Assembly: GCA_041657445.1 (NCBI GenBank)
Contig: JBBABV010000002.1
Location: 3,364-67,363, forward strand
Origin: Minisyncoccota bacterium
Lineage (GTDB): Bacteria; Patescibacteriota; Minisyncoccia; Phycocordibacterales; UBA9973
Direction: 5' to 3'
Length of the DNA stretch: 64,000 nucleotides
Shown: piece by piece, positions 1 through 64,000 of the stretch
Numbering within the stretch: the first letter of the stretch is position 1
Layout of the letters: every line of letters begins with the position of its first letter
Made by a program: the position numbers and the translations under genes
Notes under the pieces: model-generated
Database searches by the model: none
Told to the model about the DNA's origin: nothing
What the model saw: only the letters and a program-made list of their open reading frames with translations

Positions 1-1095
1 ACATATTCGTTTATTGATCGTGGTGGTCGTGATGTAACTTTACGGCCAGAAATGACGCCAACGGTTGCCCGTATGGTTGCGAACAAAAGAAAAACCCTGT
101 TTTTCCCGCTACGATGGTACTCTATACCGAATTGCTTCAGGTATGAACGTCCACAGCGTGGACGGCTTCGTGAATTCTGGCAACTTAATGTCGATCTACT
201 AGGAACAGATAGCTTGTTTGCTGATGCTGAAATAATAAAAATAGCCTATGACATAATGGACGCTTTTGGCGCAGACCCGAAAACTTTTGTGATCAAAGTA
301 AACAACAGGAAGCTTATGAATGAATTCTTTAAAGAGATTCTAAAACTTGATGAAGAAAAATCCTATCGTCTTTCAAAGCTTATCGATAAAAAATCAAAAG
401 TTTCCGAGAAAGAGTTCACGGAAGAGTCAGAAAGCCTTGTAGGGAACCAAAGAGAACTCCTTGATGCGTTTTTAAAAGCAACTACGCTCGACGAATTGCC
501 AGAAATCATTAGTGATTCCAAAAATTTAAAAGAGTTAAGAGATGTCATGAACACTTTAAATTCTCAGGGTGTTAAAAACTGTATATTTGACCCGACACTT
601 ATGCGAGGTTTTGACTACTACACAGGAATTGTTTTTGAAGTTTTTGATTTGAACCCATTAAATAACCGCTCACTCTTTGGAGGTGGACGATATGATAATC
701 TAGTTGATTTGTTTGGAGTGGAACCAGTACCGGCAGTGGGATTCGGCATGGGAGATCTAACTATGCAAACTTATTTAGAAACCTATAACTTAACGCCAAA
801 GCTCGAAACAAAAATAGATGTGATCATTTGTATGCTCGATAAGCAAATCATTACCCAAGCAGTAGAGCTTGCAACAGTGTTGAGGAAAAATGGTGTAACT
901 GTCGTTATTGATTATACCGATAAAAAAATGGGCCAAAAAATAAAAAACGCAGATAAAAAACAAATTCCTTTTGTTGTTATTTATGGACCGGAAGAAGTAG
1001 CACGCAATGAGGTGACTATCAAAATGATGAAAACAGGTAAACAGAAAACTATTCCGCAAAATCAAATTACTAATTACTTTAAGGGATACAACTAA
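1..1095 (+). CDS. hisS: Histidyl-tRNA synthetase-like protein, 5'-partial (the reading frame is open back to nt 1). Class II aaRS core with a C-terminal HGTP anticodon-binding-like domain. Could act as HisS and/or as the HisZ regulatory partner of the short-form HisG.
   Basis: Frame 1 is open from nt 1 (TYSFIDRGGRDVTLRPEMTP...), matching HisS motif 2 (RYERPQRGRxREFWQ). Motif 3 FGGGRYDNL is present, and the C-terminal VVIDYTDKK...IPFVVIYGPEEVARNEVTIKMMKTGKQ resembles an anticodon-binding domain. Sits directly upstream of hisG. Confidence 0.75.
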   Translation, partial: TYSFIDRGGRDVTLRPEMTPTVARMVANKRKTLFFPLRWYSIPNCFRYERPQRGRLREFWQLNVDLLGTDSLFADAEIIKIAYDIMDAFGADPKTFVIKVNNRKLMNEFFKEILKLDEEKSYRLSKLIDKKSKVSEKEFTEESESLVGNQRELLDAFLKATTLDELPEIISDSKNLKELRDVMNTLNSQGVKNCIFDPTLMRGFDYYTGIVFEVFDLNPLNNRSLFGGGRYDNLVDLFGVEPVPAVGFGMGDLTMQTYLETYNLTPKLETKIDVIICMLDKQIITQAVELATVLRKNGVTVVIDYTDKKMGQKIKNADKKQIPFVVIYGPEEVARNEVTIKMMKTGKQKTIPQNQITNYFKGYN

Positions 1096-1097
1096 AT

Positions 1098-1712
1098 ATG
1101 AAAAATGATAGATTAAAAATTGCGATACAGAAAAAAGGGAGACTAAGTGAAGCTAGTTTGGCATTTCTTAATTCTCTTGGTCTTAAATTTATACCTAATG
1201 GTCATTATTTAATACAAAAGTGTGAGAATAAAGATATAGATCTTATTCTCTTACGCGATGATGATATTCCCGAGTATGTCAGCCGGGGTGTCGCTGATTT
1301 TGCAATTATTGGGGAAAACGTTCTCTTGGAAAAGCAGATGAGCGCAGATGTAATTCGTGAATTAGATTTTGCTAAATGTCGCTTGGATATTGCTGTGCCT
1401 GAAAATTCATCAATTAAAACACCCGAGGATTTAGAGGGAGAACGCATAGCAACTACCTACCCCGAGCTATTAAAAGCATACTTAGCCAAAAATAATATCA
1501 ACTCCGCCATTATTCCCATTCAGGGTTCTGTAGAAATAACCCCTGAACTAAATTTAGCTGATGCAATTTGTGATGTGGTGCAAACTGGCAATACTTTGAA
1601 AGCCCACAATCTAAAATCCCTCGTAACGATTTTAGAATCTAAAGCTTTATTAATTACAAATAATGTCCCGAAGGAAGGTAAAGAAGCATTAAAAGAACTC
1701 TTACTAAAATAA
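1098..1712 (+). CDS. hisG: ATP phosphoribosyltransferase, short form (HisG_S, 204 aa)
   Basis: N-terminus MKNDRLKIAIQKKGRLSEASLAFLNSLGL and length are typical of short-form HisG. Starts 3 nt after the upstream stop. Confidence 0.9.
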   Translation: MKNDRLKIAIQKKGRLSEASLAFLNSLGLKFIPNGHYLIQKCENKDIDLILLRDDDIPEYVSRGVADFAIIGENVLLEKQMSADVIRELDFAKCRLDIAVPENSSIKTPEDLEGERIATTYPELLKAYLAKNNINSAIIPIQGSVEITPELNLADAICDVVQTGNTLKAHNLKSLVTILESKALLITNNVPKEGKEALKELLLK

Positions 1713-1715
1713 TCT

Positions 1716-2321
1716 ATGAAAAAGATAAACACCAAAAAAATAAATTGGGAAAAGGTTAACGGCCTTATCCCCGCCGTAATTCAAGATTTTTCTACTGGGT
1801 TGGTTTTAATGCTTGGTTACATGAATCAAGAAGCACTCACAAAAACTATGAAAAATGGCTTTGTGTGGTTTTATAGCCGAACCAGAAAAAAATTGTGGAT
1901 GAAGGGTGAAACCAGTGGCAATACTTTAAAAGTTCTGGATATAAAGCTAGATTGTGACAACGATACCTTACTTATCAAAGCCTTACCCAAAGGACATGTT
2001 TGTCACACAGGAGAACTAACATGTTTTTTTGAGACTCCAACGAATAACCCTATAAGAGATTTATTTACTACAATTATCAGTCGCAAAAATAAACTTCCAA
2101 AAGGGTCATATACAACTTCTCTCTTCAAAGCTGGCTTGGATAAAATTTCCTTGAAAGTGGCTGAGGAATCTTTAGAAGTTGTTCACGCTGCACAAAAACA
2201 AACACAAAAACGGCTCGTCGAAGAAGCTGTCGATCTCTTCTATCACCTTTTTGTCCTATTAGCAGAAAAAGAGATCACTTTAGAACAGGTCGAATCTGAA
2301 ATTAAAAAACGCCAGAAATAA
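1716..2321 (+). CDS. hisI: Bifunctional phosphoribosyl-AMP cyclohydrolase / phosphoribosyl-ATP pyrophosphatase (HisI-HisE fusion)
   Basis: HisI-like N-half (GLIPAVIQD...WFYSRTRKKLWMKGETSGN...CHTGELTCFF) and HisE-like C-half (KLPKGSYTTSLFKAGLDKISLKVAEESLEV). Confidence 0.9.
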   Translation: MKKINTKKINWEKVNGLIPAVIQDFSTGLVLMLGYMNQEALTKTMKNGFVWFYSRTRKKLWMKGETSGNTLKVLDIKLDCDNDTLLIKALPKGHVCHTGELTCFFETPTNNPIRDLFTTIISRKNKLPKGSYTTSLFKAGLDKISLKVAEESLEVVHAAQKQTQKRLVEEAVDLFYHLFVLLAEKEITLEQVESEIKKRQK

Positions 2322-2336
2322 ACTATAAAATAATTT

Positions 2337-3629
2337 ATGAAAATATTATCTACAAAAAAATATTCTCCATCAAAAATAATGAATATTATTCAACGGAAAC
2401 AAAGCCAGAAAGCTGACGTAGAAAAAGTAGTACGAAATATCATTCAGAGTGTCCGTAAGGATAAAGATAAAGCGTTATTTTCTCTGTCTGAACAGTTCGA
2501 TGGAGTTAAACTAAAAACACTCGGAGTTTTTAGAGAAGAAATTCTCGAAGCCTATACGCAGGAATCCAAAGAAGTTGTAAAAGCCCTAAAGGTAGCCAAA
2601 GCTAATATAGAAAAGTTCCACAAAAATAACGTAAAGAAGAAAGAAACTCCTATTGCAACAGCCAAGGGTGTAGAAGTTTGGCGAGAGTTTAGACCTATTG
2701 AAAAGATAGGACTTTACATTCCTGGAGGAAAAGCGGCCTATCCATCTACAGTTCTTATGCTCGGAGTACCGGCTAAAATTGCAGGTTGTAGTGAAATTGT
2801 TTTATGCGTACCGCCCGGGAAAGATGGCAAAGTTCCTAGTGTTGTGTTGGTCGCAGCCGATATCTGTGGTATATCAAAAATTTTCAAAGTCGGAGGTGCT
2901 CAAGCAATCGCCGCTATGGCTTATGGTACCGAATCAATACCAAAGGTTTCAAAAATATTTGGACCGGGGAATCAATACGTAACGACAGCCAAGATGCTCG
3001 TGTATGGAGAAGTTGATATAGATATGCCAGCAGGACCTTCAGAGGTTCTGGTATTTGCTGATACGACCGCCAATCCTGCTTGGGTAGCGGCTGACTTACT
3101 GTCTCAACTTGAACACGGAGAAGACTCTCAAGCAATACTGGTTACGGGATCACAAGTCATTGCCAGCCAAGTTTTAGCTGAAGTTAGGAAACAAACAAAA
3201 AATCTCTCACGAAAAGAGATTATTAAACAATCTCTTAAAAAAAGTTTTGCGGTTGTTGTGGAAAACGAAAATCAAGCGTGTAAACTCATTAACGAATACG
3301 CCCCTGAACACTTAGAAATTATAAGTGAAAATGAAAAGCAGATACTTGAGAAAATTAACAATGCAGGTTCGGTATTCTTGGGCCCTTATTCAAGTGAACC
3401 TTTAGGTGACTATGCGACTGGCAGTAATCACACCTTACCTACTTCCGGATACGCCAAAATGTTCTCAGCACTCTCCGTCGAATCATTTGGCAAGAAGATG
3501 CAAATTCAACGTGTTACTAAAGACGGAATTAAAAGACTAAAAACTACAGTTGAAGTTCTGGCCAAGAGAGAAAGACTAGATGCTCACAAGAATGCAATTA
3601 GTATTAGATTCAATAAAATTTATGATTAA
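2337..3629 (+). CDS. hisD: Histidinol dehydrogenase
   Basis: 430 aa with conserved HisD stretches (IPGGKAAYPSTVLMLGVPAKIAGC, FGPGNQYVTTAK, DYATGSNHTLPT). Confidence 0.92.
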   Translation: MKILSTKKYSPSKIMNIIQRKQSQKADVEKVVRNIIQSVRKDKDKALFSLSEQFDGVKLKTLGVFREEILEAYTQESKEVVKALKVAKANIEKFHKNNVKKKETPIATAKGVEVWREFRPIEKIGLYIPGGKAAYPSTVLMLGVPAKIAGCSEIVLCVPPGKDGKVPSVVLVAADICGISKIFKVGGAQAIAAMAYGTESIPKVSKIFGPGNQYVTTAKMLVYGEVDIDMPAGPSEVLVFADTTANPAWVAADLLSQLEHGEDSQAILVTGSQVIASQVLAEVRKQTKNLSRKEIIKQSLKKSFAVVVENENQACKLINEYAPEHLEIISENEKQILEKINNAGSVFLGPYSSEPLGDYATGSNHTLPTSGYAKMFSALSVESFGKKMQIQRVTKDGIKRLKTTVEVLAKRERLDAHKNAISIRFNKIYD

Positions 3630-4662
3630 TTCATTAGTGCGTTCAAACTTAAGAAACTTTAAACCATATAGCTCAGCTCGCAGCCTTTATCAAAAGGGAG
3701 TATTTATGGATGCCAATGAGAACTCTCTGGGTAGTGTAATTTCTACAGAATACAGTTCTGAACTAAATCGTTACCCAGATCCTTTATCTATGGATCTGAG
3801 AAAAGCCTTAGGGAAATTCTTAGATATTTCAGAAAAAAATATCTTTGTAGGGAGTGGATCGGATGAAATAATCGATTTGTTGATTCGCCTTTTTGTAGAA
3901 CAGGACGAAGAAATAATTGTAGAAGAACCATCTTATGGAATGTATAAGGTAGCTGCTGAAGTTGCGGGAGTAAAAGTAAAAAGCGTCCTATTAAAAGCAG
4001 ATTTTCAGATAGATATTTCAAACTTACTTTCTCAAATTACCTTTAAGACTAAAATTATTTTCCTTTGCTCACCGAACAATCCGACAGGAGCTTTGATAAG
4101 TTTTGAAGATATAGAAAATATCTGCAAGAACTTCAAAGGAATAGTAGTCGTAGATGAAGCGTATGTAGAATTTTCCTCCAAACCCTCTCTAGTGAATAAA
4201 GTCTCCAGTATAGAAAACTTGGTTGTCCTTCGAACATTTTCTAAGGCGTGGGGGTTAGCCGGTATAAGGGTTGGATATGCTGTAGCACAAGAAGAAATAA
4301 TTGATTACTTAAACAAAATAAAATTGCCCTATAACTTGAATCGCATTTCAAGCAAACTTGCTATTGAAGCTTTGGGTGAATACCAAAAAATGCTGGAGCT
4401 TAGAGAAATTATCCTGGGTGAACGAGAAAAACTGGCAAACGACTTAATCGACTTGGACTTTAAGGTTTTTCCCAGTGAAGCTAATTTTTTACTGGTTAAT
4501 TACCCAAATGCTTCAGAGGTCGCTAAAACCCTTGCTTTGGAGTATGGAATTATTATTAGAGATTTTGGTTCCAAACCAATGCTTAAGGACTGCGTACGAA
4601 TATCTGTAGGATCGTCAGAACAGAATGATTTATTAATAAAATCACTAAAGAAAATTTTATGA
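3622..4662 (+). CDS. hisC: Histidinol-phosphate aminotransferase. The ORF track starts at 3580; the start at 3622 (MINSLVRSNL..., 8-nt overlap with hisD) or at 3706 (MDANEN) is more likely.
   Basis: Class I/II aminotransferase with PLP-lysine context (RTFSKAWGLAGIRVGY) and the N-terminal KPYSSARS motif. Confidence 0.85.
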   Translation: MINSLVRSNLRNFKPYSSARSLYQKGVFMDANENSLGSVISTEYSSELNRYPDPLSMDLRKALGKFLDISEKNIFVGSGSDEIIDLLIRLFVEQDEEIIVEEPSYGMYKVAAEVAGVKVKSVLLKADFQIDISNLLSQITFKTKIIFLCSPNNPTGALISFEDIENICKNFKGIVVVDEAYVEFSSKPSLVNKVSSIENLVVLRTFSKAWGLAGIRVGYAVAQEEIIDYLNKIKLPYNLNRISSKLAIEALGEYQKMLELREIILGEREKLANDLIDLDFKVFPSEANFLLVNYPNASEVAKTLALEYGIIIRDFGSKPMLKDCVRISVGSSEQNDLLIKSLKKIL

Positions 4663-5720
4663 AAAAATCTATAGAAAAATTGAAGGTGGCATTCCTAGAC
4701 CGTGACGGGGTTCTGATTTATGAACCACAAGATACTAAACAAATTGATAGCCTAGAAAAGTTACAGATTTTGCCTAAAGTAATAACTGGACTGAAGACCC
4801 TCTTAAATTCTGGCTACAAACTAGTCATGGTATCTAATCAGGACGGTCTGGGTACAAAATCTTTTCCCACTGTTGATTTTGAGGTGGTGCAAAATAAATT
4901 ACTTGAGATTTTTAAAGAAGAAGAAATTTCCTTTTCCGAGATCTTTATCTGTCCACACTTCGAAAGTGATAAATGTAGTTGCAGAAAACCCAAAACAGGG
5001 CTTTTAGAAAAATTCTTATCTACAAACCTAATAGATTTAGAAAAGTCATTTGTTGTAGGAGATAGAAAAAGCGACGAGGAATTAGCTAAAAACCTCGGGG
5101 TTAAATTTTATCAAGTTGAAGTAAATGGATCTTTCCCAAGACTAGGTTCTGTCGAAAGAAATACCAAAGAGACAGAAGTGTTCATAAGATGTAATCTTGA
5201 TGGGCAAGGCATATTCAACATTGATACAGGAGTAAATTTCTTTAATCACATGTTAGAGCAATTTTCTAAGCACTCTCTTATTGATATAGACATCAAAGCA
5301 AATGGGGGCTTGAAAGTAGATGATCACCACACAATAGAAGATGTCGGTTTATCACTTGGGCAGGCCTTATTACAAGCCCTAAGCGACAGAAAAGGTATTA
5401 GGCGCTATGGCTTCCTATTACCTATGGATGACACCTTGGTGGAAGTAGCGATTGATTTGGGCGGTAGACCTTACCTAGTATTTAACTGCGACTTTAAAAG
5501 AGAAAAAGTCGGAGATTTACCTACTGAAATGGTCGAACACTTTTTCAGATCGGTAGCTGAATCTTTGAAAGCAAATATTCACATTAATGTTAAATACAGC
5601 AAAAATGAGCACCACAAAATTGAGGCAATTTTTAAGGCCTTTGCAAAATCTTTACGGATGGCAGTCGAAGCAGATTCTAGGCAAAAAGATAAACTACCTT
5701 CTACCAAGGGAATATTATGA
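4659..5720 (+). CDS. hisB: Bifunctional histidinol-phosphatase (HAD) / imidazoleglycerol-phosphate dehydratase
   Basis: N-terminal HAD motif VAFLDRDGVLI followed by an IGPD domain (DDHHTIEDVGLSLGQAL, HINVKYSKNEHHKIEA). 4-nt overlap with hisC. Confidence 0.9.
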   Translation: MKKSIEKLKVAFLDRDGVLIYEPQDTKQIDSLEKLQILPKVITGLKTLLNSGYKLVMVSNQDGLGTKSFPTVDFEVVQNKLLEIFKEEEISFSEIFICPHFESDKCSCRKPKTGLLEKFLSTNLIDLEKSFVVGDRKSDEELAKNLGVKFYQVEVNGSFPRLGSVERNTKETEVFIRCNLDGQGIFNIDTGVNFFNHMLEQFSKHSLIDIDIKANGGLKVDDHHTIEDVGLSLGQALLQALSDRKGIRRYGFLLPMDDTLVEVAIDLGGRPYLVFNCDFKREKVGDLPTEMVEHFFRSVAESLKANIHINVKYSKNEHHKIEAIFKAFAKSLRMAVEADSRQKDKLPSTKGIL

Positions 5721-6304
5721 AAATAGCAATCATTGATTATGGAGCAAGTAATTTGCAGAGTGTAGCCAATGCGTTAACTTCGCTTGGCAAATCTTTTGAA
5801 ATTGTCAGTGACCCAGAGAAACTTACTGATTTTGATAAGGTTATTTTACCTGGTGTGGGAGCTGCGGGTAGCGCAATGAAAAAACTTATCAAAAGTGGTT
5901 TTGCTGAAATCTTACCCAAATTGAAAGTCCCAACCTTGGGAGTATGTTTGGGATTGCAGTTATTTGCCGATTTCTCCGAAGAAGATAACACAAAGTGCCT
6001 ATCAATAATCCCTGGTGAAGTGAACAAATTCCAAACTGAACTAAAAGTTCCACATATGGGTTGGAATAAAGTTGAGTTTGTAAAAAATTCCTCCCTAGTT
6101 GCCGGCATCCCCAACAACAGCTTCTTCTATTTCGTGCACTCGTATTGCCTTGAAACTGAAGATAAATTTATTATAGGAAAAACAGCTTATGGCATTAATT
6201 TCCCAGCAATCGTTCAGAAAGACAACTTCTATGCTGTGCAGTTTCACCCTGAAAAATCTGGACAATGGGGACTAAAATTATTAGCTAACTTCTGTGATTT
6301 ATGA
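5717..6304 (+). CDS. hisH: Imidazole glycerol phosphate synthase, glutamine amidotransferase subunit
   Basis: Class I GATase triad context (GVCLGLQLF ... VQFHPEKS), 195 aa. Confidence 0.9.
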
Positions 6305-7788
6305 TAATTATTCCCGCCATAGATATTTTTGATGGAAAATGTGTGCGTCTCACACAAGGCGATTTTGGTCTGTCAAAGACATATAATGAAAACCCTGTTG
6401 CTGTAGCTAAAGAATTTGAAAGACTGGGAGCGCAATTCTTGCACATCATTGATTTAGAAGGGGCTAAAGAAAGACGACCGATGAATAAAGAAATAATTTT
6501 AGCCATAGTGAAGGCAGTTCAAATTCCTGTCCAAGTTGGAGGTGGTATTCGTTCTTATGATGACGCAAAGGTCTATCTAGAAAATGGAGTCGCTAGAATT
6601 ATTCTTAGTTCTATCATTATTGAAAACCCCAAAATGTTAGAGAAGTTGGTGAAGGAATTTGGAAGCTCAAAAATAGTTTTTTCGCTTGATATACGAAATG
6701 GACAATTTGCCAGCGCTGGCTGGAAAGATTTGGAGAAAAAATCTATTGCCGACATTCTTGAGTTTATCAAAACAATAAGAATAAAAACGATCATTGTGAC
6801 GGATGTTGCCAAGGATGGAATGCTCGAAGGGCCTAATTTGGAGTTAATGAAACAGATGCTTAAAGAAAAATTGGAGATTATAACTGCCGGGGGTGTTTCT
6901 TCAATTTCCGATCTATTAGAACTGAAAAAAATAAGAATAAAAAGCGTAATTATTGGTAAAGCACTTTACGAAGGAAAGATTGATCTACAAGAAGCCCTTA
7001 ATTTTACTAAACTTGTTTCTAATTTAACCAAAAGGATTATCCCTTGTTTGGATGTAAAAGATGGGAAGGTCGTTAAAGGTGTTCGTTTTCGTGACCACGC
7101 TGTAATTGGAGATATTGTCGAACTTGCTAAACGATATAGCGACGAAGGAGCTGATGAATTAGTTTTCTATGACATTACCGCCAGCACGGAAGCCAGAACT
7201 GTATCAATTGATTGGGTAAAAAAAGTATCCAAAGTAATTAATATTCCATTTTGCGTGGCCGGTGGTATTACCTCGGTTGAAGATGCAAGAAAAATCTTAC
7301 AAAGTGGTGCGGATAAAATTTCCATTAATTCGCCTGCACTTGAAAATCCAGATCTGATTAATAATCTGGTTAAAGAATTTGGCTCTCAGGCTGTTGTGGT
7401 TGGAATAGATAGTCTAAAAGAAGGCGACGAGTATTTTGTAAAACAATACACTGGTGATCCAGACAAAACTCAATCAACCAAATGGCTTACTTTTGATTGG
7501 GCACTAGAGGCTCAAAATCGAGGTGCTGGTGAAATAGTGCTTAATTGCATGAACCAAGACGGAACTCGTAAAGGTTATGACATTGATCAGCTTAAGGTAT
7601 TGTCTAAATTACTCACAATCCCCGTAGTCGCTTCTGGTGGAGCAGGTTCAGCCGAAGATTTTGTGAAAGTTTTTCAGGAAACTAATGTTGATGCAGGATT
7701 AGCCGCAAGTATTTTTCACAGCAGAAAAATTTCTATCCTAGACCTAAAAAACGTTCTAAAGGAAAATAATATACAAATTCGTTTATGA
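6301..7788 (+). CDS. hisAF: Fused ProFAR isomerase (HisA) / IGP synthase cyclase subunit (HisF), one 495-aa polypeptide
   Basis: N-half is HisA-like ([23 protein letters not shown]...VQVGGGIRS). C-half is HisF-like ([22 protein letters not shown]...VFYDITAS...[12 protein letters not shown]). No stop codon lies between the two halves. Confidence 0.85.
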
Positions 7789-7795
7789 AAACAAA

Positions 7796-7822
7796 AAACC
7801 ACCCAACAGGGTGATTTTTTGT
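7796..7822 (+). terminator. Rho-independent terminator of the his operon
   Basis: CCACCC-aaca-GGGTG hairpin followed by ATTTTTTG. Confidence 0.7.
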
Positions 7823-7900
7823 TCTGAATACTGCTCTCAGCAGGTATGCTATGACTGAATAGTTTCTTGAGTGGTTTCGACGCATCTCGTGCGGGATAAC

Positions 7901-7918
7901 CTAGCTCAAGCTGGCTGG
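7901..7918. repeat. Left direct repeat (att-like) of the integrated element: ctagctcaagCtggctgg
   Basis: 17/18 identical to 21539-21556 (ctagctcaagTtggctgg), which overlaps the tRNA-Gln 3' end. Confidence 0.65.
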
Positions 7919-7982
7919 CGTCCTTGAGCCAGAACCGTGGTCGGTCAAGCCCCGTAAGGACATTTTTAATACCTTTATTCTA

Positions 7983-8132
7983 TCATTTCGACGGTCTTTG
8001 AGCAGTAGGTTTTTTATACCGATCTGGATTCTGCTTTTTATCTTGCTCTAATAGCCATTGAAAGACTGCCACCACTCTATCGGTTTCTTCCTTAGTCCAA
8101 TTTTTAGGATTTCTTTTATCTTCTTGATTCAT
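7983..8132 (-). CDS. Small hypothetical protein (49 aa) at the island edge. Not in the ORF track because it is under 60 aa.
   Basis: ATG at 8132, TGA at 7983-7985. Translation: MNQEDKRNPKNWTKEETDRVVAVFQWLLEQDKKQNPDRYKKPTAQRPSK. Confidence 0.3.
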   Translation of the reverse strand: MNQEDKRNPKNWTKEETDRVVAVFQWLLEQDKKQNPDRYKKPTAQRPSK

Positions 8133-8177
8133 AAAAAGTGACAAAAGTGACACAGGTTTGAGTATAAAAGTTACAGA

Positions 8178-8792
8178 CTACTGCAACTTTTTAACCTCAA
8201 AAGAGCCTGTATTATTACGATCTCTGCCCGAGTAATACTCTGTTTGAAGTATTCCTTCATCTTCCAGTTTTGCAGATGCTGACCCCTCATGTATGTGCAT
8301 ACTTTCGGGAGCATTATCTTTTGGTTTGTTTCTGTATTGATAATGTATTCGAGCTGTTCCAAATTCATCAACATTCATTGATGCCTCAAAACTAAAAGAT
8401 TCTGATGTCTCTGTTTCTAGGTAAATCAGCATGTGTGTCCATGTTTGTTTGATACAAAATTTTTTTATCGGTATTGGACCATTAGCATGATTTGAATGAG
8501 AAGTTATATTTCCAGACCAGTTTCCATCTACGATAGGAGTTTTTATATTAGTAATTTTGCGAATAAAATTATTTCTCCACAACTTAGTCTCGAACCACTT
8601 ATGTAAAATTCCGTAAAAACCAATCACCGAAGGAGCCTCAACCCACCACGGAAGTGCAAAGATATTTTGTGAGAAAAGATATAAACCCCAGGCAAGCAAT
8701 ATAGACAATACCGCAAGGTAGAGCGATACATACTTGTGTTCTTCTGAATTTATTGAATATGGATGAATATTTTGCATAATTATTGATTCCAA
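8178..8792 (-). CDS. Putative CBASS effector: two N-terminal TM helices plus a C-terminal beta-rich domain (Cap15 / S-2TM-beta-like)
   Basis: 204 aa. Hydrophobic helices at residues ~22-42 and ~47-70, then a soluble ~130-aa domain. Overlaps the upstream NTase gene by 13 nt and is the last gene of the operon. Confidence 0.5.
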   Translation of the reverse strand: MESIIMQNIHPYSINSEEHKYVSLYLAVLSILLAWGLYLFSQNIFALPWWVEAPSVIGFYGILHKWFETKLWRNNFIRKITNIKTPIVDGNWSGNITSHSNHANGPIPIKKFCIKQTWTHMLIYLETETSESFSFEASMNVDEFGTARIHYQYRNKPKDNAPESMHIHEGSASAKLEDEGILQTEYYSGRDRNNTGSFEVKKLQ

Positions 8793-9703
8793 TTATCCCA
8801 AAGCTCTACAAAAGCACTGATAGTTTTTACTGCATCATCTTGATTCCATTGCTCCTCACTTTCACCAAATAATTCATGAAAATGGTTTTGACACACACAT
8901 TGACCAAGTGGCAATGCAGACCAGAGGTGTTTTAATACGGCGTGTACGGTCGTGGAATGATCACCAGCGAAATGTTCATCAGGGACATTGTAAACTAATG
9001 ACTGTAAGAAATACGATGGTGCTATACCATCGACAAGTTTACCTGTATCAACAAGATGATTTCTCATATTCTTGAAAATTCGTACTGTTGGCTTAAAGCG
9101 TCCACCTGTACGAGTATCTGAATTTTTATTAACTCCATTTTGATAGTGGTGCTCTGGATAATTTATAATTCCACGATTTGTTGTGCGATGATAGAACTTC
9201 ACACCCTCTTCTGCATTATGACTATTGGTACCATAAAAATAATTATATTTACGATAATTTATAACAGGAACAATATCAGCCTTTAATCTTCCTGAAGAAG
9301 GTTTGAGTTTAATTGATTTATTACCACTTGTATCAACGGACAGTAGTCCATAATATTTGGTTAGAGCAGAGATGACATCTCTGCGTAAATCTTGCCAATC
9401 ATAAACAGCACTACTGTATGTCTGGTCATGAGCATTTTTCTGATCATAAGGAAGTTCATGTGCATTATGACCAAATGTGGTTGTTAGTTCGACAACTACA
9501 TCAACATCGCTATCTGCTCGAATATTTGTATCATTTTTATACGATCCCTGGAGATAGATTTTTACCGAGCCATTATTGATACGATCTTTAAGTGGAGACT
9601 GATCGTGTGTTAGTGCAGTCCGGATAGATTCATGTGTTGTTTTTGCTGAAACAGTAGCACCTTGATTCGACCATGTTGTTAGTTGAGAGAGTGGAATTGC
9701 CAT
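8780..9703 (-). CDS. cGAS/DncV-like nucleotidyltransferase (CD-NTase, SMODS-type)
   Basis: Pol-beta NTase signature GSYKNDTNIRADSDVDVVV (GS...[DE]h[DE]h) and a later third acidic motif KADIVPV (hDhhP). 307 aa, typical CD-NTase size. The ATG lies 1 nt past the TGA of the upstream gene. Confidence 0.6.
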   Translation of the reverse strand: MAIPLSQLTTWSNQGATVSAKTTHESIRTALTHDQSPLKDRINNGSVKIYLQGSYKNDTNIRADSDVDVVVELTTTFGHNAHELPYDQKNAHDQTYSSAVYDWQDLRRDVISALTKYYGLLSVDTSGNKSIKLKPSSGRLKADIVPVINYRKYNYFYGTNSHNAEEGVKFYHRTTNRGIINYPEHHYQNGVNKNSDTRTGGRFKPTVRIFKNMRNHLVDTGKLVDGIAPSYFLQSLVYNVPDEHFAGDHSTTVHAVLKHLWSALPLGQCVCQNHFHELFGESEEQWNQDDAVKTISAFVELWDNWNQ

Positions 9704-9704
9704 A

Positions 9705-10649
9705 TCATTTAAATAGATTATCGATTTCAGCCGACCAATTATCGCTATGTATTATCCTATTTTTTTGATAGTTATTTTTAAGTATTTCTGCTTTGGTCAT
9801 TTGAGAAAGTACCTCCCAATCAGTACCTAACACATAAGTTGCATTACCATAATGCAAACTTTCAAGTAAATAAATACTTTTATCTTTATATCCAAACACA
9901 AGATACCCAGTAAAACCTCCCAACCCTATCGCTATTTGGTTAGGTTTATAAGATTCAATTTTCTTGAATCTGTCGGCTATCATTGCTTTTTCCCCAGTAG
10001 ATCTCTTTTCAATAATTTCTTTAACTCTTTCATTAACTTTACTCCAAGGATTTATTCCAGGGGGTAGTAACTCCCAGTTGAGTCTAATAATTTTAGTTTT
10101 AACTGGCAGAGTTAAATTTTCTTTGAAAATCTGGAACTCATCAAATATTTCAAAAAACAAATTCATTGCATGCTTAATATCAGCATATTCACTTTTTGCT
10201 TTTTTAAATTTCTTTGAAATAACTATTTTCTTTGCATCTTTTTCAGCAATTTGAAACTCCAAACTTGGAGGAGGAACCAATTCTCTTTGCCATCTTTCAT
10301 ATGGCATATAATTTACACCACTATGTTCGTAGCCACCCCAATCAGTTAACGTCCATTCTCTAGGATAATAAACTGTCTCTTTTGGTAGATCCTTTCTGGG
10401 ATTTTCTTTACCTTCTGCATTAAATTCTGAAACATTTCCAAATATTGCAGGAAGAACAGTCTCGCCGATATTAACATCTTTAGAGAAACCTATTTTTTTG
10501 AGCAAATTCATTAAACTATCAGTAACTTCTACACCAATATAAAAATCTTCATTATCTTTTATTAAGGATAAATATTTTTCAGGATTAACTACTCTCTTAT
10601 GTCTTTTCTTTGCCATAAATTTAATATAGATCACCAGGGAGCACAGCAA
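9705..10649 (-). CDS. Hypothetical protein (314 aa; an alternative start MAKKRHKR at 10616 gives 303 aa), sitting between the repressor and the CD-NTase
   Basis: Long ORF with no motif I recognise. Tightly coupled to the flanking genes (4-nt gap or 29-nt overlap upstream, 1-nt gap downstream). Confidence 0.6.
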   Translation of the reverse strand: MLCSLVIYIKFMAKKRHKRVVNPEKYLSLIKDNEDFYIGVEVTDSLMNLLKKIGFSKDVNIGETVLPAIFGNVSEFNAEGKENPRKDLPKETVYYPREWTLTDWGGYEHSGVNYMPYERWQRELVPPPSLEFQIAEKDAKKIVISKKFKKAKSEYADIKHAMNLFFEIFDEFQIFKENLTLPVKTKIIRLNWELLPPGINPWSKVNERVKEIIEKRSTGEKAMIADRFKKIESYKPNQIAIGLGGFTGYLVFGYKDKSIYLLESLHYGNATYVLGTDWEVLSQMTKAEILKNNYQKNRIIHSDNWSAEIDNLFK

Positions 10650-11268
10650 CGACTACTCCTTGTATGATGCAGTTATCTGTTAATATAATCGGCTTGTGGT
10701 TTTTGTTCGTTGACTTTGGTTGAAGTACAACAGCACCATTCGCTTTCTTAAACACTTTGACGGTTGCTTCGTCATTTATAAGAGCAACAACTTTATCGTT
10801 ATCTTCTGCTGTATCTTGCTGTCGAATCAAAAGCAGATCACCACTATTAATTCCTGCAAGATTCATTGAGTCTCCGATCGCACGCAAAAGAAAATATTTT
10901 GAACCCTTTTTAGCTAGTCCTGTTGATACAGGAATTAATGCTTGGATATTTTCTTCGGCAAGAACAGGTGCACCGCAAGTCACAGCACCTACCAAGGGCA
11001 CATCAACAGTGCTTATTGAAGCTGTTGTTTGTGATCCAGTAAGGATAAGTTGTCGCCCGATTTTCTTTATAAGTCCCGCATCGATTAGTCGATTAATTAC
11101 AAGACTCGCAGATCGTGGAGAAGCTCCACCTGTAACCTCATTAATCTCACTAAGCGTAGGGCTTTTGCCATAATGAACAATCTTGTTACGGATAAGGGCA
11201 AATGCTTTTTTATCTTTGTCGCTAAGGTTATTTGTCATGGTATAAATAGTATAAATTACTCTATACAA
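10621..11268 (-). CDS. LexA/CI-like repressor (wHTH plus S24 self-cleaving peptidase). The start at 11238 (MTNNLSD) is more likely.
   Basis: N-terminal winged-HTH region (...KSPTLSEINEVTGGASPRSASLVINRLIDAGLIKK). Cleavage-site-like VGAVTCGAP. S24 Ser/Lys context (LLRAIGDSMNLAGINSGDLLLI ... KVVALINDEATVKVF). Confidence 0.85.
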   Translation of the reverse strand: MYRVIYTIYTMTNNLSDKDKKAFALIRNKIVHYGKSPTLSEINEVTGGASPRSASLVINRLIDAGLIKKIGRQLILTGSQTTASISTVDVPLVGAVTCGAPVLAEENIQALIPVSTGLAKKGSKYFLLRAIGDSMNLAGINSGDLLLIRQQDTAEDNDKVVALINDEATVKVFKKANGAVVLQPKSTNKNHKPIILTDNCIIQGVVVAVLPGDLY

Positions 11269-11296
11269 AAAAGCAAGTATTTGCTATGATGTCTTT

Positions 11297-11920
11297 ATGA
11301 AAAATGACCAGAAAAAACCAATGACTGTCGGTGAACTGGTGGCAAAGATACATCCCCCTGTCTTGAGTGAGGGGCAGATTTCTCAATTCCAGGAAATCGG
11401 TAAAAGACATGCCGAAATGATTGAGAATGTGAGAAAGGTCGCTCAACCTATTATTGAACAAATGAATCGTGTTAGAGAACAGATAAAGATTTTTGAACCA
11501 GTAGAGTATCCTGAGATCGTATTTAATCGCCCTGTTGAGTATGACATTTTGGAAGAACTTCAAGAACTAAATAAAAACCACAAGCGACTTCTGTCCTCAG
11601 GCCAGGATAGCAATGTAATTATTTATGATACAAGAAACGGATCGCTCGACAGACATTTAGGCGGTAAACTTTTCTCATACGACCTCACTGAAAATGGAAA
11701 AAGAAAACAATTACTTGAAATACTTCTTGACCGTGGCACATATGTAAAAACAAAAGAACTTGAATCCATGCTTTCATCGCCAGCCATAGCAAAAATAGTT
11801 CAGACTTTTAATGACTATGCGATCAACACCCTAAGGCTTCCAAAGAAAACAAAACTCATTCAAGGAAAGAAAGGCTCTGGGTATCGTATCAATCCTAAAA
11901 TACACATAGAGAAAGAGTAA
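11297..11920 (+). CDS. Hypothetical protein with a C-terminal winged-helix (OmpR-like trans_reg_C-like) region, divergent from the repressor
   Basis: C-terminus ...LLEILLDRGTYVKTKELESML...GKKGSGYRINP resembles an OmpR/PhoB-family wing. 207 aa. Confidence 0.45.
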   Translation: MKNDQKKPMTVGELVAKIHPPVLSEGQISQFQEIGKRHAEMIENVRKVAQPIIEQMNRVREQIKIFEPVEYPEIVFNRPVEYDILEELQELNKNHKRLLSSGQDSNVIIYDTRNGSLDRHLGGKLFSYDLTENGKRKQLLEILLDRGTYVKTKELESMLSSPAIAKIVQTFNDYAINTLRLPKKTKLIQGKKGSGYRINPKIHIEKE

Positions 11921-12093
11921 ATTCCTAAGTTGACACCAAGTTGAGTGGATAACTTTGAAAAATCGCCTTTAAATAGGCGTTTTTTCTTTATGCTACTCAA
12001 TTTTATGCCAATTACATGCCTATGTACCTTTTTGATTTCATAGAGTTAGTAGATTAGTCATCTACAAATTTATAAGTAATCAAATAAAACTCT

Positions 12094-13371
12094 ATGAATA
12101 AAAAACCTTCATGGAAAACAGGAGTTCGAGAAGTCAAAGACTTACTCCCTTGGAAAGAAAATCCAAGAAAAATCTCACGGGTCGCTATGGAGAAATTAAA
12201 AGAGAAAATCATTCAAAGTGGTTTTCATAGTGTGATTGTCATTGATACAGACAACACCATTATCTCTGGCAACCAAAGAAAAACAGCTTTGATACAGCTC
12301 GGTATCAAACAAGTAAATGTATTAATCCCTGATCGCAAACTATCAGACGACGAACGTCGCAAGATTGCTATTGAAAGCAACATCAACGACGGTGAATGGG
12401 ATTTCGAAAAGCTTAAATCTTTTGATTTAGAGCTTTTACAATTTGCTGGATTCAACGAAAAAGAATTGGTTAAGTTTTGGGACGAAGAAAAGGATTCCAA
12501 AGATGATAAATTCGATGTCGATAAAGAGTTAAAGAAAATAAAAACACCACAAACGAAACCTGGCGACCTCATTGTTATGGGCGGTCATAAGTTGTTGTGT
12601 GCTAGTTCTACCGATATGAATGCTGTCACCAAACTATTCGGAAATGATAAAGCTACCGCTATCTATAATGACCCACCTTTTAATATCGGACTCTCATACG
12701 ATAAAGGTGTGGGCAATAAATCTAACTATGGAGGTACCTTTGACGACAATCAATCACCTGAAGAATACAAAGAATTTATTCGCAAGGTTCTAAAATCTTC
12801 ACTAGCCGTATCTAATAAGGACGTACACGTCGCTTTCTGGTGTGATGAAGCCTGGGTGTGGGTTTTTCAAACGCTCTATATGGAAAATGGAGTTAAGAAC
12901 CGAAGACTTAATGTCTGGATCAAAAACAATTCGTCGCCGACACCTACTGTTGCGTTCAATAAGTGTCTTGAGTATTGCGTGTATGGCACGAAAGGATATC
13001 CATATATTTCTGATCTCGTAAAAAATCTCAACGAAGTACAAAACAAAGACTACGGAACTGGCAATCAACTTCTCGAAGATATCTCAAATATCTGGGCAAC
13101 AAAACGACTACCTGCGAATCAAATGGAGCATGCGACGAGTAAAAATCCTGAATTACACCATAAGTTTATTATGCGTTGTACCAAGCCAGGAGACATCATT
13201 TTTGATGCCTTCTCTGGATCTGCTAGCACTATGATCTGTGCGGAACAACTTGGTCGAAAGGTTTATTCCCTAGAAATAGAACCTGTGTTTTGTGATTTAG
13301 CAATTCGTCGTTATGAAAAATTAACTGGTCACAAGGCACAAGTAATCAAGAATTTCTATGAAAAAGAATAA
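12094..13371 (+). CDS. ParB-like nuclease domain fused to a beta-class N6-adenine/N4-cytosine DNA methyltransferase (phage-type)
   Basis: N-terminal ParB/Srx motif (KENPRKISRVAMEKL...ISGNQRKTA). Motif IV IYNDPPFNIG precedes motif I IIFDAFSGSAST, the beta-class order. Confidence 0.8.
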   Translation: MNKKPSWKTGVREVKDLLPWKENPRKISRVAMEKLKEKIIQSGFHSVIVIDTDNTIISGNQRKTALIQLGIKQVNVLIPDRKLSDDERRKIAIESNINDGEWDFEKLKSFDLELLQFAGFNEKELVKFWDEEKDSKDDKFDVDKELKKIKTPQTKPGDLIVMGGHKLLCASSTDMNAVTKLFGNDKATAIYNDPPFNIGLSYDKGVGNKSNYGGTFDDNQSPEEYKEFIRKVLKSSLAVSNKDVHVAFWCDEAWVWVFQTLYMENGVKNRRLNVWIKNNSSPTPTVAFNKCLEYCVYGTKGYPYISDLVKNLNEVQNKDYGTGNQLLEDISNIWATKRLPANQMEHATSKNPELHHKFIMRCTKPGDIIFDAFSGSASTMICAEQLGRKVYSLEIEPVFCDLAIRRYEKLTGHKAQVIKNFYEKE

Positions 13372-13765
13372 ATTTCAAGATCAGTTCCTTGATGAACTAC
13401 GGAAAGTGCCGATCGTTCAAGTGGCATGCGAGAAGACAGGATTGTCTCGCAATAGTGTCTATCGTTGGCGAAAAGATGATAAAGAATTTATCAAGAAAAT
13501 GGATGGTGCACTTTCTGAAGGTGTCGCTTTGGTAAATGACATGAGTGAGAGCCAACTACTCACTCTTATTAAAGAGAAAAACTATCCTGCGATTAGTTTT
13601 TGGCTTCGTCACCGAAATGATAATTACAAGAACAAACTTGAAATTACTACCAAGGATGACAATGAAGAACTGACACCGTCACAAGCAAAAATCGTAAAAC
13701 AAGCACTCAAACTCGCAAAAATTACCAAGTCGAAATCTATTAAAAACATTAATCGTAAAAAATAA
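13358..13765 (+). CDS. Terminase small subunit-like HTH protein
   Basis: 135 aa with an N-terminal HTH (VACEKTGLSRNSVYRWRK). Overlaps the upstream gene and sits immediately before terL. Confidence 0.5.
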   Translation: MKKNKFQDQFLDELRKVPIVQVACEKTGLSRNSVYRWRKDDKEFIKKMDGALSEGVALVNDMSESQLLTLIKEKNYPAISFWLRHRNDNYKNKLEITTKDDNEELTPSQAKIVKQALKLAKITKSKSIKNINRKK

Positions 13766-13767
13766 TT

Positions 13768-15264
13768 ATGACTAAAATAATTTCAAAAGCACTGGTTAAT
13801 ACGATGATAAAAGATCGTTCAGTGCGAACATCAATTACAAAAGATAGTTTCCTGTACTTTTTCCACTTCTACTATGCACACTATGTGAAATACGAAACGG
13901 CAGACTTCCAAAAAGAGATTATTCATAATCTCGAAAAGAGCACCACTGAAAACTTATATGTGGTGGCGTTTCGTGGATCTGGAAAATCCACCATGGTGAC
14001 AACTGCATATCCGATTTGGGCAATCCTCGGAAAACAGCAAAAGAAGTTTTGTATTATCTTTTGCCAAACACGAGCACAGGCAAAACAACACATGATGAAT
14101 ATTCGTACAGAGCTTGAGGGTAACGATGTACTTAAAAAAGACCTCGGACCATTCCAAGAAGAAAGCGATGAATGGGGTTCATTCTCCCTTGTATTCAAGA
14201 AGCACGGAGCAAGAATTACCGTAGCTTCTGCCGAGCAAAGTATTCGTGGTATTCGCCACAACGAACACCGCCCAGATTTAATAATCTGTGACGATGTTGA
14301 AGATGTGCAATCAACCAAAACTCGTGAAGGTCGAGAAAAGACTTATAACTGGCTCCGTGGTGAAGTTATACCTGCTGGTGATAGGAATACTCGACTAATC
14401 ATTGTCGGAAACTTACTCCATGAAGATTCGCTGTTAATGCGAATAAAAGACGAGATTGCTAAAGGTAAAGCAAAAGGAATATTTAAAGAGTATCCGTTGA
14501 TTGATAAGAATGGTGTGTGCTTATGGTCTGGAAAATATGCAACAGAAAAAGATCTTGAAGATGAGAAGTTAAAAGTTGCCAGTGAAATATCTTGGCAACG
14601 AGAATATTTACTTCGTATTATTCCGAGCGATGATCAAGTTATCTACCCAGAGTGGATTCAATTTTATGATGAACTGCCAGGAGAAAAACATCGTGGCTAT
14701 CGTGGTACTTATGCAGGCGTAGATCTTGCTATATCAGCGTCAGAAACTGCCGATGATACTGCTGTGGTGTTTGCTCACATTTATTCACGCCGTGAGAAAT
14801 TGCGAATCTACATACTACCTAACCCTATTGCAAAGAAACTTAACTTTCCTGCACAGGTAGATCTCATGAAAGATATTCGTAACACACTACTCACAAGAAG
14901 TTCTGATGAATTATTTGTTGAAAGTGTTGCGTATCAAGAAGCTCTACCTCAAATGCTCGAACATCATGGTGTTAAGGCTACAGCAATTAAACCCAAAGGA
15001 GATAAGCGAACAAGACTAGCTCTTACTTCGACTGCAATAAAATCAGCAAAGATTTTATTCCCAAGAGAAGGATGTGAAAGACTTATCGAGCAATTGGTCG
15101 GATTCGGTGTTGAAAAGCATGACGACTTAGCAGATGCATTTTCTCTCTTGATCAACTCAACCATGGACAAGCATTCGGGAGAATCAACATGGCTTATGTA
15201 CTGGATGGGAGACGATGAACCTTTGTACTTTAGGGATTATGTAGATATGGATCAAAAAAAGTAG
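13768..15264 (+). CDS. Phage terminase large subunit (ATPase plus RNase H-like nuclease)
   Basis: Walker A VVAFRGSGKST, Walker B LIICDDVED, and a C-terminal nuclease region GVDLAISASETADDTAVVFAH. Confidence 0.8.
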   Translation: MTKIISKALVNTMIKDRSVRTSITKDSFLYFFHFYYAHYVKYETADFQKEIIHNLEKSTTENLYVVAFRGSGKSTMVTTAYPIWAILGKQQKKFCIIFCQTRAQAKQHMMNIRTELEGNDVLKKDLGPFQEESDEWGSFSLVFKKHGARITVASAEQSIRGIRHNEHRPDLIICDDVEDVQSTKTREGREKTYNWLRGEVIPAGDRNTRLIIVGNLLHEDSLLMRIKDEIAKGKAKGIFKEYPLIDKNGVCLWSGKYATEKDLEDEKLKVASEISWQREYLLRIIPSDDQVIYPEWIQFYDELPGEKHRGYRGTYAGVDLAISASETADDTAVVFAHIYSRREKLRIYILPNPIAKKLNFPAQVDLMKDIRNTLLTRSSDELFVESVAYQEALPQMLEHHGVKATAIKPKGDKRTRLALTSTAIKSAKILFPREGCERLIEQLVGFGVEKHDDLADAFSLLINSTMDKHSGESTWLMYWMGDDEPLYFRDYVDMDQKK

Positions 15265-16656
15265 TTGCGAGTATGCAATATTTCGCTAGTTCTGCATAGA
15301 CTTAGCAAAACGCTCAAATTGCGTCATCAATATAATATGGAGACGCAATATATAAGCAATTTAGGAGTAAGAACAGAGGTACCAAAAACCAAGATTCGGT
15401 ATGTCCTGTATGCTCGAAAATCAACTGAATCGGACGAAAAACAAGCCTTGTCTATTGAATCACAAGTTAAGGAAATGCTTGCTATCGCCGACCGTGATAG
15501 CTTAACGGTTGTTGATATTAGACGTGAATCTCACTCGGCTAAAGAATCTGGTCAACGACCAGTATTTAGAGAGGTATTAGAGGATGTAAGGCGTGGTAGG
15601 TATAACGGCATACTCACCTGGGCCCCTGATCGTCTATCGAGAAACGCTGGTGATCTGGGATCAGTAGTTGACCTTATGGACGAGACGAAACTTCTTGAAA
15701 TAAGAACATACGGACAACACTTCAAAAATTCTCCCAATGAGAAGTTTCTTTTGATGATCCTGTGTTCACAAGCCAAACTCGAAAACGATAATAAAAGTAT
15801 CAATGTAAAACGAGGGCTACGAACAAGATGTGAAATGGGGCTTCGTCCAGGTCCTGCTGTAGTTGGATATCTCAACGAAAAACGAATGGATAAAAAATGT
15901 GAGGTTGTTATAGATCCAGAACGAGCACCAATAGTTAAACAAATGTTTGAAAAAGTGGCATACGAAAAGTGGTCAGGAAGAAAACTCTACCACTGGCTAA
16001 AATTTGATCTAAACTTCAAAACTCGAAGTGGCAACAAAGGTCTTACTCTTAGTAACATTTATCTCATACTTCAAAACCCATTTTATTATGGGGTTTTTGA
16101 ATATCCTCGAAAGAGTGGAAATTTTTATACAGGAAAACACGAACCGATAATCAATAAAGAACTTTTTGATCTGGTTCAAGAGCAAACAAAAAGCCAAGTA
16201 CTACGGACCCAAGAACCAAAAGAATTTGCTTTTACAAAAATGATGACATGTGGACTTTGTGGATCGGGAATCTGTGCAGATGAAAAGTTTAAAAAGTTAA
16301 AAGACGGATCAGTGAATAGACATATATATTATGGATGTACGAGATCAAAGGATAAAAATTGTAAGTGTGGGTATATAAACGAAAGTGAACTAATACAACA
16401 ATTTGAAAAGCTGATTGATCAAGTAAATATCAATGAGATTGGAATGAAAGAGAAGATTAAATATGAGGTTGAGCGAATAAAACGCTTTAATCAATCTGTA
16501 TTAAATACAAAACAACAGATACAAATAAAAGACGTAGACATTAGAGACTACGCCAAATTTATTTTAAAAGACGGCTTGATTGAAGAGAAGCGAGAATTAT
16601 TAACTTGTTTTAAGAGTAAGATTATATTGAAAAATAAAATAGTTTCAATTAATTGA
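15265..16656 (+). CDS. Large serine recombinase (integrase). The start at 15337 (METQYISNLG) is more likely.
   Basis: Catalytic YARKSTESDEKQ (YxRxSTxxQ) resolvase domain, then a recombinase domain, then a Cys-rich zinc-ribbon (CGLCGSG...YYGCTRSKDKNCKCG). Confidence 0.85.
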   Translation: MRVCNISLVLHRLSKTLKLRHQYNMETQYISNLGVRTEVPKTKIRYVLYARKSTESDEKQALSIESQVKEMLAIADRDSLTVVDIRRESHSAKESGQRPVFREVLEDVRRGRYNGILTWAPDRLSRNAGDLGSVVDLMDETKLLEIRTYGQHFKNSPNEKFLLMILCSQAKLENDNKSINVKRGLRTRCEMGLRPGPAVVGYLNEKRMDKKCEVVIDPERAPIVKQMFEKVAYEKWSGRKLYHWLKFDLNFKTRSGNKGLTLSNIYLILQNPFYYGVFEYPRKSGNFYTGKHEPIINKELFDLVQEQTKSQVLRTQEPKEFAFTKMMTCGLCGSGICADEKFKKLKDGSVNRHIYYGCTRSKDKNCKCGYINESELIQQFEKLIDQVNINEIGMKEKIKYEVERIKRFNQSVLNTKQQIQIKDVDIRDYAKFILKDGLIEEKRELLTCFKSKIILKNKIVSIN

Positions 16657-19435
16657 ATTTAGAAATATACTTTTCAAGCGCAGATAACATGTCTTTTACA
16701 GACAATTTATCTTTTGGTGAAGATCCAACTATATGATCTATGTATTTTGGTTTTTTAAGCTCTGTTAGTATGTTTGCACTTTCGTTACCCTTCGCAGAAT
16801 GATGATATATTTGTGCTGTAATAATTAAGTTATATTTACTTTGACCTCTTTTAAGCCCAGAGAACACATCAGAGCTTTTTAATTTTGAGTTTGATATAAA
16901 TTGAATATCCCAATCATTTGCCCCAAGTCCGTATTTAGTAAAGTACTTTCTTGTATCTTTTAATATCAAATCATCATCAACAGTTTCTCCGATAATACAT
17001 ACATTAAAAGGTTTTGGGAGTTTAACATCCTGATCTTCTAAAATAGAAGATTCTTCTTTTAGCATCAATTTTGCATTATCTAGGTCTATTTTGAGTATTT
17101 CTTTTTCAGTTTCAATATCTTTAATCTTCTTTATGGCCTGATTAAGTTCTTCTTCATATAAATCTAACAATTCTTGATCTTCTTTAGATTCTGCTTTCGT
17201 TGCCTTAGATACAACTTTTCTACTTTGCGAAAAACGAATCAAGTCGTACTCATATTTTGAAGAAAAAGTATCTAAGCTTTGCTCGTTTAGACTATGGAAA
17301 AAATTTATATAATCCCTCGGTGAAAGAATGAAGAAAAGGATATTATCTTTACCTTTATACTTCTCAACATAAGCTTTCCCAGCATTAAGTTTTAGTAGGT
17401 TTTCATTTTTAAAATCCTTATCATCTTTTATCTCGACAATAATGGTTTCTTTCTTTGTCTTTAGGATAAAATCTGGATAAAAGCCATAGAGTGCATCTTC
17501 TCCACTTTTTGGATTTTGTTTTTTATAAGGTATTCCAAAAAATTTACTCTCTCTTTCTCCATTTTTAAACCACCAAACTAAATAATCTTCTGATGATTCA
17601 AGCTTAGACACAAACTTGTTTTCAGGTTTTGATATAGTAAGTCTTGAATTTTTATCTTTTTTTAAATAGTAAGGAGACATTATAGACTTTTGTATATCTA
17701 CTTGTTCTTCAAAATCATTAAATACGCTTATATCTTCGGGGATTTGCCAATTACTATTCTCGACAATAGTATCTTGTTGGGTTGGGAGATTCGCGTATTT
17801 ATTTTTTGCAAGATCAATCAATTCCTCTATCTCTGTCTTATTTTTATCTCTTATAACTATGTTCGCGATTTGATCTTCGTCATCTATTTTAAATAGAGTT
17901 ATAAAAAGTGCCCTCAAATGACTTTTCAAAGTATTGGTTGAGTCTGATTTTGCATAAGGAACAGTGCAAGATTCTAAAAATCTATTATAAGAATCAAAGA
18001 CTTCTTCTCTATTTTTTTCGATTTCAATTTCACTCTTAAAATCAATATCTTTTCTTTTTTCATCGATAGTTTTTGCAGAACCACCGACACCCACAACTTT
18101 TTTGTAAGTAGCGATACTGGTCACCAACTTCTTTTTTGTATTTAATTCTTCAGCCGAATCAAAAAGACATTTTTTGAAAGGAGCCTGCAGGCGAGTTATT
18201 TCTCGTTTCCGTCTTATTTGCGCACTAGGCAAATCAATATTTCTATATTTTGTATTATCTCTCAACATTGTTGCGCTACTTGCATAATCTTTAGCAATAT
18301 CTTCAACTATCGTAAAGTTATCAGAAGCTGTAAATACATAACCAAAATTTAAATCTTCACAAGATTCGTAATGCTTTTGTTCTGGCATACGCATAATACG
18401 CCCCAATGTTTGAACATTAAACTCATAGTTTTCAGAGTTCCATTCCTTTTGAAGTAAAAGTATAGAAGCTCTAGGGCAATCCCACCCAAGAGCAATAGCG
18501 TCTTTAAAAATTAAAACTTCGATCTCGCTTGTATTCTCACGGACATTAAAAAGATGGTCTTTATCTTCTTGGTTTAAATAAATTCCTAACTTTCCTGCAT
18601 CTTTTGTAATACCGAATTTAGATAAAACATCAATAATTTTTTCTTCAGGAGGTCTTTGTCCTTTTTTAGCATCAGGAATTTGTATTAATAAAAGAGGATT
18701 AATTTTTAAACCTAATTTTTCATAACTAGCTTTTAATTGTTTTCTTTTTTGTAATGCTACGTTTACAATATCTTCATTATTTTTTACAAAATCCTTTTTA
18801 AGCCCGTAGTTTATCTTTACTTCTTTTTTTATCATTCCTTCAGCAACAACCTCTTCAATCTTTATCTTTATAGGTATTCCACTTATATCTTTTGGTGTGG
18901 CCGACATTTCAATAGTTAAATCTGGTTCGATGATAGACAGTACCTCTTTTGCTTTAGAGGTTTTTGCAGAGTGATGACTCTCGTCAATAATTAATACAAT
19001 TTTTCTACCCTCATCTTTTGTATTTGAAATTATTTTAGATAAGTTCCAATCATCCTCGTTTTCAACCATGAAAAGATTTCCCTCACGATTCAAACTCTGC
19101 CAATTTATAAATAAGATTTGATTTTCCTCTAAAACATTTCCAACAATATCTCTTGCTTCAACACACTCCAAAAGACGATCATTTTCAAAGTGAAGTTCTA
19201 AGCTTTCGCTACTTTGTCTATGTAGATTATTTACAGAAATCCACACAAAAGAAAGAGTCTCTTTTGACTGTAATTCTTTTACGATACGAATCATTGATTC
19301 GGCCATCATTGTTGTTTTCCCTGAACCGGTTGGAGCTTGAAATATGAGAGTTTGAGGGTCAGAGTCACTTAAATAAGTAACGGAATGGTTTACTATTTTT
19401 GCTATTGCTTTTTGTTGATAAATTAATTGTTTCAT
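16649..19435 (-). CDS. res: Type III restriction enzyme Res subunit (SF2 helicase plus endonuclease)
   Basis: Helicase motif I FQAPTGSGKT and motif II LIIDESHH. 928 aa. Overlaps the upstream mod gene by 4 nt. Confidence 0.8.
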   Translation of the reverse strand: MKQLIYQQKAIAKIVNHSVTYLSDSDPQTLIFQAPTGSGKTTMMAESMIRIVKELQSKETLSFVWISVNNLHRQSSESLELHFENDRLLECVEARDIVGNVLEENQILFINWQSLNREGNLFMVENEDDWNLSKIISNTKDEGRKIVLIIDESHHSAKTSKAKEVLSIIEPDLTIEMSATPKDISGIPIKIKIEEVVAEGMIKKEVKINYGLKKDFVKNNEDIVNVALQKRKQLKASYEKLGLKINPLLLIQIPDAKKGQRPPEEKIIDVLSKFGITKDAGKLGIYLNQEDKDHLFNVRENTSEIEVLIFKDAIALGWDCPRASILLLQKEWNSENYEFNVQTLGRIMRMPEQKHYESCEDLNFGYVFTASDNFTIVEDIAKDYASSATMLRDNTKYRNIDLPSAQIRRKREITRLQAPFKKCLFDSAEELNTKKKLVTSIATYKKVVGVGGSAKTIDEKRKDIDFKSEIEIEKNREEVFDSYNRFLESCTVPYAKSDSTNTLKSHLRALFITLFKIDDEDQIANIVIRDKNKTEIEELIDLAKNKYANLPTQQDTIVENSNWQIPEDISVFNDFEEQVDIQKSIMSPYYLKKDKNSRLTISKPENKFVSKLESSEDYLVWWFKNGERESKFFGIPYKKQNPKSGEDALYGFYPDFILKTKKETIIVEIKDDKDFKNENLLKLNAGKAYVEKYKGKDNILFFILSPRDYINFFHSLNEQSLDTFSSKYEYDLIRFSQSRKVVSKATKAESKEDQELLDLYEEELNQAIKKIKDIETEKEILKIDLDNAKLMLKEESSILEDQDVKLPKPFNVCIIGETVDDDLILKDTRKYFTKYGLGANDWDIQFISNSKLKSSDVFSGLKRGQSKYNLIITAQIYHHSAKGNESANILTELKKPKYIDHIVGSSPKDKLSVKDMLSALEKYISKFN

Positions 19436-21234
19436 ATCTCTTTTGGTTTATATAGTTCCTTAAAAATTTTGCGATATACATTCAGGATAACTTCAGGGAT
19501 TGGTTTTATTTTTACCTTTGGTATATCTTCAAAATCTGATTCATCGACCGTATGATCATAACTAAATATATAAATACTGATAATTTTTTTATTCTTCTTT
19601 AAAACCTTTTTTGCCTCCTCGATTTCATTTTCATCAAAAATTATCATCGTTGCCTTATCTATTGATTCATAAAGTGCAAAATCTTTATTTGAAATTATCT
19701 TATCGAATGTTTCCTCTGAAAGACAAAGCATTTCTACTGCTTTTCTAACGAAATCCCTCTTGTCTTTATCTGTTTTAATTTTGTCTATGAATTCTGTCTT
19801 GAAAAATCTTAAATTACCTCCTAATCCTTTCTTTTTTCCATATCCATTAATTACATTTATAATTCTAGGGTACAAAACAGTTGTCATTATTTTATGAGAG
19901 CCGTTTTCGTCTTTATCATTTGTACATAGAATAAATTTTCTTTTTTGTCCATCTTTTTCATTTAAATTTAATACCGCGTGCCCTGTCGAACCAGATCCAG
20001 CAAAAAAATCCAAAATAGTTGCATTTTCGTAAGGGTAAAGAGAGAACATTCTTTCCAGGAAAGCTATAGGTTTTTTACTTCTGAATTTTACTCCTCCTTC
20101 AGATGAGAGTCCTTGCCAAGTAAGATCATCCCAAAGAGTTCCTGCTTTTTCTTGTTTTATTAACTTATCGCCAATTTTTTGAGTTGTATCACTGAGCCAA
20201 TTTACTAAATCACATTTCAAATAATAATTTGTCGCAATTGTACCTTTATTTTTCCCACTTCTTGGCGTGTATTCAATAGAATACAAGTCTCTAGAATTTT
20301 CTGTTGCTGTATTTACTCTAGTTCGAATAGATGATTGGGCTGGTTGAAGTCTAAAAATCTTATCTAAATGGTTTAAGTAAACCTCTTTCTCTGTGCAATT
20401 ATTTTCTTTAGCAAAAGCTTTTAAAGTTAAAACCTTATATTTAGCATGTTTGTATATTTTTATATCCTTACCACTACCATCTTTTATTACTTTATATAGT
20501 TTTTTAGATCCCAAATCTTTTAGAACACTTTTATACTCAAAAGATTTTCCATCTTCCTCTTTTTCATCGATGATATCAAAAAGATTTCTTTTAATATAAA
20601 CAGGTTGGTATTTAAAAAAGTTTCTATTTTTTGCATAAAAAAGTAAAAATTCTATATTTTTCTTTAGTTTTTTATCTTCTCCACCTCCACTAGCGCCAGA
20701 AGATGTTTTTGTTTTTACTGTTATACAATTAATAAAATTTTCACGACCGAATATTTCATCCATTAAAATCTTTAATTGTGCAAATTCGTTTTCATCAATA
20801 CTTACAAACATAAAACCTGTATCTTTCAACAATCGTTTAGAAAGAAGAAGTCTCTTTTGCATGAAAGATAACCATTTTGAATGACGGTAATGATCTTCTG
20901 TATCAATAAATTTATCATTGTACATAAAATCTTTATCTCCAGTATTATAAGGTGGGTCAATGTAGATTATGTCTATCTTTTTTTTATGAGTATAATTTAA
21001 AACAGATAAAGATTCATAATTATCACCCTGTATTAAAATATTTGTCTCACCATTGTTATTCAAAATAGACTTTTTTTCATCATAAGAAATCACGGGTAAC
21101 ATTTGTTTGCATTTTTCAGCAACATCTTCATCTTTTGGTTCCCAAACAATTCCAAATTTTTTACGCTTTAATAACAAGTCCACATAGTGAACCAATTTAT
21201 CTTTAGACCATTCGTGATGAGGTTTCTTTTTCAT
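19432..21234 (-). CDS. mod: Type III R-M Mod subunit (beta-class N6-adenine DNA methyltransferase)
   Basis: Motif IV IYIDPPYNTG precedes motif I ILDFFAGSGSTGHAV. 600 aa. Immediately upstream of res. Confidence 0.8.
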   Translation of the reverse strand: MKKKPHHEWSKDKLVHYVDLLLKRKKFGIVWEPKDEDVAEKCKQMLPVISYDEKKSILNNNGETNILIQGDNYESLSVLNYTHKKKIDIIYIDPPYNTGDKDFMYNDKFIDTEDHYRHSKWLSFMQKRLLLSKRLLKDTGFMFVSIDENEFAQLKILMDEIFGRENFINCITVKTKTSSGASGGGEDKKLKKNIEFLLFYAKNRNFFKYQPVYIKRNLFDIIDEKEEDGKSFEYKSVLKDLGSKKLYKVIKDGSGKDIKIYKHAKYKVLTLKAFAKENNCTEKEVYLNHLDKIFRLQPAQSSIRTRVNTATENSRDLYSIEYTPRSGKNKGTIATNYYLKCDLVNWLSDTTQKIGDKLIKQEKAGTLWDDLTWQGLSSEGGVKFRSKKPIAFLERMFSLYPYENATILDFFAGSGSTGHAVLNLNEKDGQKRKFILCTNDKDENGSHKIMTTVLYPRIINVINGYGKKKGLGGNLRFFKTEFIDKIKTDKDKRDFVRKAVEMLCLSEETFDKIISNKDFALYESIDKATMIIFDENEIEEAKKVLKKNKKIISIYIFSYDHTVDESDFEDIPKVKIKPIPEVILNVYRKIFKELYKPKEI

Positions 21235-21236
21235 AG

Positions 21237-21443
21237 TTATTTCAAAAGTTCGTTAGTAGATACACCCAACACCTTAGCTAAGCTAGTAATGGTTGAAAGA
21301 GTCGGATTGTTTTTTCCGTTCTCGATATTGCTCACAAAAGATCGATCAACGCCCAATATTCTGGCGAGTTCTATTTGGCTAATATCTTTTTTGATCCTAA
21401 GTTTTTTGAGATTTTCTCCCAACTTTTTGGCATCATCTTTCAT
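21237..21443 (-). CDS. XRE-family HTH regulator (controller-like) upstream of mod. The track ORF extends to 21491; the start at 21443 (MKDDAKK) is more likely.
   Basis: HTH_3 motif LKKLRIKKDISQIELARILGVDRSFVSNIENGK. Confidence 0.7.
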   Translation of the reverse strand: MKDDAKKLGENLKKLRIKKDISQIELARILGVDRSFVSNIENGKNNPTLSTITSLAKVLGVSTNELLK

Positions 21444-21485
21444 AAAAAGATTATAGCACACTTTGTTGTAATATAAAACAACAAA

Positions 21486-21514
21486 AAACACCTTCGTAAA
21501 TGAAAGTGTTTTTT
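21486..21514 (-). terminator. Hairpin with flanking T/A runs; the likely terminator downstream of tRNA-Gln
   Basis: ACACCTTC-gtaaat-GAAAGTGT with T-runs on both sides. Confidence 0.5.
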
Positions 21515-21538
21515 GTTTGTAAACTAGCTATCTTTGAG

Positions 21539-21556
21539 CTAGCTCAAGTTGGCTGG
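21539..21556. repeat. Right direct repeat (att-like): ctagctcaagTtggctgg. Its last 7 nt are the 3' end of tRNA-Gln.
   Basis: 17/18 identical to 7901-7918. Confidence 0.65.
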
Positions 21557-21623
21557 GAGACTAGGACTCGAACCTAGATAAATGGATCCAGAATCCATGG
21601 TCCTACCATTAGACGATCTCCCA
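21550..21623 (-). tRNA. tRNA-Gln (anticodon CUG), CCA encoded
   Basis: Acceptor UGGGAGA/UCUCCCA with U1-A72. Anticodon stem AUGGA/UCCAU, loop UUCUGGA. T-arm CUAGG-UUCGAGU-CCUAG. Confidence 0.85.
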
Positions 21624-21914
21624 ATGATTATCATTGCCCTTCCTAACAATAGTACAAAAAGGGGTTTTTATCAAATATTGCACAGGGTTAGTATACAATT
21701 GACACTAGATAGGAATGAAAACAAACCACATATTACGATTGGACAGTACACAATTTTGCCCATTAATACTAAAAACTTAACTCCATATGTGTATATACAT
21801 TATCCACACCCTCCTTGACAATAATGTTAGAAAAATATAACATTAGGTATTTGGTAAATGCCTTTCTAACTTTTAAAAAGAGCATCATTATAAAAAAATA
21901 ACAAGCATAACAAA

Positions 21915-22376
21915 ATGTCAAAAAAACAATTCAAGATCATTCAAATATGTATTGCAGTTATACTCGCATTGATATTTAGTCAATCAATTATTTTAGAGAA
22001 CTATTTCATCCCTATCATTGCTGTTCTAATAGGTCTTGGGCTACTCTTGTGGCTAAAAACAAAAGTAAAAGATGTGTTAGCAGATGAGAGAGATTGGCAA
22101 ATAGGAGGAAAATCAGCAATCCTTTCTCTTCAAATCTTCTCCGGAGTGATGGTGCCAATAATCTTCGTCCTCTACATCTTAAAAGATACCAATCCTACCT
22201 TTGAACCAATCGCTATGGCTTTATCATTCTCAGTCGTTTTCATTATGCTTCTTTACTCTTTGATATTTACATATCTTTCAAAGTATAAATTTGGTGACAA
22301 GAAATCCTTTTACTTGTCGCTTGCTGTATTTATTTTACTCATTTCATTTCTACTTGGTATGAGATTCATAAAATGA
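21915..22376 (+). CDS. Small multi-TM membrane protein (DUF2178-like partner of an XRE regulator)
   Basis: 153 aa with ~4 hydrophobic helices. Overlaps the downstream XRE gene. Confidence 0.6.
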
Positions 22377-22567
22377 AAAACAACATCAAAGAATTAAGAA
22401 ACAAAGCAAAACTGACCCAAGAAGAACTTGCTTATATAGTGGGAGTAAGAAGAGAAACGATCCTCTTCCTTGAACAAGGAAAATACAATCCTTCTCTTCG
22501 GCTTGCCTATGATATATCAAAGGTTTTCAAGATGAGTATTGAAGAGGTTTTTTCATTTAAGAAATAA
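22373..22567 (+). CDS. XRE-family HTH transcriptional regulator
   Basis: [39 protein letters not shown]. Confidence 0.8.
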
Positions 22568-22583
22568 CAGTTATAATAATAAA

Positions 22584-22844
22584 ATGAAAATATCAGTAAA
22601 AGCGAAGACAAAGGCGAAGGAAGAAAAAGTTGAGAAATTAAATCAGCCCTCTCTTCCCTTTTCTAAAAAAGAAAAAGAAGAACTGCCAATCTACAAAGTG
22701 TCGGTAAAGGAAGCACCTGAACACGGAAAAGCAAACATTGCAATCATCAAACTCTTATCAAAGTATTTTGATGTCCCATATTCTTCTATCACTCTCATCT
22801 CTGGGCAAACTTCCAAGCAAAAAGTCTTTGAGATTTTTGAATAG
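22584..22844 (+). CDS. YggU/DUF167-family protein. The track ORF begins at 22539; MKISVKAK at 22584 is the likely start.
   Basis: VKEAPEHGKANIAIIKLLSKYFDVPYSSITLISGQTSKQKVFEI matches the DUF167 pattern. Confidence 0.65.
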   Translation: MKISVKAKTKAKEEKVEKLNQPSLPFSKKEKEELPIYKVSVKEAPEHGKANIAIIKLLSKYFDVPYSSITLISGQTSKQKVFEIFE

Positions 22845-22935
22845 GTATTTCCTAAAAATATCATTTTCAAAACTTAAGAAACCCAACCCCTCCAAACTAA
22901 ATGCGATTTTTCAACTTTTTTGTTAGAATGAATCC

Positions 22936-23940
22936 ATGCCTAACATAGAGTATTCAATCATCGTATCAGGACTTACAAAGAAATTCACCTTTCCAGTGAA
23001 GAGTTCTTCTCATTCGTGGTTCATAAATCTCTTTAAGCCAGAGAAGAGAGAGGTCACTGCTGTAAACGATATCTCTTTTAAGGTAGCAAAAGGTGAAAGG
23101 GTAGCTTTCATCGGACCAAACGGTGCAGGCAAATCTACTACTATTAAGATGCTTTCAGGTATACTCTTCCCTACTTCAGGAGACATCTCCGTGCTTGGAC
23201 TTGACCCAAAGACAGAGAGGAAAAAGCTAGCATACAGGGTAGGGACAGTCTTCGGACAGAGATCTCAGCTTTTACCAAATCTTCCACTCACTGATTCATT
23301 GGAATTCTATGGTGTGATGTATGACTTGAGTAAGATTGAGATTAAAAAAAGAATTGAAGAATTAACAAATCTCTTTGACCTAGTTTCTTTTATAGACCAA
23401 CCAGTGAGAAAACTTTCATTAGGACAGCGAATGAAGGGAGAGATAGCAGTATCACTCATTCACAAACCTGACATCATATTCTTAGACGAGCCAACCATAG
23501 GGCTTGATGTAGTAGCCAAGAAATCCTTGAGAGACCTTCTACTTAAAATCAACCAAGAAGAGAAGACTACCATATTCTTAACTTCTCATGATGTAGGAGA
23601 TATTGAATCACTATGTGAGAGAACTGTAATCATAAATCACGGTGCAATCATCAAAGACATCTCTACCAGCGAACTTTCAAAATCATTTGTAAAGGAGAAA
23701 AATATTGAAGTCATCCCACTTGAGAGTTTAGAAGAATTTCCATCTCTTCCTCTCGGACTTCGCTATAGTATCAAAGAAAAGAATCGGATAGTGGTCACAG
23801 TTGATTTAGAGAAGATAGAAGTACAGGATTCCCTTCGTAATCTTTTAGGATTATTCAGTGTAGACGACATAGATGTATATGATACAGATTTAGAAACGAT
23901 AATTAGAAATATATATGAAAACACTTCGTCTAGGAAGTAA
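22936..23940 (+). CDS. ABC transporter ATP-binding protein
   Basis: Walker A GPNGAGKSTT, signature LSLGQRMK, Walker B IIFLDEPT. Confidence 0.9.
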   Translation: MPNIEYSIIVSGLTKKFTFPVKSSSHSWFINLFKPEKREVTAVNDISFKVAKGERVAFIGPNGAGKSTTIKMLSGILFPTSGDISVLGLDPKTERKKLAYRVGTVFGQRSQLLPNLPLTDSLEFYGVMYDLSKIEIKKRIEELTNLFDLVSFIDQPVRKLSLGQRMKGEIAVSLIHKPDIIFLDEPTIGLDVVAKKSLRDLLLKINQEEKTTIFLTSHDVGDIESLCERTVIINHGAIIKDISTSELSKSFVKEKNIEVIPLESLEEFPSLPLGLRYSIKEKNRIVVTVDLEKIEVQDSLRNLLGLFSVDDIDVYDTDLETIIRNIYENTSSRK

Positions 23941-24715
23941 AATAATAGGCACACTGGTAAAGGATAGGATTTATTATCCAAATCAATCTTTTGCTGAAAT
24001 TATCGGAATATTCTCTCGATGCGTAGTCCTTCTTCTTCTTTATTGGTATGTGTATAAAATTAACGATGGAACCATAAACGGAACTACATTCACTCCTGTC
24101 GCTTGGAGTATGTTCTTTTACTTCATACTATTAGTTCTAAATTTAAGAAAGGTTGCTAATGAAATAATGCAAGATGTCGTATCAGGAAAAGTAGAAACAC
24201 TCTTTAGTAAACCTGTATCATATCTATTCTATCGTTCTTTTTGGCAAATAGGTATAGGAATATACTCATTTGTATTAATTACAATACTTGGAGGGATAAC
24301 ATTGTATTTTTTAGTTGGACTACCAGATATAATGTATCAAGTTATGTTTCTTCCGACACTTCTAGGCACTTTGGTTCTCGGAAGCATTCTTTGCCTTTTA
24401 GTTTACATAGCAGTAGGACTGTTAGCATTTTGGATGGAAGATATCAATCCTGTATTTTGGTTAATAGATAAAGCAGTGATGATATTAGGTGGTTCATATC
24501 TACCTGTCGCCTTATTCCCAGAGCTTATGTATAAGATAGCAATATACAGTCCATTCGGTGCATTATACTTTATAACTCACACTGTATATGACAGTTGGGA
24601 GATTGATTGGCTTTTTAAAATGGGAATGCAATTAGCATGGATAGGTATCATGTCCTTAATAGTGTTTTTCCTTTTTAAAAAAGCGAGGAAAAAGGTTTCA
24701 GTAAATGGAGGATAA
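23915..24715 (+). CDS. ABC-2-type transporter permease
   Basis: 6-TM integral membrane protein overlapping the ATPase gene. Confidence 0.7.
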   Translation: MKTLRLGSKIIGTLVKDRIYYPNQSFAEIIGIFSRCVVLLLLYWYVYKINDGTINGTTFTPVAWSMFFYFILLVLNLRKVANEIMQDVVSGKVETLFSKPVSYLFYRSFWQIGIGIYSFVLITILGGITLYFLVGLPDIMYQVMFLPTLLGTLVLGSILCLLVYIAVGLLAFWMEDINPVFWLIDKAVMILGGSYLPVALFPELMYKIAIYSPFGALYFITHTVYDSWEIDWLFKMGMQLAWIGIMSLIVFFLFKKARKKVSVNGG

Positions 24716-24720
24716 AAAAA

Positions 24721-25515
24721 ATGTTAAAAGAATTAAAATTTGCATTTTATGCAATTAAAAAGAATTTTCAGAATGGATTAGAGCTACGAACTAGCTTCTT
24801 TACGAATGTCTTTGGTATGGCTATTAACAATACTGCTTTCATCATCATCTGGGTATCTTTTACTAAATCAATAGGAATACTAAATGGGTGGACAGCAATA
24901 GATATCATCGGACTAATAGGATTCAGTTCTCTTACATTTGGACTTACATTTTCATTTGCATCAGGATTTAGAAAATTATCAGAGTATGTGACTATGGGTA
25001 GTTTTGATAGATATATCCTTTCTCCTAAGAACCTCATCTTAAGAATTGCTACTTCTTGGTTTAGCCCATCAGGAATTGGAGACATTGTATTTGGAATTAT
25101 CACCCTTATTATTTATGGAATCCTCATTTCTGCCACAGCATTCCAGATATTTTTAATATTCATTCTTTCTATCACAGCCACTATATGTATGATAGCCATA
25201 TCTATCACTATATTTTCTGCAAGTTTTCTCTTCGCTGATTCTAGAGCTATCACTGATGGATTACTTCACTTCTTCTTAAGTCCTTCCCTCTTTCACGGAG
25301 GTGCATTCCAAGGAGGGATTAGATTTGTGTTTACCTTCCTCGTTCCATCTCTCGTAGTTGGAGCACTTCCAGTGGAAGCATTAAAGGATATTGATATACT
25401 AAAAGTTCTCTTGATACTCTTTATATCTGTGATTTGGTTCTATATTTCTGTGAAGATTTTCTACAAAGGTGTAGAAAAATATGAAAGCACAAACTTTATG
25501 ACTTTTGGAAATTAG
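24721..25515 (+). CDS. ABC-2-type transporter permease (second)
   Basis: Multi-TM protein in the same operon. Confidence 0.7.
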   Translation: MLKELKFAFYAIKKNFQNGLELRTSFFTNVFGMAINNTAFIIIWVSFTKSIGILNGWTAIDIIGLIGFSSLTFGLTFSFASGFRKLSEYVTMGSFDRYILSPKNLILRIATSWFSPSGIGDIVFGIITLIIYGILISATAFQIFLIFILSITATICMIAISITIFSASFLFADSRAITDGLLHFFLSPSLFHGGAFQGGIRFVFTFLVPSLVVGALPVEALKDIDILKVLLILFISVIWFYISVKIFYKGVEKYESTNFMTFGN

Positions 25516-25544
25516 AAATAATTGCTATAATCTATATACAAAAT

Positions 25545-26456
25545 ATGTCATACACCATTCGCAACCTTGAACACGGAAGATGGATTGATATTCAGAAACC
25601 AACTGAAATAGATATAGAATTCCTAAAGAAGGAATTCCCTTTCATTCACCCTACGAATCTTGAAGACTCGCTTGAGCGAGTACAACACTCAAAAATGGAC
25701 ATCAATGAGAAATATCTATTCCTCTCCACTGTAATTCCTATGGGAATAGAACCAGTAAAAAAGATGACAAGCTTTGAGGTATCTTTCTTCTTAACAAACA
25801 ACGACCTCATCACCATCACCCACCAAGAAACTAGTTTATTCACCTCCGAACAAGCCGATGAAGGAGAAATAGCAGATATCTCTCTTCCTGAAACACCAGT
25901 ACTTCTAATGTATAGATTCCTTGAAAAGCTTTATGAAATGTCTGACAAAAATATCACAAAGATAACCAAGGCTGTTCAGCGAATTGATGACACTATTTTA
26001 GTAGTGAAGTCACCCGATATCATCAGAGAGATTGCTTTTCTTCAAAGAAACATTATTTATTTCATCACCACTTTAGTTACCACCATTCCTCTCTTTGTTG
26101 AACTTGAGAAAAAGGACCTTTCATACGATAAATCAGGAATGAAGGAATACTGGGGAGATATTGCTGACAAGTTAAATAGTCAGAAAGACACCCTTGAGGA
26201 TTATAATCTCCTACTGAGAACATTATCAAAAGCACACGAGATGTTCATCAATCACAGAATGAATAGTATAATGTCAGTTCTTACTGTGTTCTCTGTTATC
26301 TTTCTTCCTCTTAATCTAATAGCAGGTATATATGGAATGAATTTAAATTATTTACCCTTTGCAGATAGTGCAAATGGTTTTATTGAAATCACATTCTTAA
26401 TGGTATTGGTAGCAGTAGGATTATTTTCTTTCTTTAAATTAAGAGAATGGATTTAA
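25545..26456 (+). CDS. corA: CorA-family divalent cation (Mg2+/Co2+) transporter
   Basis: C-terminal 2-TM region with the GMN motif (IYGMNLNYLP). Confidence 0.8.
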   Translation: MSYTIRNLEHGRWIDIQKPTEIDIEFLKKEFPFIHPTNLEDSLERVQHSKMDINEKYLFLSTVIPMGIEPVKKMTSFEVSFFLTNNDLITITHQETSLFTSEQADEGEIADISLPETPVLLMYRFLEKLYEMSDKNITKITKAVQRIDDTILVVKSPDIIREIAFLQRNIIYFITTLVTTIPLFVELEKKDLSYDKSGMKEYWGDIADKLNSQKDTLEDYNLLLRTLSKAHEMFINHRMNSIMSVLTVFSVIFLPLNLIAGIYGMNLNYLPFADSANGFIEITFLMVLVAVGLFSFFKLREWI

Positions 26457-26505
26457 AAAGGGGAAAACTAATAGACATATTTAGAAATAAACTGGTATAA
26501 TTCAT

Positions 26506-26904
26506 ATGATGAATTCCGCAACAAACAAAGAAAATATTCTCATAATAGAAGATGATAGTAATCTTGTTTCTTTACTCTCAGGAAGACTTGAGTCTGCAGG
26601 ATACAAAACAGAAATAGCAACAGACGGAGAAAAAGCATTGATAGAGATAGAAAAAAAGCCAGATTTGATTCTGCTTGATATTATGCTTCCCAAATTAAGT
26701 GGTCTTGATGTTATGAAAATAATCAGAGAGAAAGATGAATGGGGTAAAAAAGTTCCGATTATTATCACCAGTAATTTAAATCCTGATGATGATCATATTA
26801 TAAGTAGTGTAGCCAAATACTCCCCTGCTTTTTATCTAGTAAAAGCAAATTACTCTCTAGAGGAAATTATTGAAAAAATAAAAAGTGTTTTGCTGACAAA
26901 ATGA
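26506..26904 (+). CDS. Stand-alone response regulator receiver (CheY-like)
   Basis: ILIIEDD...LILLDIMLPKLSGLDVMKIIRE. 132 aa, no output domain. Confidence 0.85.
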   Translation: MMNSATNKENILIIEDDSNLVSLLSGRLESAGYKTEIATDGEKALIEIEKKPDLILLDIMLPKLSGLDVMKIIREKDEWGKKVPIIITSNLNPDDDHIISSVAKYSPAFYLVKANYSLEEIIEKIKSVLLTK

Positions 26905-28910
26905 AAATAAGAACAAAAATCACAATACTTACAGGTGCCTTGATTTTAGGAACAACCTTTATAGTATTAGGACAGTATTTCCTTGAAAAAGAAAGGTTAA
27001 GTGATTTTCTAAAAGAAGTTACAAGGGAAGAAAAAGATTCTTTCAATCTCCTTGTTTCTCTTTCTAGTTCAAATATATCAACACTAGCAAGAGACTATAC
27101 TTTCTGGGATGAAATGGTGGAATATGTCAACAATCCAGATCCAATTTTTGCAGAAGAGAACATAAATGAAGGGGTAAATGTATTTAATGCAAGCAGTGCC
27201 TATGTTTATAACATAGACAAAGAATTAGTTTATGTATATGACATAAATCATCAAGTTCCTTTCATTAATTTTTCAAAAGAAACATTAGAAGAATTAATGA
27301 GAAGTCGTTTCACTCACTTTTTTGCAAGAACAAATAGCAATATAACAGAATTTAGTGCTGCCACAATTCACCCAACAAATGATTCTGAAAGAATTACTAA
27401 ACCTCAAGGTCTTTTTATTGTAGGAAAGCACTGGGACAATAATTATATTAGTAATCTAGAAAATCTATCTGGAATGTCTATCATTCATGAAGGAGAAGAA
27501 ATTCCAAATGAGGAAGATTCAAGTATAAAATTTTCATACCAGATATTAGATAAAAACAATAATATAATTGAAACTTTCACAATAGTATCTCCATTACCAA
27601 TTTTTGATGATATGCAAAGAGCATCAAGAAATCAACTTCTATTTATCATTTTTTCTACACTGCTTATGCTTTTTGTAATATTTATCTCTCTTAATAGATT
27701 GGTAGGAAAACCAATTGAGTCTCTTTCAAGAAGTATAAAGAAAAAAGATATTGAATTAATGAAAAAAATGCAGAAAAGTCCTTCTGAGTTTGGAGTTCTA
27801 GCAAAATTAGTTTTAGATTTTTCAGAACATGAATTAGTGCTTCAATCAAAAGCAAAAGACGAAGCTATACTTTCAGCAGTTGGTAGTGGATTGATTGCTG
27901 TTGACAAAGAAAAAAGAATAAGTCTATTCAATGTAGCAGCTGAACATCTTTTTGGTGTAAATGCTAAAGATGCTTTAGGTAAATCAGTTGATTCAGTATT
28001 TGAAACAAGAACTCATTCTGGTTTTTCTTTCTCACCTGAAGATTTCCCCCTTTCAAAAGCATTAAGAGAAAAAAAATTAGTAAGCGAAACCGTTCAATGT
28101 ATAACAAAAGATGGAAAAAAATTCCCAGCAGTAATTACTGCTGCCCCTGTGATATTAAATAACGAGGTCATAGGAGCAGTGCAAGATTTACGTGATATCA
28201 CAAGCGAAGAAGCCCTAGAGCAAAGCAAGAGAGATTTTATTTCTCTCATTTCTCATGAATTAAGAACTCCTTTGACTAGTCTTGATTGGACAGTAGAAAA
28301 ACTAGAATCAGAAAAGAATCTTCCTCTTGATATTATTGAATCAACAATTCCATATATGAGATCTTCTTTAAATAGAATAAAAACACTTGTTTCAGCTATG
28401 ATAGAGGTCTCAAAAATTGAAAGTGGTTCTGTGATTACTGCAAGTAACGAATTAGAAATTTCTGTCCTTATTGATAATTCAATAAAGGAATTAAAACCTG
28501 GAATTGAAGCAAAAAAATTAAAAATAGAGATAAATGATGAAACTGATGATAAAGACACTGTGCTTTCTGATGAAAAATTGCTTCAAATAATCATAAATAA
28601 TCTAATATCAAATGCTGTAAGATATAGTAATGAAAATGGAATTGTTAGAATTAACATTAAGAAGGATGAAAAGGAGTTTGTAATTGATATTGCAAATACA
28701 GGTGAAGGTATTCCAGAAGAGGAACAATCAAGAATTTTCTCAAAAATGTTTAGAGCAACAAATGCAAAACTAATTTCTCCAGATGGAGTAGGATTAGGAC
28801 TCTTTATAAGTAAATCATTTCTTGAAAAACTTGGTGGATCTCTCACCTTTTTGTCCATTCCAAATAAAGAAACTATTTTCAGCATCCATTTACCTGTTTT
28901 GAGAAAGTAA
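26901..28910 (+). CDS. Sensor histidine kinase with an N-terminal TM/extracellular region and a PAS domain
   Basis: H-box HELRTPLTSL, N-box IINNLISNAVRYS, and G-boxes DIANTGEGIP and GVGLGLFISK. Confidence 0.85.
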   Translation: MKIRTKITILTGALILGTTFIVLGQYFLEKERLSDFLKEVTREEKDSFNLLVSLSSSNISTLARDYTFWDEMVEYVNNPDPIFAEENINEGVNVFNASSAYVYNIDKELVYVYDINHQVPFINFSKETLEELMRSRFTHFFARTNSNITEFSAATIHPTNDSERITKPQGLFIVGKHWDNNYISNLENLSGMSIIHEGEEIPNEEDSSIKFSYQILDKNNNIIETFTIVSPLPIFDDMQRASRNQLLFIIFSTLLMLFVIFISLNRLVGKPIESLSRSIKKKDIELMKKMQKSPSEFGVLAKLVLDFSEHELVLQSKAKDEAILSAVGSGLIAVDKEKRISLFNVAAEHLFGVNAKDALGKSVDSVFETRTHSGFSFSPEDFPLSKALREKKLVSETVQCITKDGKKFPAVITAAPVILNNEVIGAVQDLRDITSEEALEQSKRDFISLISHELRTPLTSLDWTVEKLESEKNLPLDIIESTIPYMRSSLNRIKTLVSAMIEVSKIESGSVITASNELEISVLIDNSIKELKPGIEAKKLKIEINDETDDKDTVLSDEKLLQIIINNLISNAVRYSNENGIVRINIKKDEKEFVIDIANTGEGIPEEEQSRIFSKMFRATNAKLISPDGVGLGLFISKSFLEKLGGSLTFLSIPNKETIFSIHLPVLRK

Positions 28911-29006
28911 TACTCTTTTAATCTTAATCTGATATAAAAATACTTGCTCCATTACTTGCATTATGTTATGGTGGTAATAGGTCGTCTATTGTCAGTTTAA
29001 CTTTGA

Positions 29007-29108
29007 ATTATACAAAATGGATAACGATCAAAATCCAAACCCTGTTGTTCCTCCTGCAACTGAAGGAGAAGAAACAACTACTCCTGAACAGCAACAACCA
29101 GCTCAATA
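29007..29108 (+). CDS. Small acidic/proline-rich peptide (33 aa), hypothetical
   Basis: Translation MDNDQNPNPVVPPATEGEETTTPEQQQPAQ. A strong terminator follows at 29133-29160. Confidence 0.25.
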
Positions 29109-29132
29109 AAAACTGGTACTCTGAAGAAACAA

Positions 29133-29160
29133 AGACACCCTAAAAAGGGTGTTTTTTGTT
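29133..29160 (+). terminator. Rho-independent terminator
   Basis: GACACCC-taaaaa-GGGTGTTTTTTGTTTT. Confidence 0.7.
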
Positions 29161-29195
29161 TTACTTTTTTAAATAAATCATAGTATAATATCTAT

Positions 29196-29570
29196 ATGAA
29201 AGAATATACATCAAATATAGAGGAACTCACTCTTAAAAATGAGAATTTTCGTGAAGTGCTTTACACAAGCGAAAATATGCAATTAGTATTAATGAGTCTA
29301 TTACCTAAAGAAGATATAGGAAAAGAAATACATCACTTAGACCAGTTTTTTAGAATAGAAAAAGGAACAGGAAAAGCAATTATAAATGACAATGAGTATG
29401 AACTCTCAGATGGTGTAGTAGTCATAGTACCAAGCGGAGCAATGCATAATATCATCAACACTTCTTCTACTGAAAAATTAAAACTCTACACCATATATGC
29501 TCCAAAAAACCACCCAGATGGAACAATCCATAAAACAAAATTAGAAGCAGAAAAAGACGAACACCATTAA
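29196..29570 (+). CDS. Cupin-domain protein
   Basis: 124 aa beta-barrel cupin signature region (GVVVIVPSGAMHNIINTSS). Confidence 0.6.
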   Translation: MKEYTSNIEELTLKNENFREVLYTSENMQLVLMSLLPKEDIGKEIHHLDQFFRIEKGTGKAIINDNEYELSDGVVVIVPSGAMHNIINTSSTEKLKLYTIYAPKNHPDGTIHKTKLEAEKDEHH

Positions 29571-29572
29571 AG

Positions 29573-30547
29573 ATGAAAAAGAAAAAAATATATATAACAA
29601 GAAAAATTCCTGAAATTGCTGAAAGAATGTTAAAGAAAAAAGGATATATAGTAGAAATCAATACAAAAGATAAAAATCTATCAAAAAAGGAATTAATTTC
29701 AAAACTTAAAAAAGGTAATTATGATGCTGTTTTGAGTTTACTTTCAAATAAAATTGATGAAGATATATTTAAGATAGCTCCTACAGTAAAAATTTTTGCA
29801 AATTATGCAACAGGTTTTGATAATGTTGATCTAGAGAAAGCAAAAAAATATAAAGTAGTAATAACAAATGCTCCTGCTCCAAAAACAGCAGAATCGGTAG
29901 CAGAGCATACATTTGCATTAATGCTTGCTCTTGTAAAAAACATTACTGATGGTGATAGATTTGTAAGAGCAGGAAAATACAAAGGGTGGATGCCGTTGCT
30001 TTTTATTGATAATGATTTAATTGGTAAAAATCTTGGATTGATAGGTGCAGGAAGAATTGGAGAAAAAGTTGCACAAAAAGCAAGTGCTCTTGGTTTAAAA
30101 ATAATCTACACAGACATTAAGAGAAATAAATTCTTAGAAAAGAAACTTGGAGCAAAATACTACAAATCTTTTAAAGAACTTTTGCCTAAAGCTGATTTTG
30201 TCAGTTTACATGCCCCTCTTCTTCCTTCTACATACCATTTGATAAATAAAAACACATTAAAACTCATGAAAAAAACTGCCTATATCGTAAATACCTCAAG
30301 AGGCCCAGTGATAGATGAAAAAGCTTTAGTAAAAGCATTAAAGAATAAGGAAATCAATGGAGCAGGACTTGATGTATATGAATTTGAACCAAAGGTAACA
30401 AAGGATTTAATTAAAATGGAAAATACTGTCCTGACACCTCATATTGCCTCAGCTTCATTTGGAGCAAGAAATGAAATGGCAGAAATATGTGCTCAAAACA
30501 TAATTGACTGTCTAGAAGGAAGAAAACCAAAATACCAAGTTAATTAA
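29573..30547 (+). CDS. D-isomer-specific 2-hydroxyacid dehydrogenase (glycerate dehydrogenase / hydroxypyruvate reductase family)
   Basis: NAD-binding [13 protein letters not shown] plus the catalytic R/E/H context of the family. Confidence 0.85.
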
Positions 30548-30549
30548 CT

Positions 30550-31356
30550 ATGAAAAATTCTTCAAAAGCACAAATTATAGCAACCATAGGCCCTTCTTCA
30601 TCCAAAGAAGATGTACTAGAATCTATGGCTCTTCATCAAATGGATATTGTAAGATTCAATTTCTCTTGGAGTAATGATGAAGAAAGGAAAACTCAAATAA
30701 ATTTAATAAGAAAAATTTCAGAAAAGATTGGTAAAAAAATACCAATAATTGCTGACCTTCCTGGGCCAAGAGTTCAAAAAGAAGAAAGTCATACATACGA
30801 TACGAAGATCACTAGCTCTTTTACTGATGAGGATGAAAAATCAATAAAATTTGGAATAGAACAAAATGTAGACTATTTTGCACTTTCTTTTGTTGGTAAT
30901 AAAAACGATATAAAAAAATATAAAGAAGTGATAAAAAAATATTCTGGATATCAAAAAATAATATCAAAAATTGAGAGAAAAATAGCACTAGATAATCTTC
31001 TAGATATAATAGAAGAATCTGATGCAGTAATGGTCGCAAGAGGTGATTTAATAAATGAGATCCCTATTGAGCAACTTCCGTTTATACAAGATAAAATAGT
31101 AAAGGAAGCAAAAAAGGCTGGAAAACCAGTAATAGTAGCTACGGAGATGTTACTTTCAATGACAAAGGAACCAAGACCAACTAGAGCAGAAATTACTGAT
31201 GTGGCAAATGCAATACTCGGAGGAGCAGACTCTGTAATGCTTTCCGAAGAAACTTCTACAGGAAAATACCCCATAGAAGCCGTAACAATAATGGAAAAAA
31301 TAGTCCTTGAGGCAGAAAAGCATTTACTGGGTAAATCAAATTTTAATACTTTATGA
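30550..31356 (+). CDS. Pyruvate kinase-like protein, truncated (268 aa; no B-domain insertion and no C-terminal domain)
   Basis: [34 protein letters not shown] matches the PK N-terminus. [17 protein letters not shown]...[55 protein letters not shown] matches the PK active-site region. Confidence 0.75.
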
Positions 31357-32597
31357 TAAATAAAATCCTAAACATAAACGGAAGAGAGATATTAGACTCA
31401 AGGGGCAATCCAACAATTGAGGTTACTTGTAGTCTTTTGGGAGGAGTAGAAGGAATATTTTCTGTTCCATCAGGAGCAAGTACTGGGATACACGAGGCTA
31501 TTGAATTAAGAGATGGTGATATCAACAGATACAATGGATTAGGAGTATTGAAAGCAGTAAAAAATATAAATGAAGTAATAAAAAATATAATCAAGGATAA
31601 AGAATTTGATCAAGAATCTCTTGATAAAACTCTTATCAAACTTGATGCTACAGAAAATAAATCAAAACTAGGAGCAAATGCAATTCTTGGAGTTTCATTA
31701 TCATTCGCAAAAGCTTCTGCCATAACAAAAAAACAAGAATTATACAAATATATAGGTGAGATGTTTGGTAATAATAATTACCACTTACCTATTCCCTCCT
31801 TTAATCTTATAAACGGTGGAAAACATTCCGATAGTGGATTAGACATTCAAGAATTCATGATTTTACCTACACAAATTGATACTATTAAAGAAAAAATAAG
31901 AGTAGGGGCAGAAGTATTTCATACTTTAAAAAAAATTCTTCAAGAAAAAAATTACAGCACTGGAGTAGGCGACGAAGGTGGCTTTGCCCCAAAACTTTCT
32001 TCCAATGAAGAAGCGTTTAAATTACTAATGGAAGCAATCAATAAATCAGGTTATGAAGGAAAAATAAAACTCGGTGTGGATATTGCTAGTTCTTCATTCT
32101 ATAAAAATGGAAAATACAACTTTAAGATAAACGGAAAAGAAAAAAATACTGACTCAAAAGAACTCATCTCCTGGTATGAAGAATTAGCAAAAGATTATCC
32201 CATTATACTAATTGAAGATGGATTATCAGAGGATGACTGGGATGGCTTTAAAAATATGAATAATGCAATGGGTAAAGATATAAAAATTGTTGGAGATGAT
32301 CTAACAGTCACAAATAAAAAAAGAATAGAAAAAGCGATAAACGAAAAAGCGATAAATTCAGTTATTATAAAACCAAATCAAATTGGAACATTAACAGAAA
32401 CTCTTGAAGCTGTAAAAATTGCTCAAAAGGCAGGATTTTCTATAATGGTTTCTCATAGATCAGGCGATACTCCTGATTCATTTATCGCAGATCTAGCAGT
32501 AGGAATAGGAGCAGAATTTATTAAATCAGGATCATTAAGTCGTGGAGAGCGAATTTCAAAATACAATCGTCTTTTAGAAATAGAGGAAAAAATCTAG
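31353..32597 (+). CDS. eno: Enolase
   Basis: [10 protein letters not shown], the GDD loop, and [17 protein letters not shown]. Confidence 0.95.
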
Positions 32598-32665
32598 GAC
32601 ATATTTTACTTCTTGTCAATTTGTAAGTAAGGTAATACCTTGCTATACTATTTGTCCAACAAAAT

Positions 32666-33148
32666 ATGAAAAAAAATATACTAAAATATGCTGTGCTTTT
32701 AATCATAGGAATAATTATTTTTATACTTGGATTTTCTAGTGGTATTTCATATAAGAATCACAATGAAAATAAAGAAGAATTGTATGGAATAGGTGAAAAC
32801 TTTTTCTCCTCCACAACAGATCAAGAATCTATTGGTAAGGCTAGTTTATTAATCAATTACGGAAACGGAAATATAGATAGTTTTAATGAGCTTAATATCC
32901 CTCCTAATGGGAAAGTAATAGATTTATTAGAACAAATAGAAAAAGAGACTTTAAAAAGAGAATACAAGGATTATGGGAGTGGTATGGGAGTATTTGTAAC
33001 ATCTCTAGGAGGTGTTGGACCTGATAAAGAAGGAAAAAAGTGGTGGCAATATTTTATAAACAATGAATATGCTAAAATGGGGATAAGCACACAAAGTATA
33101 AAAAATGGGGATATAATTGAATTTAAATTTTCAGAAGAAAAATTGTAA
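32666..33148 (+). CDS. Membrane-anchored hypothetical protein (DUF4430-like)
   Basis: Signal-anchor N-terminus followed by a soluble ~130-aa domain. Confidence 0.5.
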   Translation: MKKNILKYAVLLIIGIIIFILGFSSGISYKNHNENKEELYGIGENFFSSTTDQESIGKASLLINYGNGNIDSFNELNIPPNGKVIDLLEQIEKETLKREYKDYGSGMGVFVTSLGGVGPDKEGKKWWQYFINNEYAKMGISTQSIKNGDIIEFKFSEEKL

Positions 33149-33687
33149 TGAAAAAAAATATATTAATAAATATTTCAATAATTCTATTCGTAATTCTTCT
33201 TGGAGTATCCGCAAGACTTCTGCCTCATCCTTGGAATTTTACTCCCCTTACCGCTATTGCACTTTCTTTATCCGTATATCTCGGATGGAGATATTCAATC
33301 ATTGGTGTAATTGCTATTATGTTGCTTAGTGATATTTTTATTGGGGTGTATGATTTACCAATCATGCTTTCTGTATATGGAAGTTTTGTCTTTTCTATAA
33401 TTTTAGGAACATTCATAGACAGACACAAAAAACAAACTATACTTTTTGGGATTTTAGGCTCTTCCCTTTTCTTTTTCTTAGTAACAAACTTTGCAGTATG
33501 GGAATTCGGCACAATGTATCCTCATTCTTTTTTAGGACTTATTGAGTCTTACACAATGGCTATTCCTTTTTTTAGGAATGCCTTACTAGGAGATATTTTT
33601 TATACAACTATATTCTTTGGTGTATTTGAGATATGTATATATTTTGAGCAAAGATTCGTAAAATTACTTGCGTGGAAAAAAATTTAA
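33148..33687 (+). CDS. Multi-TM membrane protein (possible ECF-type substrate component)
   Basis: 179 aa with ~5 TM helices, translationally coupled to the upstream gene. Confidence 0.5.
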   Translation: MKKNILINISIILFVILLGVSARLLPHPWNFTPLTAIALSLSVYLGWRYSIIGVIAIMLLSDIFIGVYDLPIMLSVYGSFVFSIILGTFIDRHKKQTILFGILGSSLFFFLVTNFAVWEFGTMYPHSFLGLIESYTMAIPFFRNALLGDIFYTTIFFGVFEICIYFEQRFVKLLAWKKI

Positions 33688-33703
33688 ATCAACTTTTTAT
33701 AAA

Positions 33704-34369
33704 ATGAATATATTAATAATAGAAGACAACACTGACACTCTTTTGTTCTTAAAACAGGCTCTTCATGAAGAAGGTTTTGTAGTAGATACAGCAGAAGATG
33801 GAAACATAGGATTGAAGAAAGCATTAGGAAACGATTATGATTTTATCATCCTAGACAATACTCTCCCAGGAAAAAATGGAAAAGAAATCTGTCAGGAAAT
33901 AAGAAAAAATGGAAAGGTTCTTCCTATTTTAATGCTTTCTGTTAATGAAGATACAAATACAAAAACAGACATTCTAAATATTGGAGCAGATGATTATCTT
34001 TCAAAACCTTTTTCATATAAAGAACTTTTAGCACGGATAAAAGCAATTCTAAGGAGACCAAGGGAGATAAAGAAAGAAATACTACAGACAGGAAAATTAA
34101 TTCTTGACTCAAAAAATCACACAGTTACATATATTGGAAAAGATATTAGTCTTACTCCAAAGGAATTTTCTTTATTAGAATACCTAATGAGAAATAAAGG
34201 AAAGGTCCTTTCTAGGATACAAATTCTTGAGCATGTATGGGATATGAATGCAGATCTTTTTACTAACACAGTTGAAACACATATTTTAAATATAAGAAAG
34301 AAAATAAAAAACAAGGAAAATAAGCCTGTAATTCTAACTGTTTCCGGAGCAGGATACAAAATCCTATAA
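33704..34369 (+). CDS. OmpR/PhoB-family response regulator. The track ORF starts at 33668; MNILIIED at 33704 is the likely start.
   Basis: Receiver domain (LIIEDN...FIILDNTLPGKNG) plus a C-terminal winged helix (LTPKEFSLLEYLMRNKGKVLSRIQILEHVWD...VSGAGYKI). Confidence 0.9.
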   Translation: MNILIIEDNTDTLLFLKQALHEEGFVVDTAEDGNIGLKKALGNDYDFIILDNTLPGKNGKEICQEIRKNGKVLPILMLSVNEDTNTKTDILNIGADDYLSKPFSYKELLARIKAILRRPREIKKEILQTGKLILDSKNHTVTYIGKDISLTPKEFSLLEYLMRNKGKVLSRIQILEHVWDMNADLFTNTVETHILNIRKKIKNKENKPVILTVSGAGYKIL

Positions 34370-34388
34370 AGATGATACAATACAAACA

Positions 34389-34601
34389 ATGATCTCCAAG
34401 AGAGACTGGGGAATAGTCGAAACCCTTTATTATAAGAATAACTTAAAGACCCCGAGTCTCAATGGAGTTTCTCCATCAATTAAAATGAATAAACTAATGG
34501 AAGTAATTCTTTTGGATAAAAAGGTAAGAAATAGTAATTTCATTAAACTTCTTATTGGAAGTTTAATGAGTGCTGGTTCTCCTTGGTCAGGTAAAGAGTA
34601 A
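34389..34601 (+). CDS. Small hypothetical protein (70 aa) between the RR and HK genes
   Basis: Listed ORF with no recognisable motif. A hairpin lies at 34619-34641. Confidence 0.25.
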   Translation: MISKRDWGIVETLYYKNNLKTPSLNGVSPSIKMNKLMEVILLDKKVRNSNFIKLLIGSLMSAGSPWSGKE

Positions 34602-34673
34602 CTTTATCATCTAAGTAACCTGCTCAGATAATGAGCAGGTTGTCTAGATGAATATCTTTTCTTAACATACTTA

Positions 34674-36071
34674 ATGAAAAAATTCCTAATTAAATTTCTT
34701 TATTCAAAATCAAAAGATGAAGATATAAAAAGAAGAGAATTTATATTAAATATATTGCTTTTTTCTACAATTACTATTTTCGCTTTTGCTACTGTTGTTA
34801 ATATATTTGTTTCTATTTACCGTCCTTTTTCCTATGAAAAGAGCAGTGTGTCCTTGTTGTTCGTCATTATTTTTCTTCTTTTATTTTTACTTCTATATTT
34901 CCTATCAAAAAAAGGATACTCAAAACTATCAGCATATATATTTACCATCCTACTCTTTTTCTTGGCATTGCATATGGGAATAAAATGGGGAATTGATGTA
35001 AATATCTCACTTCTCCTCTATGCTCTTTTAATTGTCATGACAAGTGTACTTATCGGAACAAAATCTTCTTTTATTTTCACAGGAGTTATAATTACTTCTA
35101 CTATTTTAATAGAGTTTTTACATAAAGCAGAAATAATTATTCCAAATACATACTGGAGAAATGAACCTTGGAAAGAAAGCGATACACTAATGCTAGCTAT
35201 CATTTTACTTTCAATCGCTACAGTTTCATGGCTTTCAAACCATGAAACAGAAAAATCACTCACCAGAGCAAGAAAATCGGAAAAGATGCTAAAAGAAGAA
35301 AGAGATAAACTTGAAATAACAGTAGAAAAAAGGACAAAAGAATTAAGAGAGGTAGAGGCAGAAAAAATATCTCAACTCTATAGATTTGCTGAATTCGGTA
35401 GATTATCATCAGGACTTTTTCATGATCTCATGAACCCACTAGGTGCAGTATCTTTAAATGTTGAAAAAGCAAAAATGGAAAGAGGGAAAAAGGGAAATTT
35501 AGAAGAAGTAAAGAACTATTTAGACAAAGCACTTTTTGCTGCAAAAAAGATGGAATTTTTTGTCTCGGCAATACAAAAACAGCTTACAAAGAAAAGTGAT
35601 AAAAAAGTATTCTCTTTAGAAAAAAGTGTAAACGAAATAATAGATATATTATCCTACAAATCACACATAATGGGAGTAAAAATGTACTTTGAGGCAAAGT
35701 CTTCACCAAAATTTTATGGTGAGGAAATGAGATGGAATCAAGTAGTGCTCAATTTATTAACTAATGCTATTGATTCATATGAAGAAAAAAAGGGGACGAT
35801 TGATAAAAAGGTAATAGTAAGCCTAGATGAGGATGAAATAGAAATAAAGCTTTCAGTTAAAGATTTCGGTGAAGGAATAAAAAAAGAAAATCTCCTAAGT
35901 ATTTTTAAACCATTTTTTACAACAAAAAATGTAAACGAACAAAAAGGTATAGGGCTTGGGTTATCTATGACAAAAAATATAATTGAAAAGGATTTTAAAG
36001 GAACAATATCCGTAATAAGTGAAGAAAAGATAGGTACAACATTTTTTGTCATTCTTAAAAAACTAACATAG
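34674..36071 (+). CDS. Membrane sensor histidine kinase
   Basis: ~5 N-terminal TM helices, H-box HDLMNPLGAV, and G-box GIGLGLSMTKNI. Confidence 0.85.
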   Translation: MKKFLIKFLYSKSKDEDIKRREFILNILLFSTITIFAFATVVNIFVSIYRPFSYEKSSVSLLFVIIFLLLFLLLYFLSKKGYSKLSAYIFTILLFFLALHMGIKWGIDVNISLLLYALLIVMTSVLIGTKSSFIFTGVIITSTILIEFLHKAEIIIPNTYWRNEPWKESDTLMLAIILLSIATVSWLSNHETEKSLTRARKSEKMLKEERDKLEITVEKRTKELREVEAEKISQLYRFAEFGRLSSGLFHDLMNPLGAVSLNVEKAKMERGKKGNLEEVKNYLDKALFAAKKMEFFVSAIQKQLTKKSDKKVFSLEKSVNEIIDILSYKSHIMGVKMYFEAKSSPKFYGEEMRWNQVVLNLLTNAIDSYEEKKGTIDKKVIVSLDEDEIEIKLSVKDFGEGIKKENLLSIFKPFFTTKNVNEQKGIGLGLSMTKNIIEKDFKGTISVISEEKIGTTFFVILKKLT

Positions 36072-36098
36072 AATAGTTTAAAAAACTATTTTCTACAA

Positions 36099-37460
36099 AT
36101 GAATAAAAAAATTAAAAAAATTCTTGAAAAAAGAAATAAGAATTGGCGTTTTCCTGGAACAGTATACGATAATTTTTACTACTTATCTCATATCGCTAAA
36201 TATAACAAAAAACTTTTAAATGGAAAAACACTCGGAAAAATTATTTCTTCACTTGTCTCAATTGAAGAAAAACCTGGTGGACCTTACTATTCCTTGTTCC
36301 CCACAACCAAAACAGTAAAAAAAATAGTAGAGGAAAGGACAAATAAAATGATTGCAGAATTCTTATCTATTTACAATATATATCTACCTTCGCTGAAAAA
36401 ATACATGAAAAGCAAAGGCACTATAAACATAGAAAATTACAATAAGAACAAATGCTCCCCTAATATCCTTTTTACAAAAGACGAGAAAAAAATAATGTCG
36501 GGTATAAGAATAAATTTCAAAAAAATAATCTCTTCTTTCCCAAATGAATTTCAGAAGTCTGCTAAAGATATATTTGAAAAAACAATAAGGGGCAACAAAG
36601 ATAAGCAAATGTCATTATTACCATACTATTTTTGGCTATCACTTGGAAAACCAAAAGAAATAGAGCAAAAATTAATAGAGAAACTCGGTATGATAAATAT
36701 ACTGTTTTGGTCCGCTTTCATAATCTATGACGACTTTTGGGATAAAGATGAAAAAGCAGATCCCCTTCTTCTTCCTATTGCCAATATGTTTGCCAGAAAC
36801 CATATAGACTATTTTATATCTGTCTTTTCTGAAGAAAAAAGCCTCAAAACTCTTTTTGACTCATTAATGAATAAACAAGATATCGCAAATGCATGGGAAA
36901 TAAAAAACTGTAGAATAAAAAAGGAAGATGAAATACTCTTTTTACCAAAAGTTTCAAAAATATATGAGGACTATACAAAAAAATACGAACCTGCTTCTCC
37001 ACACATACTAGGACCAGTTTTGATTCTATACTTACTCACAAAAGACAAATCTTCCAAAACATATTCAATAAACGAAATCAGTGATCTTATATTTTTTTTG
37101 AAGAACTTACTTATCATAATGCAATTATGTGACGATATATATGATTTTGAAGAGGATTTAAAAAGAGGTCATATTAGCACAGCAGTTGATCTTCTTCTTA
37201 CAGAACTAAATAAGAAAACAATCAACCTCACAAAAGATATTCCAGAACTTAAAAAAATCTTTTGGTTTGTTATTTTGCCAAAACTTGTGGATAAAATTCT
37301 TTTTGGTGTAAAAAACTCAAGAAAAGCATTAAGAAAAATGACAGTAATAAAAAACCCAATTTATCTTGAGAAACTTATATCATTCTATGAGAATATAGGA
37401 GAAGAAGCACTTTTAAAACAAAAAGAGTCAAAAGAATTTATTACTGCATTTAACTACTAA
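36099..37460 (+). CDS. Hypothetical protein with class I terpene-synthase-like metal-binding motifs
   Basis: DDxxD-type motif FIIYDDFWDKDE near residue 210. A second acidic motif CDDIYDFEEDLKRG lies ~130 aa downstream, the usual spacing in class I terpene synthases. Confidence 0.4.
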   Translation: MNKKIKKILEKRNKNWRFPGTVYDNFYYLSHIAKYNKKLLNGKTLGKIISSLVSIEEKPGGPYYSLFPTTKTVKKIVEERTNKMIAEFLSIYNIYLPSLKKYMKSKGTINIENYNKNKCSPNILFTKDEKKIMSGIRINFKKIISSFPNEFQKSAKDIFEKTIRGNKDKQMSLLPYYFWLSLGKPKEIEQKLIEKLGMINILFWSAFIIYDDFWDKDEKADPLLLPIANMFARNHIDYFISVFSEEKSLKTLFDSLMNKQDIANAWEIKNCRIKKEDEILFLPKVSKIYEDYTKKYEPASPHILGPVLILYLLTKDKSSKTYSINEISDLIFFLKNLLIIMQLCDDIYDFEEDLKRGHISTAVDLLLTELNKKTINLTKDIPELKKIFWFVILPKLVDKILFGVKNSRKALRKMTVIKNPIYLEKLISFYENIGEEALLKQKESKEFITAFNY

Positions 37461-37524
37461 TTTCTTTATTTTTTCTTTATCTAAACTTTATCTAAACTTT
37501 AACTTCATTTCGTATTATTTCAAT

Positions 37525-37686
37525 ATGAATGATAAAAAAATAAAAGAATACCGTTGTTCCTGCGGTAAATTACTTTTTAAAGGTTATTTGTTTATTGGAA
37601 CAGTTGAAATCAAATGTCGTCATTGTAGAGAAATTGCATATTTTCTTGGAAGAATTAGGCAAGAGAAAAACAAAGAACTTGCATAA
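37525..37686 (+). CDS. Mu Com-like zinc-finger protein (53 aa). Not in the ORF track because it is under 60 aa.
   Basis: Translation MNDKKIKEYRCSCGKLLFKGYLFIGTVEIKCRHCREIAYFLGRIRQEKNKELA. The CxCGKLLFK...EIKCRHC pattern matches Com. Confidence 0.55.
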   Translation: MNDKKIKEYRCSCGKLLFKGYLFIGTVEIKCRHCREIAYFLGRIRQEKNKELA

Positions 37687-37701
37687 TAAAAAGCATTATA
37701 T

Positions 37702-39354
37702 TTATTTAGATTTAGTTTTTTTAGAACAAGCTTTCATAAAAGCCAAAAAAAGTGGATGAGGGTGAAGTGGTCTTGATTTCAACTCTGGATGAAACTGTGT
37801 TCCAAGGTAAAATATATGCTTTTTTTGTGGAAGTTCTACGATCTCCATTAATTTCTTGTCCGGAGAAACTCCAGAAAAAATCAAACCTGCTTTTTCTAAT
37901 TTATCAATATATTCTGGATTTACCTCATAACGATGACGATGTCTTTCTGATATTATTGATGCTTTATATGCATTGTATGCAATACTCCCTTTTTTTAATT
38001 GAGCAGGATAAGCTCCAAGTCGCATTGTCGCTCCATAGTTTTTCTCTCGCAAGTTTTTCTTTTGTTCAGGCATTATGTCAATTACAGGATTGGTGCTATC
38101 TGGATTTATTTCTGTAGTATGTGCATTTTTTAACTTTAAAACATTTCTAGCATATTCTATAACAGATATTTGCATTCCATAACATAATCCAAAATAAGGT
38201 ATTTCATTCTTTCTACAATACTCTGCCACCTTTATTTTTCCTTCTATACCTCTTTCTCCAAAACCACCAGGTACAATTATTCCATTATATTTTTTCAATT
38301 CATTTAATAATTTTGGAGTCTTTTCAAATTGTTCGGAATTTATCCATTGAATTTTAGGTCTACATCCTAATACTCCAGCAGAATGTTTTATTGATTCAAT
38401 AATTGATATATATGAATCTTCAAGAACAAAATCTCCACTTCCAAAATATTTACCAACTATACCTATAGAAACATCTTTTTTTGCTTCGTTCATTTTTTTT
38501 ACCATCCTTCTCCAGTCTTTCATGTCTTTATTTCTTGGTTTCATCTTTAATTTTTTTAGAATACGATTTCCAAGTTCATCATTTTCAAAATTGATTGGAA
38601 CTTCATATATATTTTTTACATTTGGAGCCGAAATTACATCTCCTTTTTCTAGACTACACATAAACTCTATCTTCTCTTTTCTTTTATCATCAAGAGGTAT
38701 ATGAGCTCTAGCTAAAATAATATCAGGGTTAAGACCCACAGCATTCAAACTTCTAACTGCATGCTGAGTGGGTTTAGTTTTTAATTCATTTCCCCCTGCT
38801 CCAAGGGCAGGAACATGACTTACTAATACTAAAACAACATCATTTGGTCTTTTAATTTTTAGCATACGAACTGCTTCAAGAAAAAGAATGTTTTCATATT
38901 CTCCTACTGTTCCTCCTATCTCCACTACTGCTATTTTTGCCTCCGCTTTTTCTGCTGCCTTGTTTATTCTTCCGATAATCTCAAGAGGAATACGGGGAAC
39001 CACCTCTACTTGTTTTCCTGCAAATTCAAGATTCCTTTCTTTTTGGATAACAGAAAGATATACACTCCCTGTAGTCATGTAATTTGTTTTTGATAGATTT
39101 CTATCTAAAAATCTTTCATAATTTCCCATATCCTGATCACATTCTGTGCCATCATCAAGAACAAAGACTTCTCCGTGTTCAGTAGGGTTCATAGTCCCTG
39201 CATCAACATTTACATATGGATCAATTTTAAGTGCCGTAACTTCTACTCCCCTTGACTGAAGAATTTTTGAAATAGAAGATGAAGCAACACCTTTTCCTAC
39301 CCCTGACATAACCCCTCCTACTACAAATATATATTTTGTTTTCTTTTTTTTCAT
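37702..39354 (-). CDS. pyrG: CTP synthase
   Basis: N-terminal synthetase domain (IFVVGGVMSGVGKG) and C-terminal GATase (GLCYGMQ, HPE). Confidence 0.95.
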   Translation of the reverse strand: MKKKKTKYIFVVGGVMSGVGKGVASSSISKILQSRGVEVTALKIDPYVNVDAGTMNPTEHGEVFVLDDGTECDQDMGNYERFLDRNLSKTNYMTTGSVYLSVIQKERNLEFAGKQVEVVPRIPLEIIGRINKAAEKAEAKIAVVEIGGTVGEYENILFLEAVRMLKIKRPNDVVLVLVSHVPALGAGGNELKTKPTQHAVRSLNAVGLNPDIILARAHIPLDDKRKEKIEFMCSLEKGDVISAPNVKNIYEVPINFENDELGNRILKKLKMKPRNKDMKDWRRMVKKMNEAKKDVSIGIVGKYFGSGDFVLEDSYISIIESIKHSAGVLGCRPKIQWINSEQFEKTPKLLNELKKYNGIIVPGGFGERGIEGKIKVAEYCRKNEIPYFGLCYGMQISVIEYARNVLKLKNAHTTEINPDSTNPVIDIMPEQKKNLREKNYGATMRLGAYPAQLKKGSIAYNAYKASIISERHRHRYEVNPEYIDKLEKAGLIFSGVSPDKKLMEIVELPQKKHIFYLGTQFHPELKSRPLHPHPLFLAFMKACSKKTKSK

Positions 39355-39367
39355 TATTAATGATTAT

Positions 39368-40285
39368 TTATTTATTTAAATATTTCCTTATCGCCAGAAA
39401 ACTTGAAACTGTTCCTAATAATCCTCCTGAAATTATCAATATCACAGAAATCTGTAGAAAGTTGGAAACATAATACTCATTTATATTAATACCAAGAAAA
39501 TCCGTCATACCACTACTAAACCAACCTGTAATTGGGAAAAAGAGTGTAATTGTTATAATAGTCGCTACTAATCCATAGATTATTCCTTCAACCAAAAAAG
39601 GTCCACGAACAGTCATCTTGCTTGCCCCTACTAAGCGCATTACACCTATTTCTTCTTTTGAAATGAATATAGCAAGACGGATAGTATTAAGGGTAATGAT
39701 AAGGGAGATAATTATAAGAATAATGGTAATAATTGCACCAAGACTCTTTGCTCCAGAGATAATTGAATTTAGTTTATCTATTACTATTTTGTTTTCAAAA
39801 TAATTTACCTTGTCAATAATTGATCCAGAAGTAGAAGAAAGAACATCATCAGACTTTAAAAAGTCTGCAATACCTTCATATTGAGAGACTTGTTTTGCTT
39901 TTATATTTAAATATGCTCCTAGAGGATTTTCCTTTATTTCATCAAGTGCTGCAAGAGTTGCATAATCTCCTTCATGTCTTTGGCGGAAGATAGCTAAGGC
40001 TTCCTCAGCACTTACATATGTTACAGAATCTACTTCTGGTAATTCTTTTAGTGAATCACGAAGTGCGAGAATTTCTTCATTTGGAGCCCCAACATTAAAA
40101 TATATAGCAATATCTACTTTTTCCTTTATTTCATTCAAAGAAAAATTTAAAATTGCTTGAAGCAGGATAATACAAGTGATAACAGAGAGAGTGATGGTCA
40201 TAATAAGCACCGATGCCCAAGAAACAGTGCCACTTCTTTTAAAATTTAGAAAACCTGCTTTAATTATTCTTAATAGTTTTATCAT
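39368..40285 (-). CDS. ftsX: Cell-division ABC transporter permease FtsX
   Basis: FtsX topology and an N-terminus typical of FtsX. Directly downstream of ftsE. Confidence 0.85.
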   Translation of the reverse strand: MIKLLRIIKAGFLNFKRSGTVSWASVLIMTITLSVITCIILLQAILNFSLNEIKEKVDIAIYFNVGAPNEEILALRDSLKELPEVDSVTYVSAEEALAIFRQRHEGDYATLAALDEIKENPLGAYLNIKAKQVSQYEGIADFLKSDDVLSSTSGSIIDKVNYFENKIVIDKLNSIISGAKSLGAIITIILIIISLIITLNTIRLAIFISKEEIGVMRLVGASKMTVRGPFLVEGIIYGLVATIITITLFFPITGWFSSGMTDFLGININEYYVSNFLQISVILIISGGLLGTVSSFLAIRKYLNK

Positions 40286-40306
40286 TTTTTTACTTCAATT
40301 TACTTA

Positions 40307-40987
40307 TCATATCACATAATTTCCGTTTTTGTCATCTCTAACAATTTTACCTTTTTCTAAGGTAATTACTCTTTTTCCTACAGAATCAATTACTCCCCTA
40401 TTATGTGTCGTTAAAATAACAGTAGTGCCAAGATCATTAATTTTTTTAAGAATTTGTATTATTTCATATGTATTAACTGGGTCAAGATTTCCTGTTGGCT
40501 CATCTGCAATGATAAGTTCAGGTTGATTAATAATTGCTCTTGCAATAGCAAGTCTTTGCTTTTCTCCTCCTGACATTTGACCTGGAAAGTGAAAAGTTTT
40601 TTTACCTAAATCTACTAATTCAAGCACATGAGGAACATCTTTTCTTATATCTTCCTCTGCCTTTCCTACTGCCTCCATAGCAAAGGCAATATTTTCATAA
40701 GCAGTTTTGTTAGAAAGTAATTTAAAATCTTGAAAAACTGTTCCTATACGACGGCGAAGTTTTGTTAAACTTTCATTTTTGATTTTATGCACATTAACAG
40801 ATTCAAAAAACACCTCTCCCTGAGAAGGTGCTTCCTCGGCTAGTATCATTTTTACGAGAGTTGTTTTACCTGCACCAGAATGACCTACAACCGAAACAAA
40901 TTCTCCTACCGTTACGGTAAGGTTTATGTTATCAAGAGCAATAGAATCTTTATCGTAGATTTTTGAAACATTGTTAAAATATATCAC
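40307..40987 (-). CDS. ftsE: Cell-division ATP-binding protein FtsE
   Basis: Walker A GHSGAGKTT, signature LSGGEKQR, Walker B LIIADEPT. Confidence 0.9.
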   Translation of the reverse strand: MIYFNNVSKIYDKDSIALDNINLTVTVGEFVSVVGHSGAGKTTLVKMILAEEAPSQGEVFFESVNVHKIKNESLTKLRRRIGTVFQDFKLLSNKTAYENIAFAMEAVGKAEEDIRKDVPHVLELVDLGKKTFHFPGQMSGGEKQRLAIARAIINQPELIIADEPTGNLDPVNTYEIIQILKKINDLGTTVILTTHNRGVIDSVGKRVITLEKGKIVRDDKNGNYVI

Positions 40988-40999
40988 CCTACAATTCTA

Positions 41000-41878
41000 T
41001 CATAAATCCCTCTCCGCTTCAATAAAAATGTCTAATCTCCCTGAAAGCACACTATCTACATTGTTTGTTTCAACAAGAGTCCTATGATCTTTAACCATTT
41101 TATATGGATGAAATACATATGACCTTATCTGACTACCCCATTCTATTTCTGTATTCTTTGTAGATTTTATACTTTCTTCTATTGTCTTTTTCTCTTCTTC
41201 TGCCTTCTTAAAAATTTTTGCTTTAAGAATTGACATTGCCTGTTCACGATTTCTTTCCTGGCTACGTTCCAATGAAGAATGAACAGAAATACCACTTGGT
41301 ATATGAACCAATCTTACTGCTGTTTCTCTTTTATTTACATTTTGTCCTCCAGGACCACCAGATCTTGAGTATTCTATCTTTAAATCACCTTCTGGAATAA
41401 AAATATCTTTTTCCTCAAGTTTAGAAAATTTTGGAAGCACTTCTACTAAAGAAAAAGAAGTATGACGAAGTTTTTTTGCATTAAAAGGAGAAATACGAAC
41501 CAATCTATGCACTCCACTCTCTTTTTTTAATGTTCCGTAAGAATTTTTTCCGTTGACCTCAAATGAAATGTTTCTATACCCAGAATGGTCATTTTTGTTT
41601 TCATGTATAAGAGAAATAGACCATCCTTTATTAAGAATATACTTTTTATACATTTCAAAAAGTATTGCGGAAAAATCTTCTGCGTCATCACCACCTGCAC
41701 CAGAGATTATTGTTATCACTGCATTACCTTTGTCATATTTTCCTTTTCCATCCTTTTTTGATTTAAGTTCTCCATATTCTCTCAAAATTTCTTGGGCTTT
41801 ATTCTTATCATTCCAAAAATCAGGACTTGCAATAATCCGTTCAAACTCTTTTATTTTTTCTTCTATATTCTCTGCCAT
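41000..41878 (-). CDS. prfB: Peptide chain release factor 2, with no programmed +1 frameshift
   Basis: SPF tripeptide (RISPFNAKK) and GGQ motif (SGGPGGQNVNK). The ORF is contiguous from an ATG, with a shortened N-terminus. Confidence 0.85.
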   Translation of the reverse strand: MAENIEEKIKEFERIIASPDFWNDKNKAQEILREYGELKSKKDGKGKYDKGNAVITIISGAGGDDAEDFSAILFEMYKKYILNKGWSISLIHENKNDHSGYRNISFEVNGKNSYGTLKKESGVHRLVRISPFNAKKLRHTSFSLVEVLPKFSKLEEKDIFIPEGDLKIEYSRSGGPGGQNVNKRETAVRLVHIPSGISVHSSLERSQERNREQAMSILKAKIFKKAEEEKKTIEESIKSTKNTEIEWGSQIRSYVFHPYKMVKDHRTLVETNNVDSVLSGRLDIFIEAERDL

Positions 41879-41920
41879 AAATCAGATTTTATCATATAAT
41901 ATCAATCAAACTTTTCAGAA

Positions 41921-42952
41921 TTATATATTTTTTATTTCTGGGAAAAGACTACTAGGAAGATTTTTAAAATAGTCATCAATATACGGAAACATAGTATCGC
42001 ATGCTAAAAAGCAAGTAACAATTTCTCCTTCTTTATTTTTTAACTCTTTTAATCTATTCTTTTTCTTGTATTCCTTTAATTTTTCATAAAGAGCAGACAA
42101 CTGCATTCCTGTAGAGGGTCCTACAAACATACCAGCACGGATAAGATCAAGACTGGTTTTGAAAGAATGGGTTTGATCCATAGAAATAATCTCGTGAACT
42201 GTTTTTTCCCACGGAAAAGCAAGCTTGTGTATATGAGACTCACTTCTTGGTCCTGGTATACTAGAACCTTCCTTTATACAAGTGCCTATTATTTTTAGTT
42301 TGGGATTCTTTTTCAACAGATATTTTGTAGCACCCGCTATAGTACCAGCCGTACCTATACTACACATAAAAAGTGTCATATTATCACCAAGTTGGTCAAT
42401 TAATTCCTTTGCTACATATTTTTCTCCTGCTTTAAGATTTGCTGGATTAATATACTGATGAAGATTATGCCACCCTTTCTTTTTACCCATTTTTTTTGCT
42501 TCGTATACTCCTCCAGTATTTGCAAAAACATCAGGACAAGACGGTCCATGTGAAATCATTATATTTGTCCCTAATAACCTTAAAAGTCTTTTTTTATGTT
42601 CAGGCACATCAGGAGTAATAATTGCATGCATATTTGGTATACCAAAATATTTTGACAAAACTGTAAGAGAAAGCACAGTATTACCAGAAGAATATTCTAC
42701 CAGATGCTTTATTTTTTTTAATTCATTTTCTGGAATTGTAGAAAGCATTTCATAAGAAGGTAAAGATTTGATATTAAAAAGTGGAACAAAATTAATTAAC
42801 TTCATAAAAATCCTTACTTTGTCTTTATGAAAAGGATTAAATGCTTTTGGTAACTCAACCAAAGGAGTAGGGCTTGTCCCTTCAGGTTTCAAAAACTCAA
42901 AAAACGCATTTTCTCCTTCAAAAACTTTTTTTTGTTTTGTTTTGTTTTTCAT
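41921..42952 (-). CDS. PLP-dependent enzyme of the tryptophan-synthase-beta fold type II (cysteine synthase/CBS family-like)
   Basis: PALP-domain-like core (EYSSGNTVLSLTVLSKYFGIP ... CSIGTAGTIAGATKYL). Confidence 0.5.
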   Translation of the reverse strand: MKNKTKQKKVFEGENAFFEFLKPEGTSPTPLVELPKAFNPFHKDKVRIFMKLINFVPLFNIKSLPSYEMLSTIPENELKKIKHLVEYSSGNTVLSLTVLSKYFGIPNMHAIITPDVPEHKKRLLRLLGTNIMISHGPSCPDVFANTGGVYEAKKMGKKKGWHNLHQYINPANLKAGEKYVAKELIDQLGDNMTLFMCSIGTAGTIAGATKYLLKKNPKLKIIGTCIKEGSSIPGPRSESHIHKLAFPWEKTVHEIISMDQTHSFKTSLDLIRAGMFVGPSTGMQLSALYEKLKEYKKKNRLKELKNKEGEIVTCFLACDTMFPYIDDYFKNLPSSLFPEIKNI

Positions 42953-42954
42953 TG

Positions 42955-43785
42955 TTATAATTCTACCATACCATTAAAACTAGATACAGCAGGACCACTC
43001 ATAATTATTTCTCCTTCCTTATTTTCAGAAAGATGTAAATCCCCTCCAGGGAGATGAATTATTACTTTTTCCCTTTTTATCTCTTTTCTAGATTTTTCTT
43101 TCTGTAATAAAGCAAAAGCAGAACATGCTCCTGTGCCACAAGCAAGCACAAGTCCACAACCTCTTTCCCAAACCTTTACTTTCAATTCATTTTCCCCAAT
43201 TTTTTCTACTAACTCAAAATTTATTTTATTAGGAAAACTTTTGTGATTTTCAATAATTGGACCAAGATATGCTAGGTTGTATTTTTCTATATCTTTTACA
43301 AAAGCCACTGCAAAAGGATTTCCAACACTGACAAAATCAAGTGACAACTCTTCTATTTCCTTTTCCGCATTATTATAATCTTCGCTAGAAAATTCTGCTT
43401 TCCCCATATTTACAGAAAAAATATCTCCACCTTCCCATTTTATTTCCTTTAATCCATCACGGGTTTGAATTTTAAAAACACTTTTATCTTTCAGATATTC
43501 ATCTTTTAAAAATCTAGCAGTGCAACGAATACCATTACCACACATTTTAGCCAAAGAACCATCACTATTTATATAGTTCATAAAACAATCAACCTTTTCA
43601 GAACTTTCTTTGTAAGTTTCTACTAAAATAACTCCATCTGCTCCTATTCCTTTATGTCTATCACACAGTGCTATCACCTGCTCTTTATTGAGGTTTATCC
43701 TTCCATTGAAATTATCTATGACGATAAAATCATTTCCAATTCCATGCATTTTTGTAAATCCAATAATCATATTTTTGTGAGCCAC
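42955..43785 (-). CDS. dapF: Diaminopimelate epimerase
   Basis: FTKMHGIGNDFIVID, with the two catalytic Cys contexts MCGNGIRC and LACGTGACS. Confidence 0.9.
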   Translation of the reverse strand: MAHKNMIIGFTKMHGIGNDFIVIDNFNGRINLNKEQVIALCDRHKGIGADGVILVETYKESSEKVDCFMNYINSDGSLAKMCGNGIRCTARFLKDEYLKDKSVFKIQTRDGLKEIKWEGGDIFSVNMGKAEFSSEDYNNAEKEIEELSLDFVSVGNPFAVAFVKDIEKYNLAYLGPIIENHKSFPNKINFELVEKIGENELKVKVWERGCGLVLACGTGACSAFALLQKEKSRKEIKREKVIIHLPGGDLHLSENKEGEIIMSGPAVSSFNGMVEL

Positions 43786-43852
43786 CCCCGAGAATTGAAC
43801 TCGGGACCTACGGTTTACGATACCGTTGCTCTACCAACTGAGCTAGGGTGGC
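43780..43852 (-). tRNA. tRNA-Thr (anticodon CGU), CCA not encoded
   Basis: Acceptor GCCACCC/GGGUGGC, anticodon stem ACGGU/ACCGU, loop AUCGUAA, T-arm CCGAG-UUCAAUU-CUCGG. Confidence 0.85.
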
Positions 43853-43927
43853 TTAGCTTATCCCATCGTTCTTTAAATATCTCTCAAAACTATAACTGTT
43901 TATAAAAATCTTAACAGAAAAGTAGTG

Positions 43928-44000
43928 AGCCGTTGATCGGGATTGAACCGATGACCTCGCCCTTACCATGGGCGTGCTCTACCAACTGAGCTACAACGGC
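43928..44000 (-). tRNA. tRNA-Thr (anticodon GGU)
   Basis: Acceptor GCCGUUG/CAACGGC, anticodon stem CGCCC/GGGCG, loop AUGGUAA, T-arm CAUCG-GUUCAAU-CCGAU. Confidence 0.85.
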
Positions 44001-44093
44001 AAACAACAAAAGAACAGGACTATTATCGTCCATATTACTATGTTTTGCCTTATTTTTCAATTGTTATACCGATTAGTACTTTTTAAACCTTTG

Positions 44094-44371
44094 CGCGGCT
44101 GATGGGTGCTGACCCCACGACCTCTCCCGTGCACTGATCCAATATTTTCATAAAGGCGTGGACTATATCTTCACCTTGCCAAAAAAGGTTTAGGTGCTCC
44201 TGTATCTAGTCTCTACGGTGCCCCCAGCCTTATGCTAGGGTTCCCACGGTATTAGCATATCTAATAAGACTTAGCCTTCACCGTTATCCAGGAGAGTTTC
44301 AATCCGCCATTTCGACGAAAAGCTGCAATTTGTGCTCACAGGGGAGTATTCTACCGTTGAACTACAGCCGC
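44094..44371 (-). tRNA. tRNA-Asp (anticodon GUC) interrupted in the anticodon loop by a 206-nt group I intron (~44132-44337). 5' exon 44338-44371, 3' exon 44094-44131.
   Basis: Exons are GCGGCUGUAGUUCAACGGUAGAAUACUCCCCUGU | CACGGGAGAGGUCGUGGGGUCAGCACCCAUCAGCCGCG, which closely matches bacterial tRNA-Asp. The 5' exon ends in U and the intron ends in G. Confidence 0.7.
44132..44337 (-). mobile_element. Group I intron (no ORF) in tRNA-Asp
   Basis: Minus-sense core elements in the correct order: P-like ...CCGUGGGAA (44241-44253), R-like UAGAGACUAGA (44205-44220), S AAGAUAUAGUCC (44158-44175). Confidence 0.65.
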
Positions 44372-45039
44372 TTTTTTATATACTCTTCAAATACATCTTT
44401 TTTCCTACCAAGGAACAACCCTGATGTACTTATCCTATTATACATAAAATAATATAATTTCAAAGCATTTATAGTACTATATTGTAGGCGACAAAACTCT
44501 CTCATTTTTGACCTATAAATACATCCTCCCTCTAATCCAAAAAAGTTAAGTTCAGTATGAAGTCTTTTAATAAATTCATACGAGCATGAAGTAAATGTCA
44601 ACTATAATACGAGGTGTGTTGTTTTTCTATTTTTATGAACCCTACCCATCCAGATATTTCCATCACCATCAAAATATCCCCTGACAAAATAAGAAAAATA
44701 TTCCTTAGGAATATTTGGAATAGCTAAGCTTTTTGTTTTCCTTTAAGTAAAACCAAGTTCCCTTAAATCACTACACATTTCTTTATTACCAATTTGTAAT
44801 CTATAGATAATACTTGATTTTGCATTCTTAGGTACCCTAATATTTATTTGATGCTCAGATTCAATCTCTTCTTTAATACTATATATTAAATCTTTATCAG
44901 TTGTCTGTATACACCAGTATTCTCCTCCTCTTTTGTTTACAGTTATGTATCCGTCTGCGGTAAAAAATCCTAGAATGTAGAACATTTCTCTCGTCCATTT
45001 TTTGAAAAAATCTTTGTTTATTTTCTTTTGTATTGGCAT
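44362..45039 (-). pseudogene. Decayed free-standing LAGLIDADG homing endonuclease gene, split into two ORFs (44743-45039 N-part, 44362-44601 C-part)
   Basis: The N-part has the canonical motif ILGFFTADGYITV. The C-part has a degenerate second motif LNFFGLEGGCI. The two are separated by a gap or frame break. Confidence 0.55.
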
Positions 45040-45069
45040 AAAATTTTATGCCCCTTGAAGAAGTCTGAA

Positions 45070-45143
45070 TTATTTACTGTGTCGACGCCAGGATTTGCAC
45101 CTGGGACCTGCACTTTATGAGTGTGCCGCTCTAACTACCTGAG
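45070..45143 (-). tRNA. tRNA with a CAU anticodon (elongator Met, or Ile2/lysidine type)
   Basis: Acceptor GUCGGCG/CGUCGAC, D-arm GCUC-AGGUAGUU-GAGC, anticodon loop CUCAUAA, T-arm CCAGG-UGCAAAU-CCUGG. Confidence 0.75.
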
Positions 45144-45229
45144 CTACGCCGACATACTAAAACCTTATTAAATATAACTTAAGAAAGTTTTGTTTGCAAA
45201 TAATGAAAAAAATGTATATACTGCAACAT

Positions 45230-45531
45230 AGCGGGGTGGAGAAGTGGTATCTCACAAGGCTCGACATAATGGGCCCCTCAATAGGAAACTATTGAGTTCG
45301 CATTTGCCAAATTCGGGGAAGTCCTCCCTTGTAATTTTTACAAGAAAGATAATCCCGAGCTAAACCTCACTAATCAGTGAGAAAATGTGTAGAGACTAGA
45401 TGGCAAACTCCTTAATTCTTTATTAAAGAAAAGGAGATGGGATAGTCCAGACCACAAATTCATAGTGATGTAGTGAAAACTATAGTGGTAAGCATAACCT
45501 TGAGACAGCCGTTCGAATCGGCTCCCCGCAA
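45230..45531 (+). tRNA. CAU-anticodon tRNA (Met; possibly the initiator, given A1·A72) interrupted after U33 by a 231-nt group I intron (45262-45492). 5' exon 45230-45261, 3' exon 45493-45531.
   Basis: Exons are AGCGGGGUGGAGAAGUGGUAUCUCACAAGGCU | CAUAACCUUGAGACAGCCGUUCGAAUCGGCUCCCCGCAA. Anticodon stem CAAGG/CCUUG, T-arm AGCCG-UUCGAAU-CGGCU, acceptor GCGGGG/CCCCGC. Confidence 0.65.
45262..45492 (+). mobile_element. Group I intron (no ORF) in the CAU tRNA
   Basis: Plus-sense P AAUUCGGGGAAGUCC, Q AAUCCCGAGC, R GUGUAGAGACUAGA, S GAUGGGAUAGUCCAG in canonical order. The intron ends in G. Confidence 0.65.
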
Positions 45532-45615
45532 CATTTTTTTAAAAAAGAAAGAACACTTTCTTCTTTTTTAGTTCGTTTTTGACACTTTTTCGTTACTTTT
45601 TTCAAAAAAAATTCC

Positions 45616-46269
45616 TTAAATAAAACCAAATTCTTGGAAGATTTGCTCATATAGAGTAATGATTCTTCCTGCTTCCCTTTTACTTAATGTAAAATTTGGA
45701 CCTTCATGAGCGATTTTGTTTCTTACTGTATGCGCTTCCCAAGCAATAGGAAGTTTTTTAAATTTCTTTGGATCTGCTGATTTTAGTTTTTCTCCTACTC
45801 CTTCTCCTTCAAAACCAAGTTGAGTTAAAAGTTCCAAAAGCATATTATCTGCTTCTAAAATAGACATCTTCCAATCAGAAGAATCAGGGGATAAAAAATG
45901 ATTCATTACGCTTACCCATTCTTGATTTCCAGATATTTTTTTTGCTTTCATTTCTTCTTTTTCTTTCTCAGCCATTTTATGAGCATATTCAACTATTTCA
46001 TGATGTAAATGCTCGTGTTCTTTCTTACGAATTTCAAACATTCTAACAGCACAATAAATCATTACCGCTATAAAAAACATTGAAACAAGAGACAAGACAC
46101 CTTTTATTATATTCCACACCTCGTGACTAAAAATTACAGGTAAAATATCTCCTGTCCATTCCATAAATTTAAATACTTCATATTCCCATTTTAAAAACAA
46201 AGAAGAACCTTCTGAAGCAGTGTTTCCAAAAACAGGATTTTGTTCTAGTGTTGGGGTAAGAATATCCAT
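45616..46269 (-). CDS. Hypothetical single-TM protein with a C-terminal HEPN-like Rx4H motif
   Basis: TM helix LSLVSMFFIAVMIYCAV, a charged coiled region, and a C-terminal AHTVRNKIAHEG. Confidence 0.4.
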   Translation of the reverse strand: MDILTPTLEQNPVFGNTASEGSSLFLKWEYEVFKFMEWTGDILPVIFSHEVWNIIKGVLSLVSMFFIAVMIYCAVRMFEIRKKEHEHLHHEIVEYAHKMAEKEKEEMKAKKISGNQEWVSVMNHFLSPDSSDWKMSILEADNMLLELLTQLGFEGEGVGEKLKSADPKKFKKLPIAWEAHTVRNKIAHEGPNFTLSKREAGRIITLYEQIFQEFGFI

Positions 46270-46270
46270 A

Positions 46271-47665
46271 CTATTTTAAATCTTTTTCTATACTAAATAA
46301 CATTTTATCGCTTTTTTGTCTTGTAGTAAACAGCGTCCCAAATGGTAACCCTTCACTTCCTATTCCAGAAGGAATAGAAATGGATGGAAGACCTGCTAGA
46401 TTTGCTGATACTGTAAATATATCTGATAAATACATCTCAACTGGAGAACTTTTTGCCCCAAACCTAAATGCTGGGGTGGGTGTAGTTGGTGTCATTACAA
46501 AATCTACATTTTTAAAGACATCATCATATTCCTTCATAATCGCTCTTCTCACCTTCCATGCCTTATTATAATATGCATCATAATATCCGTGAGACAATAC
46601 ATAAGTTCCAAGCATAATTCTTCTTCTCGTTTCGACACCAAATCCACATGAACGAGTCTTTTTATAAGTATCAAATACATTTTCTCCTTCAGTTCGAAGT
46701 CCATATCTTATTCCATCAAGTCTTGATAGGTTGGTAGAAACTTCAGCAGGCATTATGATGTAATATACAGCAAGAGAATATTTTGAATATGGTAATGAAA
46801 TATCTACAATTTTATATCCTTTCTTTTTTAATTTCTCTATTGATTCTTCAAAATTTTGTAAAACTTCTTTATCCACTCCTTCCTTTAAAAAATCTCTCGG
46901 CACCCCTATTACCTTTCTATTTTCATTTTCTAGATCATTTAAATCAATTGAGGTAGAATCCATCTCATCTCTACCTTTGATACAATCAAAAATAATCTCT
47001 GCATCTTCTGCTGTCTTAGCAAAAGGTCCAATTACATCTAAAGATGAAGACATTGCAGTAAGTCCACTTCTTGAGATTCCACCATATGTTGGTTTCATTC
47101 CTACTACTCCACAAAAACTGGCTGGTTGTCTAATAGAACCACCGGTATCTGAACCAAGTGCTCCAAGAGCCATACCTCCAGATACTGCTCCCGCTGAACC
47201 ACCTGATGAACCTCCTGGAACCCTAGAAGTATCAAGGGGGTTTTTTACTGCACCATATGCAGAATTCTCTGTAGATGAACCCATGGCAAATTCATCCATA
47301 TTTGTTCTTCCCACAAGCACGGCTCCACTTTCCTTAAGCCTTTTAATCACAAATGCATCATAACTCGCTCTGTAATTCTCCAACATTTTAGACCCTGAAC
47401 TATTTATCCTCCCCTCTATCAATATATTATCCTTTACCGCAATAGGAATTCCACAAAGTGTTCCACCTTTACCCTCTTTTAGCATTTCATCTGCTCTCTT
47501 TGCCTGCTCTAATGCATCTTCAAAAATTTCAAGAAATATATTTAATTTAGAATTCTTTTCCTTTATCAAATCAAGACAAGAAGAAACTAAATCAAAAGAA
47601 CTCATTTCGCCTTTCCTCATTTTTTCGCTTGCTTCTTTGATTGTTAATGTTTTTGTGTCTATCAT
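46271..47665 (-). CDS. gatA: Glutamyl-tRNA(Gln) amidotransferase subunit A
   Basis: Amidase signature (GGSSGGSAGAV, catalytic GSDTGGSIRQPA). Confidence 0.95.
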   Translation of the reverse strand: MIDTKTLTIKEASEKMRKGEMSSFDLVSSCLDLIKEKNSKLNIFLEIFEDALEQAKRADEMLKEGKGGTLCGIPIAVKDNILIEGRINSSGSKMLENYRASYDAFVIKRLKESGAVLVGRTNMDEFAMGSSTENSAYGAVKNPLDTSRVPGGSSGGSAGAVSGGMALGALGSDTGGSIRQPASFCGVVGMKPTYGGISRSGLTAMSSSLDVIGPFAKTAEDAEIIFDCIKGRDEMDSTSIDLNDLENENRKVIGVPRDFLKEGVDKEVLQNFEESIEKLKKKGYKIVDISLPYSKYSLAVYYIIMPAEVSTNLSRLDGIRYGLRTEGENVFDTYKKTRSCGFGVETRRRIMLGTYVLSHGYYDAYYNKAWKVRRAIMKEYDDVFKNVDFVMTPTTPTPAFRFGAKSSPVEMYLSDIFTVSANLAGLPSISIPSGIGSEGLPFGTLFTTRQKSDKMLFSIEKDLK

Positions 47666-47668
47666 TTT

Positions 47669-47941
47669 TTACAAAATCTTCTTCACTTTTATAAAGCCAT
47701 CTTGTGAATCAGGGAATTGTGAAAGTATTTGTTCTCTAGAAAAATCTTTTTTCTTTTCTTCATCCTCTCTCCAGATATTTTTGAGTGGATATTGTATTTC
47801 TTCCTCATCCACCTTCACTTCTTCTATTTGCTTTACATAGTCTAAAATACCATCCAAATCTTTTTGGAGGGATTCTTTTTCAATATCATTTAAATCAAGT
47901 TTTGCAAGTTCGGATAGATTTTCTATATCTTTTATTTCCAT
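47669..47941 (-). CDS. gatC: Glutamyl-tRNA(Gln) amidotransferase subunit C
   Basis: 90 aa GatC-like, directly upstream of gatA. Confidence 0.85.
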   Translation of the reverse strand: MEIKDIENLSELAKLDLNDIEKESLQKDLDGILDYVKQIEEVKVDEEEIQYPLKNIWREDEEKKKDFSREQILSQFPDSQDGFIKVKKIL

Positions 47942-47982
47942 TTGTAAAGTATATCAAAAAAGCATTAAATTAAAAAGAAAAA

Positions 47983-48762
47983 CTACCGAACACAACGAAC
48001 ATGCCTTGTAGCAAGTTTAGTATCACTACCCACATTTCCACCTCCCAAATACACACTGTAAGCATTAGCACTATTAGATGGAACAGCAGTACCTGACCAA
48101 TAGTGACTTGCAACGAAACCGGGAGGGTTCCTAGTAGAATCTGAAATACAAGATTCATTACCTAATCTTTCACACTCTGCATCTGCTAGAGTTTTGAGTT
48201 CTTCTATTGTAGGTAATCTTCCACCTGAGAGAGAACAAGCAGTAACTGCTTGAGTCCAAATCATCCTTATATCATCTCCTGTGACAAATTCACCTGTTGT
48301 ATCTACTCCTTTCTCATCCCATTTGACTACTCCTTGTTGTGAAGTTGAGTATGCCTCTATCGGTGCTGTATCACTTGGTATTAGGGCTGTTACTCCCCAT
48401 CTCTCTAGAACATCACTCCAAGTTGGGGAGTTTACAGAATGGCATCTGACTATTGCTCCGCTATTTGTTACAGAAGATATCATCTTTGTTATTGGACTAG
48501 TAGAAAGGCAGTTGGTATTTGGCCTCCATTGGTCTCCTCCTGTATTTAATCCTCCATAGTTGTTGTTATCAAGATATGATAGTTCCATTTGAGCACCCAT
48601 ATTCTTTAGATTTGACTTGATTGCTGCTTCTTTTCCTTTACTTCTTGCACTATTTAGAGATGCTATGACTATAGTGGCTAGTATTCCTATGATTGCTACT
48701 ACTACCAAGAGTTCTATGAGAGTGAAGGCTCTTTGATATTTTCTTTTTGTATTAAAAGACAT
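47983..48762 (-). CDS. Type IV pilin-like protein with a C-terminal DUF1566-like Cys-containing domain
   Basis: Prepilin N-terminus KYQRAFTLIELLVVVAIIGILATIV, then a C-terminal ~120-aa domain with conserved Cys (CSLSGGRLPTIEELKTLADAEC...HVRCV). Confidence 0.7.
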   Translation of the reverse strand: MSFNTKRKYQRAFTLIELLVVVAIIGILATIVIASLNSARSKGKEAAIKSNLKNMGAQMELSYLDNNNYGGLNTGGDQWRPNTNCLSTSPITKMISSVTNSGAIVRCHSVNSPTWSDVLERWGVTALIPSDTAPIEAYSTSQQGVVKWDEKGVDTTGEFVTGDDIRMIWTQAVTACSLSGGRLPTIEELKTLADAECERLGNESCISDSTRNPPGFVASHYWSGTAVPSNSANAYSVYLGGGNVGSDTKLATRHVRCVR

Positions 48763-48809
48763 TGGGTTTACTATACTATGTTAGAAATAATAAAAACATT
48801 TTCAAAAAG

Positions 48810-49712
48810 TTATTTACCTATCAATGCTTTAATTCTATCTTCAACAGGTGGATGTGTAGAAAAAAGCCCTGCAATCTTCTTACCAGCACTTTTACCAAAT
48901 GAACTTCCTTCTGGATTTGATATATATAGATGTGCCATTGCTTTACTTTTTCTCTTCATTGGAGTGCTATGCAAAGAAATTTTTTTTAAAGCATTTGCTA
49001 ACCCTTCTGGATATCTCGTCAAAAGTGCCCCTGATGCATCTGCTAAAAATTCTCTTTTTCGTGAAATTGCTAAATGGATAAGATTTGCAAAGATAGGTGA
49101 TAATATCATCAAAATAACCCCAACAAGCATTAAGATATTTCCTCCTCTATTATCACTACTACTATTTCTTCCCCCAAATATATGACTTCTTATAAACATA
49201 TCTGAAAGAATAGTCACAAAACCAACCAAGACTACTACTACAGTAGAAAGTAAAATATCTCTATTCCCTATATGTGACAACTCATGAGCTATCACTCCTT
49301 CAAGTTCATTCTTATCTAAAATACCAAGAAGTCCTGTAGTAACCGCTACCACTGAATGATTCTTATCCCTTCCTGTCGCAAAAGCATTTGGAGCAGGGTC
49401 ATCTATGACATATACTTTTGGCATCGGTAGCCCAGCGGTGATAGATAGGTTCTCTACAGAATTATATAAATCAAAATACTCTGTCCGCTTTGCTTCTTTT
49501 GCACCAGAGAGACCTATCACCACCCTATCAGAAAACCAATATGAAAAGATATTCATTAAAATACTAAAAATAATGAAAAAATACAGAATGTTTGGGTTGC
49601 TATAGTAATATGAGAAGAACCATCCAAGAACAATAACAATCACTAAAAAAACACTCATTAAAAGCCAAGTTTTAAGAACATTATTTGATTGATGTGTGTA
49701 TAGTGTCGCCAT
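48810..49712 (-). CDS. htpX: HtpX-like M48 zinc metalloprotease
   Basis: HExxH motif (HELSHIGNRD) and N-terminal TM helices. Confidence 0.85.
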   Translation of the reverse strand: MATLYTHQSNNVLKTWLLMSVFLVIVIVLGWFFSYYYSNPNILYFFIIFSILMNIFSYWFSDRVVIGLSGAKEAKRTEYFDLYNSVENLSITAGLPMPKVYVIDDPAPNAFATGRDKNHSVVAVTTGLLGILDKNELEGVIAHELSHIGNRDILLSTVVVVLVGFVTILSDMFIRSHIFGGRNSSSDNRGGNILMLVGVILMILSPIFANLIHLAISRKREFLADASGALLTRYPEGLANALKKISLHSTPMKRKSKAMAHLYISNPEGSSFGKSAGKKIAGLFSTHPPVEDRIKALIGK

Positions 49713-49971
49713 TTATGCCAAACTAGCTACTTTTATGAAGGTAAAAAATATCTTTCATGATTTTTAAATTTGATTCATTTAAATCTCTTATATACTTCTT
49801 CATATCTTCATTTGCCTCATCTCTGAGTTATTTTATATATTTTTGAATTTCTTTTTCTGCCATAGACAGATAATATCAAAGTAAAAACTAAAAACAAGTT
49901 ACCAAACATACTTTATATGTTCTAATATATTCCTTAAAATTAACCTTTATAGACAAGGAGTCTTCACCAAA

Positions 49972-50532
49972 TTAGAATTTCACTTCAACGGGCTTTTGAG
50001 CAATATCATCATCTGCTAGGTCAAAGAATTCTTTCTTTGCAAATTTAAAAATGTTTGCGATTATATTTGAAGGAAAACTCTCAATCTTCATATTCAAGTC
50101 TCTCACATTGGTATTATAAAACCTTCTTGCTGATTGAATCTTGTTCTCTGTATCAGAAAGTTCCCTTTGTAATTCTAAAAAGTTTGTATTTGCCTTTAAG
50201 TCTGGATATGCTTCAGCTAGAGCAAAGATTGATTTTAATGCACCTGTTAGCATATTTTCTGCTTCAGCATGAGCTTCTGTAGGACCACTTGCCCCCATAG
50301 CAAGAGATCGTGCTTTTGTAACATTTTCAAATGCACTTGATTCGTGAGTAGCATAACCCTTCACTGTATTTACTAAGTTTGGAATCAAGTCATATCTTCT
50401 CTTAAGCTGAACTTCAATATCAGCCCAAGCTTCTTCAGACCTGACTCTTAAAGAAATGAATTTATTGTAAACATAAGCAACATAAACCACTATCAAACCT
50501 AAAACTATATAAATATATGTCATTGTATTCAT
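49972..50532 (-). CDS. lemA: LemA-family protein
   Basis: N-terminal TM helix followed by the LemA helical-domain signature (AWADIEVQLKRRYDLIPNLV). Confidence 0.8.
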   Translation of the reverse strand: MNTMTYIYIVLGLIVVYVAYVYNKFISLRVRSEEAWADIEVQLKRRYDLIPNLVNTVKGYATHESSAFENVTKARSLAMGASGPTEAHAEAENMLTGALKSIFALAEAYPDLKANTNFLELQRELSDTENKIQSARRFYNTNVRDLNMKIESFPSNIIANIFKFAKKEFFDLADDDIAQKPVEVKF

Positions 50533-50552
50533 GAGGATATTATAGCATATTT

Positions 50553-51458
50553 TTAGTTATATTTCTTCTGTTTCTCTTCCCAGAGGACTAGAAGTGGTGA
50601 AGCAAGGAAGATTGATGAGTATGTGCCGAAAAACATTCCAATTGTGAGCATTAATGCAAAATACTTCGTACTTTCTGGACCAAAGAAAAATAGTGAAAGT
50701 AGAACCAAAATAGTAGTAAGTGAGGTAAAGAGTGATCTAAGGTAAGATTGTTTTAAACTCTCTCCTACTACAGAAGAAAAACTTAGTTTGTGTTTGTCTT
50801 CATTCTTTCTCAAATTCTCTCTTATCCTATCAAATATAACTATAGTATCAGAGACAGAAAGTCCGACGATAGTAAGCCCTGCTACCACAAAAAGTGAATC
50901 TGCTTCTACTCCGAAGAATCTTGATATTAAAGAAAATACTCCTGCTGTGATTATGATATCGTGAAGAAGTGCCCCTATAGCAATGATTCCGTATTTCCAA
51001 GAAGATACTGGTTTAGAGACCTTCCTGAAAGCAAAAGCAATGAATAGCACAATAGCAAAAGAAGAAAGAATAATAGCAAATAATGCTTTCCTTGAAAGTT
51101 CCTTACCAACAGAAGGACCAATAGAATTAAAATTTGATTCTGTAAGTTTGTATTCACCTTTCATTCCAAGAGTTTCCAGTAGAAGAGTATGCTCTTCCTC
51201 ATTGACATCTCTTGATTTTACTATATACCCAAGCTCACCTGTAGGTTGAAGGAGAATTGAGCCCATTCCAAGATTCTGAAGTTCTGTATTAAGAGATACT
51301 TGTTCGGGTCTTTCATTTTCATATACTACTTCTGTAATTGCTCCCCCTTTAAAATCAATTCCAATCTTTAAACCAAATACAGAAAGAGATATGATAGACA
51401 GAATCACTAATGCTATTGATATACCTATAAATATTTTTTTGTGATTTATTACAAACAT
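50553..51458 (-). CDS. secF: Protein translocase subunit SecF
   Basis: SecF topology, directly downstream of secD. Confidence 0.9.
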   Translation of the reverse strand: MFVINHKKIFIGISIALVILSIISLSVFGLKIGIDFKGGAITEVVYENERPEQVSLNTELQNLGMGSILLQPTGELGYIVKSRDVNEEEHTLLLETLGMKGEYKLTESNFNSIGPSVGKELSRKALFAIILSSFAIVLFIAFAFRKVSKPVSSWKYGIIAIGALLHDIIITAGVFSLISRFFGVEADSLFVVAGLTIVGLSVSDTIVIFDRIRENLRKNEDKHKLSFSSVVGESLKQSYLRSLFTSLTTILVLLSLFFFGPESTKYFALMLTIGMFFGTYSSIFLASPLLVLWEEKQKKYN

Positions 51459-51467
51459 ATTTTTATA

Positions 51468-52841
51468 TTATTTCTTAATTTCCGAACTGAATAAAAATCT
51501 CGCTATCTTACCTTCTCCTAAGATACTCATTCCATAAAGGAAGAGACGAGAGATAACTACAGCAGAAAGCATTGATACCAACACTCCCATTCCTAAAGTA
51601 AGAGCAAATCCTTGAACTAAGGAAGTGCCAAACCAAAAGAGAATGATAGAGGTAATAATAGTAGAAATATTTGAATCACGGATAGATAGCCATGATCTAG
51701 AAAATCCATCTTTTAGAGATTCTATGATAGTCTTTCCCCCTTTCAATTCTTCTTTTAATCTTTCAAAGATAAGCACATTCCCATCCACCGCAATACCAAG
51801 AGAAATTATAAACCCAGCAATACCTGAAGCAGTAAGAGTAACAGGAATGAGTTTGTAAAGAGCAAGAATGATAGCCATATATACTCCTAGAGCTAATACT
51901 GCAACTACCCCAGGCAATCTATACCAAAGTATCATAAATACTCCTACTAGGATAAGTCCAACAATAGCCGATTTTACTCCTGCTGTAATAGCATTCTCTC
52001 CAAGAGTTGCACCTATGGTTTGCCTTCCCACTAATTTGATAGGAACAGGTAGTGCACCAGAATTTAATCTTCCGACAAGTTGTTTTGCTTCTTCTGGAGT
52101 AAATTCACCACTTATCTGTGCTTGTCCATCTAGAATAGGTTCATTAACTGTAGGAACAGAAATAGGTGCTCCGTCTAAAAATATTGCTACAAACTTACCT
52201 ACATTTTGAGTAGTAATCTCTGCAAAAAGTTCCTTTCCTATATCATCAAACTCTAAACCTACAAGGGGTCTTCTAGTCATCTGATCAAACTGAAGAGTAG
52301 CCTTCTTTAGATATCTACCTGTAAGTTCCGTAGAAGCAAATTGGGTATAAGGATCAACATCTAATACAAGTTGCCCATTTTCATCTACTGTCGCTTTTTG
52401 AGTAGAAATTTCATTCTCTATGTTCTCCACTTTAAATTCAAGAAGTGGTGTCTCACCTATCATCTCTGCTGCTTTTTCAACATCAGTCACTCCTGGAAGA
52501 TCTACTATTAGTTTCTCCCCACCCCCATCCACAAATCCTGCGCTTTGAACATGAACTATAGGCTCAGAAACACCAAAAAGATTCACTCTTCGCTCTATCA
52601 CATCACGAAGAGAATCCATTGATTCACCTATCTGTCCTTCTGGAACTTCACTAACATCTGCTTCATATACTAAATGGCTTCCACCAGAGAGATCCAATCC
52701 GAGGTGAAAAGGAAATTTCTTTAGAAACGAACTCTCGTTTTCATAATTTGGATTTACTCTTGGTTCAGACTTAAATACAAAAAAGGAGATTCCAACTCCT
52801 AATATCAATATCAACAAGGCAAACACTCTTTTTTTCCACAT
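51468..52841 (-). CDS. secD: Protein translocase subunit SecD
   Basis: LGLDLSGGSHLVYE and the C-terminal 6-TM SecD/SecF domain. Confidence 0.9.
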   Translation of the reverse strand: MWKKRVFALLILILGVGISFFVFKSEPRVNPNYENESSFLKKFPFHLGLDLSGGSHLVYEADVSEVPEGQIGESMDSLRDVIERRVNLFGVSEPIVHVQSAGFVDGGGEKLIVDLPGVTDVEKAAEMIGETPLLEFKVENIENEISTQKATVDENGQLVLDVDPYTQFASTELTGRYLKKATLQFDQMTRRPLVGLEFDDIGKELFAEITTQNVGKFVAIFLDGAPISVPTVNEPILDGQAQISGEFTPEEAKQLVGRLNSGALPVPIKLVGRQTIGATLGENAITAGVKSAIVGLILVGVFMILWYRLPGVVAVLALGVYMAIILALYKLIPVTLTASGIAGFIISLGIAVDGNVLIFERLKEELKGGKTIIESLKDGFSRSWLSIRDSNISTIITSIILFWFGTSLVQGFALTLGMGVLVSMLSAVVISRLFLYGMSILGEGKIARFLFSSEIKK

Positions 52842-52927
52842 ATTGATAATATAATACTACTTTTCTTAAAATTTGCAAAACCCAGTCTTTCTATGTTTTT
52901 TGTAAGAAAATATGCTATAATCAATCC

Positions 52928-53653
52928 ATGGAAAACAACACAAAAACAAATTATACAATTTTTGCCCTGATTTTAGGGCTATCATTAGTAGCAAGTGCTA
53001 TTATCGGTTCTGCCACTTTTTATAAATTAAGATCAATGGATTATATATCTTCCACAGGTTCTGCAAAAAAAGCAGTAATATCTGATAAAGTAAAATGGTC
53101 TTCAAATATCTCTCGTTCTGTAAGAGAAAGCACTATTGAGGAAGGATACTCAAAAATGGAAACCGATTTAAAAGAAGTTAAAGCATTTTTAATTAAAAAT
53201 GGAATCAAAGAAGAATCAATAGAAGTATCTCCTGTATATATGAATGAAGTTTGGGAACAAAATCCTAGTTCAGAAAAAAAATACAATCTTTCTCAAAACA
53301 TAGAGATACAATCTGAAGAAGTAGAAAAAATTGGTGAAATGGCAAAGAATGTAAGTGAACTTGTTCAAAAAGGAATATTATTTTCAATCAATTCCCTTGA
53401 GTATTATTACTCCAAACTCCCAGAAGCAAGAGTAGAATTATTAGCGGAAGCCGTTGGAGATGCAAAAGCTCGTGCAGAACAACTCGCAAAAGCAGGAGGT
53501 AAAAAAATTGGAGCATTAAAATCTGCTTCTTCTGGTGTAGTACAAGTTATGTCTGAAAATTCTTTAGAAATTTCAGATTATGGAATGTATGATACTTCAA
53601 AAATCAATAAAGAAATAATGGTAACAGTTAAGGCAAGTTTTGAGATTAATTAA
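52928..53653 (+). CDS. SIMPL-domain (DUF541) protein with a signal anchor
   Basis: N-terminal TM followed by the SIMPL-like region (...EARVELLAEAVGDAKARAEQLAKAGGKKIGALKSASSG). Confidence 0.65.
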   Translation: MENNTKTNYTIFALILGLSLVASAIIGSATFYKLRSMDYISSTGSAKKAVISDKVKWSSNISRSVRESTIEEGYSKMETDLKEVKAFLIKNGIKEESIEVSPVYMNEVWEQNPSSEKKYNLSQNIEIQSEEVEKIGEMAKNVSELVQKGILFSINSLEYYYSKLPEARVELLAEAVGDAKARAEQLAKAGGKKIGALKSASSGVVQVMSENSLEISDYGMYDTSKINKEIMVTVKASFEIN

Positions 53654-53662
53654 ATCTTGTTT

Positions 53663-54181
53663 CTAATATCCAGAGCCAAGGGGGAAAGCACAATAATGTC
53701 CTCCGTCTGGGAATCCTTGATTAAACCAAGATGGATAATCTAGTTTATTCTTTTCTGTGCGAAATCTTATGGCAAAGGGTTGGCTAGTGGTAACAGAAGT
53801 ATTTCCACAGTTTGTGTTTGTATAATAAAAATAACAAAAACTTCCACTAGGTATTATTGCATTTATAGGATCAACAGGAATTTTGGAAATGAATCCATTA
53901 GAAACCAATGGAGAAAGCGCTTCCTCAAATGTTTCATTACAACTAGAAGGATCCTGAAAAACATATCCTGTAGTAGATGGATATGAATCATAAGTATCAT
54001 AATATAAATTTAATGCAATTCTTAATTGACGAATATCAGAAACTCTTTTTGTATCTCTTACTTTCATTCTTGCATTCCTTAATGAAACTAATACTATAGA
54101 AGAAAGGATTCCAATAATTGCAACTACTATCAGAAGCTCTATAAGAGTAAAACCTTTTTCACCATTTTTTATTTTTTTCAT
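53663..54181 (-). CDS. Type IV pilin/pseudopilin-like protein
   Basis: Prepilin leader KGFTLIELLIVVAIIGILSSIVLVSL. Confidence 0.75.
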   Translation of the reverse strand: MKKIKNGEKGFTLIELLIVVAIIGILSSIVLVSLRNARMKVRDTKRVSDIRQLRIALNLYYDTYDSYPSTTGYVFQDPSSCNETFEEALSPLVSNGFISKIPVDPINAIIPSGSFCYFYYTNTNCGNTSVTTSQPFAIRFRTEKNKLDYPSWFNQGFPDGGHYCAFPLGSGY

Positions 54182-54723
54182 AATCTCTTAAAGAAAAGAA
54201 AACAAAGATACGCTACCAAGAAACCAAGGACAAATCCACCTATGATATCAATATGAGAGTGCACTCCTGCCATTATACGGGCAATACCTATAAATAATGC
54301 AGAAATAATAAAAAAATAACCAAACTTTTTATTTAAAAATAAAACCACAAATCCAAGTGCCATAAAAAAGGCAGAATGACTAGAAGGAAAAGCATAACCT
54401 GTTTCAAGAAAAAGTGGAGTAATATCTTTAAAGATTTCAAATGGTCTCGGATTCTCAAAAATTTCTTTAATGAAAGAAGATAAAATCCATGCAAAACCAA
54501 CAGAAAAAGGAGCAAAAACAATCTTCTCCCAATCTTTTTTTATTAAAAAAACAATCTCACGAAGACTTCTAACAGAAAAAAACTTAAAGTAATAAAGTAA
54601 AAAAACACCAAAAATAAAAACTACAATATAAGGAAAAGTTTCTGCAAAAAATACTATTAAATAATCAATTTCTTTTGATATATTTGAAAAACCAAAAAAG
54701 TAATAAAAAATCTCTTTATTCAT
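54178..54723 (-). CDS. PAP2-family membrane phosphatase (undecaprenyl-diphosphatase BcrC-like)
   Basis: PAP2 motifs KEIFENPRP, PSSHS, and RIMAGVHSHIDIIGG. Confidence 0.7.
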   Translation of the reverse strand: MNKEIFYYFFGFSNISKEIDYLIVFFAETFPYIVVFIFGVFLLYYFKFFSVRSLREIVFLIKKDWEKIVFAPFSVGFAWILSSFIKEIFENPRPFEIFKDITPLFLETGYAFPSSHSAFFMALGFVVLFLNKKFGYFFIISALFIGIARIMAGVHSHIDIIGGFVLGFLVAYLCFLFFKRL

Positions 54724-55625
54724 AATTTTCTTTTTGCAACCTTTAGCACATTATTTAATAACATAGCCACTGTTACTGGACCTACCCCGCCTGGAACTTT
54801 TGAAACATAACCTGCGATACCATTTACGGAATCAAAGTCAACATCTCCTACTATTTCTTTCTTTATGGAATAATCATTTTTTGAATCATTTGATTCTGAT
54901 GTTCCAGCGTCAATAACAACTACACCTTCTTTTATCATATCACCAGTAATAAACTTTCCTTTTCCTATGCCAGAAATAATTATATCAGCATTTTTTATTA
55001 TTTCATCTTTATTCTCTGTGTTACTTCTTACTGTTACTGGCTCAAGTCCTCTGAATTTGAGTAAAGTCGTTACAGGTCTTCCCACCAATTCTCCTTGCCC
55101 TATTACTACTATGTTTTTGCCTTTTAATTCCATATTTAAAGAATCAAGCATAGTCATACAAGCAAGAGCAGTAGGAAAACCTATCTCATTTTCATTTCTA
55201 TAGAATTTCTCGCTTGCTTTACTTCCTAAGCAATCCACATCAAGTTCCTCTGGCACAGAATCAAGTATTTTTCTTTTATCATCAAAAAATCTTAATGGAA
55301 GCGGTAATTGAACAATAATGCCACACATATTTAAAACATTACCAAGTTTTTGTATTTCTTCTGATAAAGATTGAGAAGTAACATCTTTATTAAATTCTGC
55401 TCTGTGAAATTTAATACCTACTTTTTCTGCTGTTTTTGCTTTCATTTCTACATATTGCCTTGAAACAGAGTCATCTCCAACTAAGACATCACAAAATACA
55501 GGTTGAAATGGCAATAGACTAATTTCATTTTTTATATCCTCTAAAATCTTTTTCCTTATCTCCCTACCGTCAATTATTTTTGTTTCCATTTTTAATTTAT
55601 TATTGTTATATACCCAAAAACTCAT
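54720..55625 (-). CDS. folD: Bifunctional methylenetetrahydrofolate dehydrogenase/cyclohydrolase
   Basis: GIIVQLPLP and the NAD(P)-binding GxGxxVGRP (VIGQGELVGRPV). Confidence 0.9.
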   Translation of the reverse strand: MSFWVYNNNKLKMETKIIDGREIRKKILEDIKNEISLLPFQPVFCDVLVGDDSVSRQYVEMKAKTAEKVGIKFHRAEFNKDVTSQSLSEEIQKLGNVLNMCGIIVQLPLPLRFFDDKRKILDSVPEELDVDCLGSKASEKFYRNENEIGFPTALACMTMLDSLNMELKGKNIVVIGQGELVGRPVTTLLKFRGLEPVTVRSNTENKDEIIKNADIIISGIGKGKFITGDMIKEGVVVIDAGTSESNDSKNDYSIKKEIVGDVDFDSVNGIAGYVSKVPGGVGPVTVAMLLNNVLKVAKRKL

Positions 55626-56763
55626 TCTTCATATCATCTTTATGTGCTGGTCTAGAATACTTTCTAAAACTCATCAAAATACCTAATGCCATAAATTCAG
55701 TTAAAAGATGAGATCCGCCATAACTCATAAAAGGAAGCGGAATACCCGTGACAGGCATAAGACCAAGATTCATTCCGATATTTACTAATATATGACTCAT
55801 TAAGAAAATAGCAATACCTATTCCGAATAAAATTTCAAAATTAGTAGCTCCAAGCAAAGCAGAAACTAATATTCTCCATATTACAAGACCATAAAGAATT
55901 AATAACAAAAAAGAACCAATAAATCCCCACTCTTCTGCAAAAGCAGCAAAAATAAAATCTGTTTGTGGCTCAGGTAAAAACTGCAATCTTGATTGAGTCC
56001 CAAAACCTAATCCTTTTCCTGTTAATTCTCCTGAACCAACTGCAATAGTGGATTGCAAAGCATTGTAACCTGAACCATGCATATCTGCTAGTGGATTGAT
56101 AAAACTTACAATTCTTGCTTTTTGATATGGGGCAAAAACAAAAGTCCAAAGAGAAAAGAAAATAATTGCTCCACCAGTAAAAACAAGAAGTAAATGAGTC
56201 TTTGAGATACCAGAAACAAGCACCATTCCAAGCCAGATAAGAGCAATAACCATAGCAGAACCAAAATCCGGCTGTAAAAGAATCAAGGTGAAAGGAATAA
56301 ATGCATAAAGTCCAGAAATAAAAATATGCTTTATGCTTTTTATCTCCACATGACGACGAGAAAAATACTTTGCAAGAATAAGTATCAATATGAGTTTCAT
56401 CAAATCCACCGGTTGAAAAGAAAATCCTGCAAAAGAAAACCAACTTTGAGCTCCTTTGACCGTGCTACCAAAAACAAAAAGTAATATAAGAAGTGTAGAT
56501 ATAAATAAAAAAAGACCAACAAGAACCCATGTTTTTTTTAAAAAACGAAAATCTATAAATGAAAAAGAAAAAAACACAATCAATGATAAAAATGCCCAAA
56601 TTATCTGTTTGTCAAAAAAATTACCCACATTTTCAGAAATAGAAAAAGACTTCATGGTAACAAGTCCAGCAATTACTATTGGAAGAATAAAGAAGACAAG
56701 CAACCAGTCCACTCTCTTAATTGTTTGAGAAAAACGAGATAAATTTAAATTTAAATATTCCAT
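55606..56763 (-). CDS. SEDS-family peptidoglycan glycosyltransferase (FtsW/RodA)
   Basis: 10-TM protein with the conserved FtsW/RodA C-terminal region (LPFMSYGGSHLL). Confidence 0.85.
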   Translation of the reverse strand: MEYLNLNLSRFSQTIKRVDWLLVFFILPIVIAGLVTMKSFSISENVGNFFDKQIIWAFLSLIVFFSFSFIDFRFLKKTWVLVGLFLFISTLLILLFVFGSTVKGAQSWFSFAGFSFQPVDLMKLILILILAKYFSRRHVEIKSIKHIFISGLYAFIPFTLILLQPDFGSAMVIALIWLGMVLVSGISKTHLLLVFTGGAIIFFSLWTFVFAPYQKARIVSFINPLADMHGSGYNALQSTIAVGSGELTGKGLGFGTQSRLQFLPEPQTDFIFAAFAEEWGFIGSFLLLILYGLVIWRILVSALLGATNFEILFGIGIAIFLMSHILVNIGMNLGLMPVTGIPLPFMSYGGSHLLTEFMALGILMSFRKYSRPAHKDDMKNEFLGI

Positions 56764-56802
56764 TTTTAAAAATTGTTTTAAAAACTTTTCTATCCTACAA
56801 TT

Positions 56803-57687
56803 CTATTTTAATTTTGTAAGAAAAATATCATATATAGGAATAATTTCACTTGCAACTACTTTTTCATTAAAAGGCGAAGGCCAAGTAAAACTTATTTCTT
56901 TTGATTCTCCTCTATCCAACTGCTCAAGATATGTCCGAGAAGAGGTTATAGCATTCCCATCTTTATCATATAAAATAACAACAATATCTACTTCAGGAAT
57001 TATAAAAAGAGAATTATTCTTTATAACTGCAGATAAATAAGGATCTGTATTTTCATTTTTAAGTTCTAAATCTGAAACAAAAACTTTTACTTCATTCAAT
57101 TTTTCTTCTGGAGCCTTAACCCAAAAAGGTGTTTCTGTAAATTCAAAAGAAACATATACAGGTATAGAATTACCAAAATCAATTGCAGGTTCAAAAACAG
57201 CAAATTTTCCTGAAGCAGGGATGGTAGTTTTTCCTTCTCTTTTTCCTATGTATATATTATTTTCATCAGCAAAACGAAATCTGTAACTTATATTTCTTAT
57301 TGCACTTGTTGGATTATGATTTTCAAGATATGCTACTGCATTATATCTCCCCTTTACTACCTTAAAAGCTCTTGCCCAAAGTATAGAAACCTGGTCCACT
57401 TCATACAAACATTGGTTACTGCACGATCCACCACAATCTACTCCTGTCTCATCTCCATTTTGCTTTCCATCACTACAAGTAGGGATATTATCAATATGCG
57501 GAGCTACAATAAAAAAAACTATTACTCCTAAGGTAACAATAAGCACAATGATAAAAATTATTTGCCTTTTGAGTGCCCAAGTCATAAATGTATTGTAACA
57601 CAGTATGTATTTGCTTTCTAGGTGGCACAATAACTCACAAATATGCACCCTCGACAAATATTGAGGGTGCTTTTTATTTTTATTCAT
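56803..57687 (-). CDS. Hypothetical signal-anchored protein with a Cys-rich stretch. The start at 57585 (MTWALKRQ) is more likely than 57687.
   Basis: TM anchor IIFIIVLIVTLGVIVFFIV followed by CSDGKQNGDETGVDCGGSCSNQC. Confidence 0.5.
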   Translation of the reverse strand: MNKNKKHPQYLSRVHICELLCHLESKYILCYNTFMTWALKRQIIFIIVLIVTLGVIVFFIVAPHIDNIPTCSDGKQNGDETGVDCGGSCSNQCLYEVDQVSILWARAFKVVKGRYNAVAYLENHNPTSAIRNISYRFRFADENNIYIGKREGKTTIPASGKFAVFEPAIDFGNSIPVYVSFEFTETPFWVKAPEEKLNEVKVFVSDLELKNENTDPYLSAVIKNNSLFIIPEVDIVVILYDKDGNAITSSRTYLEQLDRGESKEISFTWPSPFNEKVVASEIIPIYDIFLTKLK

Positions 57688-57880
57688 ATCACCTATATTC
57701 TAATACAGGTGTTGCAATTGATTGTTGAACTAAGTATACAAAAATTTGACTTTTTTTTAAAAAGGTCTAGAATACAAAAAGACTTCACCGTCCCCCAATC
57801 AATTAAGCGCGCCCCCTCCCAAGGGGGCTTATACTCCAGAATCCTACCTTTTCTGGAGTTTTTTTATACCTAATAACACA

Positions 57881-57912
57881 AAAAACCCGAAAAATAATCG
57901 GGTTTTTTGTTA
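57881..57912 (-). terminator. Hairpin terminator downstream of 5S rRNA (symmetric, with U-runs on both strands)
   Basis: AAAAAACCCGA-aaaataa-UCGGGUUUUUU. Confidence 0.6.
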
Positions 57913-57923
57913 TATTAAATGCT

Positions 57924-58038
<115 letters not shown>

Positions 58039-58369
58039 AACATTCAATTTATTAATACAAATTTTTAATAAACATGTATAATATATGAATTTTTATGAAA
58101 ATATCTTAAATGTGTTTTTTATACATTATAAGTTTTGTGAATTATTATGATTTCCAAATTTCTTAACAGGAATCGAACAATTAGTACTTCTCAGCTCTAC
58201 ACATTACTGTGCTTACACTTAAAGCCTATCAACCTGATCATCTCTCAGGGTTCTAAACGATTCCTCATCTTGAAGATGGCTTCCCTCTTAGATGCTTTCA
58301 GAGGTTATCCATTCCCGACATAGCTACCGAGCAGTCCACTTGGCAGTAGAGCTCGTACACCAGAGGTCA

Positions 58370-58400
<31 letters not shown>

Positions 58401-58460
58401 ATCTTCTCAAGAATCAACGAGTGCAGTAGATAGGAGACCAACCTGTCTCACGCATGTTTT

Positions 58461-59694
58461 CACACATTACTGTATGCATTGGACTATACTTTCCCTATAA
58501 TACAGGGGTCGGTTTGTAGTCTCTACAAAGAACAAAAGTTCTTCTCGGTATTGTCCTCCACTTATAATGGATGGGATTTTACCGATAACCCCGACTTATT
58601 CTTTATTTTTAAATAAAGACCGCCGTGATTTGATTGGTTACTCTATCTTTTTAACAAACGAAAAAACTTCTTAATAACAGTATTTTATAATTTCTCTTAG
58701 GATTCAGATTGTGGAATAGTCGTTTATATTACTAAAAACAACTTCTCCACGGTCTGACATTTAATCCATTATTACTAATGGTACTGACTATACCTTTTCC
58801 AAAACTTTCCTGCCTTGGAACTGACGTGTTAGCAAGCATGTCGCTCGCTCTGTCTATTTACTAGACAAGTCGATACGGGGATTATCAATCTTATAAGTCA
58901 TTGATGGGGCGATAAATGGAGAAACTATTGAGAGAAAAAGATTGTAATATTCTTTTCCAATTGCAATTTTCCATTGATTTCTATCTTTTACTATTGTCGC
59001 AGATATATTATATTTCTTTTTTAGAAAATCAACAATTATTTCTTGATCTTCATAAGAAAACGAATGTGTACTTAAAGTCACATTACTGTGATTATTTGAA
59101 CCATCATCCATATACCATATCGCTAACATTCTATCAGAAAAAATAGGAAGTACTTCTTTTGGAAATATTTTCACATTATCTTTATAAAAGATTTTATGTA
59201 TAATTCCAAATCCTTCCAAACTTCTCGTATGAAAGTACCATGATATTTCTTTAAGATTTCTTTTTCTATTTGTCCATGAAATTTTTCTTGGACTAGAAGA
59301 AACAAAACTCTTTAATATTTCATACTTCCACCAGACATAATCTTTTTGTTTTTCGCCATGATGCACACGAAATCGAGCTGTTAAAACACCCCTAATTCCA
59401 TTTGACCTGCACTCAAGCCGTGCATCTCCTAACAACGACCCTATAATCACATCTAGCTGATGTGATGGAAATGTTGATTGTAATCTTCCCACGATATTAT
59501 CCATTATGTGTATTTTATCACACACAACCGGACTTCACCGTTATGAGTCAGTTTATTTTTTATCTCTTTTTTATTTTGACAAGCGAGGAGCGAGTGAAAA
59601 TAATAATTTTCACTTCGTCCGAGCGAAGTCAAACTATGGATTTTAATAAATCCATGTCCTCGTAGAAAGTCATTAGCTGGGCTCATGAATCCTT
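58461..59694 (-). mobile_element. Group I intron A in 23S, near the site equivalent to E. coli ~L2585-2593, carrying a LAGLIDADG gene
   Basis: 5' exon ends ...GAGCUGGGU. The 3' end has P-like, R GUAGAGACUACA, S AGUAUAGUCC, and a P9 CAUACA-GUAA-UGUGUG hairpin, then an omega G before AAAACAUGCGUGAGACAGG. Confidence 0.55.
58854..59525 (-). CDS. LAGLIDADG homing endonuclease, double-motif, intron-encoded
   Basis: Two motifs, VIIGSLLGDARLE and AIWYMDDGSNN. 223 aa. Confidence 0.8.
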   Translation of the reverse strand: MCDKIHIMDNIVGRLQSTFPSHQLDVIIGSLLGDARLECRSNGIRGVLTARFRVHHGEKQKDYVWWKYEILKSFVSSSPRKISWTNRKRNLKEISWYFHTRSLEGFGIIHKIFYKDNVKIFPKEVLPIFSDRMLAIWYMDDGSNNHSNVTLSTHSFSYEDQEIIVDFLKKKYNISATIVKDRNQWKIAIGKEYYNLFLSIVSPFIAPSMTYKIDNPRIDLSSK

Positions 59695-59774
59695 ACCCAG
59701 CTCGCGTACCTTTTTAATTGGCGAACAGCCAAACGCTTGGGAGCTTCTCCGCCCCCGCGCTAAGGTGAGCCGAC

Positions 59775-60301
59775 CACTTATTTACATGCAATGAAACCAT
59801 TGCAAAACCATTATTACTAATGGTGCAGACTATACCTTTATATTAGATTTGTTCTAAATATACCAGCGTCTTATAACAATGTTTATATTGTTATCTTCAT
59901 TTTATTCTGTAATTCTTACAGATACAAAAATCCAGTCGTTACGGGGTTATGAAAGTCCTATCTTATATCTCATAGATTTGATGATATAAGGACAAATTAG
60001 GTCAACAAGTTTTTGAGTCTCTTTTTTATTGCAATATATTCTATAACCTTTATCTCTATCTTTGTAAGACAACATAGATATGTTAAATTTATTCTTAACA
60101 ATAAAACAAAGTTTCTCAATCTCTTGTAGAGTAAAAGAATAAGCATTTTCTTATTCCAATATTTACTTTCTAAACTTCCCACGGTGTTGACCATATATAA
60201 CGCGAATTATATCATGGCTTTCTCCGTTATGAGCTGATTTAATACATAAATTTATGTATGAGAGAATTGTTCAGACTCTCTCTCCTCGACATTCGGTGTT
60301 T
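59775..60301 (-). mobile_element. Group I intron B in 23S at the L2500-equivalent site (between CUCGAU and GUCGGCUC), with a decayed ORF remnant at 59997-60194
   Basis: 5' exon ends GGCACCUCGAU. The intron ends ...S-like AAGGUAUAGUCUG plus a P9 CCAUUA-GUAA-UAAUGG, then G, then GUCGGCUC. Confidence 0.55.
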
Positions 60302-60555
60302 ATCGAGGTGCCGAACTCCGCCGTCGATATGAACTCTTAGGCGGAACTAGCCTGTTATCCCTAGAGTAGCTTTTATCCGTTAATCTTCCACCACATCTAA
60401 TGTGTATGGTCGGTTCACTATGTTCTGGTTTCCCACCTGCTTGGGATGTACCCCTCACAGTCAAGCCAGCTTGTGCCATTACACTATCGGCACGGTTTCC
60501 ATTCGCGCCTAGCTGACCTTTAAACCCCTCCTTTACTTTTTAGGCTCTTTGTTAA

Positions 60556-60922
60556 CTGCATATCGCTATGCAGGACGGACTATACATTCATCCTTTTTAG
60601 GATGGCTGGTTTGTAGTCTCTACGGGTGATCTATTTAATATAAGTAACAAATATTACTATTAAAAGAAAGAAAATTTTGATTATCTCTAATTTCTTCTAA
60701 CAACTTAATAATTTTTTCATTATTATCCGTGCACTATATTATAGTCTTTCCCTCGGTGTTGTCCACTTGGGATTTCACCGATATTCCCAACTTTTTTCAA
60801 TCACGATTGATCGTGAAAGCCCCCCTTGTATTTATTTTTTCTGCAGGTGGATTATACCTGCCTGAGGCTGCAAAGTTCGAGGATTCGAATAAAATAAAAT
60901 CTTATTTCAAGTCCTCGAGGGT
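60556..60922 (-). mobile_element. Group I intron D in 23S (no ORF), near the E. coli ~2200-equivalent region
   Basis: 5' exon ...UUUUACUGGGGCUGU. The intron carries P-like (60763-60777), R GUAGAGACUACAAACC, S AUGUAUAGUCCG, and a P9 CUGCAUA-GCGA-UAUGCAG, then UUAACAAAGAGCC. Confidence 0.5.
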
Positions 60923-61228
60923 ACAGCCCCAGTAAAACTATCCACCAGATACTGTCTCAATGCGTTTTTTCCGCACAGGTTAGAACATGCCTTCAAAAAG
61001 AATGGTATTTCACTGTTGAGTAGATTTCAGCCGAAACCGAAAACATCAGACCTCTCCCATCTATTCTACGCAGTTTAAAAACATGCTCAATATCAAGTTA
61101 TAGTAAAGCTTCTAGGGTCTTTTCGTCTAACTGCACTTAACCGGCATCTTCACCGGTATTGTATTTTCACCGAGCTGGTCCCCGAGACAGTTCTCCGGTC
61201 ATTACACCATTCGTGCGCGTCGGAACTT

Positions 61229-61971
61229 CATGTATTTACATTACTTAATCTCCAAAAATGGAGAGCAAAACCCACTATTACTAGTGGCACAGACTATATC
61301 TTCATCTCAATGCATTTTGAATATCTTTCTTTGAATACTTTCTTTTTCCACTTGGATTCATTTGAAAAACTAAATCTAAAATCTTTTTTAATCCGTTCTT
61401 ATTCTTGTGCATATTTTTTTGCATAAGAAAACAAACTTCTTTAAAACGATTAAAGTCATTCTGTTTCTCTGAAATCAAAGGGTGTTTTTCAAAATGAGGA
61501 ATTATTTTACTGATTAGGTTTTCCAAACTTCTCACTTCATATTTAAGTGTTTTGTCTGAATAATCTCTTCTGATAAAACCACATTGAAAAATGTTTTGCA
61601 TCAGGAAAAGAATTTGTGCTCTATCTTCATTTTGACTGACAGAAAAACTTGGTTTGGTTTCCCAGCCCAGAGTTAGTTTGTCTCGCTTTGAAAAAGAAAC
61701 ACTAAAGCATCCTTCTCCATCCACATATCCTGAAATATATTCTTGTATATTATGCTTTTTTATATTGAGAGCCGGCATGTTATAGATTATAACAATAATC
61801 TATCTAGGTCGCCACTATACAGAGGCGACCTAAGTCGTTACGGGGTCACTATAATTTGATTATAGGACTTCCCACGGTATTGTCCTTAATTACTTTCGCA
61901 CTTTCATTAAGGATTCCACCGTTATAAGCCGGATTTAATCCGAAAATCACTCTTCGGATGGGCAGTTCTCT
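61229..61971 (-). mobile_element. Group I intron C in 23S at the L1917-1931-equivalent region (GUCGGGU|AAGUUCCGAC), carrying a LAGLIDADG gene
   Basis: Exon junction reconstitutes GUCGGGUAAGUUCCGAC. P-like CAAUACCGUGGGAAGUC, Q-like CCCCGUAACGAC, S AAGAUAUAGUCUG plus a P9 CCACUA-GUAA-UAGUGG. Confidence 0.55.
61302..61778 (-). CDS. LAGLIDADG homing endonuclease, single-motif, intron-encoded
   Basis: Motif ISGYVDGEGCFSVSF. 158 aa. Confidence 0.8.
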   Translation of the reverse strand: MPALNIKKHNIQEYISGYVDGEGCFSVSFSKRDKLTLGWETKPSFSVSQNEDRAQILFLMQNIFQCGFIRRDYSDKTLKYEVRSLENLISKIIPHFEKHPLISEKQNDFNRFKEVCFLMQKNMHKNKNGLKKILDLVFQMNPSGKRKYSKKDIQNALR

Positions 61972-61991
61972 ACCCGACAAGGTATTTCGCT

Positions 61992-62205
61992 CTAGTCACC
62001 TGTAAAAACTAGGACTCTATCTTCATCCTCTTTCGTAAGAAAGTAGGATGCATGGCGTTGGTCTCTTGTTAACCATGATTGGATTCTCATACATTACTGC
62101 ATAAGTAGGTAGCGTTTTTGTGTAATTTTTCTGTTTACTTTTCCTACAACAGTCCCAATCCTTTTTGACTCATTATTACAACACATATTGTAAAATATGT
62201 CAAAA
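61992..62205 (-). mobile_element. Small (214-nt) group I intron E in 23S between GGUCCUAAGGU and AGCGAAAUACC (L1900-equivalent region)
   Basis: Splits the otherwise contiguous CUAAGGUAGCGAAAU. R-like CAAGAGACCAAC and S-like AAGAUAGAGUCCUAG. The intron ends in G. Confidence 0.5.
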
Positions 62206-62240
<35 letters not shown>

Positions 62241-64000
62241 CAGGGCTTATATCAGTCTGCATATCACATTGCTGTAATACACCGCCGATATTTGACCTTC
62301 TGGCATTGGTCAGGTGTCACCCCCTATACATCCTCTTACCGAGTTCGCAGGGAGCTGTGTTTTTGGTAAACAGTTGCCAGAGATACTTTCGCTGCGGCCC
62401 TCTAAATAAATAGAGGGCAAGCCTTATCCCGAAGTTACGGCTGCTTTTTTGCCGAGTTCCTTGGGGACCACTCACTCGTTCGTCTTGGTCTACTCGACCT
62501 GATCACCTGTGTCGGTTTGCGGTACGGATTCTATATTCATAAGTTTAGAGATTTTTCTTGGAAGTGTGCTTTGCATTATCATCCTCAGCCGAAACTGAAA
62601 ACTTTTCATTTCTCTTGGAATTGCTATTTAAAGCAGTGTACGGATTTACCTATACAACATCCTTAAGAAACAAACTTCAAATCCAATAATGAGCAATGCA
62701 TACTACACTCCGTCATCCCATCACAAAATACAGAAGTCAGGGAATATTAACCCTGTGTCCATCGGGTACGGATTTCTCCATCCCCTTAGGCCCGACTAAC
62801 CCTTGGCTGATTGACATTACCAAGGAAACCTTGATCTTTCGACGGTGGGCGTTCTCAACCCACTTGCGGTTACTTGTGCCAACATTCTTACTTCCACACA
62901 CTCCAGAGGCCCTCACGGGTCCTCCTTCACTGCTTTGGATTGCTCTCACGAACAATCCGAGTGGAACACTCTCCTACCACTCGTGAACTTCATAGAGGAG
63001 CCAACAATAATTATATTGTTGGCAGAAAAATTAAATAATTTCGGTTGGGGTGAAACATTTTAAATGCTTGATTAATGTTCCACATCCTAAAGTGATCTCT
63101 CCAATACAAGAGAGCGAGCTCAAGAATTTGAGCACTTTAGAACTCAAAAATACAATAGAAAAAAATTAGCATTCTGTTTTGTATTTCTGACCCAAAACTT
63201 AATAAAGAACAAATAACTGAGGCTGACTGTAAATTTTACAGTTTTTCTCCTTTTCCCAATAGGAGAACTTCAATACAATATCAGCCAGCCTTCAGCAAAA
63301 ACATTTCCTCTATGAAATTCACGAATCCTCAAATTCGGTATCATACTTAGCCCCAATTATTTTCGACGCAAAATCTCTGGATGAGTGAGCTGTTACGCTA
63401 TCTTTAAAGGATGGCTGCTTCTAAGCCAACCTCCTCATTGTCAGAGAAATTTCACCTTCTTATTTTACACTTAGTATGAATTTAGGGACCTTATTTAGAG
63501 ATCTGGGCTGTTTCCCTTTTCACCTGTGGAGCTTAGCCCCCACGGTGTAACTGCCGTGCTTTAACTTCTGGTATTCGGAGTTTGATAGGTTTCGCGAGAT
63601 TGCTCCCTGTCGAAACCTTCCAGTGCTCTACCCCCAGAAAGAAACACACGACGCTAGCCCTAAAGCTATTTCGGAGAGAACCAGCTATTACCAGGTTCGA
63701 TTAGCTTTTCACTCCTTACCACAAGTCATCCCAACGCGTTGTACGACGAACGGGTTCGGACCTCCATTTCACTTTCGCAAAACTTCATCCTGCTCATGGC
63801 AAGCTCACCTGGCTTCGGGTCTTATGCATACTACTTAATCGCGCTATTAACACTCGGTTTCCCTGTGGCTTCATGGTTCTCCCATTTAACCTTGCAGTAT
63901 GAATAAACTCGTTGGCTCATTCTTCAATAGGCACGCCGTAGCAGAGTAAACTCTGCATCGACTCCTTGTAGACATATGGTTTCAGGTCTATTTCACCGCC

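Follow-up and report, generated by a model that had tools for sequence, protein, structure and literature searches.

A probable family of satellite-like integrative elements with terminase genes and exchangeable cargo at tRNA-Gln genes of Patescibacteria

The region at about 7914-21549 of the window (the whole stretch of 64,000 nucleotides analysed here) is probably a single member of a family of small integrative mobile elements found across the Patescibacteria and, taken jointly with this, satellite-style transfer in the capsids of a helper phage appears to be the best reading of its gene content. The family is apparently very widespread and undescribed. If this reading is correct, the element would be a phage satellite with a full terminase of its own and with neither capsid nor replication genes. 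The host is a Nomurabacteria-like member of the Patescibacteria (CPR), in which the island of ~13.6 kb adjoins the end of a tRNA-Gln gene. A his operon forms its left flank, and beyond tRNA-Gln on the right come DUF2178, ABC transporter, CorA and two-component genes. A sequence-only reading of this DNA had proposed that a discrete element is integrated at the 3' end of tRNA-Gln, and the repeats, the tRNA and all the genes it named are in place (Table 1). Profile searches and a predicted structure recover its divergent repressor/winged-helix switch, terS, terL, large serine recombinase and ParB-methyltransferase.

Table 1. Features of the element and its borders (window coordinates)
Feature	Position	Strand	Evidence or detail
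E1 right-end module	7789-7849	+	terminator hairpin (7800-7813 + T-run), then conserved motif GTTCTGAATACTGCTCTCAGCAGGTATGC (7821-7849)
Left 18-bp repeat CTAGCTCAAGCTGGCTGG	7901-7918	+	junction: E1 inner right arm (P arm) ..CCTAGCTCAAGCTG / element left arm (P' arm) GCTGGCG..
Conserved left end (P' arm and adjoining DNA) GCTGGCGTCCTTGAGCCAGAACCGTGGTCGGTCAAGCCCCGTAAGGAC...	7914-8004	+	sequence comparison
orf56, small protein (49 aa from its ATG), extreme left end	7983-8132	-	conserved in relatives
Invariant 18-nt motif AAGTGACAAAAGTGACAC, two GTGACA units	8136-8153	+	exact matches in relatives
Cap15-type 2TM CBASS effector, slot 1, probable start 8777	8178-8792	-	Pfam Cap15_CD_rec 3.7e-26, Cap15_TM; PADLOC 2TM effector 8.6e-57
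CD-NTase (CBASS cyclase), slot 1	8780-9703	-	PADLOC cyclase PDLC00788 3.9e-106; GS...DSDVD motif visible
303-aa protein, function not assigned, directly downstream of repressor	9705-10616	-	homologues widely spread across phyla
LexA/CI-like S24 repressor, 205 aa, wHTH N-terminus	10621-11238	-	Peptidase_S24 1e-26, LexA_DNA_bind, phrog_4 repressor
Divergent control region, repressor / rightward operon	11239-11296	.	palindrome AGCAAGTATTTGCT; extended -10-like TGCTATGAT 7 nt before ATG
207-aa regulator: N-terminal coiled coil, C-terminal OmpR/PhoB-type winged helix	11297-11920	+	predicted structure
ParB-N domain fused to N6/N4 DNA methyltransferase	12094-13371	+	N6_N4_Mtase 2.8e-28; phrog_498 2.8e-71; ParB-like phrog_620 8e-21
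TerS, small terminase subunit	13358-13765	+	phrog_4044 2.4e-9, phrog_4102; N-terminal HTH matches
TerL, large terminase subunit	13768-15264	+	phrog_38 1.8e-78; PDB terminase 8dgc 2.6e-5
Large serine recombinase, 439 aa	15337-16656	+	Resolvase, Recombinase, Zn_ribbon_recom domains; phrog_95 integrase 3.6e-61
Type III restriction subunit Res, 928 aa, slot 2	16649-19435	-	ResIII 1e-21; PADLOC REase_III 1.3e-12
Type III methyltransferase Mod, 600 aa, slot 2	19432-21234	-	N6_N4_Mtase 1.4e-33; PADLOC MTase_III 1.1e-73
XRE-type HTH regulator, 68 aa	21237-21443	-	HTH_3 7.7e-19
Right end: bidirectional terminator hairpin (21480-21517) and P arm TAGCTATCTTTGAGCTAGCTCAAGT (21525-21549)	21480-21549	+	terminator scan, comparison
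Right 18-bp repeat CTAGCTCAAGTTGGCTGG	21539-21556	+	contains GCTG at 21552-21555
tRNA-Gln(CUG), integration target, gene intact	21550-21623	-	ARAGORN; Rfam tRNA 60.7 bits

The two 18-bp repeats, which had been taken as the boundaries, are indeed present, differ at one position and are the only copies in the window within ≤3 mismatches (~0.03 expected by chance); the right one takes in only the last 7 nt of tRNA-Gln (..CCAGCCA). They are not, however, the recombination core, a role that we rejected for them on the evidence of the clean single insertions in L028 and L037, both on long contigs, where attL and attR have just GCTG in common (~4 bp at the tRNA 3' end). Junction sharing of about 4 bp is what a serine integrase would give. 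This GCTG, at tRNA positions about 71-74, is the block common to all junctions. The reconstructed attP reads ..GAGCTAGCTCAAGTTG GCTGGCGTCCTTGAGCC.., and no circular (attP) junction was found in IMG/VR; nor was an empty site recovered. The left end retains 88-92% identity in L011, L024-27, L028, L033, L034 (two copies) and L037 although the host flanks are unrelated (L028 has a DUF817 gene there, L037 the tmk terminator), and showed no significant RNA fold on testing. Similarly, the P arm is identical beside five different tRNA-Gln genes, viz., those of the window, L011, L028, L033 and L037. Copies with this recombinase type sit, as comparison shows, at the extreme 3' end of tRNA-Gln genes, and more distant recombinases of the family adjoin tRNA-Glu or tRNA-Asp instead.

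The sequence-only reading had expected an empty site to run from the 'hisAF terminator' through a single repeat to tRNA-Gln, but such an arrangement would be the right end of another element, E1, joined to the tRNA, as in L023, where the same terminator and motif lie directly after a serine recombinase gene and 56 nt before tRNA-Gln. Comparison of these loci indicates that the 'hisAF terminator' and the next ~90 nt are the canonical right end of E1, a second, related element outside the one under study, and that the window element stands second in a tandem array behind it; it is this arrangement that gives rise to the 18-bp repeat. The terminator and motif are also found upstream of the L011 copy, and Logan contig L001 breaks exactly at window position 7850. 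Tandem arrays were seen directly in L033/L034, in which the A/B junction takes the same form as the left repeat of the window (CTCTTTGAGCGCCGCTCATATTT / GCTGGCGTCC), and a 772-kb contig holds two elements head to tail ahead of tRNA-Gln(UUG). Serine integrases do not normally target attL or attR, and the tandem arrays are in this respect a point against the main reading. It is quite possible, though somewhat short of an even chance, that the left border (7789-7913) is all that remains of a former element, namely its right end: the ORF upstream of the E1 recombinase is not a terminase, and the left end of E1 was not seen. An intact E1, on the other hand, would consist of a recombinase (74% identical to that of the element) and a Trp-repressor-like gene, and would have the entire his operon as cargo. 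In its favour, L001 matches window 1-7850 at 100% identity, has the order recombinase, 42 nt, trpR and his operon, terminator and motif, and matches the layout of L024 with its recombinase and plus-strand metal-resistance cargo; a truncated his operon adjoins a recombinase island again in L002.

The fixed backbone of the family consists of a leftward S24 LexA-like repressor and a rightward set of DNA-binding regulator, ParB-methyltransferase, TerS, TerL and large serine recombinase. It is framed on the left by a conserved end sequence and a small ORF, and on the right by another conserved end sequence and an HTH gene. The same backbone was found in L011, L013, L014-L018, L024-L032 and L037; the smallest copy compared measures 11.5 kb and the largest at least 20 kb. 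The ParB-methyltransferase is conserved in all family loci and TerS in every one, the terL-less loci included; terL is absent from some relatives (L023, L033 and L034), and TerL is therefore not indispensable to the family. The six backbone genes are under strong purifying selection, with dN/dS values of 0.01-0.09 (0.03-0.09 for TerL and 0.014 for the recombinase, whose start was set from the genes called in L011 and L012). Catalytic motifs are intact; TerL retains its nuclease aspartates as well as the Walker A (GSGKST) and Walker B (LIICDD) sequences. Homology of terL and the integrase, proposed earlier as a check, yielded many relatives, with >3,363 homologous clusters for TerL (the best 120 at 77-97% identity, with named Patescibacteria lineages) and >8,000 for the recombinase; among cultured phages, the best TerL match is just 27% identical and comes from Mu-like phages.

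The S24 repressor, in which a Cys-Gly site (VTCG/AP), the GDSM serine and the VK lysine are seen, is conserved in L011, L013, L024, L028, L031 and L037 and is the first gene of a leftward operon that includes cargo slot 1. The AF2 model of the 207-aa regulator (pLDDT 89) was matched by Foldseek to the DNA-binding domains of CovR, PhoP, VanR and ArlR with a probability of 0.97-1.0; a terminator scan placed a terminator-like hairpin after this gene (11964-11985), and in L024 and L031 an unrelated protein of 135-138 aa occupies its position. The promoter/leader form of the control region recurs (repeat I1) at 21424-21458, upstream of the HTH gene, where a promoter scan found a strong promoter-like site (21477-21450). 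The HTH gene has 89-96% nucleotide identity in L011, L028 and L037, where it heads different cargo (Type IIG + SNF2). A role as an R-M-specific C protein was considered for it and rejected, as it is a conserved framework gene that heads slot 2 and also stands before other cargo. At the left end, orf56 is kept in relatives (98% in L011, 89% in L028, 68% in L034; present in L037), finds no match in Pfam or PHROG and might, at a guess, be a recombination directionality factor. The adjacent GTGACA motif occurs once per element, is exact in L011, L013, L028, L029, L031, L032, L033 and L034 and stays unchanged even amid unrelated surrounding DNA; it is a cis element that might act as an operator, as a pac site or as an accessory site for recombination.

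The cargo is located in two slots, one downstream of the repressor and the other between the recombinase and the conserved HTH gene. Pfam and PADLOC matches bear out the CBASS-like and Type III R-M cargo read earlier from the window, and the CBASS in slot 1 is of type I. L011 and the window have 98.5% nucleotide identity over 9709-16660 and 95.8% over 21232-21631 and differ in the genes of both slots. The breaks fall precisely where the recombinase gene stops, where the 303-aa gene ends and at the 3' end of the HTH gene. This comparison shows that slot contents have been exchanged between otherwise near-identical copies. Among further copies (L013, L014-L018, L024-L032 and L037) the cargo includes Thoeris, a caspase, an AriA/PtuA-like ATPase, Type IIG + SNF2, Type III R-M, a Mokosh-like helicase with a reverse transcriptase, GmrSD and copper/metal resistance, and in the terL-less L033/L034 Gabija, Shedu and Type I R-M are present.

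We propose that in the integrated state the repressor would silence the rightward operon while being co-transcribed with slot 1 (the 303-aa gene and the type I CBASS), for which lambda cI, likewise co-transcribed with rexAB, is a model, and that the promoter of the HTH gene would drive slot 2 (here Type III R-M). With both slots expressed in this state, the host would therefore be expected to gain defence. DNA damage or phage infection would trigger RecA-type self-cleavage of the repressor, upon which the winged-helix protein, methyltransferase, TerS, TerL and recombinase would be expressed. The recombinase, possibly assisted by orf56 as directionality factor, would then excise the element, and the element's own TerS-TerL would package its DNA into procapsids from a helper phage of the same host, which would both spread the element and compete with the phage.

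The element and its surroundings out to 8-10 kb contained no capsid, portal, tail or replication genes, and none were found in the loci of relatives examined, contigs of 169-281 kb included; the lack of capsid, portal and tail genes reported by the sequence-only reading extends to the flanks. Its satellite/PICI-like label would agree with the gene content as regards a satellite, but the element falls outside the PICI and cfPICI definitions, having no primase-replicase, no capsid genes and a TerL. It also differs from known satellites, in which a replication module is usual. No helper phage was identified for the element.

It is unlikely that we are instead dealing with an integrative defence island, moved only by its serine recombinase and generic gene transfer, whose TerS-TerL sabotages or misdirects the packaging of invading phages and does not package the element itself. 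Anti-phage defence does make up most of the cargo, a replication module is lacking, no pac site was identified, relatives without TerL exist, and defences that target packaging are known (10.1101/2025.02.27.640495). However, a complete TerS and TerL with intact ATPase and nuclease motifs, in an operon with the excision/integration enzyme and under what appears to be an SOS-type switch, are what self-packaging would need, and a backbone 98.5% identical in nucleotides beside different tRNA-Gln genes shows recent horizontal spread. More doubtful still is a split or dispersed virus-like system with its capsid and tail genes elsewhere in the chromosome, either gene-transfer-agent-like or in an always co-occurring resident helper prophage. 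A fixed portal partner would fit the TerL identities of the best 120 clusters across several Patescibacteria lineages, and the inspection for structural genes covered the element neighbourhoods; yet the element is bounded by att-type ends with unrelated host genes adjoining, its cargo and position vary as in an autonomous mobile element, and structural genes are absent within 8-10 kb in every locus. A decayed prophage remnant, with structural genes deleted and the repeats as a conserved intergenic motif, is very improbable: repressor, terminase and integrase do occur without structural genes and the left repeat does fall in sequence conserved elsewhere, but this reduced set of genes, in which the recombinase follows terL directly, recurs in many genomes at TerL identities from 51% to 100% under the purifying selection described above, with precise ends beside five tRNA-Gln genes and sharp boundaries of cargo exchange.

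The G+C content falls to about 0.29 across the R-M block (0.29-0.31 in the Res gene). Res also shows a weak match to a TnsA-like endonuclease.

The island at tRNA-Gln is a real and evolutionarily mobile element and belongs to a large family in Patescibacteria. The genes assigned to it by the sequence-only reading were all recovered in their places using Pfam, PHROGs, PADLOC and sequence motifs (see table). TerS matches phrog_4044 and phrog_4102 and TerL matches phrog_38 (1.8e-78). The recombinase combines the Resolvase catalytic (PF00239), Recombinase (PF07508) and zinc ribbon (PF13408) domains with a YARKSTES serine motif readable in the sequence, and this domain set and motif, like the very short identity between attL and attR in the single insertions L028 and L037, are those of large-serine-recombinase elements. 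We observe intact catalytic residues in TerL (Walker A/B and the nuclease aspartates), the recombinase (the YARKST serine) and the repressor (the Cys-Gly/Ser/Lys triad). The CBASS has a CD-NTase and an effector and lacks Cap2/Cap3 and HORMA/TRIP13 genes, and is therefore of type I. The Type III restriction-modification (R-M) system pairs a Mod with an MTase_III domain (1.1e-73) with a Res carrying ResIII (1e-21) and REase_III (1.3e-12) domains; the nuclease region of Res is marked only by a weak TnsA-like endonuclease match at residues 630-692. The C-terminal extension of Res, about 230 residues, has no family match.

Searches with Pfam and PHROGs detected in the element no gene for capsid, portal, tail, lysis or replication, none of its ORFs has a primase, helicase or Rep domain in Pfam, PHROGs or PADLOC, and neither the element nor its flanks encode a major capsid protein, protease, portal or head-tail adaptor/connector. 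The absence of structural phage genes noted earlier thus holds and extends to the flanks, which are of a housekeeping nature: the his operon on the left and tRNA-Gln, DUF2178, ABC transporter, CorA and two-component genes on the right. With these flanks, and with no capsid, portal, tail or lysis modules between the att sites, the element is not a full, intact temperate prophage. To the right of tRNA-Gln, the gene for the DUF2178 membrane protein is accompanied by a 64-aa HTH gene with 38-42% identity to the element's own HTH gene.

Features of the window and attachment junctions of two clean single insertions of the family (L028 and L037); a slash marks the edges of the common sequence
Feature	Position	Strand	Description or sequence
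his operon, complete	within 1-7913		hisZ-G-IE-D-C-B-H-AF with HisA-HisF fusion
Terminator hairpin and motif	7789-7849		3' of hisAF stop; GTTCTGAATACTGCTCTCAGCAGGTATGC
Left 18-bp repeat	7901-7918		CTAGCTCAAGCTGGCTGG
Leader of orf56 (small left-end ORF)	8114-8138		
18-nt left-end motif	8136-8153		AAGTGACAAAAGTGACAC
CBASS (slot 1)			Cap15 2TM effector (8.6e-57), CD-NTase cyclase (3.9e-106)
303-aa gene	9705-10616	-	unannotated
Repressor			S24 LexA-like
207-aa gene			divergent from repressor
Upstream region, 207-aa gene	11282-11316		extended -10-like
Methyltransferase			ParB-N/N6-N4 methyltransferase fusion
TerS, TerL			
Recombinase			large serine recombinase, 439 aa
Type III Res	16649-19435	-	
Type III Mod			
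HTH gene			XRE-type
Upstream region, HTH gene	21424-21458	inverted	extended -10-like
Right 18-bp repeat	21539-21556		CTAGCTCAAGTTGGCTGG
tRNA-Gln(CUG)	21550-21623	-	
DUF2178 and 64-aa HTH genes	21915-22567		
tRNA-Met	45079-45153	-	
Group I intron match	45252-45468	+	63 bits
5S rRNA	57927-58034		
LAGLIDADG ORF	58854-59525	-	homing endonuclease
23S rRNA, Rfam match	60241-61157		within 57927-64000
LAGLIDADG ORF	61302-61778	-	homing endonuclease
23S rRNA, Rfam match	62106-64000		within 57927-64000
L028 attL			..CCGTTCAAA/GCTG/GCGTCC
L028 attR			..CAAGTTG/GCTG/CGGGAC
L037 attL			..TTTTTGTTT/GCTG/GCGTCC
L037 attR			..CAAGTTG/GCTG/CGAGAC

The two 18-bp repeats are real, with no other match in the window at up to three mismatches (0.03 expected by chance), and the right one does overlap tRNA-Gln, of which only the last seven bases lie inside the repeat. 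They are not the core of the element's integration: in the clean single insertions L028 and L037, attL and attR have only GCTG in common, plus 0-3 flanking nucleotides, and the 18-bp length is due to the tandem array described below. GCTG corresponds to tRNA positions of about 71-74. So short a core fits the prediction for a serine integrase and not that for a tyrosine integrase and, since a serine recombinase requires a non-palindromic crossover dinucleotide, the crossover likely occurs at CT or TG within GCTG. The right arm, TAGCTATCTTTGAGCTAGCTCAAGT, is identical directly beside five tRNA-Gln genes (the window, L011, L028, L033 and L037), and the left arm, GCTGGCGTCCTTGAGCCAGAACCGTGGTCGG..., is conserved beside unrelated host DNA. 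More distant recombinases of the family are found beside tRNA-Glu (L013, with a 13-bp repeat GACCCTTGTCGAG) and tRNA-Asp (L017). An excised circle would carry the attP junction ...CTATCTTTGAGCTAGCTCAAGTTGGCTGGCGTCCTTGAGCCAGAACC... and a chromosome without the element would read ...GCGGGATAACCTAGCTCAAGCTGGCTGGGAGACTAGGACTCG.... The circular or concatemer junction pattern GAGCTAGCTCAAG N2-6 GCTGGCGTCCTTGAGC had no match in IMG/VR. Exact-protein look-ups with HisAF and DUF2178 returned only occupied or incomplete contigs, from two sequencing runs, and a genome-collection scan with HisAF gave relatives with different neighbourhoods and without tRNA-Gln, and no empty site.

An 18-nt motif (see table) is invariant just inside the left end in every family member checked, namely L011, L013, L028, L029, L031, L032, L033 and L034 besides the element, and is present even in L013, which has a recombinase of only 58% identity and no orf56. 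The latter ORF is, by position only, a candidate for the directionality factor. The conserved left-end sequence was considered as a non-coding RNA, but it has no Rfam match and its conserved 81 nt fold no better than shuffled sequences (z of -0.8 and +0.7), in favour of a putative protein-binding site. By eye it has TGGCTGG...GAACC in common with tRNA-Gln, but it cannot form a T arm, and so we read the resemblance as half-site similarity rather than as a tRNA fragment.

The terminator of hisAF, taken in the sequence-only reading for part of the flank, lies instead in the right-end module of another member of the family. The terminator hairpin and motif that follow the hisAF stop, with ..CCTAGCTCAAGCTG about 50 nt further, are found in the related locus L023 directly after a recombinase gene and 56 nt from tRNA-Gln. 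This placement identifies 7789-7849 as the right end of a related element (element 1), and the left junction is therefore composed of the right arm of element 1, GCTG and the left arm of the element studied here (element 2). A junction of the same type lies between two elements (L033 and L034) stacked before tRNA-Gln(UUG) in the 772-kb JGI contig Ga0620614_000016. Contig L001, which is 100% identical to window 1-7850, carries upstream of the his operon (L001 1-2107) a recombinase 74% identical to that of the element, followed by a Trp-repressor-like gene; its end falls exactly at window 7850, which fits an assembly-graph branch at the end of a multi-copy element. The complete his operon is flanked by this serine recombinase and Trp-repressor-like gene on one side and by a canonical element right end on the other, and may therefore be cargo of element 1, which is known without its left end, much as metal-resistance genes are in L024. 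For CPR bacteria, carriage of a his operon by a mobile element would be out of the ordinary. The relative L002 retains no more of the operon than a HisH remnant and hisAF, again beside a recombinase island, at tRNA-Ser; in L003, HisD/C/B/H are 80-85% and HisAF only 64% identical.

Related loci gathered by exact-protein and homology look-ups reveal, by recurrence, a mobile backbone with two cargo slots. The first lies downstream of the repressor, in the same orientation, and the second extends from the recombinase stop to the conserved HTH gene with its promoter. L011, an NCBI metagenome contig, has 98.5% nucleotide identity to the window over 9709-16660 (303-aa gene to recombinase) and 95.8% over 21232-21631 (HTH gene, right end and tRNA), whereas a 752-aa gene replaces the CBASS, a Type IIG enzyme and an SNF2 helicase replace the Type III R-M, and the breakpoints coincide exactly with gene ends. 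L028 (281-kb contig) keeps the CBASS pair, with DUF2188 in place of the 303-aa gene and Type IIG/SNF2 cargo, and in L037 (169-kb contig) Thoeris occupies the first slot. Elsewhere, left and right cargo are, respectively, a caspase and copper/metal-resistance genes (L024-L027), an AriA/PtuA-like ATPase and Type III R-M with SNF2 (L031), and GmrSD with DUF2779 and a Mokosh-like helicase with a reverse transcriptase (L018, with a TerL of only 51% identity), and L013 and L014 have additional cargo between terL and the recombinase. L023 and both elements of the 772-kb contig lack terL and retain the methyltransferase, TerS and recombinase. In the latter two, a GIY-YIG gene or a 140-aa gene takes the place of terL, and the cargo is Gabija in one and DUF6119, Shedu and Type I R-M in the other. 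None of these related loci contains structural phage genes. Strong purifying selection acts on the core genes (dN/dS 0.01-0.09). Homologues of TerL fall into more than 3,363 clusters (77-97% identity for the best 120) and those of the recombinase into more than 8,000; the closest TerL in cultured phages, from Mu-like phages, is only 27% identical. A literature search, with most subscription journals outside its coverage, found no description of the family, which is apparently undescribed, though such a search is not proof of novelty.

The 303-aa protein is a candidate new defence gene, alone or as part of a pair. It belongs to an uncharacterised family found across many phyla at about 40-46% identity, and has a confidently predicted two-domain fold with no clear solved relative. 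In L011 and L031, a 645-752-aa protein comes directly after either this protein or a homologue 28% identical to it, and a Chitinophaga homologue (L035 6001-6909) lies close to a HEPN ApeA gene, within an island flanked by an integrase.

The repressor and the 207-aa gene diverge across a 58-nt region containing a palindrome. The structural model of the 207-aa protein is confident (pLDDT 89) and its C-terminal 100 residues resemble OmpR/PhoB-type winged-helix domains (probability 0.97-1.0), which bears out the winged-helix partner proposed from sequence; other family members have a different small protein at this position. A terminator-like hairpin separates the 207-aa gene from the methyltransferase-TerS-TerL-recombinase block, suggesting, at the level of sequence, an early/late expression cascade. 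The 207-aa and HTH genes have in their upstream regions the same extended -10 (TGCTAT(A/G)AT, about 7 nt before the ATG) and a very short leader, an arrangement that suggests leaderless transcripts under common control; orf56 has only the short leader before its ATG in common with them. By analogy with CapH/CapP, the LexA-like protein could have been a CBASS-specific regulator, but in L011, L013, L024, L031 and L037 this repressor is found ahead of unrelated cargo and is therefore not specific to CBASS. Likewise the HTH gene, being conserved in front of different cargo, is not the C protein of the R-M system.

Judged by the defining features of PICIs (de Sousa et al. 2023, PMC10085698), the element shares with them a small size (about 10-15 kb), a chromosomal location, an integrase, repressor-type regulation, a TerS of its own, accessory and defence genes, the lack of tail or lysis genes and a presumed dependence on a helper phage. 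Unlike PICIs, it has a large serine recombinase instead of a tyrosine recombinase, an S24 LexA-like repressor and a winged-helix protein instead of Stl, AlpA or MerR, no primase-replicase or capsid-morphogenesis gene, an added TerL and ParB-methyltransferase, and a Patescibacteria host. The recombinase is nonetheless a site-specific integrase at one end, and SatelliteFinder makes no distinction between tyrosine and serine integrases; among alpA, merR and stl homologues, the sole match is a weak AlpA-like one on TerS. The missing primase-replicase, the other regulators and the presence of TerL place the element outside the PICI definition. It encodes both TerS and TerL as cfPICIs do, in which packaging specificity is therefore wholly satellite-owned. 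However, cfPICIs also encode a major capsid protein, protease, portal and head-tail adaptor/connector, and the element, having no capsid, portal or connector genes, lies outside that definition too.

Parallels to single traits are found in other systems. The PLE satellite of Vibrio cholerae relies on a large serine recombinase for its integration, and the element resembles it in this and, presumably, in interfering with packaging. PLE manipulates the helper's packaging, using the helper TerL and inhibiting it with Gpi (PMC11417361), whereas the element brings its own TerL; PLE also differs in carrying a replication module and in targeting integron repeats where the element targets a tRNA gene. 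This comparison is by description and claims no sequence relationship. Tycheposons of Prochlorococcus (bioRxiv 10.1101/2020.12.28.424599) similarly target tRNA genes of streamlined genomes, form tandem arrays and carry adaptive cargo, and include a PICI-like subset with terS or a capsid gene and a minority with large serine recombinases. Unlike the element, they mostly have tyrosine recombinases and replication genes, and no TerS-TerL-ParB-methyltransferase backbone has been described for them. Staphylococcal SCC elements use Ccr large serine recombinases to insert at the 3' end of rlmH, carry mostly resistance cargo and stack into tandem composites with imperfect direct repeats of about 15-18 bp between them. 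They too are serine-recombinase islands sited at a conserved gene's 3' end, in arrays with imperfect repeats, but are not known to carry a terminase or a repressor switch, and their target is not a tRNA gene. In the defence hotspots that Rousset and colleagues reportedly described in 2022 for P4-like satellites and P2-like phages, unrelated defence systems also swap at fixed sites of a conserved mobile backbone; here the backbone, integrase type and host phylum differ and two slots lie at the element's two ends. The presumed co-transcription of cargo with the maintenance repressor recalls lambda cI-rexAB.

The best reading, and probably the correct one, is a phage-satellite-like life cycle, as had been proposed from the sequence. 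That interpretation is borne out in part, for the mobile element, the terminase and the defence cargo; the element falls outside the PICIs and cfPICIs, and we infer transfer in helper capsids, as we do every step after integration. The integrated element would supply defence to its host; on SOS or infection the repressor would be cleaved, the recombinase would excise the element, and its own terminase would load it into the procapsids of a helper phage. Against this reading are the lack of a replication module in the element, the existence of terL-less relatives, and the failure to find a helper phage, an empty site or, in IMG/VR, a circular junction. That the island's terminase serves solely as a packaging decoy is unlikely, and a dispersed system with its capsid genes elsewhere in the genome more doubtful again. 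A decaying prophage or prophage remnant is scarcely credible, being already contradicted by the recurrence of the backbone in relatives together with its purifying selection.

On the phage-satellite reading, we tentatively suggest that the family could be a new class of phage satellites specific to Patescibacteria/CPR, with TerS, TerL and a serine integrase and no capsid or replication genes, residing at tRNA 3' ends and in tandem arrays. It might serve these minimal-genome bacteria as their chief means of exchanging defence systems and even metabolic operons (probably his here, copper/metal resistance elsewhere). A large part of bacterial diversity belongs to the CPR/Patescibacteria, most of which have not been cultured and whose genomes are tiny, with poorly known gene exchange. 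TerL and recombinase clusters of the family number in the thousands, at about 80% identity in several lineages, and the family would amount to a major and so far overlooked route by which anti-phage defence, and possibly metabolic genes, pass between these bacteria. A satellite with a full terminase and no capsid would, if true, widen the known range of satellite strategies and point to CPR-infecting helper phages of an unknown group. New defence genes can be sought in the two cargo slots, such as the 303-aa protein and its 645-752-aa partners in relatives, and the recombinase att sites, readable from natural junctions, are useful for genome engineering.

HisAF is 86% identical to a homologue in a Candidatus Nomurabacteria MAG, and the named homologues of TerL and the recombinase come from Paceibacterota, Moraniibacteriota, Colwellbacteria and Patescibacteria. 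A group I intron match lies about 100 nt from tRNA-Met (see table); ARAGORN called no host gene for it, and it may interrupt an undetected tRNA or another gene. The window also contains an interrupted 23S rRNA gene, typical of the Patescibacteria/CPR radiation, which is split by insertions, and the 23S region harbors two LAGLIDADG homing-endonuclease ORFs.

Follow-up and report, generated by a model that had tools for sequence, protein, structure and literature searches.

A LexA-type repressor heads a CdnE-Cap15 operon with an exchangeable second gene on a small integrative element

The region analysed here, which lies in a window of 64,000 nucleotides (the whole stretch of DNA under study), is probably the repressor-gated defence-cargo operon of an 8.7-kb integrative element. 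By their matches to profiles and solved structures, two of its genes, a cyclase of the CdnE kind and a Cap15 effector, make up a complete, textbook type I CBASS consisting of cyclase and effector only. This core is ordinary; what is new is its wiring, in which the CBASS pair comes after a LexA-type repressor and an exchangeable gene. The features are collected in Table 1.

Table 1. Features of the operon and its carrier element (positions in the window)
Feature	Positions	Strand	Remarks
Integrative mobile element	7916-16645	.	8.7 kb; blastn against L010 and L005
p56, small conserved ORF 3' of Cap15	7983-8153	-	49-56 aa; possible fifth operon gene
Cap15 effector	8178-8777	-	199 aa; two N-terminal TM helices and cyclic-nucleotide receptor domain
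Clade-E CD-NTase (CdnE-like), CBASS cyclase	8780-9703	-	307 aa
Protein X	9705-10616	-	303 aa; two-domain, unannotated, exchangeable cassette
LexA-type S24 repressor	10621-11238	-	205 aa
Candidate promoter/operator of the leftward operon	11240-11276	-	sequence reading and comparison
Divergent rightward operon	11297-16656	+	PHROG and Pfam matches
p207	11297-11920	+	no assigned function
ParB-N6/N4 methyltransferase	12094-13371	+
TerS	13358-13765	+
TerL	13768-15264	+
Large serine recombinase	15265/15337-16656	+	Pfam Resolvase, Recombinase, Zn_ribbon_recom

Operon layout and the LexA-type regulator

Four tightly packed open reading frames on the minus strand encode the LexA-type repressor, protein X, the CD-NTase and Cap15, and they lie where the earlier note had placed them. 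Two of the lengths given there, 314 aa for X and 204 aa for Cap15, probably do not hold, since the mechanically assigned TTG starts are likely to be too long: the ATG starts at 11238, 10616 and 8777, which yield 205, 303 and 199 aa for the repressor, X and Cap15, respectively, agree with the gene calls in the near-identical loci L005 and L010. With these starts, the stop codon of the repressor gene and the ATG of X are separated by 4 nt, and X and CdnE by 1 nt, as had been noted before. The gap between CdnE and Cap15 is 2 nt, and the 13-nt overlap previously described at this junction arises only if a TTG at 8792 is used.

No Shine-Dalgarno sequence was evident upstream of the four genes, and no strong internal minus-strand promoter was found in the operon. 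Promoter-like sites are not enriched (11 observed versus 14.0 +/- 4.1 expected). There are five terminator-like hairpins (1.8 +/- 1.4 expected), three of which are on the minus strand within the coding regions of LexA, CdnE and Cap15, such that some attenuation of the operon is possible. Downstream of Cap15, p56 is conserved at 90-95% identity in L005, L010 and L099, and at 68% in L104, whose CdnE is 67% identical (tblastn for p56). It has no Pfam match, and a gene of 63 aa is called at its position in L005. From the narrow gaps and the lack of a strong internal promoter, we infer that LexA, X, CdnE and Cap15, and possibly p56, are co-transcribed as one operon.

As judged from its sequence, the repressor combines a LexA winged-helix DNA-binding domain with an S24 self-cleaving peptidase. 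It exceeds the cut-off of the TIGR00498 lexA model (129.7 versus 110.95 bits), matches Pfam Peptidase_S24 at 1e-26, stays slightly under the gathering score of LexA_DNA_bind (21.1 versus 23.7 bits) and aligns over its full length to E. coli LexA (7B5G, 2.9e-20), with whose catalytic residues its serine (GDSM) and lysine (ATVKVF) coincide. The protein had been designated "LexA/CI-like" before; it is of the LexA type and not a CI of the HTH_3 type. At the scissile position, where E. coli LexA has VAAGEP, the repressor has VTCGAP. The bond typical of LexA is Ala-Gly, and Cys-Gly is the cleavage site of UmuD.

The leftward and rightward arms of the element diverge from a control region of 58 bp. 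On the leftward side, a putative -35 box (TTGCTT, 11276-11271) and a putative -10 box (TATACT, 11253-11248) are separated by a 17-nt spacer, and only 9 nt lie between the -10 box and the ATG, so that the leftward transcript would have little or no leader. Two inverted arms, GTATA (11266-11262) and TATAC (11253-11249), form a candidate GTATA-N8-TATAC element. The inverted-repeat tool missed this short palindrome, which became apparent on visual inspection and through comparison. A second TTATAC is present at 11245-11240, and a promoter-like site on the plus strand (11262-11290) overlaps the candidate leftward promoter/operator. The same architecture is found 5' of the genes for LexA homologues in L104, L108, L088 and L029 (50-76% identity), among which the GTATA/TATAC arms are fixed and the four central bases vary; the arm spacing differs in distant relatives (N8 in the window, N7 in L088). 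Because the putative operator and the -10 hexamer overlap, the arms may in part be conserved simply as promoter sequence.

Abortive-infection systems such as CBASS need to be silenced until they are required, and according to the LexA paradigm, self-cleavage by the S24 domain depends on RecA. In the mechanism that we propose, the LexA-type repressor would bind the candidate operator over the -10 box and thereby hold down its own operon as well as the rightward packaging/recombinase operon. Activated RecA filaments, which would signal DNA damage or phage replication, would induce its self-cleavage by the Ser/Lys dyad at the Cys-Gly site, and expression would rise. CdnE would sense the infection and produce a cyclic di- or oligonucleotide, and Cap15 with its two TM helices would bind this molecule and disrupt the inner membrane, such that the infection is aborted. 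X would be a separate, exchangeable cargo cassette next to the CBASS core. Operator binding, derepression upon damage and a defence phenotype are thus what the locus would predict.

A different mode of regulation was proposed in the earlier note, namely that the CBASS genes are expressed from a lysogeny-maintenance transcript, as is rexAB behind cI in lambda. The operon would then be shut off upon repressor inactivation, and CBASS would be a constitutive moron. The architecture is indeed comparable, in that the defence genes are directly 3' of the repressor and divergent from the mobilisation/packaging genes, with a divergent control region as in temperate-phage switches; furthermore, a repressor that is the first gene implies that the operon is necessarily transcribed in the repressed state. 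However, the regulator is of the LexA type, the candidate operator covers the spacer and the -10 box, as is expected for negative autoregulation, an upstream activating site is not apparent, and all known dedicated CBASS regulators raise expression upon DNA damage. A LexA-type regulator whose candidate operator overlies the -10 box predicts induction by DNA damage rather than maintenance as from lambda P_RM, and the analogy to rexAB would accordingly be restricted to architecture: cleavage of the repressor is predicted to induce the transcript here, whereas in lambda the transcript is lost, and the element also differs from lambda in lacking head, tail and lysis genes. We regard a maintenance transcript as unlikely.

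Protein X as an exchangeable cassette

The protein between repressor and cyclase had been called unrecognisable, and this description still applies: X, whose family comprises 2,153 clusters and keeps one constant architecture, has no match among the PADLOC, NCBIfam, Pfam and PHROG models, nor in the PDB by sequence-profile search. An AlphaFold model computed from a 64-sequence alignment (the single-sequence version reached a pLDDT of only 35) gave no recognisable fold. Longer homologues were inspected for informative fusions, but their N-terminal extensions look like mis-called starts.

In sibling copies of the element, a gene for DUF2188 (PDC-S16 among the PADLOC candidates, 1.3e-27) fills precisely the slot of X, with LexA 96-99.5% identical, CdnE 97% identical and the DNA about 86-93% identical. 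X is four times larger than DUF2188, and comparison by hhalign gave no homology to DUF2188 (probability 0.1%) or DUF3892. In the sibling element L088, LexA-X heads the Pycsar pair PycTM-PycC, and in L153 the order is CdnE-Cap15-X; both associations were found apart from a survey of 88 X loci. Within 2.5 kb of X, this survey revealed DUF2188 in 21 loci, an M78 peptidase in 15 and LexA in 11, and a Cdn or Cap15 match in a single one, L010, which is a copy of the present element. X and DUF2188 thus often adjoin, and both occur under LexA-type or M78/HTH regulators. X is also found alone on small plasmids, as well as beside integrases and restriction-modification genes. Operons of the types "DUF2188 + hypothetical protein" and "DUF2188 + nucleotide cyclase" are regulated by CapH/CapP (Lau et al., 10.1101/2022.04.27.489752), and DUF2188 and DUF3892 count as conflict-system genes (Burroughs & Aravind 2020, as cited by Lau et al.).

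The exchange for DUF2188 beside a 97% identical CdnE, the association with Pycsar in L088 and the stand-alone occurrence of X argue that X is not a part of CBASS. On these comparisons, it appears to be independent, exchangeable cargo that the CBASS core does not need, and it is probably a defence or conflict protein. It might instead be an accessory of cyclic-nucleotide defence, that is, a sensor, regulator or second effector constituting an undescribed Cap-like component. Three independent arrangements with cyclic-nucleotide systems (the window, L088 and L153) would fit such a role, as would the use of the same position before CdnE by DUF2188 and DUF3892 elsewhere. Yet substitution by an unrelated protein, the near absence of Cdn and Cap15 from the surveyed X loci, the solitary copies on small plasmids and the fact that most CdnE-Cap15 loci lack X all speak against an accessory function, which we consider rather improbable.

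Two further roles for X were rejected. A function as recombination directionality factor for the serine recombinase is contradicted by siblings that have the same recombinase but lack X, and an origin as a phage gene by its occurrence in just one of 50,697 phage records and 14 of 2.9 million IMG/VR contigs.

Returning to X as cargo, a broader proposal can be made tentatively: LexA and the gene in the second position (X or DUF2188) may constitute a portable, DNA-damage-gated driver module with which small integrative elements that bear terminase genes carry CBASS and Pycsar interchangeably in CPR bacteria, and X might act on its own as a new anti-phage or conflict protein of unseen fold, placed, depending on the lineage, under either of two unrelated repressor systems that sense damage, S24 LexA or M78/HTH.

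The carrier element and its CBASS core

The earlier suggestion of a mobile island was borne out. Identity of about 90% to L010 (a Ca. Paceibacterota MAG) and L005 spans exactly 7914/7916-16638/16645 (blastn), and the flanks are unrelated in all three copies, which delimits the element. No significant RNA fold was found at its left end (z = -1.2). Its rightward arm gave PHROG matches to phrog_498 (2.8e-71), phrog_4044 (2.4e-9) and phrog_38 (1.8e-78). Since TerS and TerL are encoded, but portal, capsid, tail, head and lysis genes are absent from the 8.7 kb, it is not a full prophage.

The LexA-headed CdnE-Cap15 arrangement recurs in related elements and is not a one-off. With X in the second position, it is also present in L005 and L010, and with DUF2188 in L094/95, L096, L098-100, L103 and L104, while in L108 an 81-aa protein lies between LexA and CdnE-Cap15. 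L096 is a Ca. Moraniibacteriota genome, in which TerL, TerS and the ParB-methyltransferase adjoin the operon, and the named records among these relatives are CPR bacteria. The host of the present element is probably also a member of the candidate phyla radiation (CPR; Paceibacterota-like), a placement drawn from homologue names and rRNA introns rather than from the taxonomy of the window. Of the 63 CdnE loci for which the upstream sequence is long enough, 9 have LexA before CdnE, and all nine belong to a subclade of at least 52% identity; in other loci, the slot before CdnE is filled by DUF2188 or DUF3892. The coupling of an S24 repressor to CBASS had been called unusual, which applies to the wiring as such, but not in the sense of a singular case. 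The possibility that the repressor is the chromosomal SOS LexA of the host, and its proximity to CBASS coincidental, is very remote: though it passes the lexA equivalog threshold, its gene lies within an element found between three different flanks and travels with cargo in at least 9 further loci.

The assignment of the 307-aa protein as a cGAS/DncV-like CD-NTase was confirmed. Residues 1-305 fit positions 1-297 of the 297-position PADLOC Cyclase profile PDLC00788 (3.9e-106), and the five solved matches are all CdnE (6E0K, 7X4F, 6E0M, 7X4C and 7X4A; 2.8e-65 to 1.2e-26), headed by a full-length match to RmCdnE (6E0K). By these best solved matches, rather than a formal phylogeny, it groups with clade E. 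The motifs GSYKNDTNIRADSDVDVVV and ADIVPV contain columns that are invariant or nearly so in 46 homologues (G53 S54, D64 S65 D66 V67 D68, D143); of the active-site residues GS...DxD...D, G53, S54, D66 and D68 show no variation at all and D143 hardly any. Homologues carry Pfam CD_NTase_C. The NCBIfam model "DS2_2_antiphage", whose source system could not be traced in the literature, scores 295.7 under a cut-off of 350.

The partner protein likewise proved to be the proposed Cap15 effector, with matches above the gathering score to Cap15_CD_rec (92.3 versus 31.2 bits, 3.7e-26, profile positions 2-122 of 122) and Cap15_TM (39.8 versus 28.2 bits, 7.6e-10), to the PADLOC 2TM effector (8.6e-57) and to the solved Cap15 domain (7N34, 5.6e-9). 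The gene calls of the operon are far above chance (HMM E-values of 1e-26 to 1e-106). In a set of about 85 related loci, CdnE almost always has Cap15 behind it, and the two are thus a fixed unit. Cap2/Cap3 (E1/E2/JAB) and HORMA/TRIP13 domains are absent from all genes of the element, in agreement with the minimal type I CBASS that had been postulated. That the cyclase is instead an MNT/AbiEii or KNTase protein beside an unrelated membrane protein can practically be dismissed: NTP_transf_2 (20.7 bits, below its gathering score) and SMODS (24.3 versus 26.5) match weakly, but the full-length fits to CBASS cyclase profiles and CdnE structures prevail over a sole aminoglycoside-NTase match (ANT(9), E=0.14), and the presence of both Cap15 domains in the partner and the nearly universal pairing refute this identity.

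Relation to known CBASS loci and their regulators

The core corresponds to that of type I-B CBASS as in Ssc-CdnE03/Cap15 (compare 6E0K and 7N34), where CdnE is likewise followed by Cap15 and Cap2/Cap3 and HORMA/TRIP13 are lacking. The Staphylococcus schleiferi pair functions as a type I-B CBASS and acts by disrupting membranes (PMC10686824). In contrast to its free-standing two-gene operon, the pair described here is third and fourth behind LexA and a cassette, and its carrier is a small integrative element of what is probably a CPR host.

Known DNA-damage-responsive regulators of CBASS are CapW (WYL), CapH with CapP (HTH and M78 peptidase) and CapK with CapS (kinase and repressor). As with these, the immune locus encodes a dedicated repressor, which a DNA-damage signal would be expected to inactivate, and relatives of X also adjoin M78/HTH pairs. 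However, the family is unrelated, and the regulator is the co-directional first gene, whereas theirs are divergent and upstream. Neither the operon nor its neighbouring genes contain WYL, M78 or kinase domains. The CapH/CapP and CapK/CapS papers make no mention of LexA or S24, and our literature search found nothing specific on LexA-linked CBASS. If our reading is correct, the LexA-type repressor would add a fourth kind to the DNA-damage-linked modes of CBASS regulation, and CBASS expression would be coupled directly to the RecA/SOS signal as well as to the switch that induces the carrier element.

To our knowledge, the defence repertoires of CPR bacteria have been little studied, and the locus documents cyclic-nucleotide immunity on their mobile elements. 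It also provides a natural experiment, in that the presence of X or of DUF2188 is the only difference between near-identical elements, and siblings differ in CBASS versus Pycsar. These exchanges make X and DUF2188 testable candidates for immune or regulatory genes.

The CdnE-Cap15 core and its LexA-type repressor

Four co-directional ORFs occupy positions 8178-11268 of the window on the minus strand (see table). ATG starts were adopted, in agreement with the gene calls in near-identical copies, and with these starts LexA and X are separated by stop-4 nt-ATG, X and CdnE by stop-1 nt-ATG, and CdnE and Cap15 by stop-2 nt-ATG. The 13-nt overlap between CdnE and Cap15 described in the earlier note arises only with an alternative TTG start at 8792. 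The small ORF that follows Cap15 is 68% identical in L104, a related locus whose CdnE is 67% identical.

The third gene product matches the PADLOC CBASS cyclase profile along its entire length (3.9e-106) and solved clade-E enzymes, foremost RmCdnE (6E0K, 2.8e-65, full length), but also 7X4F, 6E0M, 7X4C and 7X4A. The columns of the GS...DxD...D active site show no or almost no variation across 46 homologues, and the CD-NTase identity proposed in the earlier note holds. An alternative assignment to MNT/AbiEii or a KNTase fails, since profile searches gave no MNT/AbiEii matches and the ANT(9) match reached only E=0.14. The effector assignment is likewise borne out: in the 199-aa protein, both Cap15 Pfam domains exceed their gathering scores, and it matches the PADLOC 2TM effector (8.6e-57) and the solved receptor domain of Cap15 (7N34, 5.6e-9). 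As Cap2/Cap3 and HORMA/TRIP13 genes are absent, these matches assign the pair to type I CBASS, like the published CdnE+Cap15 system with its membrane-disrupting Cap15 (PMC10686824). The pair is nearly invariant in the loci around cyclase relatives. The names of CdnE homologues include Moraniibacteriota, Vogelbacteria, Paceibacterota and Nomurabacteria; together with the Ca. Paceibacterota label of L010 and the LAGLIDADG ORFs that interrupt the 23S rRNA gene, they make a CPR bacterium the probable host.

The first gene scores above the lexA equivalog cut-off (129.7 vs 110.95 bits). Its product aligns with E. coli LexA over the whole length, keeps the catalytic Ser (in GDSM) and Lys (in ATVKVF), and has Cys-Gly at the scissile position (in VTCGAP). 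Leftward and rightward arms of the element are separated by 58 bp, and this region holds a promoter-like TTGCTT-17 nt-TATACT, overlapped by a plus-strand promoter-like site. Because TATACT lies just 9 nt ahead of the LexA ATG, the transcript would have little or no leader. In the window, L010, L088 and L029, only 7-9 nt separate the -10 box from the start codon of LexA, and no Shine-Dalgarno motif is visible ahead of any operon gene; this suggests that the first cistron lacks a leader and that termination-reinitiation coupling follows it. The same promoter layout is found upstream of LexA homologues with 50-76% identity. Closer relatives keep the GTATA/TATAC arms unchanged but differ in the four bases between them, the pattern expected for a dimer operator; since one of the arms falls on the -10 box, we regard it as a candidate operator only.

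Features of the operon, its relatives and the flanks (L-numbers are collected relative loci)
Feature	Locus	Position	Strand	Remark
LexA	window	10621-11238	minus	205 aa
Protein X	window	9705-10616	minus	303 aa
CD-NTase (CdnE)	window	8780-9703	minus	307 aa
Cap15	window	8178-8777	minus	199 aa
Fifth small ORF, 3' of Cap15	window	7983-8153	minus	kept in relatives
DUF2188 gene in X slot	L098	2045-2275		PDC-S16 match over full length
DUF2188 gene in X slot	L096	6765-6992		PDC-S16 match over full length
DUF2188 gene in X slot	L095	6768-6995		PDC-S16 match over full length
DUF3892-like gene in slot	L140/L141	4672-4956
Small gene in slot	L108	4339-4545		68-81 aa
Other gene in slot	L097	6024-6998		324 aa
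LexA-X, PycTM, PycC	L088	9258-12099
X homologue	L090	4986-5897		38% identical
Histidine-biosynthesis genes	window	52-7788	plus
HisB-type bifunctional-like	window	4659-5720
HisH-like	window	5717-6304
Fused HisA/HisF	window	6301-7788		two His_biosynth domains
Terminator-like hairpin	window	7800-7813
Type III restriction-modification pair	window	16649-21234	minus	Res 928 aa, Mod 600 aa
tRNA-Met	window	45079-45153	minus
Group I intron match	window	45252-45468	plus	Rfam, 63.4 bits
23S rRNA gene	window	within 57927-64000	minus	matches 62106-64000 and 60241-61157
LAGLIDADG ORFs	window	61302-61778, 58854-59525

The carrier element and the spread of the LexA-CBASS link

By blastn, the window shares about 90% identity with L010 (a Ca. 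Paceibacterota MAG) and L005 exactly over 7914/7916-16638/16645, whereas the flanks are unrelated in all three copies; this places the operon within an 8.7-kb integrative element. The divergent operon of this element encodes p207, a ParB-N6/N4 methyltransferase, TerS, TerL and a large serine recombinase, the ORF of which has its last 11 nt outside the element boundary. Capsid, tail, other virion or lysis genes are absent from 7916-16645, which rules out a complete prophage. In CPR bacteria, the element might resemble a phage satellite or hijack packaging. Related versions were seen in Saccharibacteria (L088), Peribacteria (L064) and Moraniibacteriota (L096). Directly to the right of the element is a type III restriction-modification pair, whose Res has a weak TnsA-like endonuclease match (PF08722, 23.0 bits, below the gathering score of 26.5).

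A same-strand LexA heads the CdnE-Cap15 operon in L094/95, L096, L098-100, L103, L104 and L108, with CdnE 80%, 68% and 97% identical to that of the window in the first three of these groups. L096 is a complete Ca. Moraniibacteriota genome in which TerL, TerS and the ParB-methyltransferase adjoin the operon. Among the 63 CdnE loci with enough upstream sequence, LexA is found upstream in nine, all within a subclade of at least 52% identity. The link is thus conserved and lineage-specific, not universal.

Protein X and the exchangeable slot

The element of the window is also present in L098-L100 (LexA 96-99.5%, CdnE 97% and Cap15 93-95% identical), there with a 75-86-aa DUF2188 gene in place of X. 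The replacing protein matches DUF2188 in Pfam (3.9e-19) and the PADLOC phage-defence candidate PDC-S16 (1.3e-27, full length). At the nucleotide level, homology between the window and these loci breaks off precisely at the stop codon of X (9704/9705) and, on the other side, within its first codons (10598-10606); both cassettes start with MAK..., such that the coupling junction is preserved. L088, from Saccharibacteria, is a sibling element with the same recombinase, TerL, TerS and ParB-methyltransferase, in which PycTM (1.4e-25) and PycC (1.4e-57) come after LexA-X. By these matches it carries Pycsar where the window has CBASS, so the slot behind the repressor takes different cyclic-nucleotide immune cassettes.

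The exact DUF2188 swap and the LexA-X pair heading Pycsar argue that X is not a CBASS component, but cargo that can be exchanged, or else a part of the regulatory head. We give less weight to the reading that X assists cyclic-nucleotide systems, to which its position beside such systems in three independent cases (the window, L088 and L153) would point. X and twelve tested homologues have no match in Pfam, PHROGs, PADLOC or NCBIfam. The family (277 close relatives; 2,153 cluster representatives at 50% identity) spans many phyla and reaches archaea; its members are all about 300 aa long, with no informative fusions among them. The invariant residues of X include E80, H149, E252, K275 and H290. 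It is rare in phages, and its neighbourhoods are mobile or defence DNA with integrases, restriction-modification genes and small plasmids. Within 2.5 kb of X, DUF2188, the commonest immediate neighbour, was found in 21 of 88 loci, an M78 (ImmA/IrrE/CapP-like) peptidase in 15 and a LexA-type repressor in 11; the latter is co-directional and tightly coupled in L029 and L088, and divergent in L018, L020, L022, L023, L028, L037 and L042. These neighbours match the operons of DUF2188 plus a hypothetical protein that are associated with CapH/CapP (Lau et al., 10.1101/2022.04.27.489752).

The slot just upstream of CdnE-Cap15 is also taken by other genes: a DUF3892-like gene in L140/L141 (3e-07 to a single-seed profile built here, not a Pfam scan), a small gene common to L101, L102 and L108 without a Pfam match, and in L097 one with a weak proteasome-subunit match. 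An X homologue annotated merely as "hypothetical protein" lies directly 3' of a 1,560-aa DEAD/DEAH helicase gene on the 14-kb plasmid 5 of Lactococcus cremoris SK11 (L090), a culturable host for testing X. Plasmid alleles of X are also present in Enterobacter and Kluyvera.

Predicted control and the surroundings of the element

The CBASS core of the operon is of a known kind, and public data contain further instances of the arrangement. DNA-damage-responsive regulation of CBASS is established for CapW, CapH/CapP (Lau et al., 10.1101/2022.04.27.489752) and CapK/CapS. A targeted literature search turned up no account of a CBASS operon with a built-in S24/LexA-type regulator, and the CapH/CapP and CapK/CapS papers mention neither LexA nor S24. 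What the locus adds is a defined swappable slot, X versus DUF2188.

Going beyond what was observed, namely the identity and spacing of the genes, the limits of the element, the recurring arrangement and the modular swaps, we propose that both divergent promoters are under repression by the LexA of the element, and that basal read-through would provide LexA, X, CdnE and Cap15. DNA damage or phage replication would lead to RecA-stimulated self-cleavage of LexA and derepress the operon, such that CBASS levels would rise as the packaging and recombinase genes of the element switch on. CBASS would then act as published: on infection the cyclase becomes active, and binding of its nucleotide to Cap15 leads to membrane disruption and abortive infection. 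The analogy to lambda cI-rexAB drawn in the earlier note applies to the layout only. With a candidate LexA-type operator over the -10 box, repressor cleavage is predicted to induce the transcript, not to abolish it.

To the left of the element, the window carries histidine-biosynthesis genes, ending just before a terminator-like hairpin close to the element's left end. Genes for making amino acids would be uncommon in a CPR genome, provided that the host has been assigned correctly. Further to the right, a group I intron match adjoins tRNA-Met on the opposite strand, and the 23S rRNA gene gives split matches, the region being interrupted by LAGLIDADG endonuclease ORFs. Such rRNA genes, invaded by introns and endonucleases, are characteristic of CPR bacteria.

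Follow-up and report, generated by a model that had tools for sequence, protein, structure and literature searches.

The window, by which we mean the whole 64-kb stretch of DNA analysed here, carries ftsE/ftsX, prfB, dapF, gatC/gatA, htpX, lemA and a type IV pilin gene, together with genes for tRNA-Gln(CUG) and tRNA-Thr(CGU) called by ARAGORN. Its 23S rRNA gene is split by insertions of the LAGLIDADG-encoding type, and the rRNA is AT-rich. On the minus strand lies a tRNA-Asp(GUC) gene divided by a group I intron and preceded by the remains of a LAGLIDADG homing-endonuclease gene (Table 1); a classical fMet.2Ug intron lies 860 nt from the tRNA-Asp intron in the same window. The coordinates that the original prediction gave for the split tRNA, 44094-44371, proved exact, with the feature on the minus strand. 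DapF homologues with source names come from Candidatus Paceibacterota, Parcubacteria or Nomurabacteria, and the related loci among the matches listed are all from Patescibacteria MAGs. An organelle origin, to which the AT-rich rRNA with its introns might point, is rejected in view of the ordinary bacterial genes (ftsEX, prfB, dapF, gatCA, htpX), the tRNA-Gln(CUG) and tRNA-Thr(CGU) genes and the Patescibacteria MAGs to which the relatives belong. Two contigs from other samples are close copies of the window: one (L001) is 99.85% identical, without a single difference in the region of the tRNA, intron and endonuclease, and the other (L002) is 100% identical and ends at 44436, before the tRNA-Asp gene.

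Table 1. Features of the split tRNA-Asp gene, its intron helices and the adjoining pseudogene (window coordinates; paired strands separated by a slash).
Feature	Coordinates	Strand	Remarks
LAGLIDADG homing-endonuclease pseudogene	45039-44362	minus	single frame, two in-frame stops, directly 5' of tRNA-Asp
tRNA-Asp(GUC) 5' exon	44371-44338	minus	34 nt, tRNA positions 1-35, ends G34 U35 (...CCCCUGU); sequence GCGGCUGUAGUUCAACGGUAGAAUACUCCCCUGU
Group I intron	44337-44132	minus	206 nt, GAGCAC...AUCAGUG, omega-G = 44132
tRNA-Asp 3' exon	44131-44094	minus	38 nt, C36 to discriminator G73 (44094), opens CACGGGAG; sequence CACGGGAGAGGUCGUGGGGUCAGCACCCAUCAGCCGCG
P1	44341-44336/44328-44323	minus	exon CUGU plus intron GA with UUGCAG; recovered by MFE fold
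P2 hairpin	44319-44313/44309-44303	minus	7/7 pairs compensatory, 81% of cells paired
P3	44294-44289/44202-44197	minus	CUCCUG with CAGGAG; 5/6 pairs compensatory, 98.8% paired
P4	44284-44279/44251-44246	minus	99.0% paired; first pair A-U:U-A 60:38
P5	44275-44274/44256-44255	minus	98.5% paired; G-C:C-G 76:17
P5a	44270-44267/44262-44259	minus	recovered by MFE fold
P6	44245-44244/44218-44217	minus	99.5% paired, compensatory changes present
P6a	44240-44234/44228-44222	minus	recovered by MFE fold
P7	44213-44207/44165-44160	minus	G, bulged A, GACUA with UAGUCC; 99.0% paired
P8	44196-44192/44176-44172	minus	between the P7 strands; 4/5 pairs compensatory, 86.3% paired
P9.0	44159-44158/44134-44133	minus	AC with GU; C-G:U-A 65:22
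P9 hairpin	44156-44150/44145-44139	minus	GAAA loop; 6/7 pairs compensatory

When the two exons are joined, ARAGORN calls a tRNA-Asp(gtc) of 73 nt, a length that includes base 44093 past the discriminator, with a normal cloverleaf, which bears out the earlier claim that the exons rejoin as a near-canonical bacterial tRNA-Asp. Read from the sequence, the joined exons have the Asp identity bases of E. coli and yeast tRNA-Asp (G73, G34, U35, C36, C38 and G10); CCA is not encoded in the 3' exon. In the unspliced window, ARAGORN at its default settings does not find the tRNA-Asp, and with introns allowed it finds the fMet intron nearby but not the tRNA-Asp intron. No other tRNA-Asp was found by ARAGORN within the 64-kb window, nor does one appear in about 120 related loci of at most 8 kb among the matches listed. 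The T-loop of the window gene, GUCAGCA, is non-canonical and its D-loop is short; as both oddities are common to nine other intron-bearing loci and three intronless ones (L163, L176 and L197), they are a mark of the lineage rather than of decay. In an alignment with the spliced exons, the tRNA-Asp genes of relatives that lack the intron, such as L163 and L197 with the same T-loop, read CCUGUCACG unbroken across the predicted junction, and the 5' exon matches the intronless genes base for base. A relative with matching gene order, L206 (gatA, a 213-aa gene, tRNA-fMet, tRNA-Met, tRNA-Asp, a 181-aa ORF, tRNA-Thr, tRNA-Thr and dapF), has neither the Asp nor the fMet intron. Its intronless tRNA-Asp shows the intron to be an insertion that is both discrete and optional.

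The covariance search that the original prediction had proposed as a check returned a match to Rfam Intron_gpI (RF00028) at 44139-44373 on the minus strand, with 42.7 bits and an E-value of 4.9e-9 in a 2.1-kb search. This falls short of the curated gathering threshold, 50 bits, and for that reason a default Rfam scan omits the tRNA-Asp intron; the sole intron that it gives is the neighbouring one at 45252-45468. The score is reduced because the Rfam alignment misplaces P1 on the acceptor stem. According to Williams 2020 (bioRxiv 10.1101/2020.01.27.920355), none of the 12 Intron_gpI seeds then in the model is bacterial. The R (GUAGAGACUAGA), S (AAGAUAUAGUCC) and P4 strands are present in the correct order and the intron aligns over its whole length with 99 homologues, in agreement with the earlier assignment of group I core elements; the 5' exon does end in U (44338) and the intron in G (44132). 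The description of the intron as ORF-less also holds, as no ORF of at least 60 aa lies inside its 206 nt, and a listed ORF at 44362-44601 on the minus strand overlaps the 5' exon in no more than its first 10 nt.

We drew a P1-P9.0 model including the P3/P7 pseudoknot on the window sequence and counted it on an alignment (A2) of 100 introns, namely the window copy, which aligns along its full length, and 99 homologues among the matches listed. Standard pairs occupy 90.4% of 5818 cells, a share that drops to 36.7-41.7% once the 3' partners are shifted by 1-3 columns; changes compensated on both sides occur in 41 of 60 pairs (855 cells), and no observed pairing measure was attained in any of 500 shuffles. 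Four rows of the alignment are imperfect (L129, a false call; L136, another intron type; L038 and L044, with problems at their ends), through which the pairing figures can only go down. Of the features by which group I introns are recognised, the intron has helices P3-P8 in canonical order with a P3/P7 pseudoknot, a U.G wobble at the 5' splice site and an omega-G. P3 encloses P4, P5, P5a, P6 and P6a (span 44294-44197). At the 5' splice site, U 44338 faces G 44326 in P1 as a U.G wobble in 100 of 100 introns, and the first intron position covaries in P1. The sequence of P7, presumably the guanosine-binding helix, is identical in 99 of the 100, and covariation speaks neither for nor against it, while the covariation of P9.0 places the omega-G one base downstream of that pairing, at 44132. 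The P9 of the window copy has two adjacent U.U mismatches, as have several relatives. Of the 88 columns with a conservation of 90% or more among the other 99 introns, the window copy has the consensus base in 86, which together with the full-length alignment goes beyond chance, and the two deviating columns are both sides of one P3 pair, changed from G-C to U-A. Judged from the aligned sequences, purifying selection is acting on the intron fold and on the exons. Folding of P1-P9, which had also been proposed as a check, is not informative by itself: the MFE fold of the single sequence recovers P1, P3, P4, P5, P5a, P6, P6a and P8, but its energy is not better than that of shuffles (z -0.73).

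A core-motif scan for R and S with a variable P8 (TAGAGACTAGATA N20-50 AGATATAGTCC), run on one genome per GTDB species, found at least 120 contigs, almost all of them from Patescibacteria. Exons were mapped by combining every U/C-bounded 5' site with every G-bounded 3' site, on condition that an anticodon stem spanned the junction and that ARAGORN called a tRNA, which assigned 93 loci among the matches listed. These comprise at least 51 loci at loop position 4 of tRNA-Asp(GUC) (the window, L001 and 49 others), at least 20 at position 4 of tRNA-Tyr(GUA), at least 18 at position 4 of tRNA-Asn(GUU), at least two at position 3 of tRNA-Leu(UAA), and two odd calls. The original prediction had called tRNA-Asp an uncommon host, which is right relative to the four classical bacterial cases but not in Patescibacteria, where, with at least 49 other species-level examples, tRNA-Asp is a frequent intron host. 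Among the matches listed, all Asp, Tyr and Asn introns have the 5' context CUGU directly before the splice site and the guide GCAG, and for 86 of 96 introns the nearest neighbour sits in the same host tRNA. By this comparison, intron lineages are mostly host-specific with occasional host switches, and their presence in Tyr, Asn and Asp after the same CUGU suggests occasional moves between tRNAs that have this sequence. The closest relative of the window intron among the matches listed is L045, with 86.7% identity; the tRNA-Asp site is also occupied, in L136, by another divergent intron.

The translated frame of the adjoining pseudogene holds two motifs, ILGFFTADGYI and VRGYFDGDGNI, and matches Pfam PF14528 (E 2.9e-7; 31.1 bits against a cut-off of 22.5), a domain that all 19 of the 19 intact homologues have; among PDB structures the closest relative is 2dch (E 1.6e-7). 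The frame is not intact, being interrupted by TAA at 44745-44743 and TAG at 44604-44602. At the aligned positions, relatives have E or N where the TAA stands and R, Q, T, L or S where the TAG stands, and both stops could have arisen by single-base changes, for example from GAA to TAA and from CAG to TAG. The last codons of the frame are the first bases of the tRNA, its final stop being tRNA U8-A9-G10, and eight further loci with the same 10-nt overlap probably also stop on U8-A9-G10. Endonuclease homologues of 31-62% identity stand at the same place in other genomes. Among the matches listed, an endonuclease gene or remnant lies directly 5' of the tRNA and on the same strand at 36 of 50 other intron-bearing tRNA-Asp loci, usually with a gap of 0-25 nt; 21 of the 36 extend over the full length, and most of the others are C-terminal remnants. 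Beside the Tyr and Asn intron loci, by the same count, there is none (0/38 among the matches listed).

Starting from the endonuclease side, we searched metagenome contigs with a profile (A1) of 19 intact copies, found at least 543 relatives and inspected the best 80, of which 67 could be evaluated. The endonuclease gene is followed downstream by an intronless tRNA-Asp in 52 of these 67 loci, by an intron-bearing tRNA-Asp in 14 and neither in one, so that in 66 of the 67 evaluable loci (best 80 of at least 543) the family is found at the tRNA-Asp 5' edge. Because 52 of the 67 are intronless, the family is tied to this edge and not to the intron, and its placement suggests that the tRNA-Asp 5' edge is the target of the enzyme. 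The intron insertion site as a target is ruled out by the same 52 loci, in which the endonuclease is intact and the intronless tRNA-Asp behind it has anticodon-stem sequences identical to those of the spliced genes. An intact endonuclease beside an intronless tRNA-Asp also means that the intron is not needed for the enzyme's self-immunity. The counts for co-occurrence of endonuclease and intron are each ascertained from one side, the intron side for 36/50 and the endonuclease side for 14/67. In a sample of tRNA-Asp loci drawn by DapF synteny, where the majority of contigs end within the tRNA cluster or differ in gene order, one locus was usable, L206, and it has neither endonuclease nor intron. 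Our literature search found no description of an endonuclease family at the tRNA-Asp 5' edge.

It could be argued that the locus is a disrupted tRNA pseudogene in which the intron is an inactive relic, with tRNA-Asp supplied by a copy elsewhere in the genome. The adjoining endonuclease gene is already a pseudogene, the Rfam score falls below gathering and P9 has its two U.U mismatches, all of which would suit a decaying gene; the intron nevertheless has the conserved base at 86 of 88 positions, and where it deviates the changes are compensatory. The non-canonical T-loop, which might also be taken as damage, is together with the odd D-loop the lineage mark shared by nine intron-bearing and three intronless loci. 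As to a second copy, the tRNA-Asp survey of this genome covers 64 kb, which leaves room for one, but neither the window nor the roughly 120 related loci of at most 8 kb among the matches listed contain any, and CPR genomes usually have their tRNA genes in single copy. Taken together, we consider it very unlikely that the gene is a pseudogene. Even less credit is due to a splice register shifted two bases upstream on both sides (CU/GU...CAG/UGCAC, the slash marking the splice sites), which would turn the product into a tRNA-Ala(UGC) interrupted at loop position 2. This register has U-1 and omega-G at the same 206-nt length, and ARAGORN accepts tRNA-Ala(tgc) for the window and for most homologues. 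Its U, however, would face A in P1, whereas the wobble G pairs with the final U of CUGU in 100 of 100 introns; P9.0 covariation puts the omega-G at 44132; the acceptor stem has G3-C70, whereas G3.U70 defines tRNA-Ala, and the discriminator is G73; and intronless homologues of the gene read GUC. The P1 wobble together with P9.0 and the acceptor stem leads us to reject the tRNA-Ala(UGC) register, which has next to no chance of being right. A like ambiguity of register links Asn.4Ug with Thr(UGU).2Ug.

Another question is whether the intron and the LAGLIDADG gene form one mobile unit, in which the endonuclease would cut a tRNA-Asp that lacks it and repair would copy in the endonuclease gene and co-convert the intron 34 nt away, the ORF-less intron being a passenger. 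Such a unit would fit the endonuclease or remnant directly 5' of 36 of the 50 other intron-bearing tRNA-Asp loci and the lack of any at the 38 Tyr and Asn loci (both among the matches listed), and collaborative homing is documented in phages (PMC3984707). It sits badly, however, with the 52 of 67 evaluable loci (best 80 of at least 543) that join an intact endonuclease to an intronless tRNA-Asp, and with the persistence of the same intron lineage in tRNA-Tyr and tRNA-Asn without an endonuclease nearby. We think a shared unit unlikely. With equal reserve it might be proposed, as a doubtful conjecture, that a widespread free-standing LAGLIDADG family has settled at the tRNA-Asp(GUC) 5' edge in Patescibacteria and that the Asp.4Ug intron 34-37 nt downstream may co-convert with it. 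If true, phage collaborative homing would have here its first counterpart that is cellular, based on a tRNA and driven by a LAGLIDADG enzyme, and the position of tRNA-Asp as the most common host of the intron lineage would be accounted for. As a corollary, RNase P, in cutting the 5' end of the tRNA, would take the stop codon off the endonuclease mRNA, coupling endonuclease expression to tRNA processing.

The explanation that we favour for the split gene itself is that it is very probably a working tRNA-Asp(GUC) gene of a Patescibacteria (CPR) bacterium, probably of the Paceibacteria/Parcubacteria, in which a compact IC3-like group I ribozyme of class Asp.4Ug separates the anticodon bases U35 and C36. 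With the anatomy of the intron, its homology, the selection on it and its presence or absence among relatives set out above, we infer catalysis and splicing in vivo, which could proceed as follows. The precursor would be transcribed through the tRNA cluster, and the intron would fold into P1-P9, with the guide GCAG holding the exon end CUGU in P1. Free guanosine bound in P7 would attack 3' of the wobble-paired U 44338, after which the terminal G 44132, set by P9.0, would take the place of the guanosine. The released 5' exon would then attack 3' of G 44132, giving the junction CCUGU/CACGGG and the mature anticodon loop CUGUCAC. There is no convincing P10 in the intron, and exon alignment is probably provided by the tRNA's own anticodon stem; in the Anabaena tRNA-Leu intron, the anticodon stem is reported to align the exons (Zaug et al. 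1993, as cited in PMC3984707).

The case matters for annotation as well as for the study of introns. Since standard tRNA finders miss the gene, a genome of this kind would be recorded as one without tRNA-Asp; group I introns are outside the design of tRNAscan-SE 2.0 (PMC8450103). The locus adds one well-documented case to a large and structurally constrained intron lineage, and the occurrence of this lineage after CUGU in three tRNAs with GUN anticodons (Asp, Tyr and Asn) makes it useful for following host changes of ORF-less introns. The part that deserves further work is the endonuclease family at the tRNA-Asp 5' edge.

For the endonuclease, the nearest known parallels are the collaborative (trans) homing and the intronless homing by free-standing endonucleases in phages, both reviewed in PMC3984707. 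Unlike collaborative homing in phages, the arrangement described here lies in a cellular genome, involves LAGLIDADG rather than GIY-YIG or HNH enzymes and is known from sequence alone; moreover, the endonuclease is mostly found beside an intronless tRNA-Asp (52/67), and its target is not the intron site. The LAGLIDADG insertions in CPR rRNA genes (PMC11270868) belong to the same phylum and the same enzyme superfamily, but those enzymes are encoded inside the rRNA insertions; neither tRNA genes nor copies standing free are mentioned in that 2024 survey of CPR rRNA LAGLIDADG genes.

As an element, the intron is of a known kind, its class, Asp.4Ug, being already catalogued. In Williams 2020 (bioRxiv 10.1101/2020.01.27.920355), the classical Leu.3Ug, Arg.5Ug, fMet.2Ug and Ile2.5Ug introns are widened to 21 tRNA/position classes, among them Asp.4Ug, with the seeds Wba81.Asp.4Ug, Mba143.Tyr.4Ug and Pam37.Asn.4Ug. 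The window intron interrupts the loop CUGU/CAC between positions 4 and 5, with U-1 and omega-G, and thus has the same tRNA, the same site, the same flanking bases, the lack of an ORF and the length of about 200 nt that are given there for Asp.4Ug. It differs from the seed Wba81.Asp.4Ug, with which it shares 65% identity, P3-P6 reading GAUAACGGUGAA... in the window and CUAAUUCGGGGAAA... in the seed, and this divergence points to at least two intron lineages at the tRNA-Asp site. To Mba143.Tyr.4Ug it is closer, being of the same subfamily, with 70% identity and identical R, S and P4 cores. The Tyr.4Ug, Asn.4Ug and Asp.4Ug introns have in common the CUGU context and the P1 guide GCAG, and all align in A2, but the first two have other host tRNAs and no LAGLIDADG gene nearby (0/38 loci among the matches listed); the seed Pam37.Asn.4Ug has an insertion following its GAGACUA strand.

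With the classical IC3 introns, such as those of Azoarcus tRNA-Ile(CAU), Anabaena and other cyanobacterial tRNA-Leu(UAA) and cyanobacterial tRNA-fMet, the window intron shares a compact length of about 200 nt, the order P1-P2-P3-P4-P5-P6-P7-P8-P9.0-P9, a GAAA loop closing P9, a site in the anticodon loop and the lack of an ORF. P2 is present and P2.1, P5abc and P7.1/7.2 are not, as in IC3, with the joining regions compared by eye only against the Azoarcus and Synechococcus seeds. Unlike the classical IC3 introns, it is inserted at site 35/36 and in another host, is 64-69% identical to them over aligned bases, and has AUAACGGUG at J3/4-P4 where the classical introns have AAAUUCGG.

A double-motif LAGLIDADG endonuclease gene, free-standing, lies directly upstream of tRNA-Asp(GUC). 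In the window its frame ends on tRNA-Asp bases U8-A9-G10, and we found the same +10 offset into the tRNA in eight related loci. The window copy is a pseudogene with two in-frame stops, and homologues are present in L005, L015, L021, L024, L045, L071, L074, L111 and other related Patescibacteria loci, as well as in L123-L202, the loci reached from the protein side. At least 543 relatives from metagenomes belong to this family; among the 67 evaluable loci of the best 80, its usual neighbour is an intronless tRNA-Asp. Our literature search found no description of this tRNA-Asp-adjoining family.

In locus L136, a member of the same endonuclease family precedes a tRNA-Asp intron of another lineage, with a distinct P3-P6 sequence and about 40 nt more after the P7 5' strand. 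Because this different group I lineage sits at the Asp.4 site, that site has been colonised more than once. The sequence allows two splice registers at all Asp.4Ug and Asn.4Ug loci: the alternative to Asp(GUC).4Ug is Ala(UGC).2Ug, and the alternative to Asn(GUU).4Ug is Thr(UGU).2Ug. The Williams 2020 seed Pgr210.Thr.2Ug belongs to the same sequence subfamily as the Asp.4Ug and Asn.4Ug loci described here, and the alternative register may explain its name, the intron itself being of the Asn.4Ug class.

The host tRNA is itself a clade-specific variant, with a D-loop of 7 nt and the T-loop GUCAGCA, which has G rather than U and A at positions 54 and 58 (exons 44094-44131 and 44338-44371, minus strand). 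It also occurs in L004, L005, L009, L019, L024, L085, L100, L111, L163, L176 and L197, and both loops are kept in intron-bearing and intronless tRNA-Asp genes alike. In close relatives (L203, L204, L208, L209, L212), contigs repeatedly end in or right next to the cluster of tRNA-Thr and tRNA-Asp genes that precedes dapF, which suggests assembly breaks, possibly caused by strain-level presence or absence of the intron or the endonuclease gene.

Features of the window and of locus L136
Feature	Position	Strand	Remark
LAGLIDADG gene	44362-45039	-	
Promoter-like hexamers, back-to-back	45171-45222	both	76-nt gap between tRNA-Met (-) and tRNA-fMet (+)
TTGCAA-17-TATATT	same gap	-	promoter-like; consensus match only
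TTGCAA-17-TATACT	same gap	+	promoter-like; consensus match only
Initiator-type tRNA-Met(CAU), intron-split	45230-45532	+	A1.A72 mismatch
Its group I intron, 231 nt	45262-45492	+	after loop position 2
23S rRNA gene, several insertions	58100-64000	-	split Rfam LSU match
LAGLIDADG-like ORF, 223 aa	58854-59525		within 23S region
LAGLIDADG-like ORF, 158 aa	61302-61778		within 23S region
Group I intron, other lineage, Asp.4 site	L136 3185-3439		

The window holds further insertions in RNA genes. The LSU match of the 23S rRNA gene is interrupted for about 386 nt and for about 950 nt, and this region contains group-I-like R/S motif pairs (62012-62066, 60577-60749 and 58481-58524); an Rfam Intron_gpI search of it gave no match at E <= 0.01. 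Such insertions are typical of CPR rRNA genes (PMC11270868). The second intron-split tRNA carries an intron that scores 63.4 bits in Rfam, above the gathering score, and that is missing from the syntenic relative L206; this intron matches the classical fMet.2Ug type.
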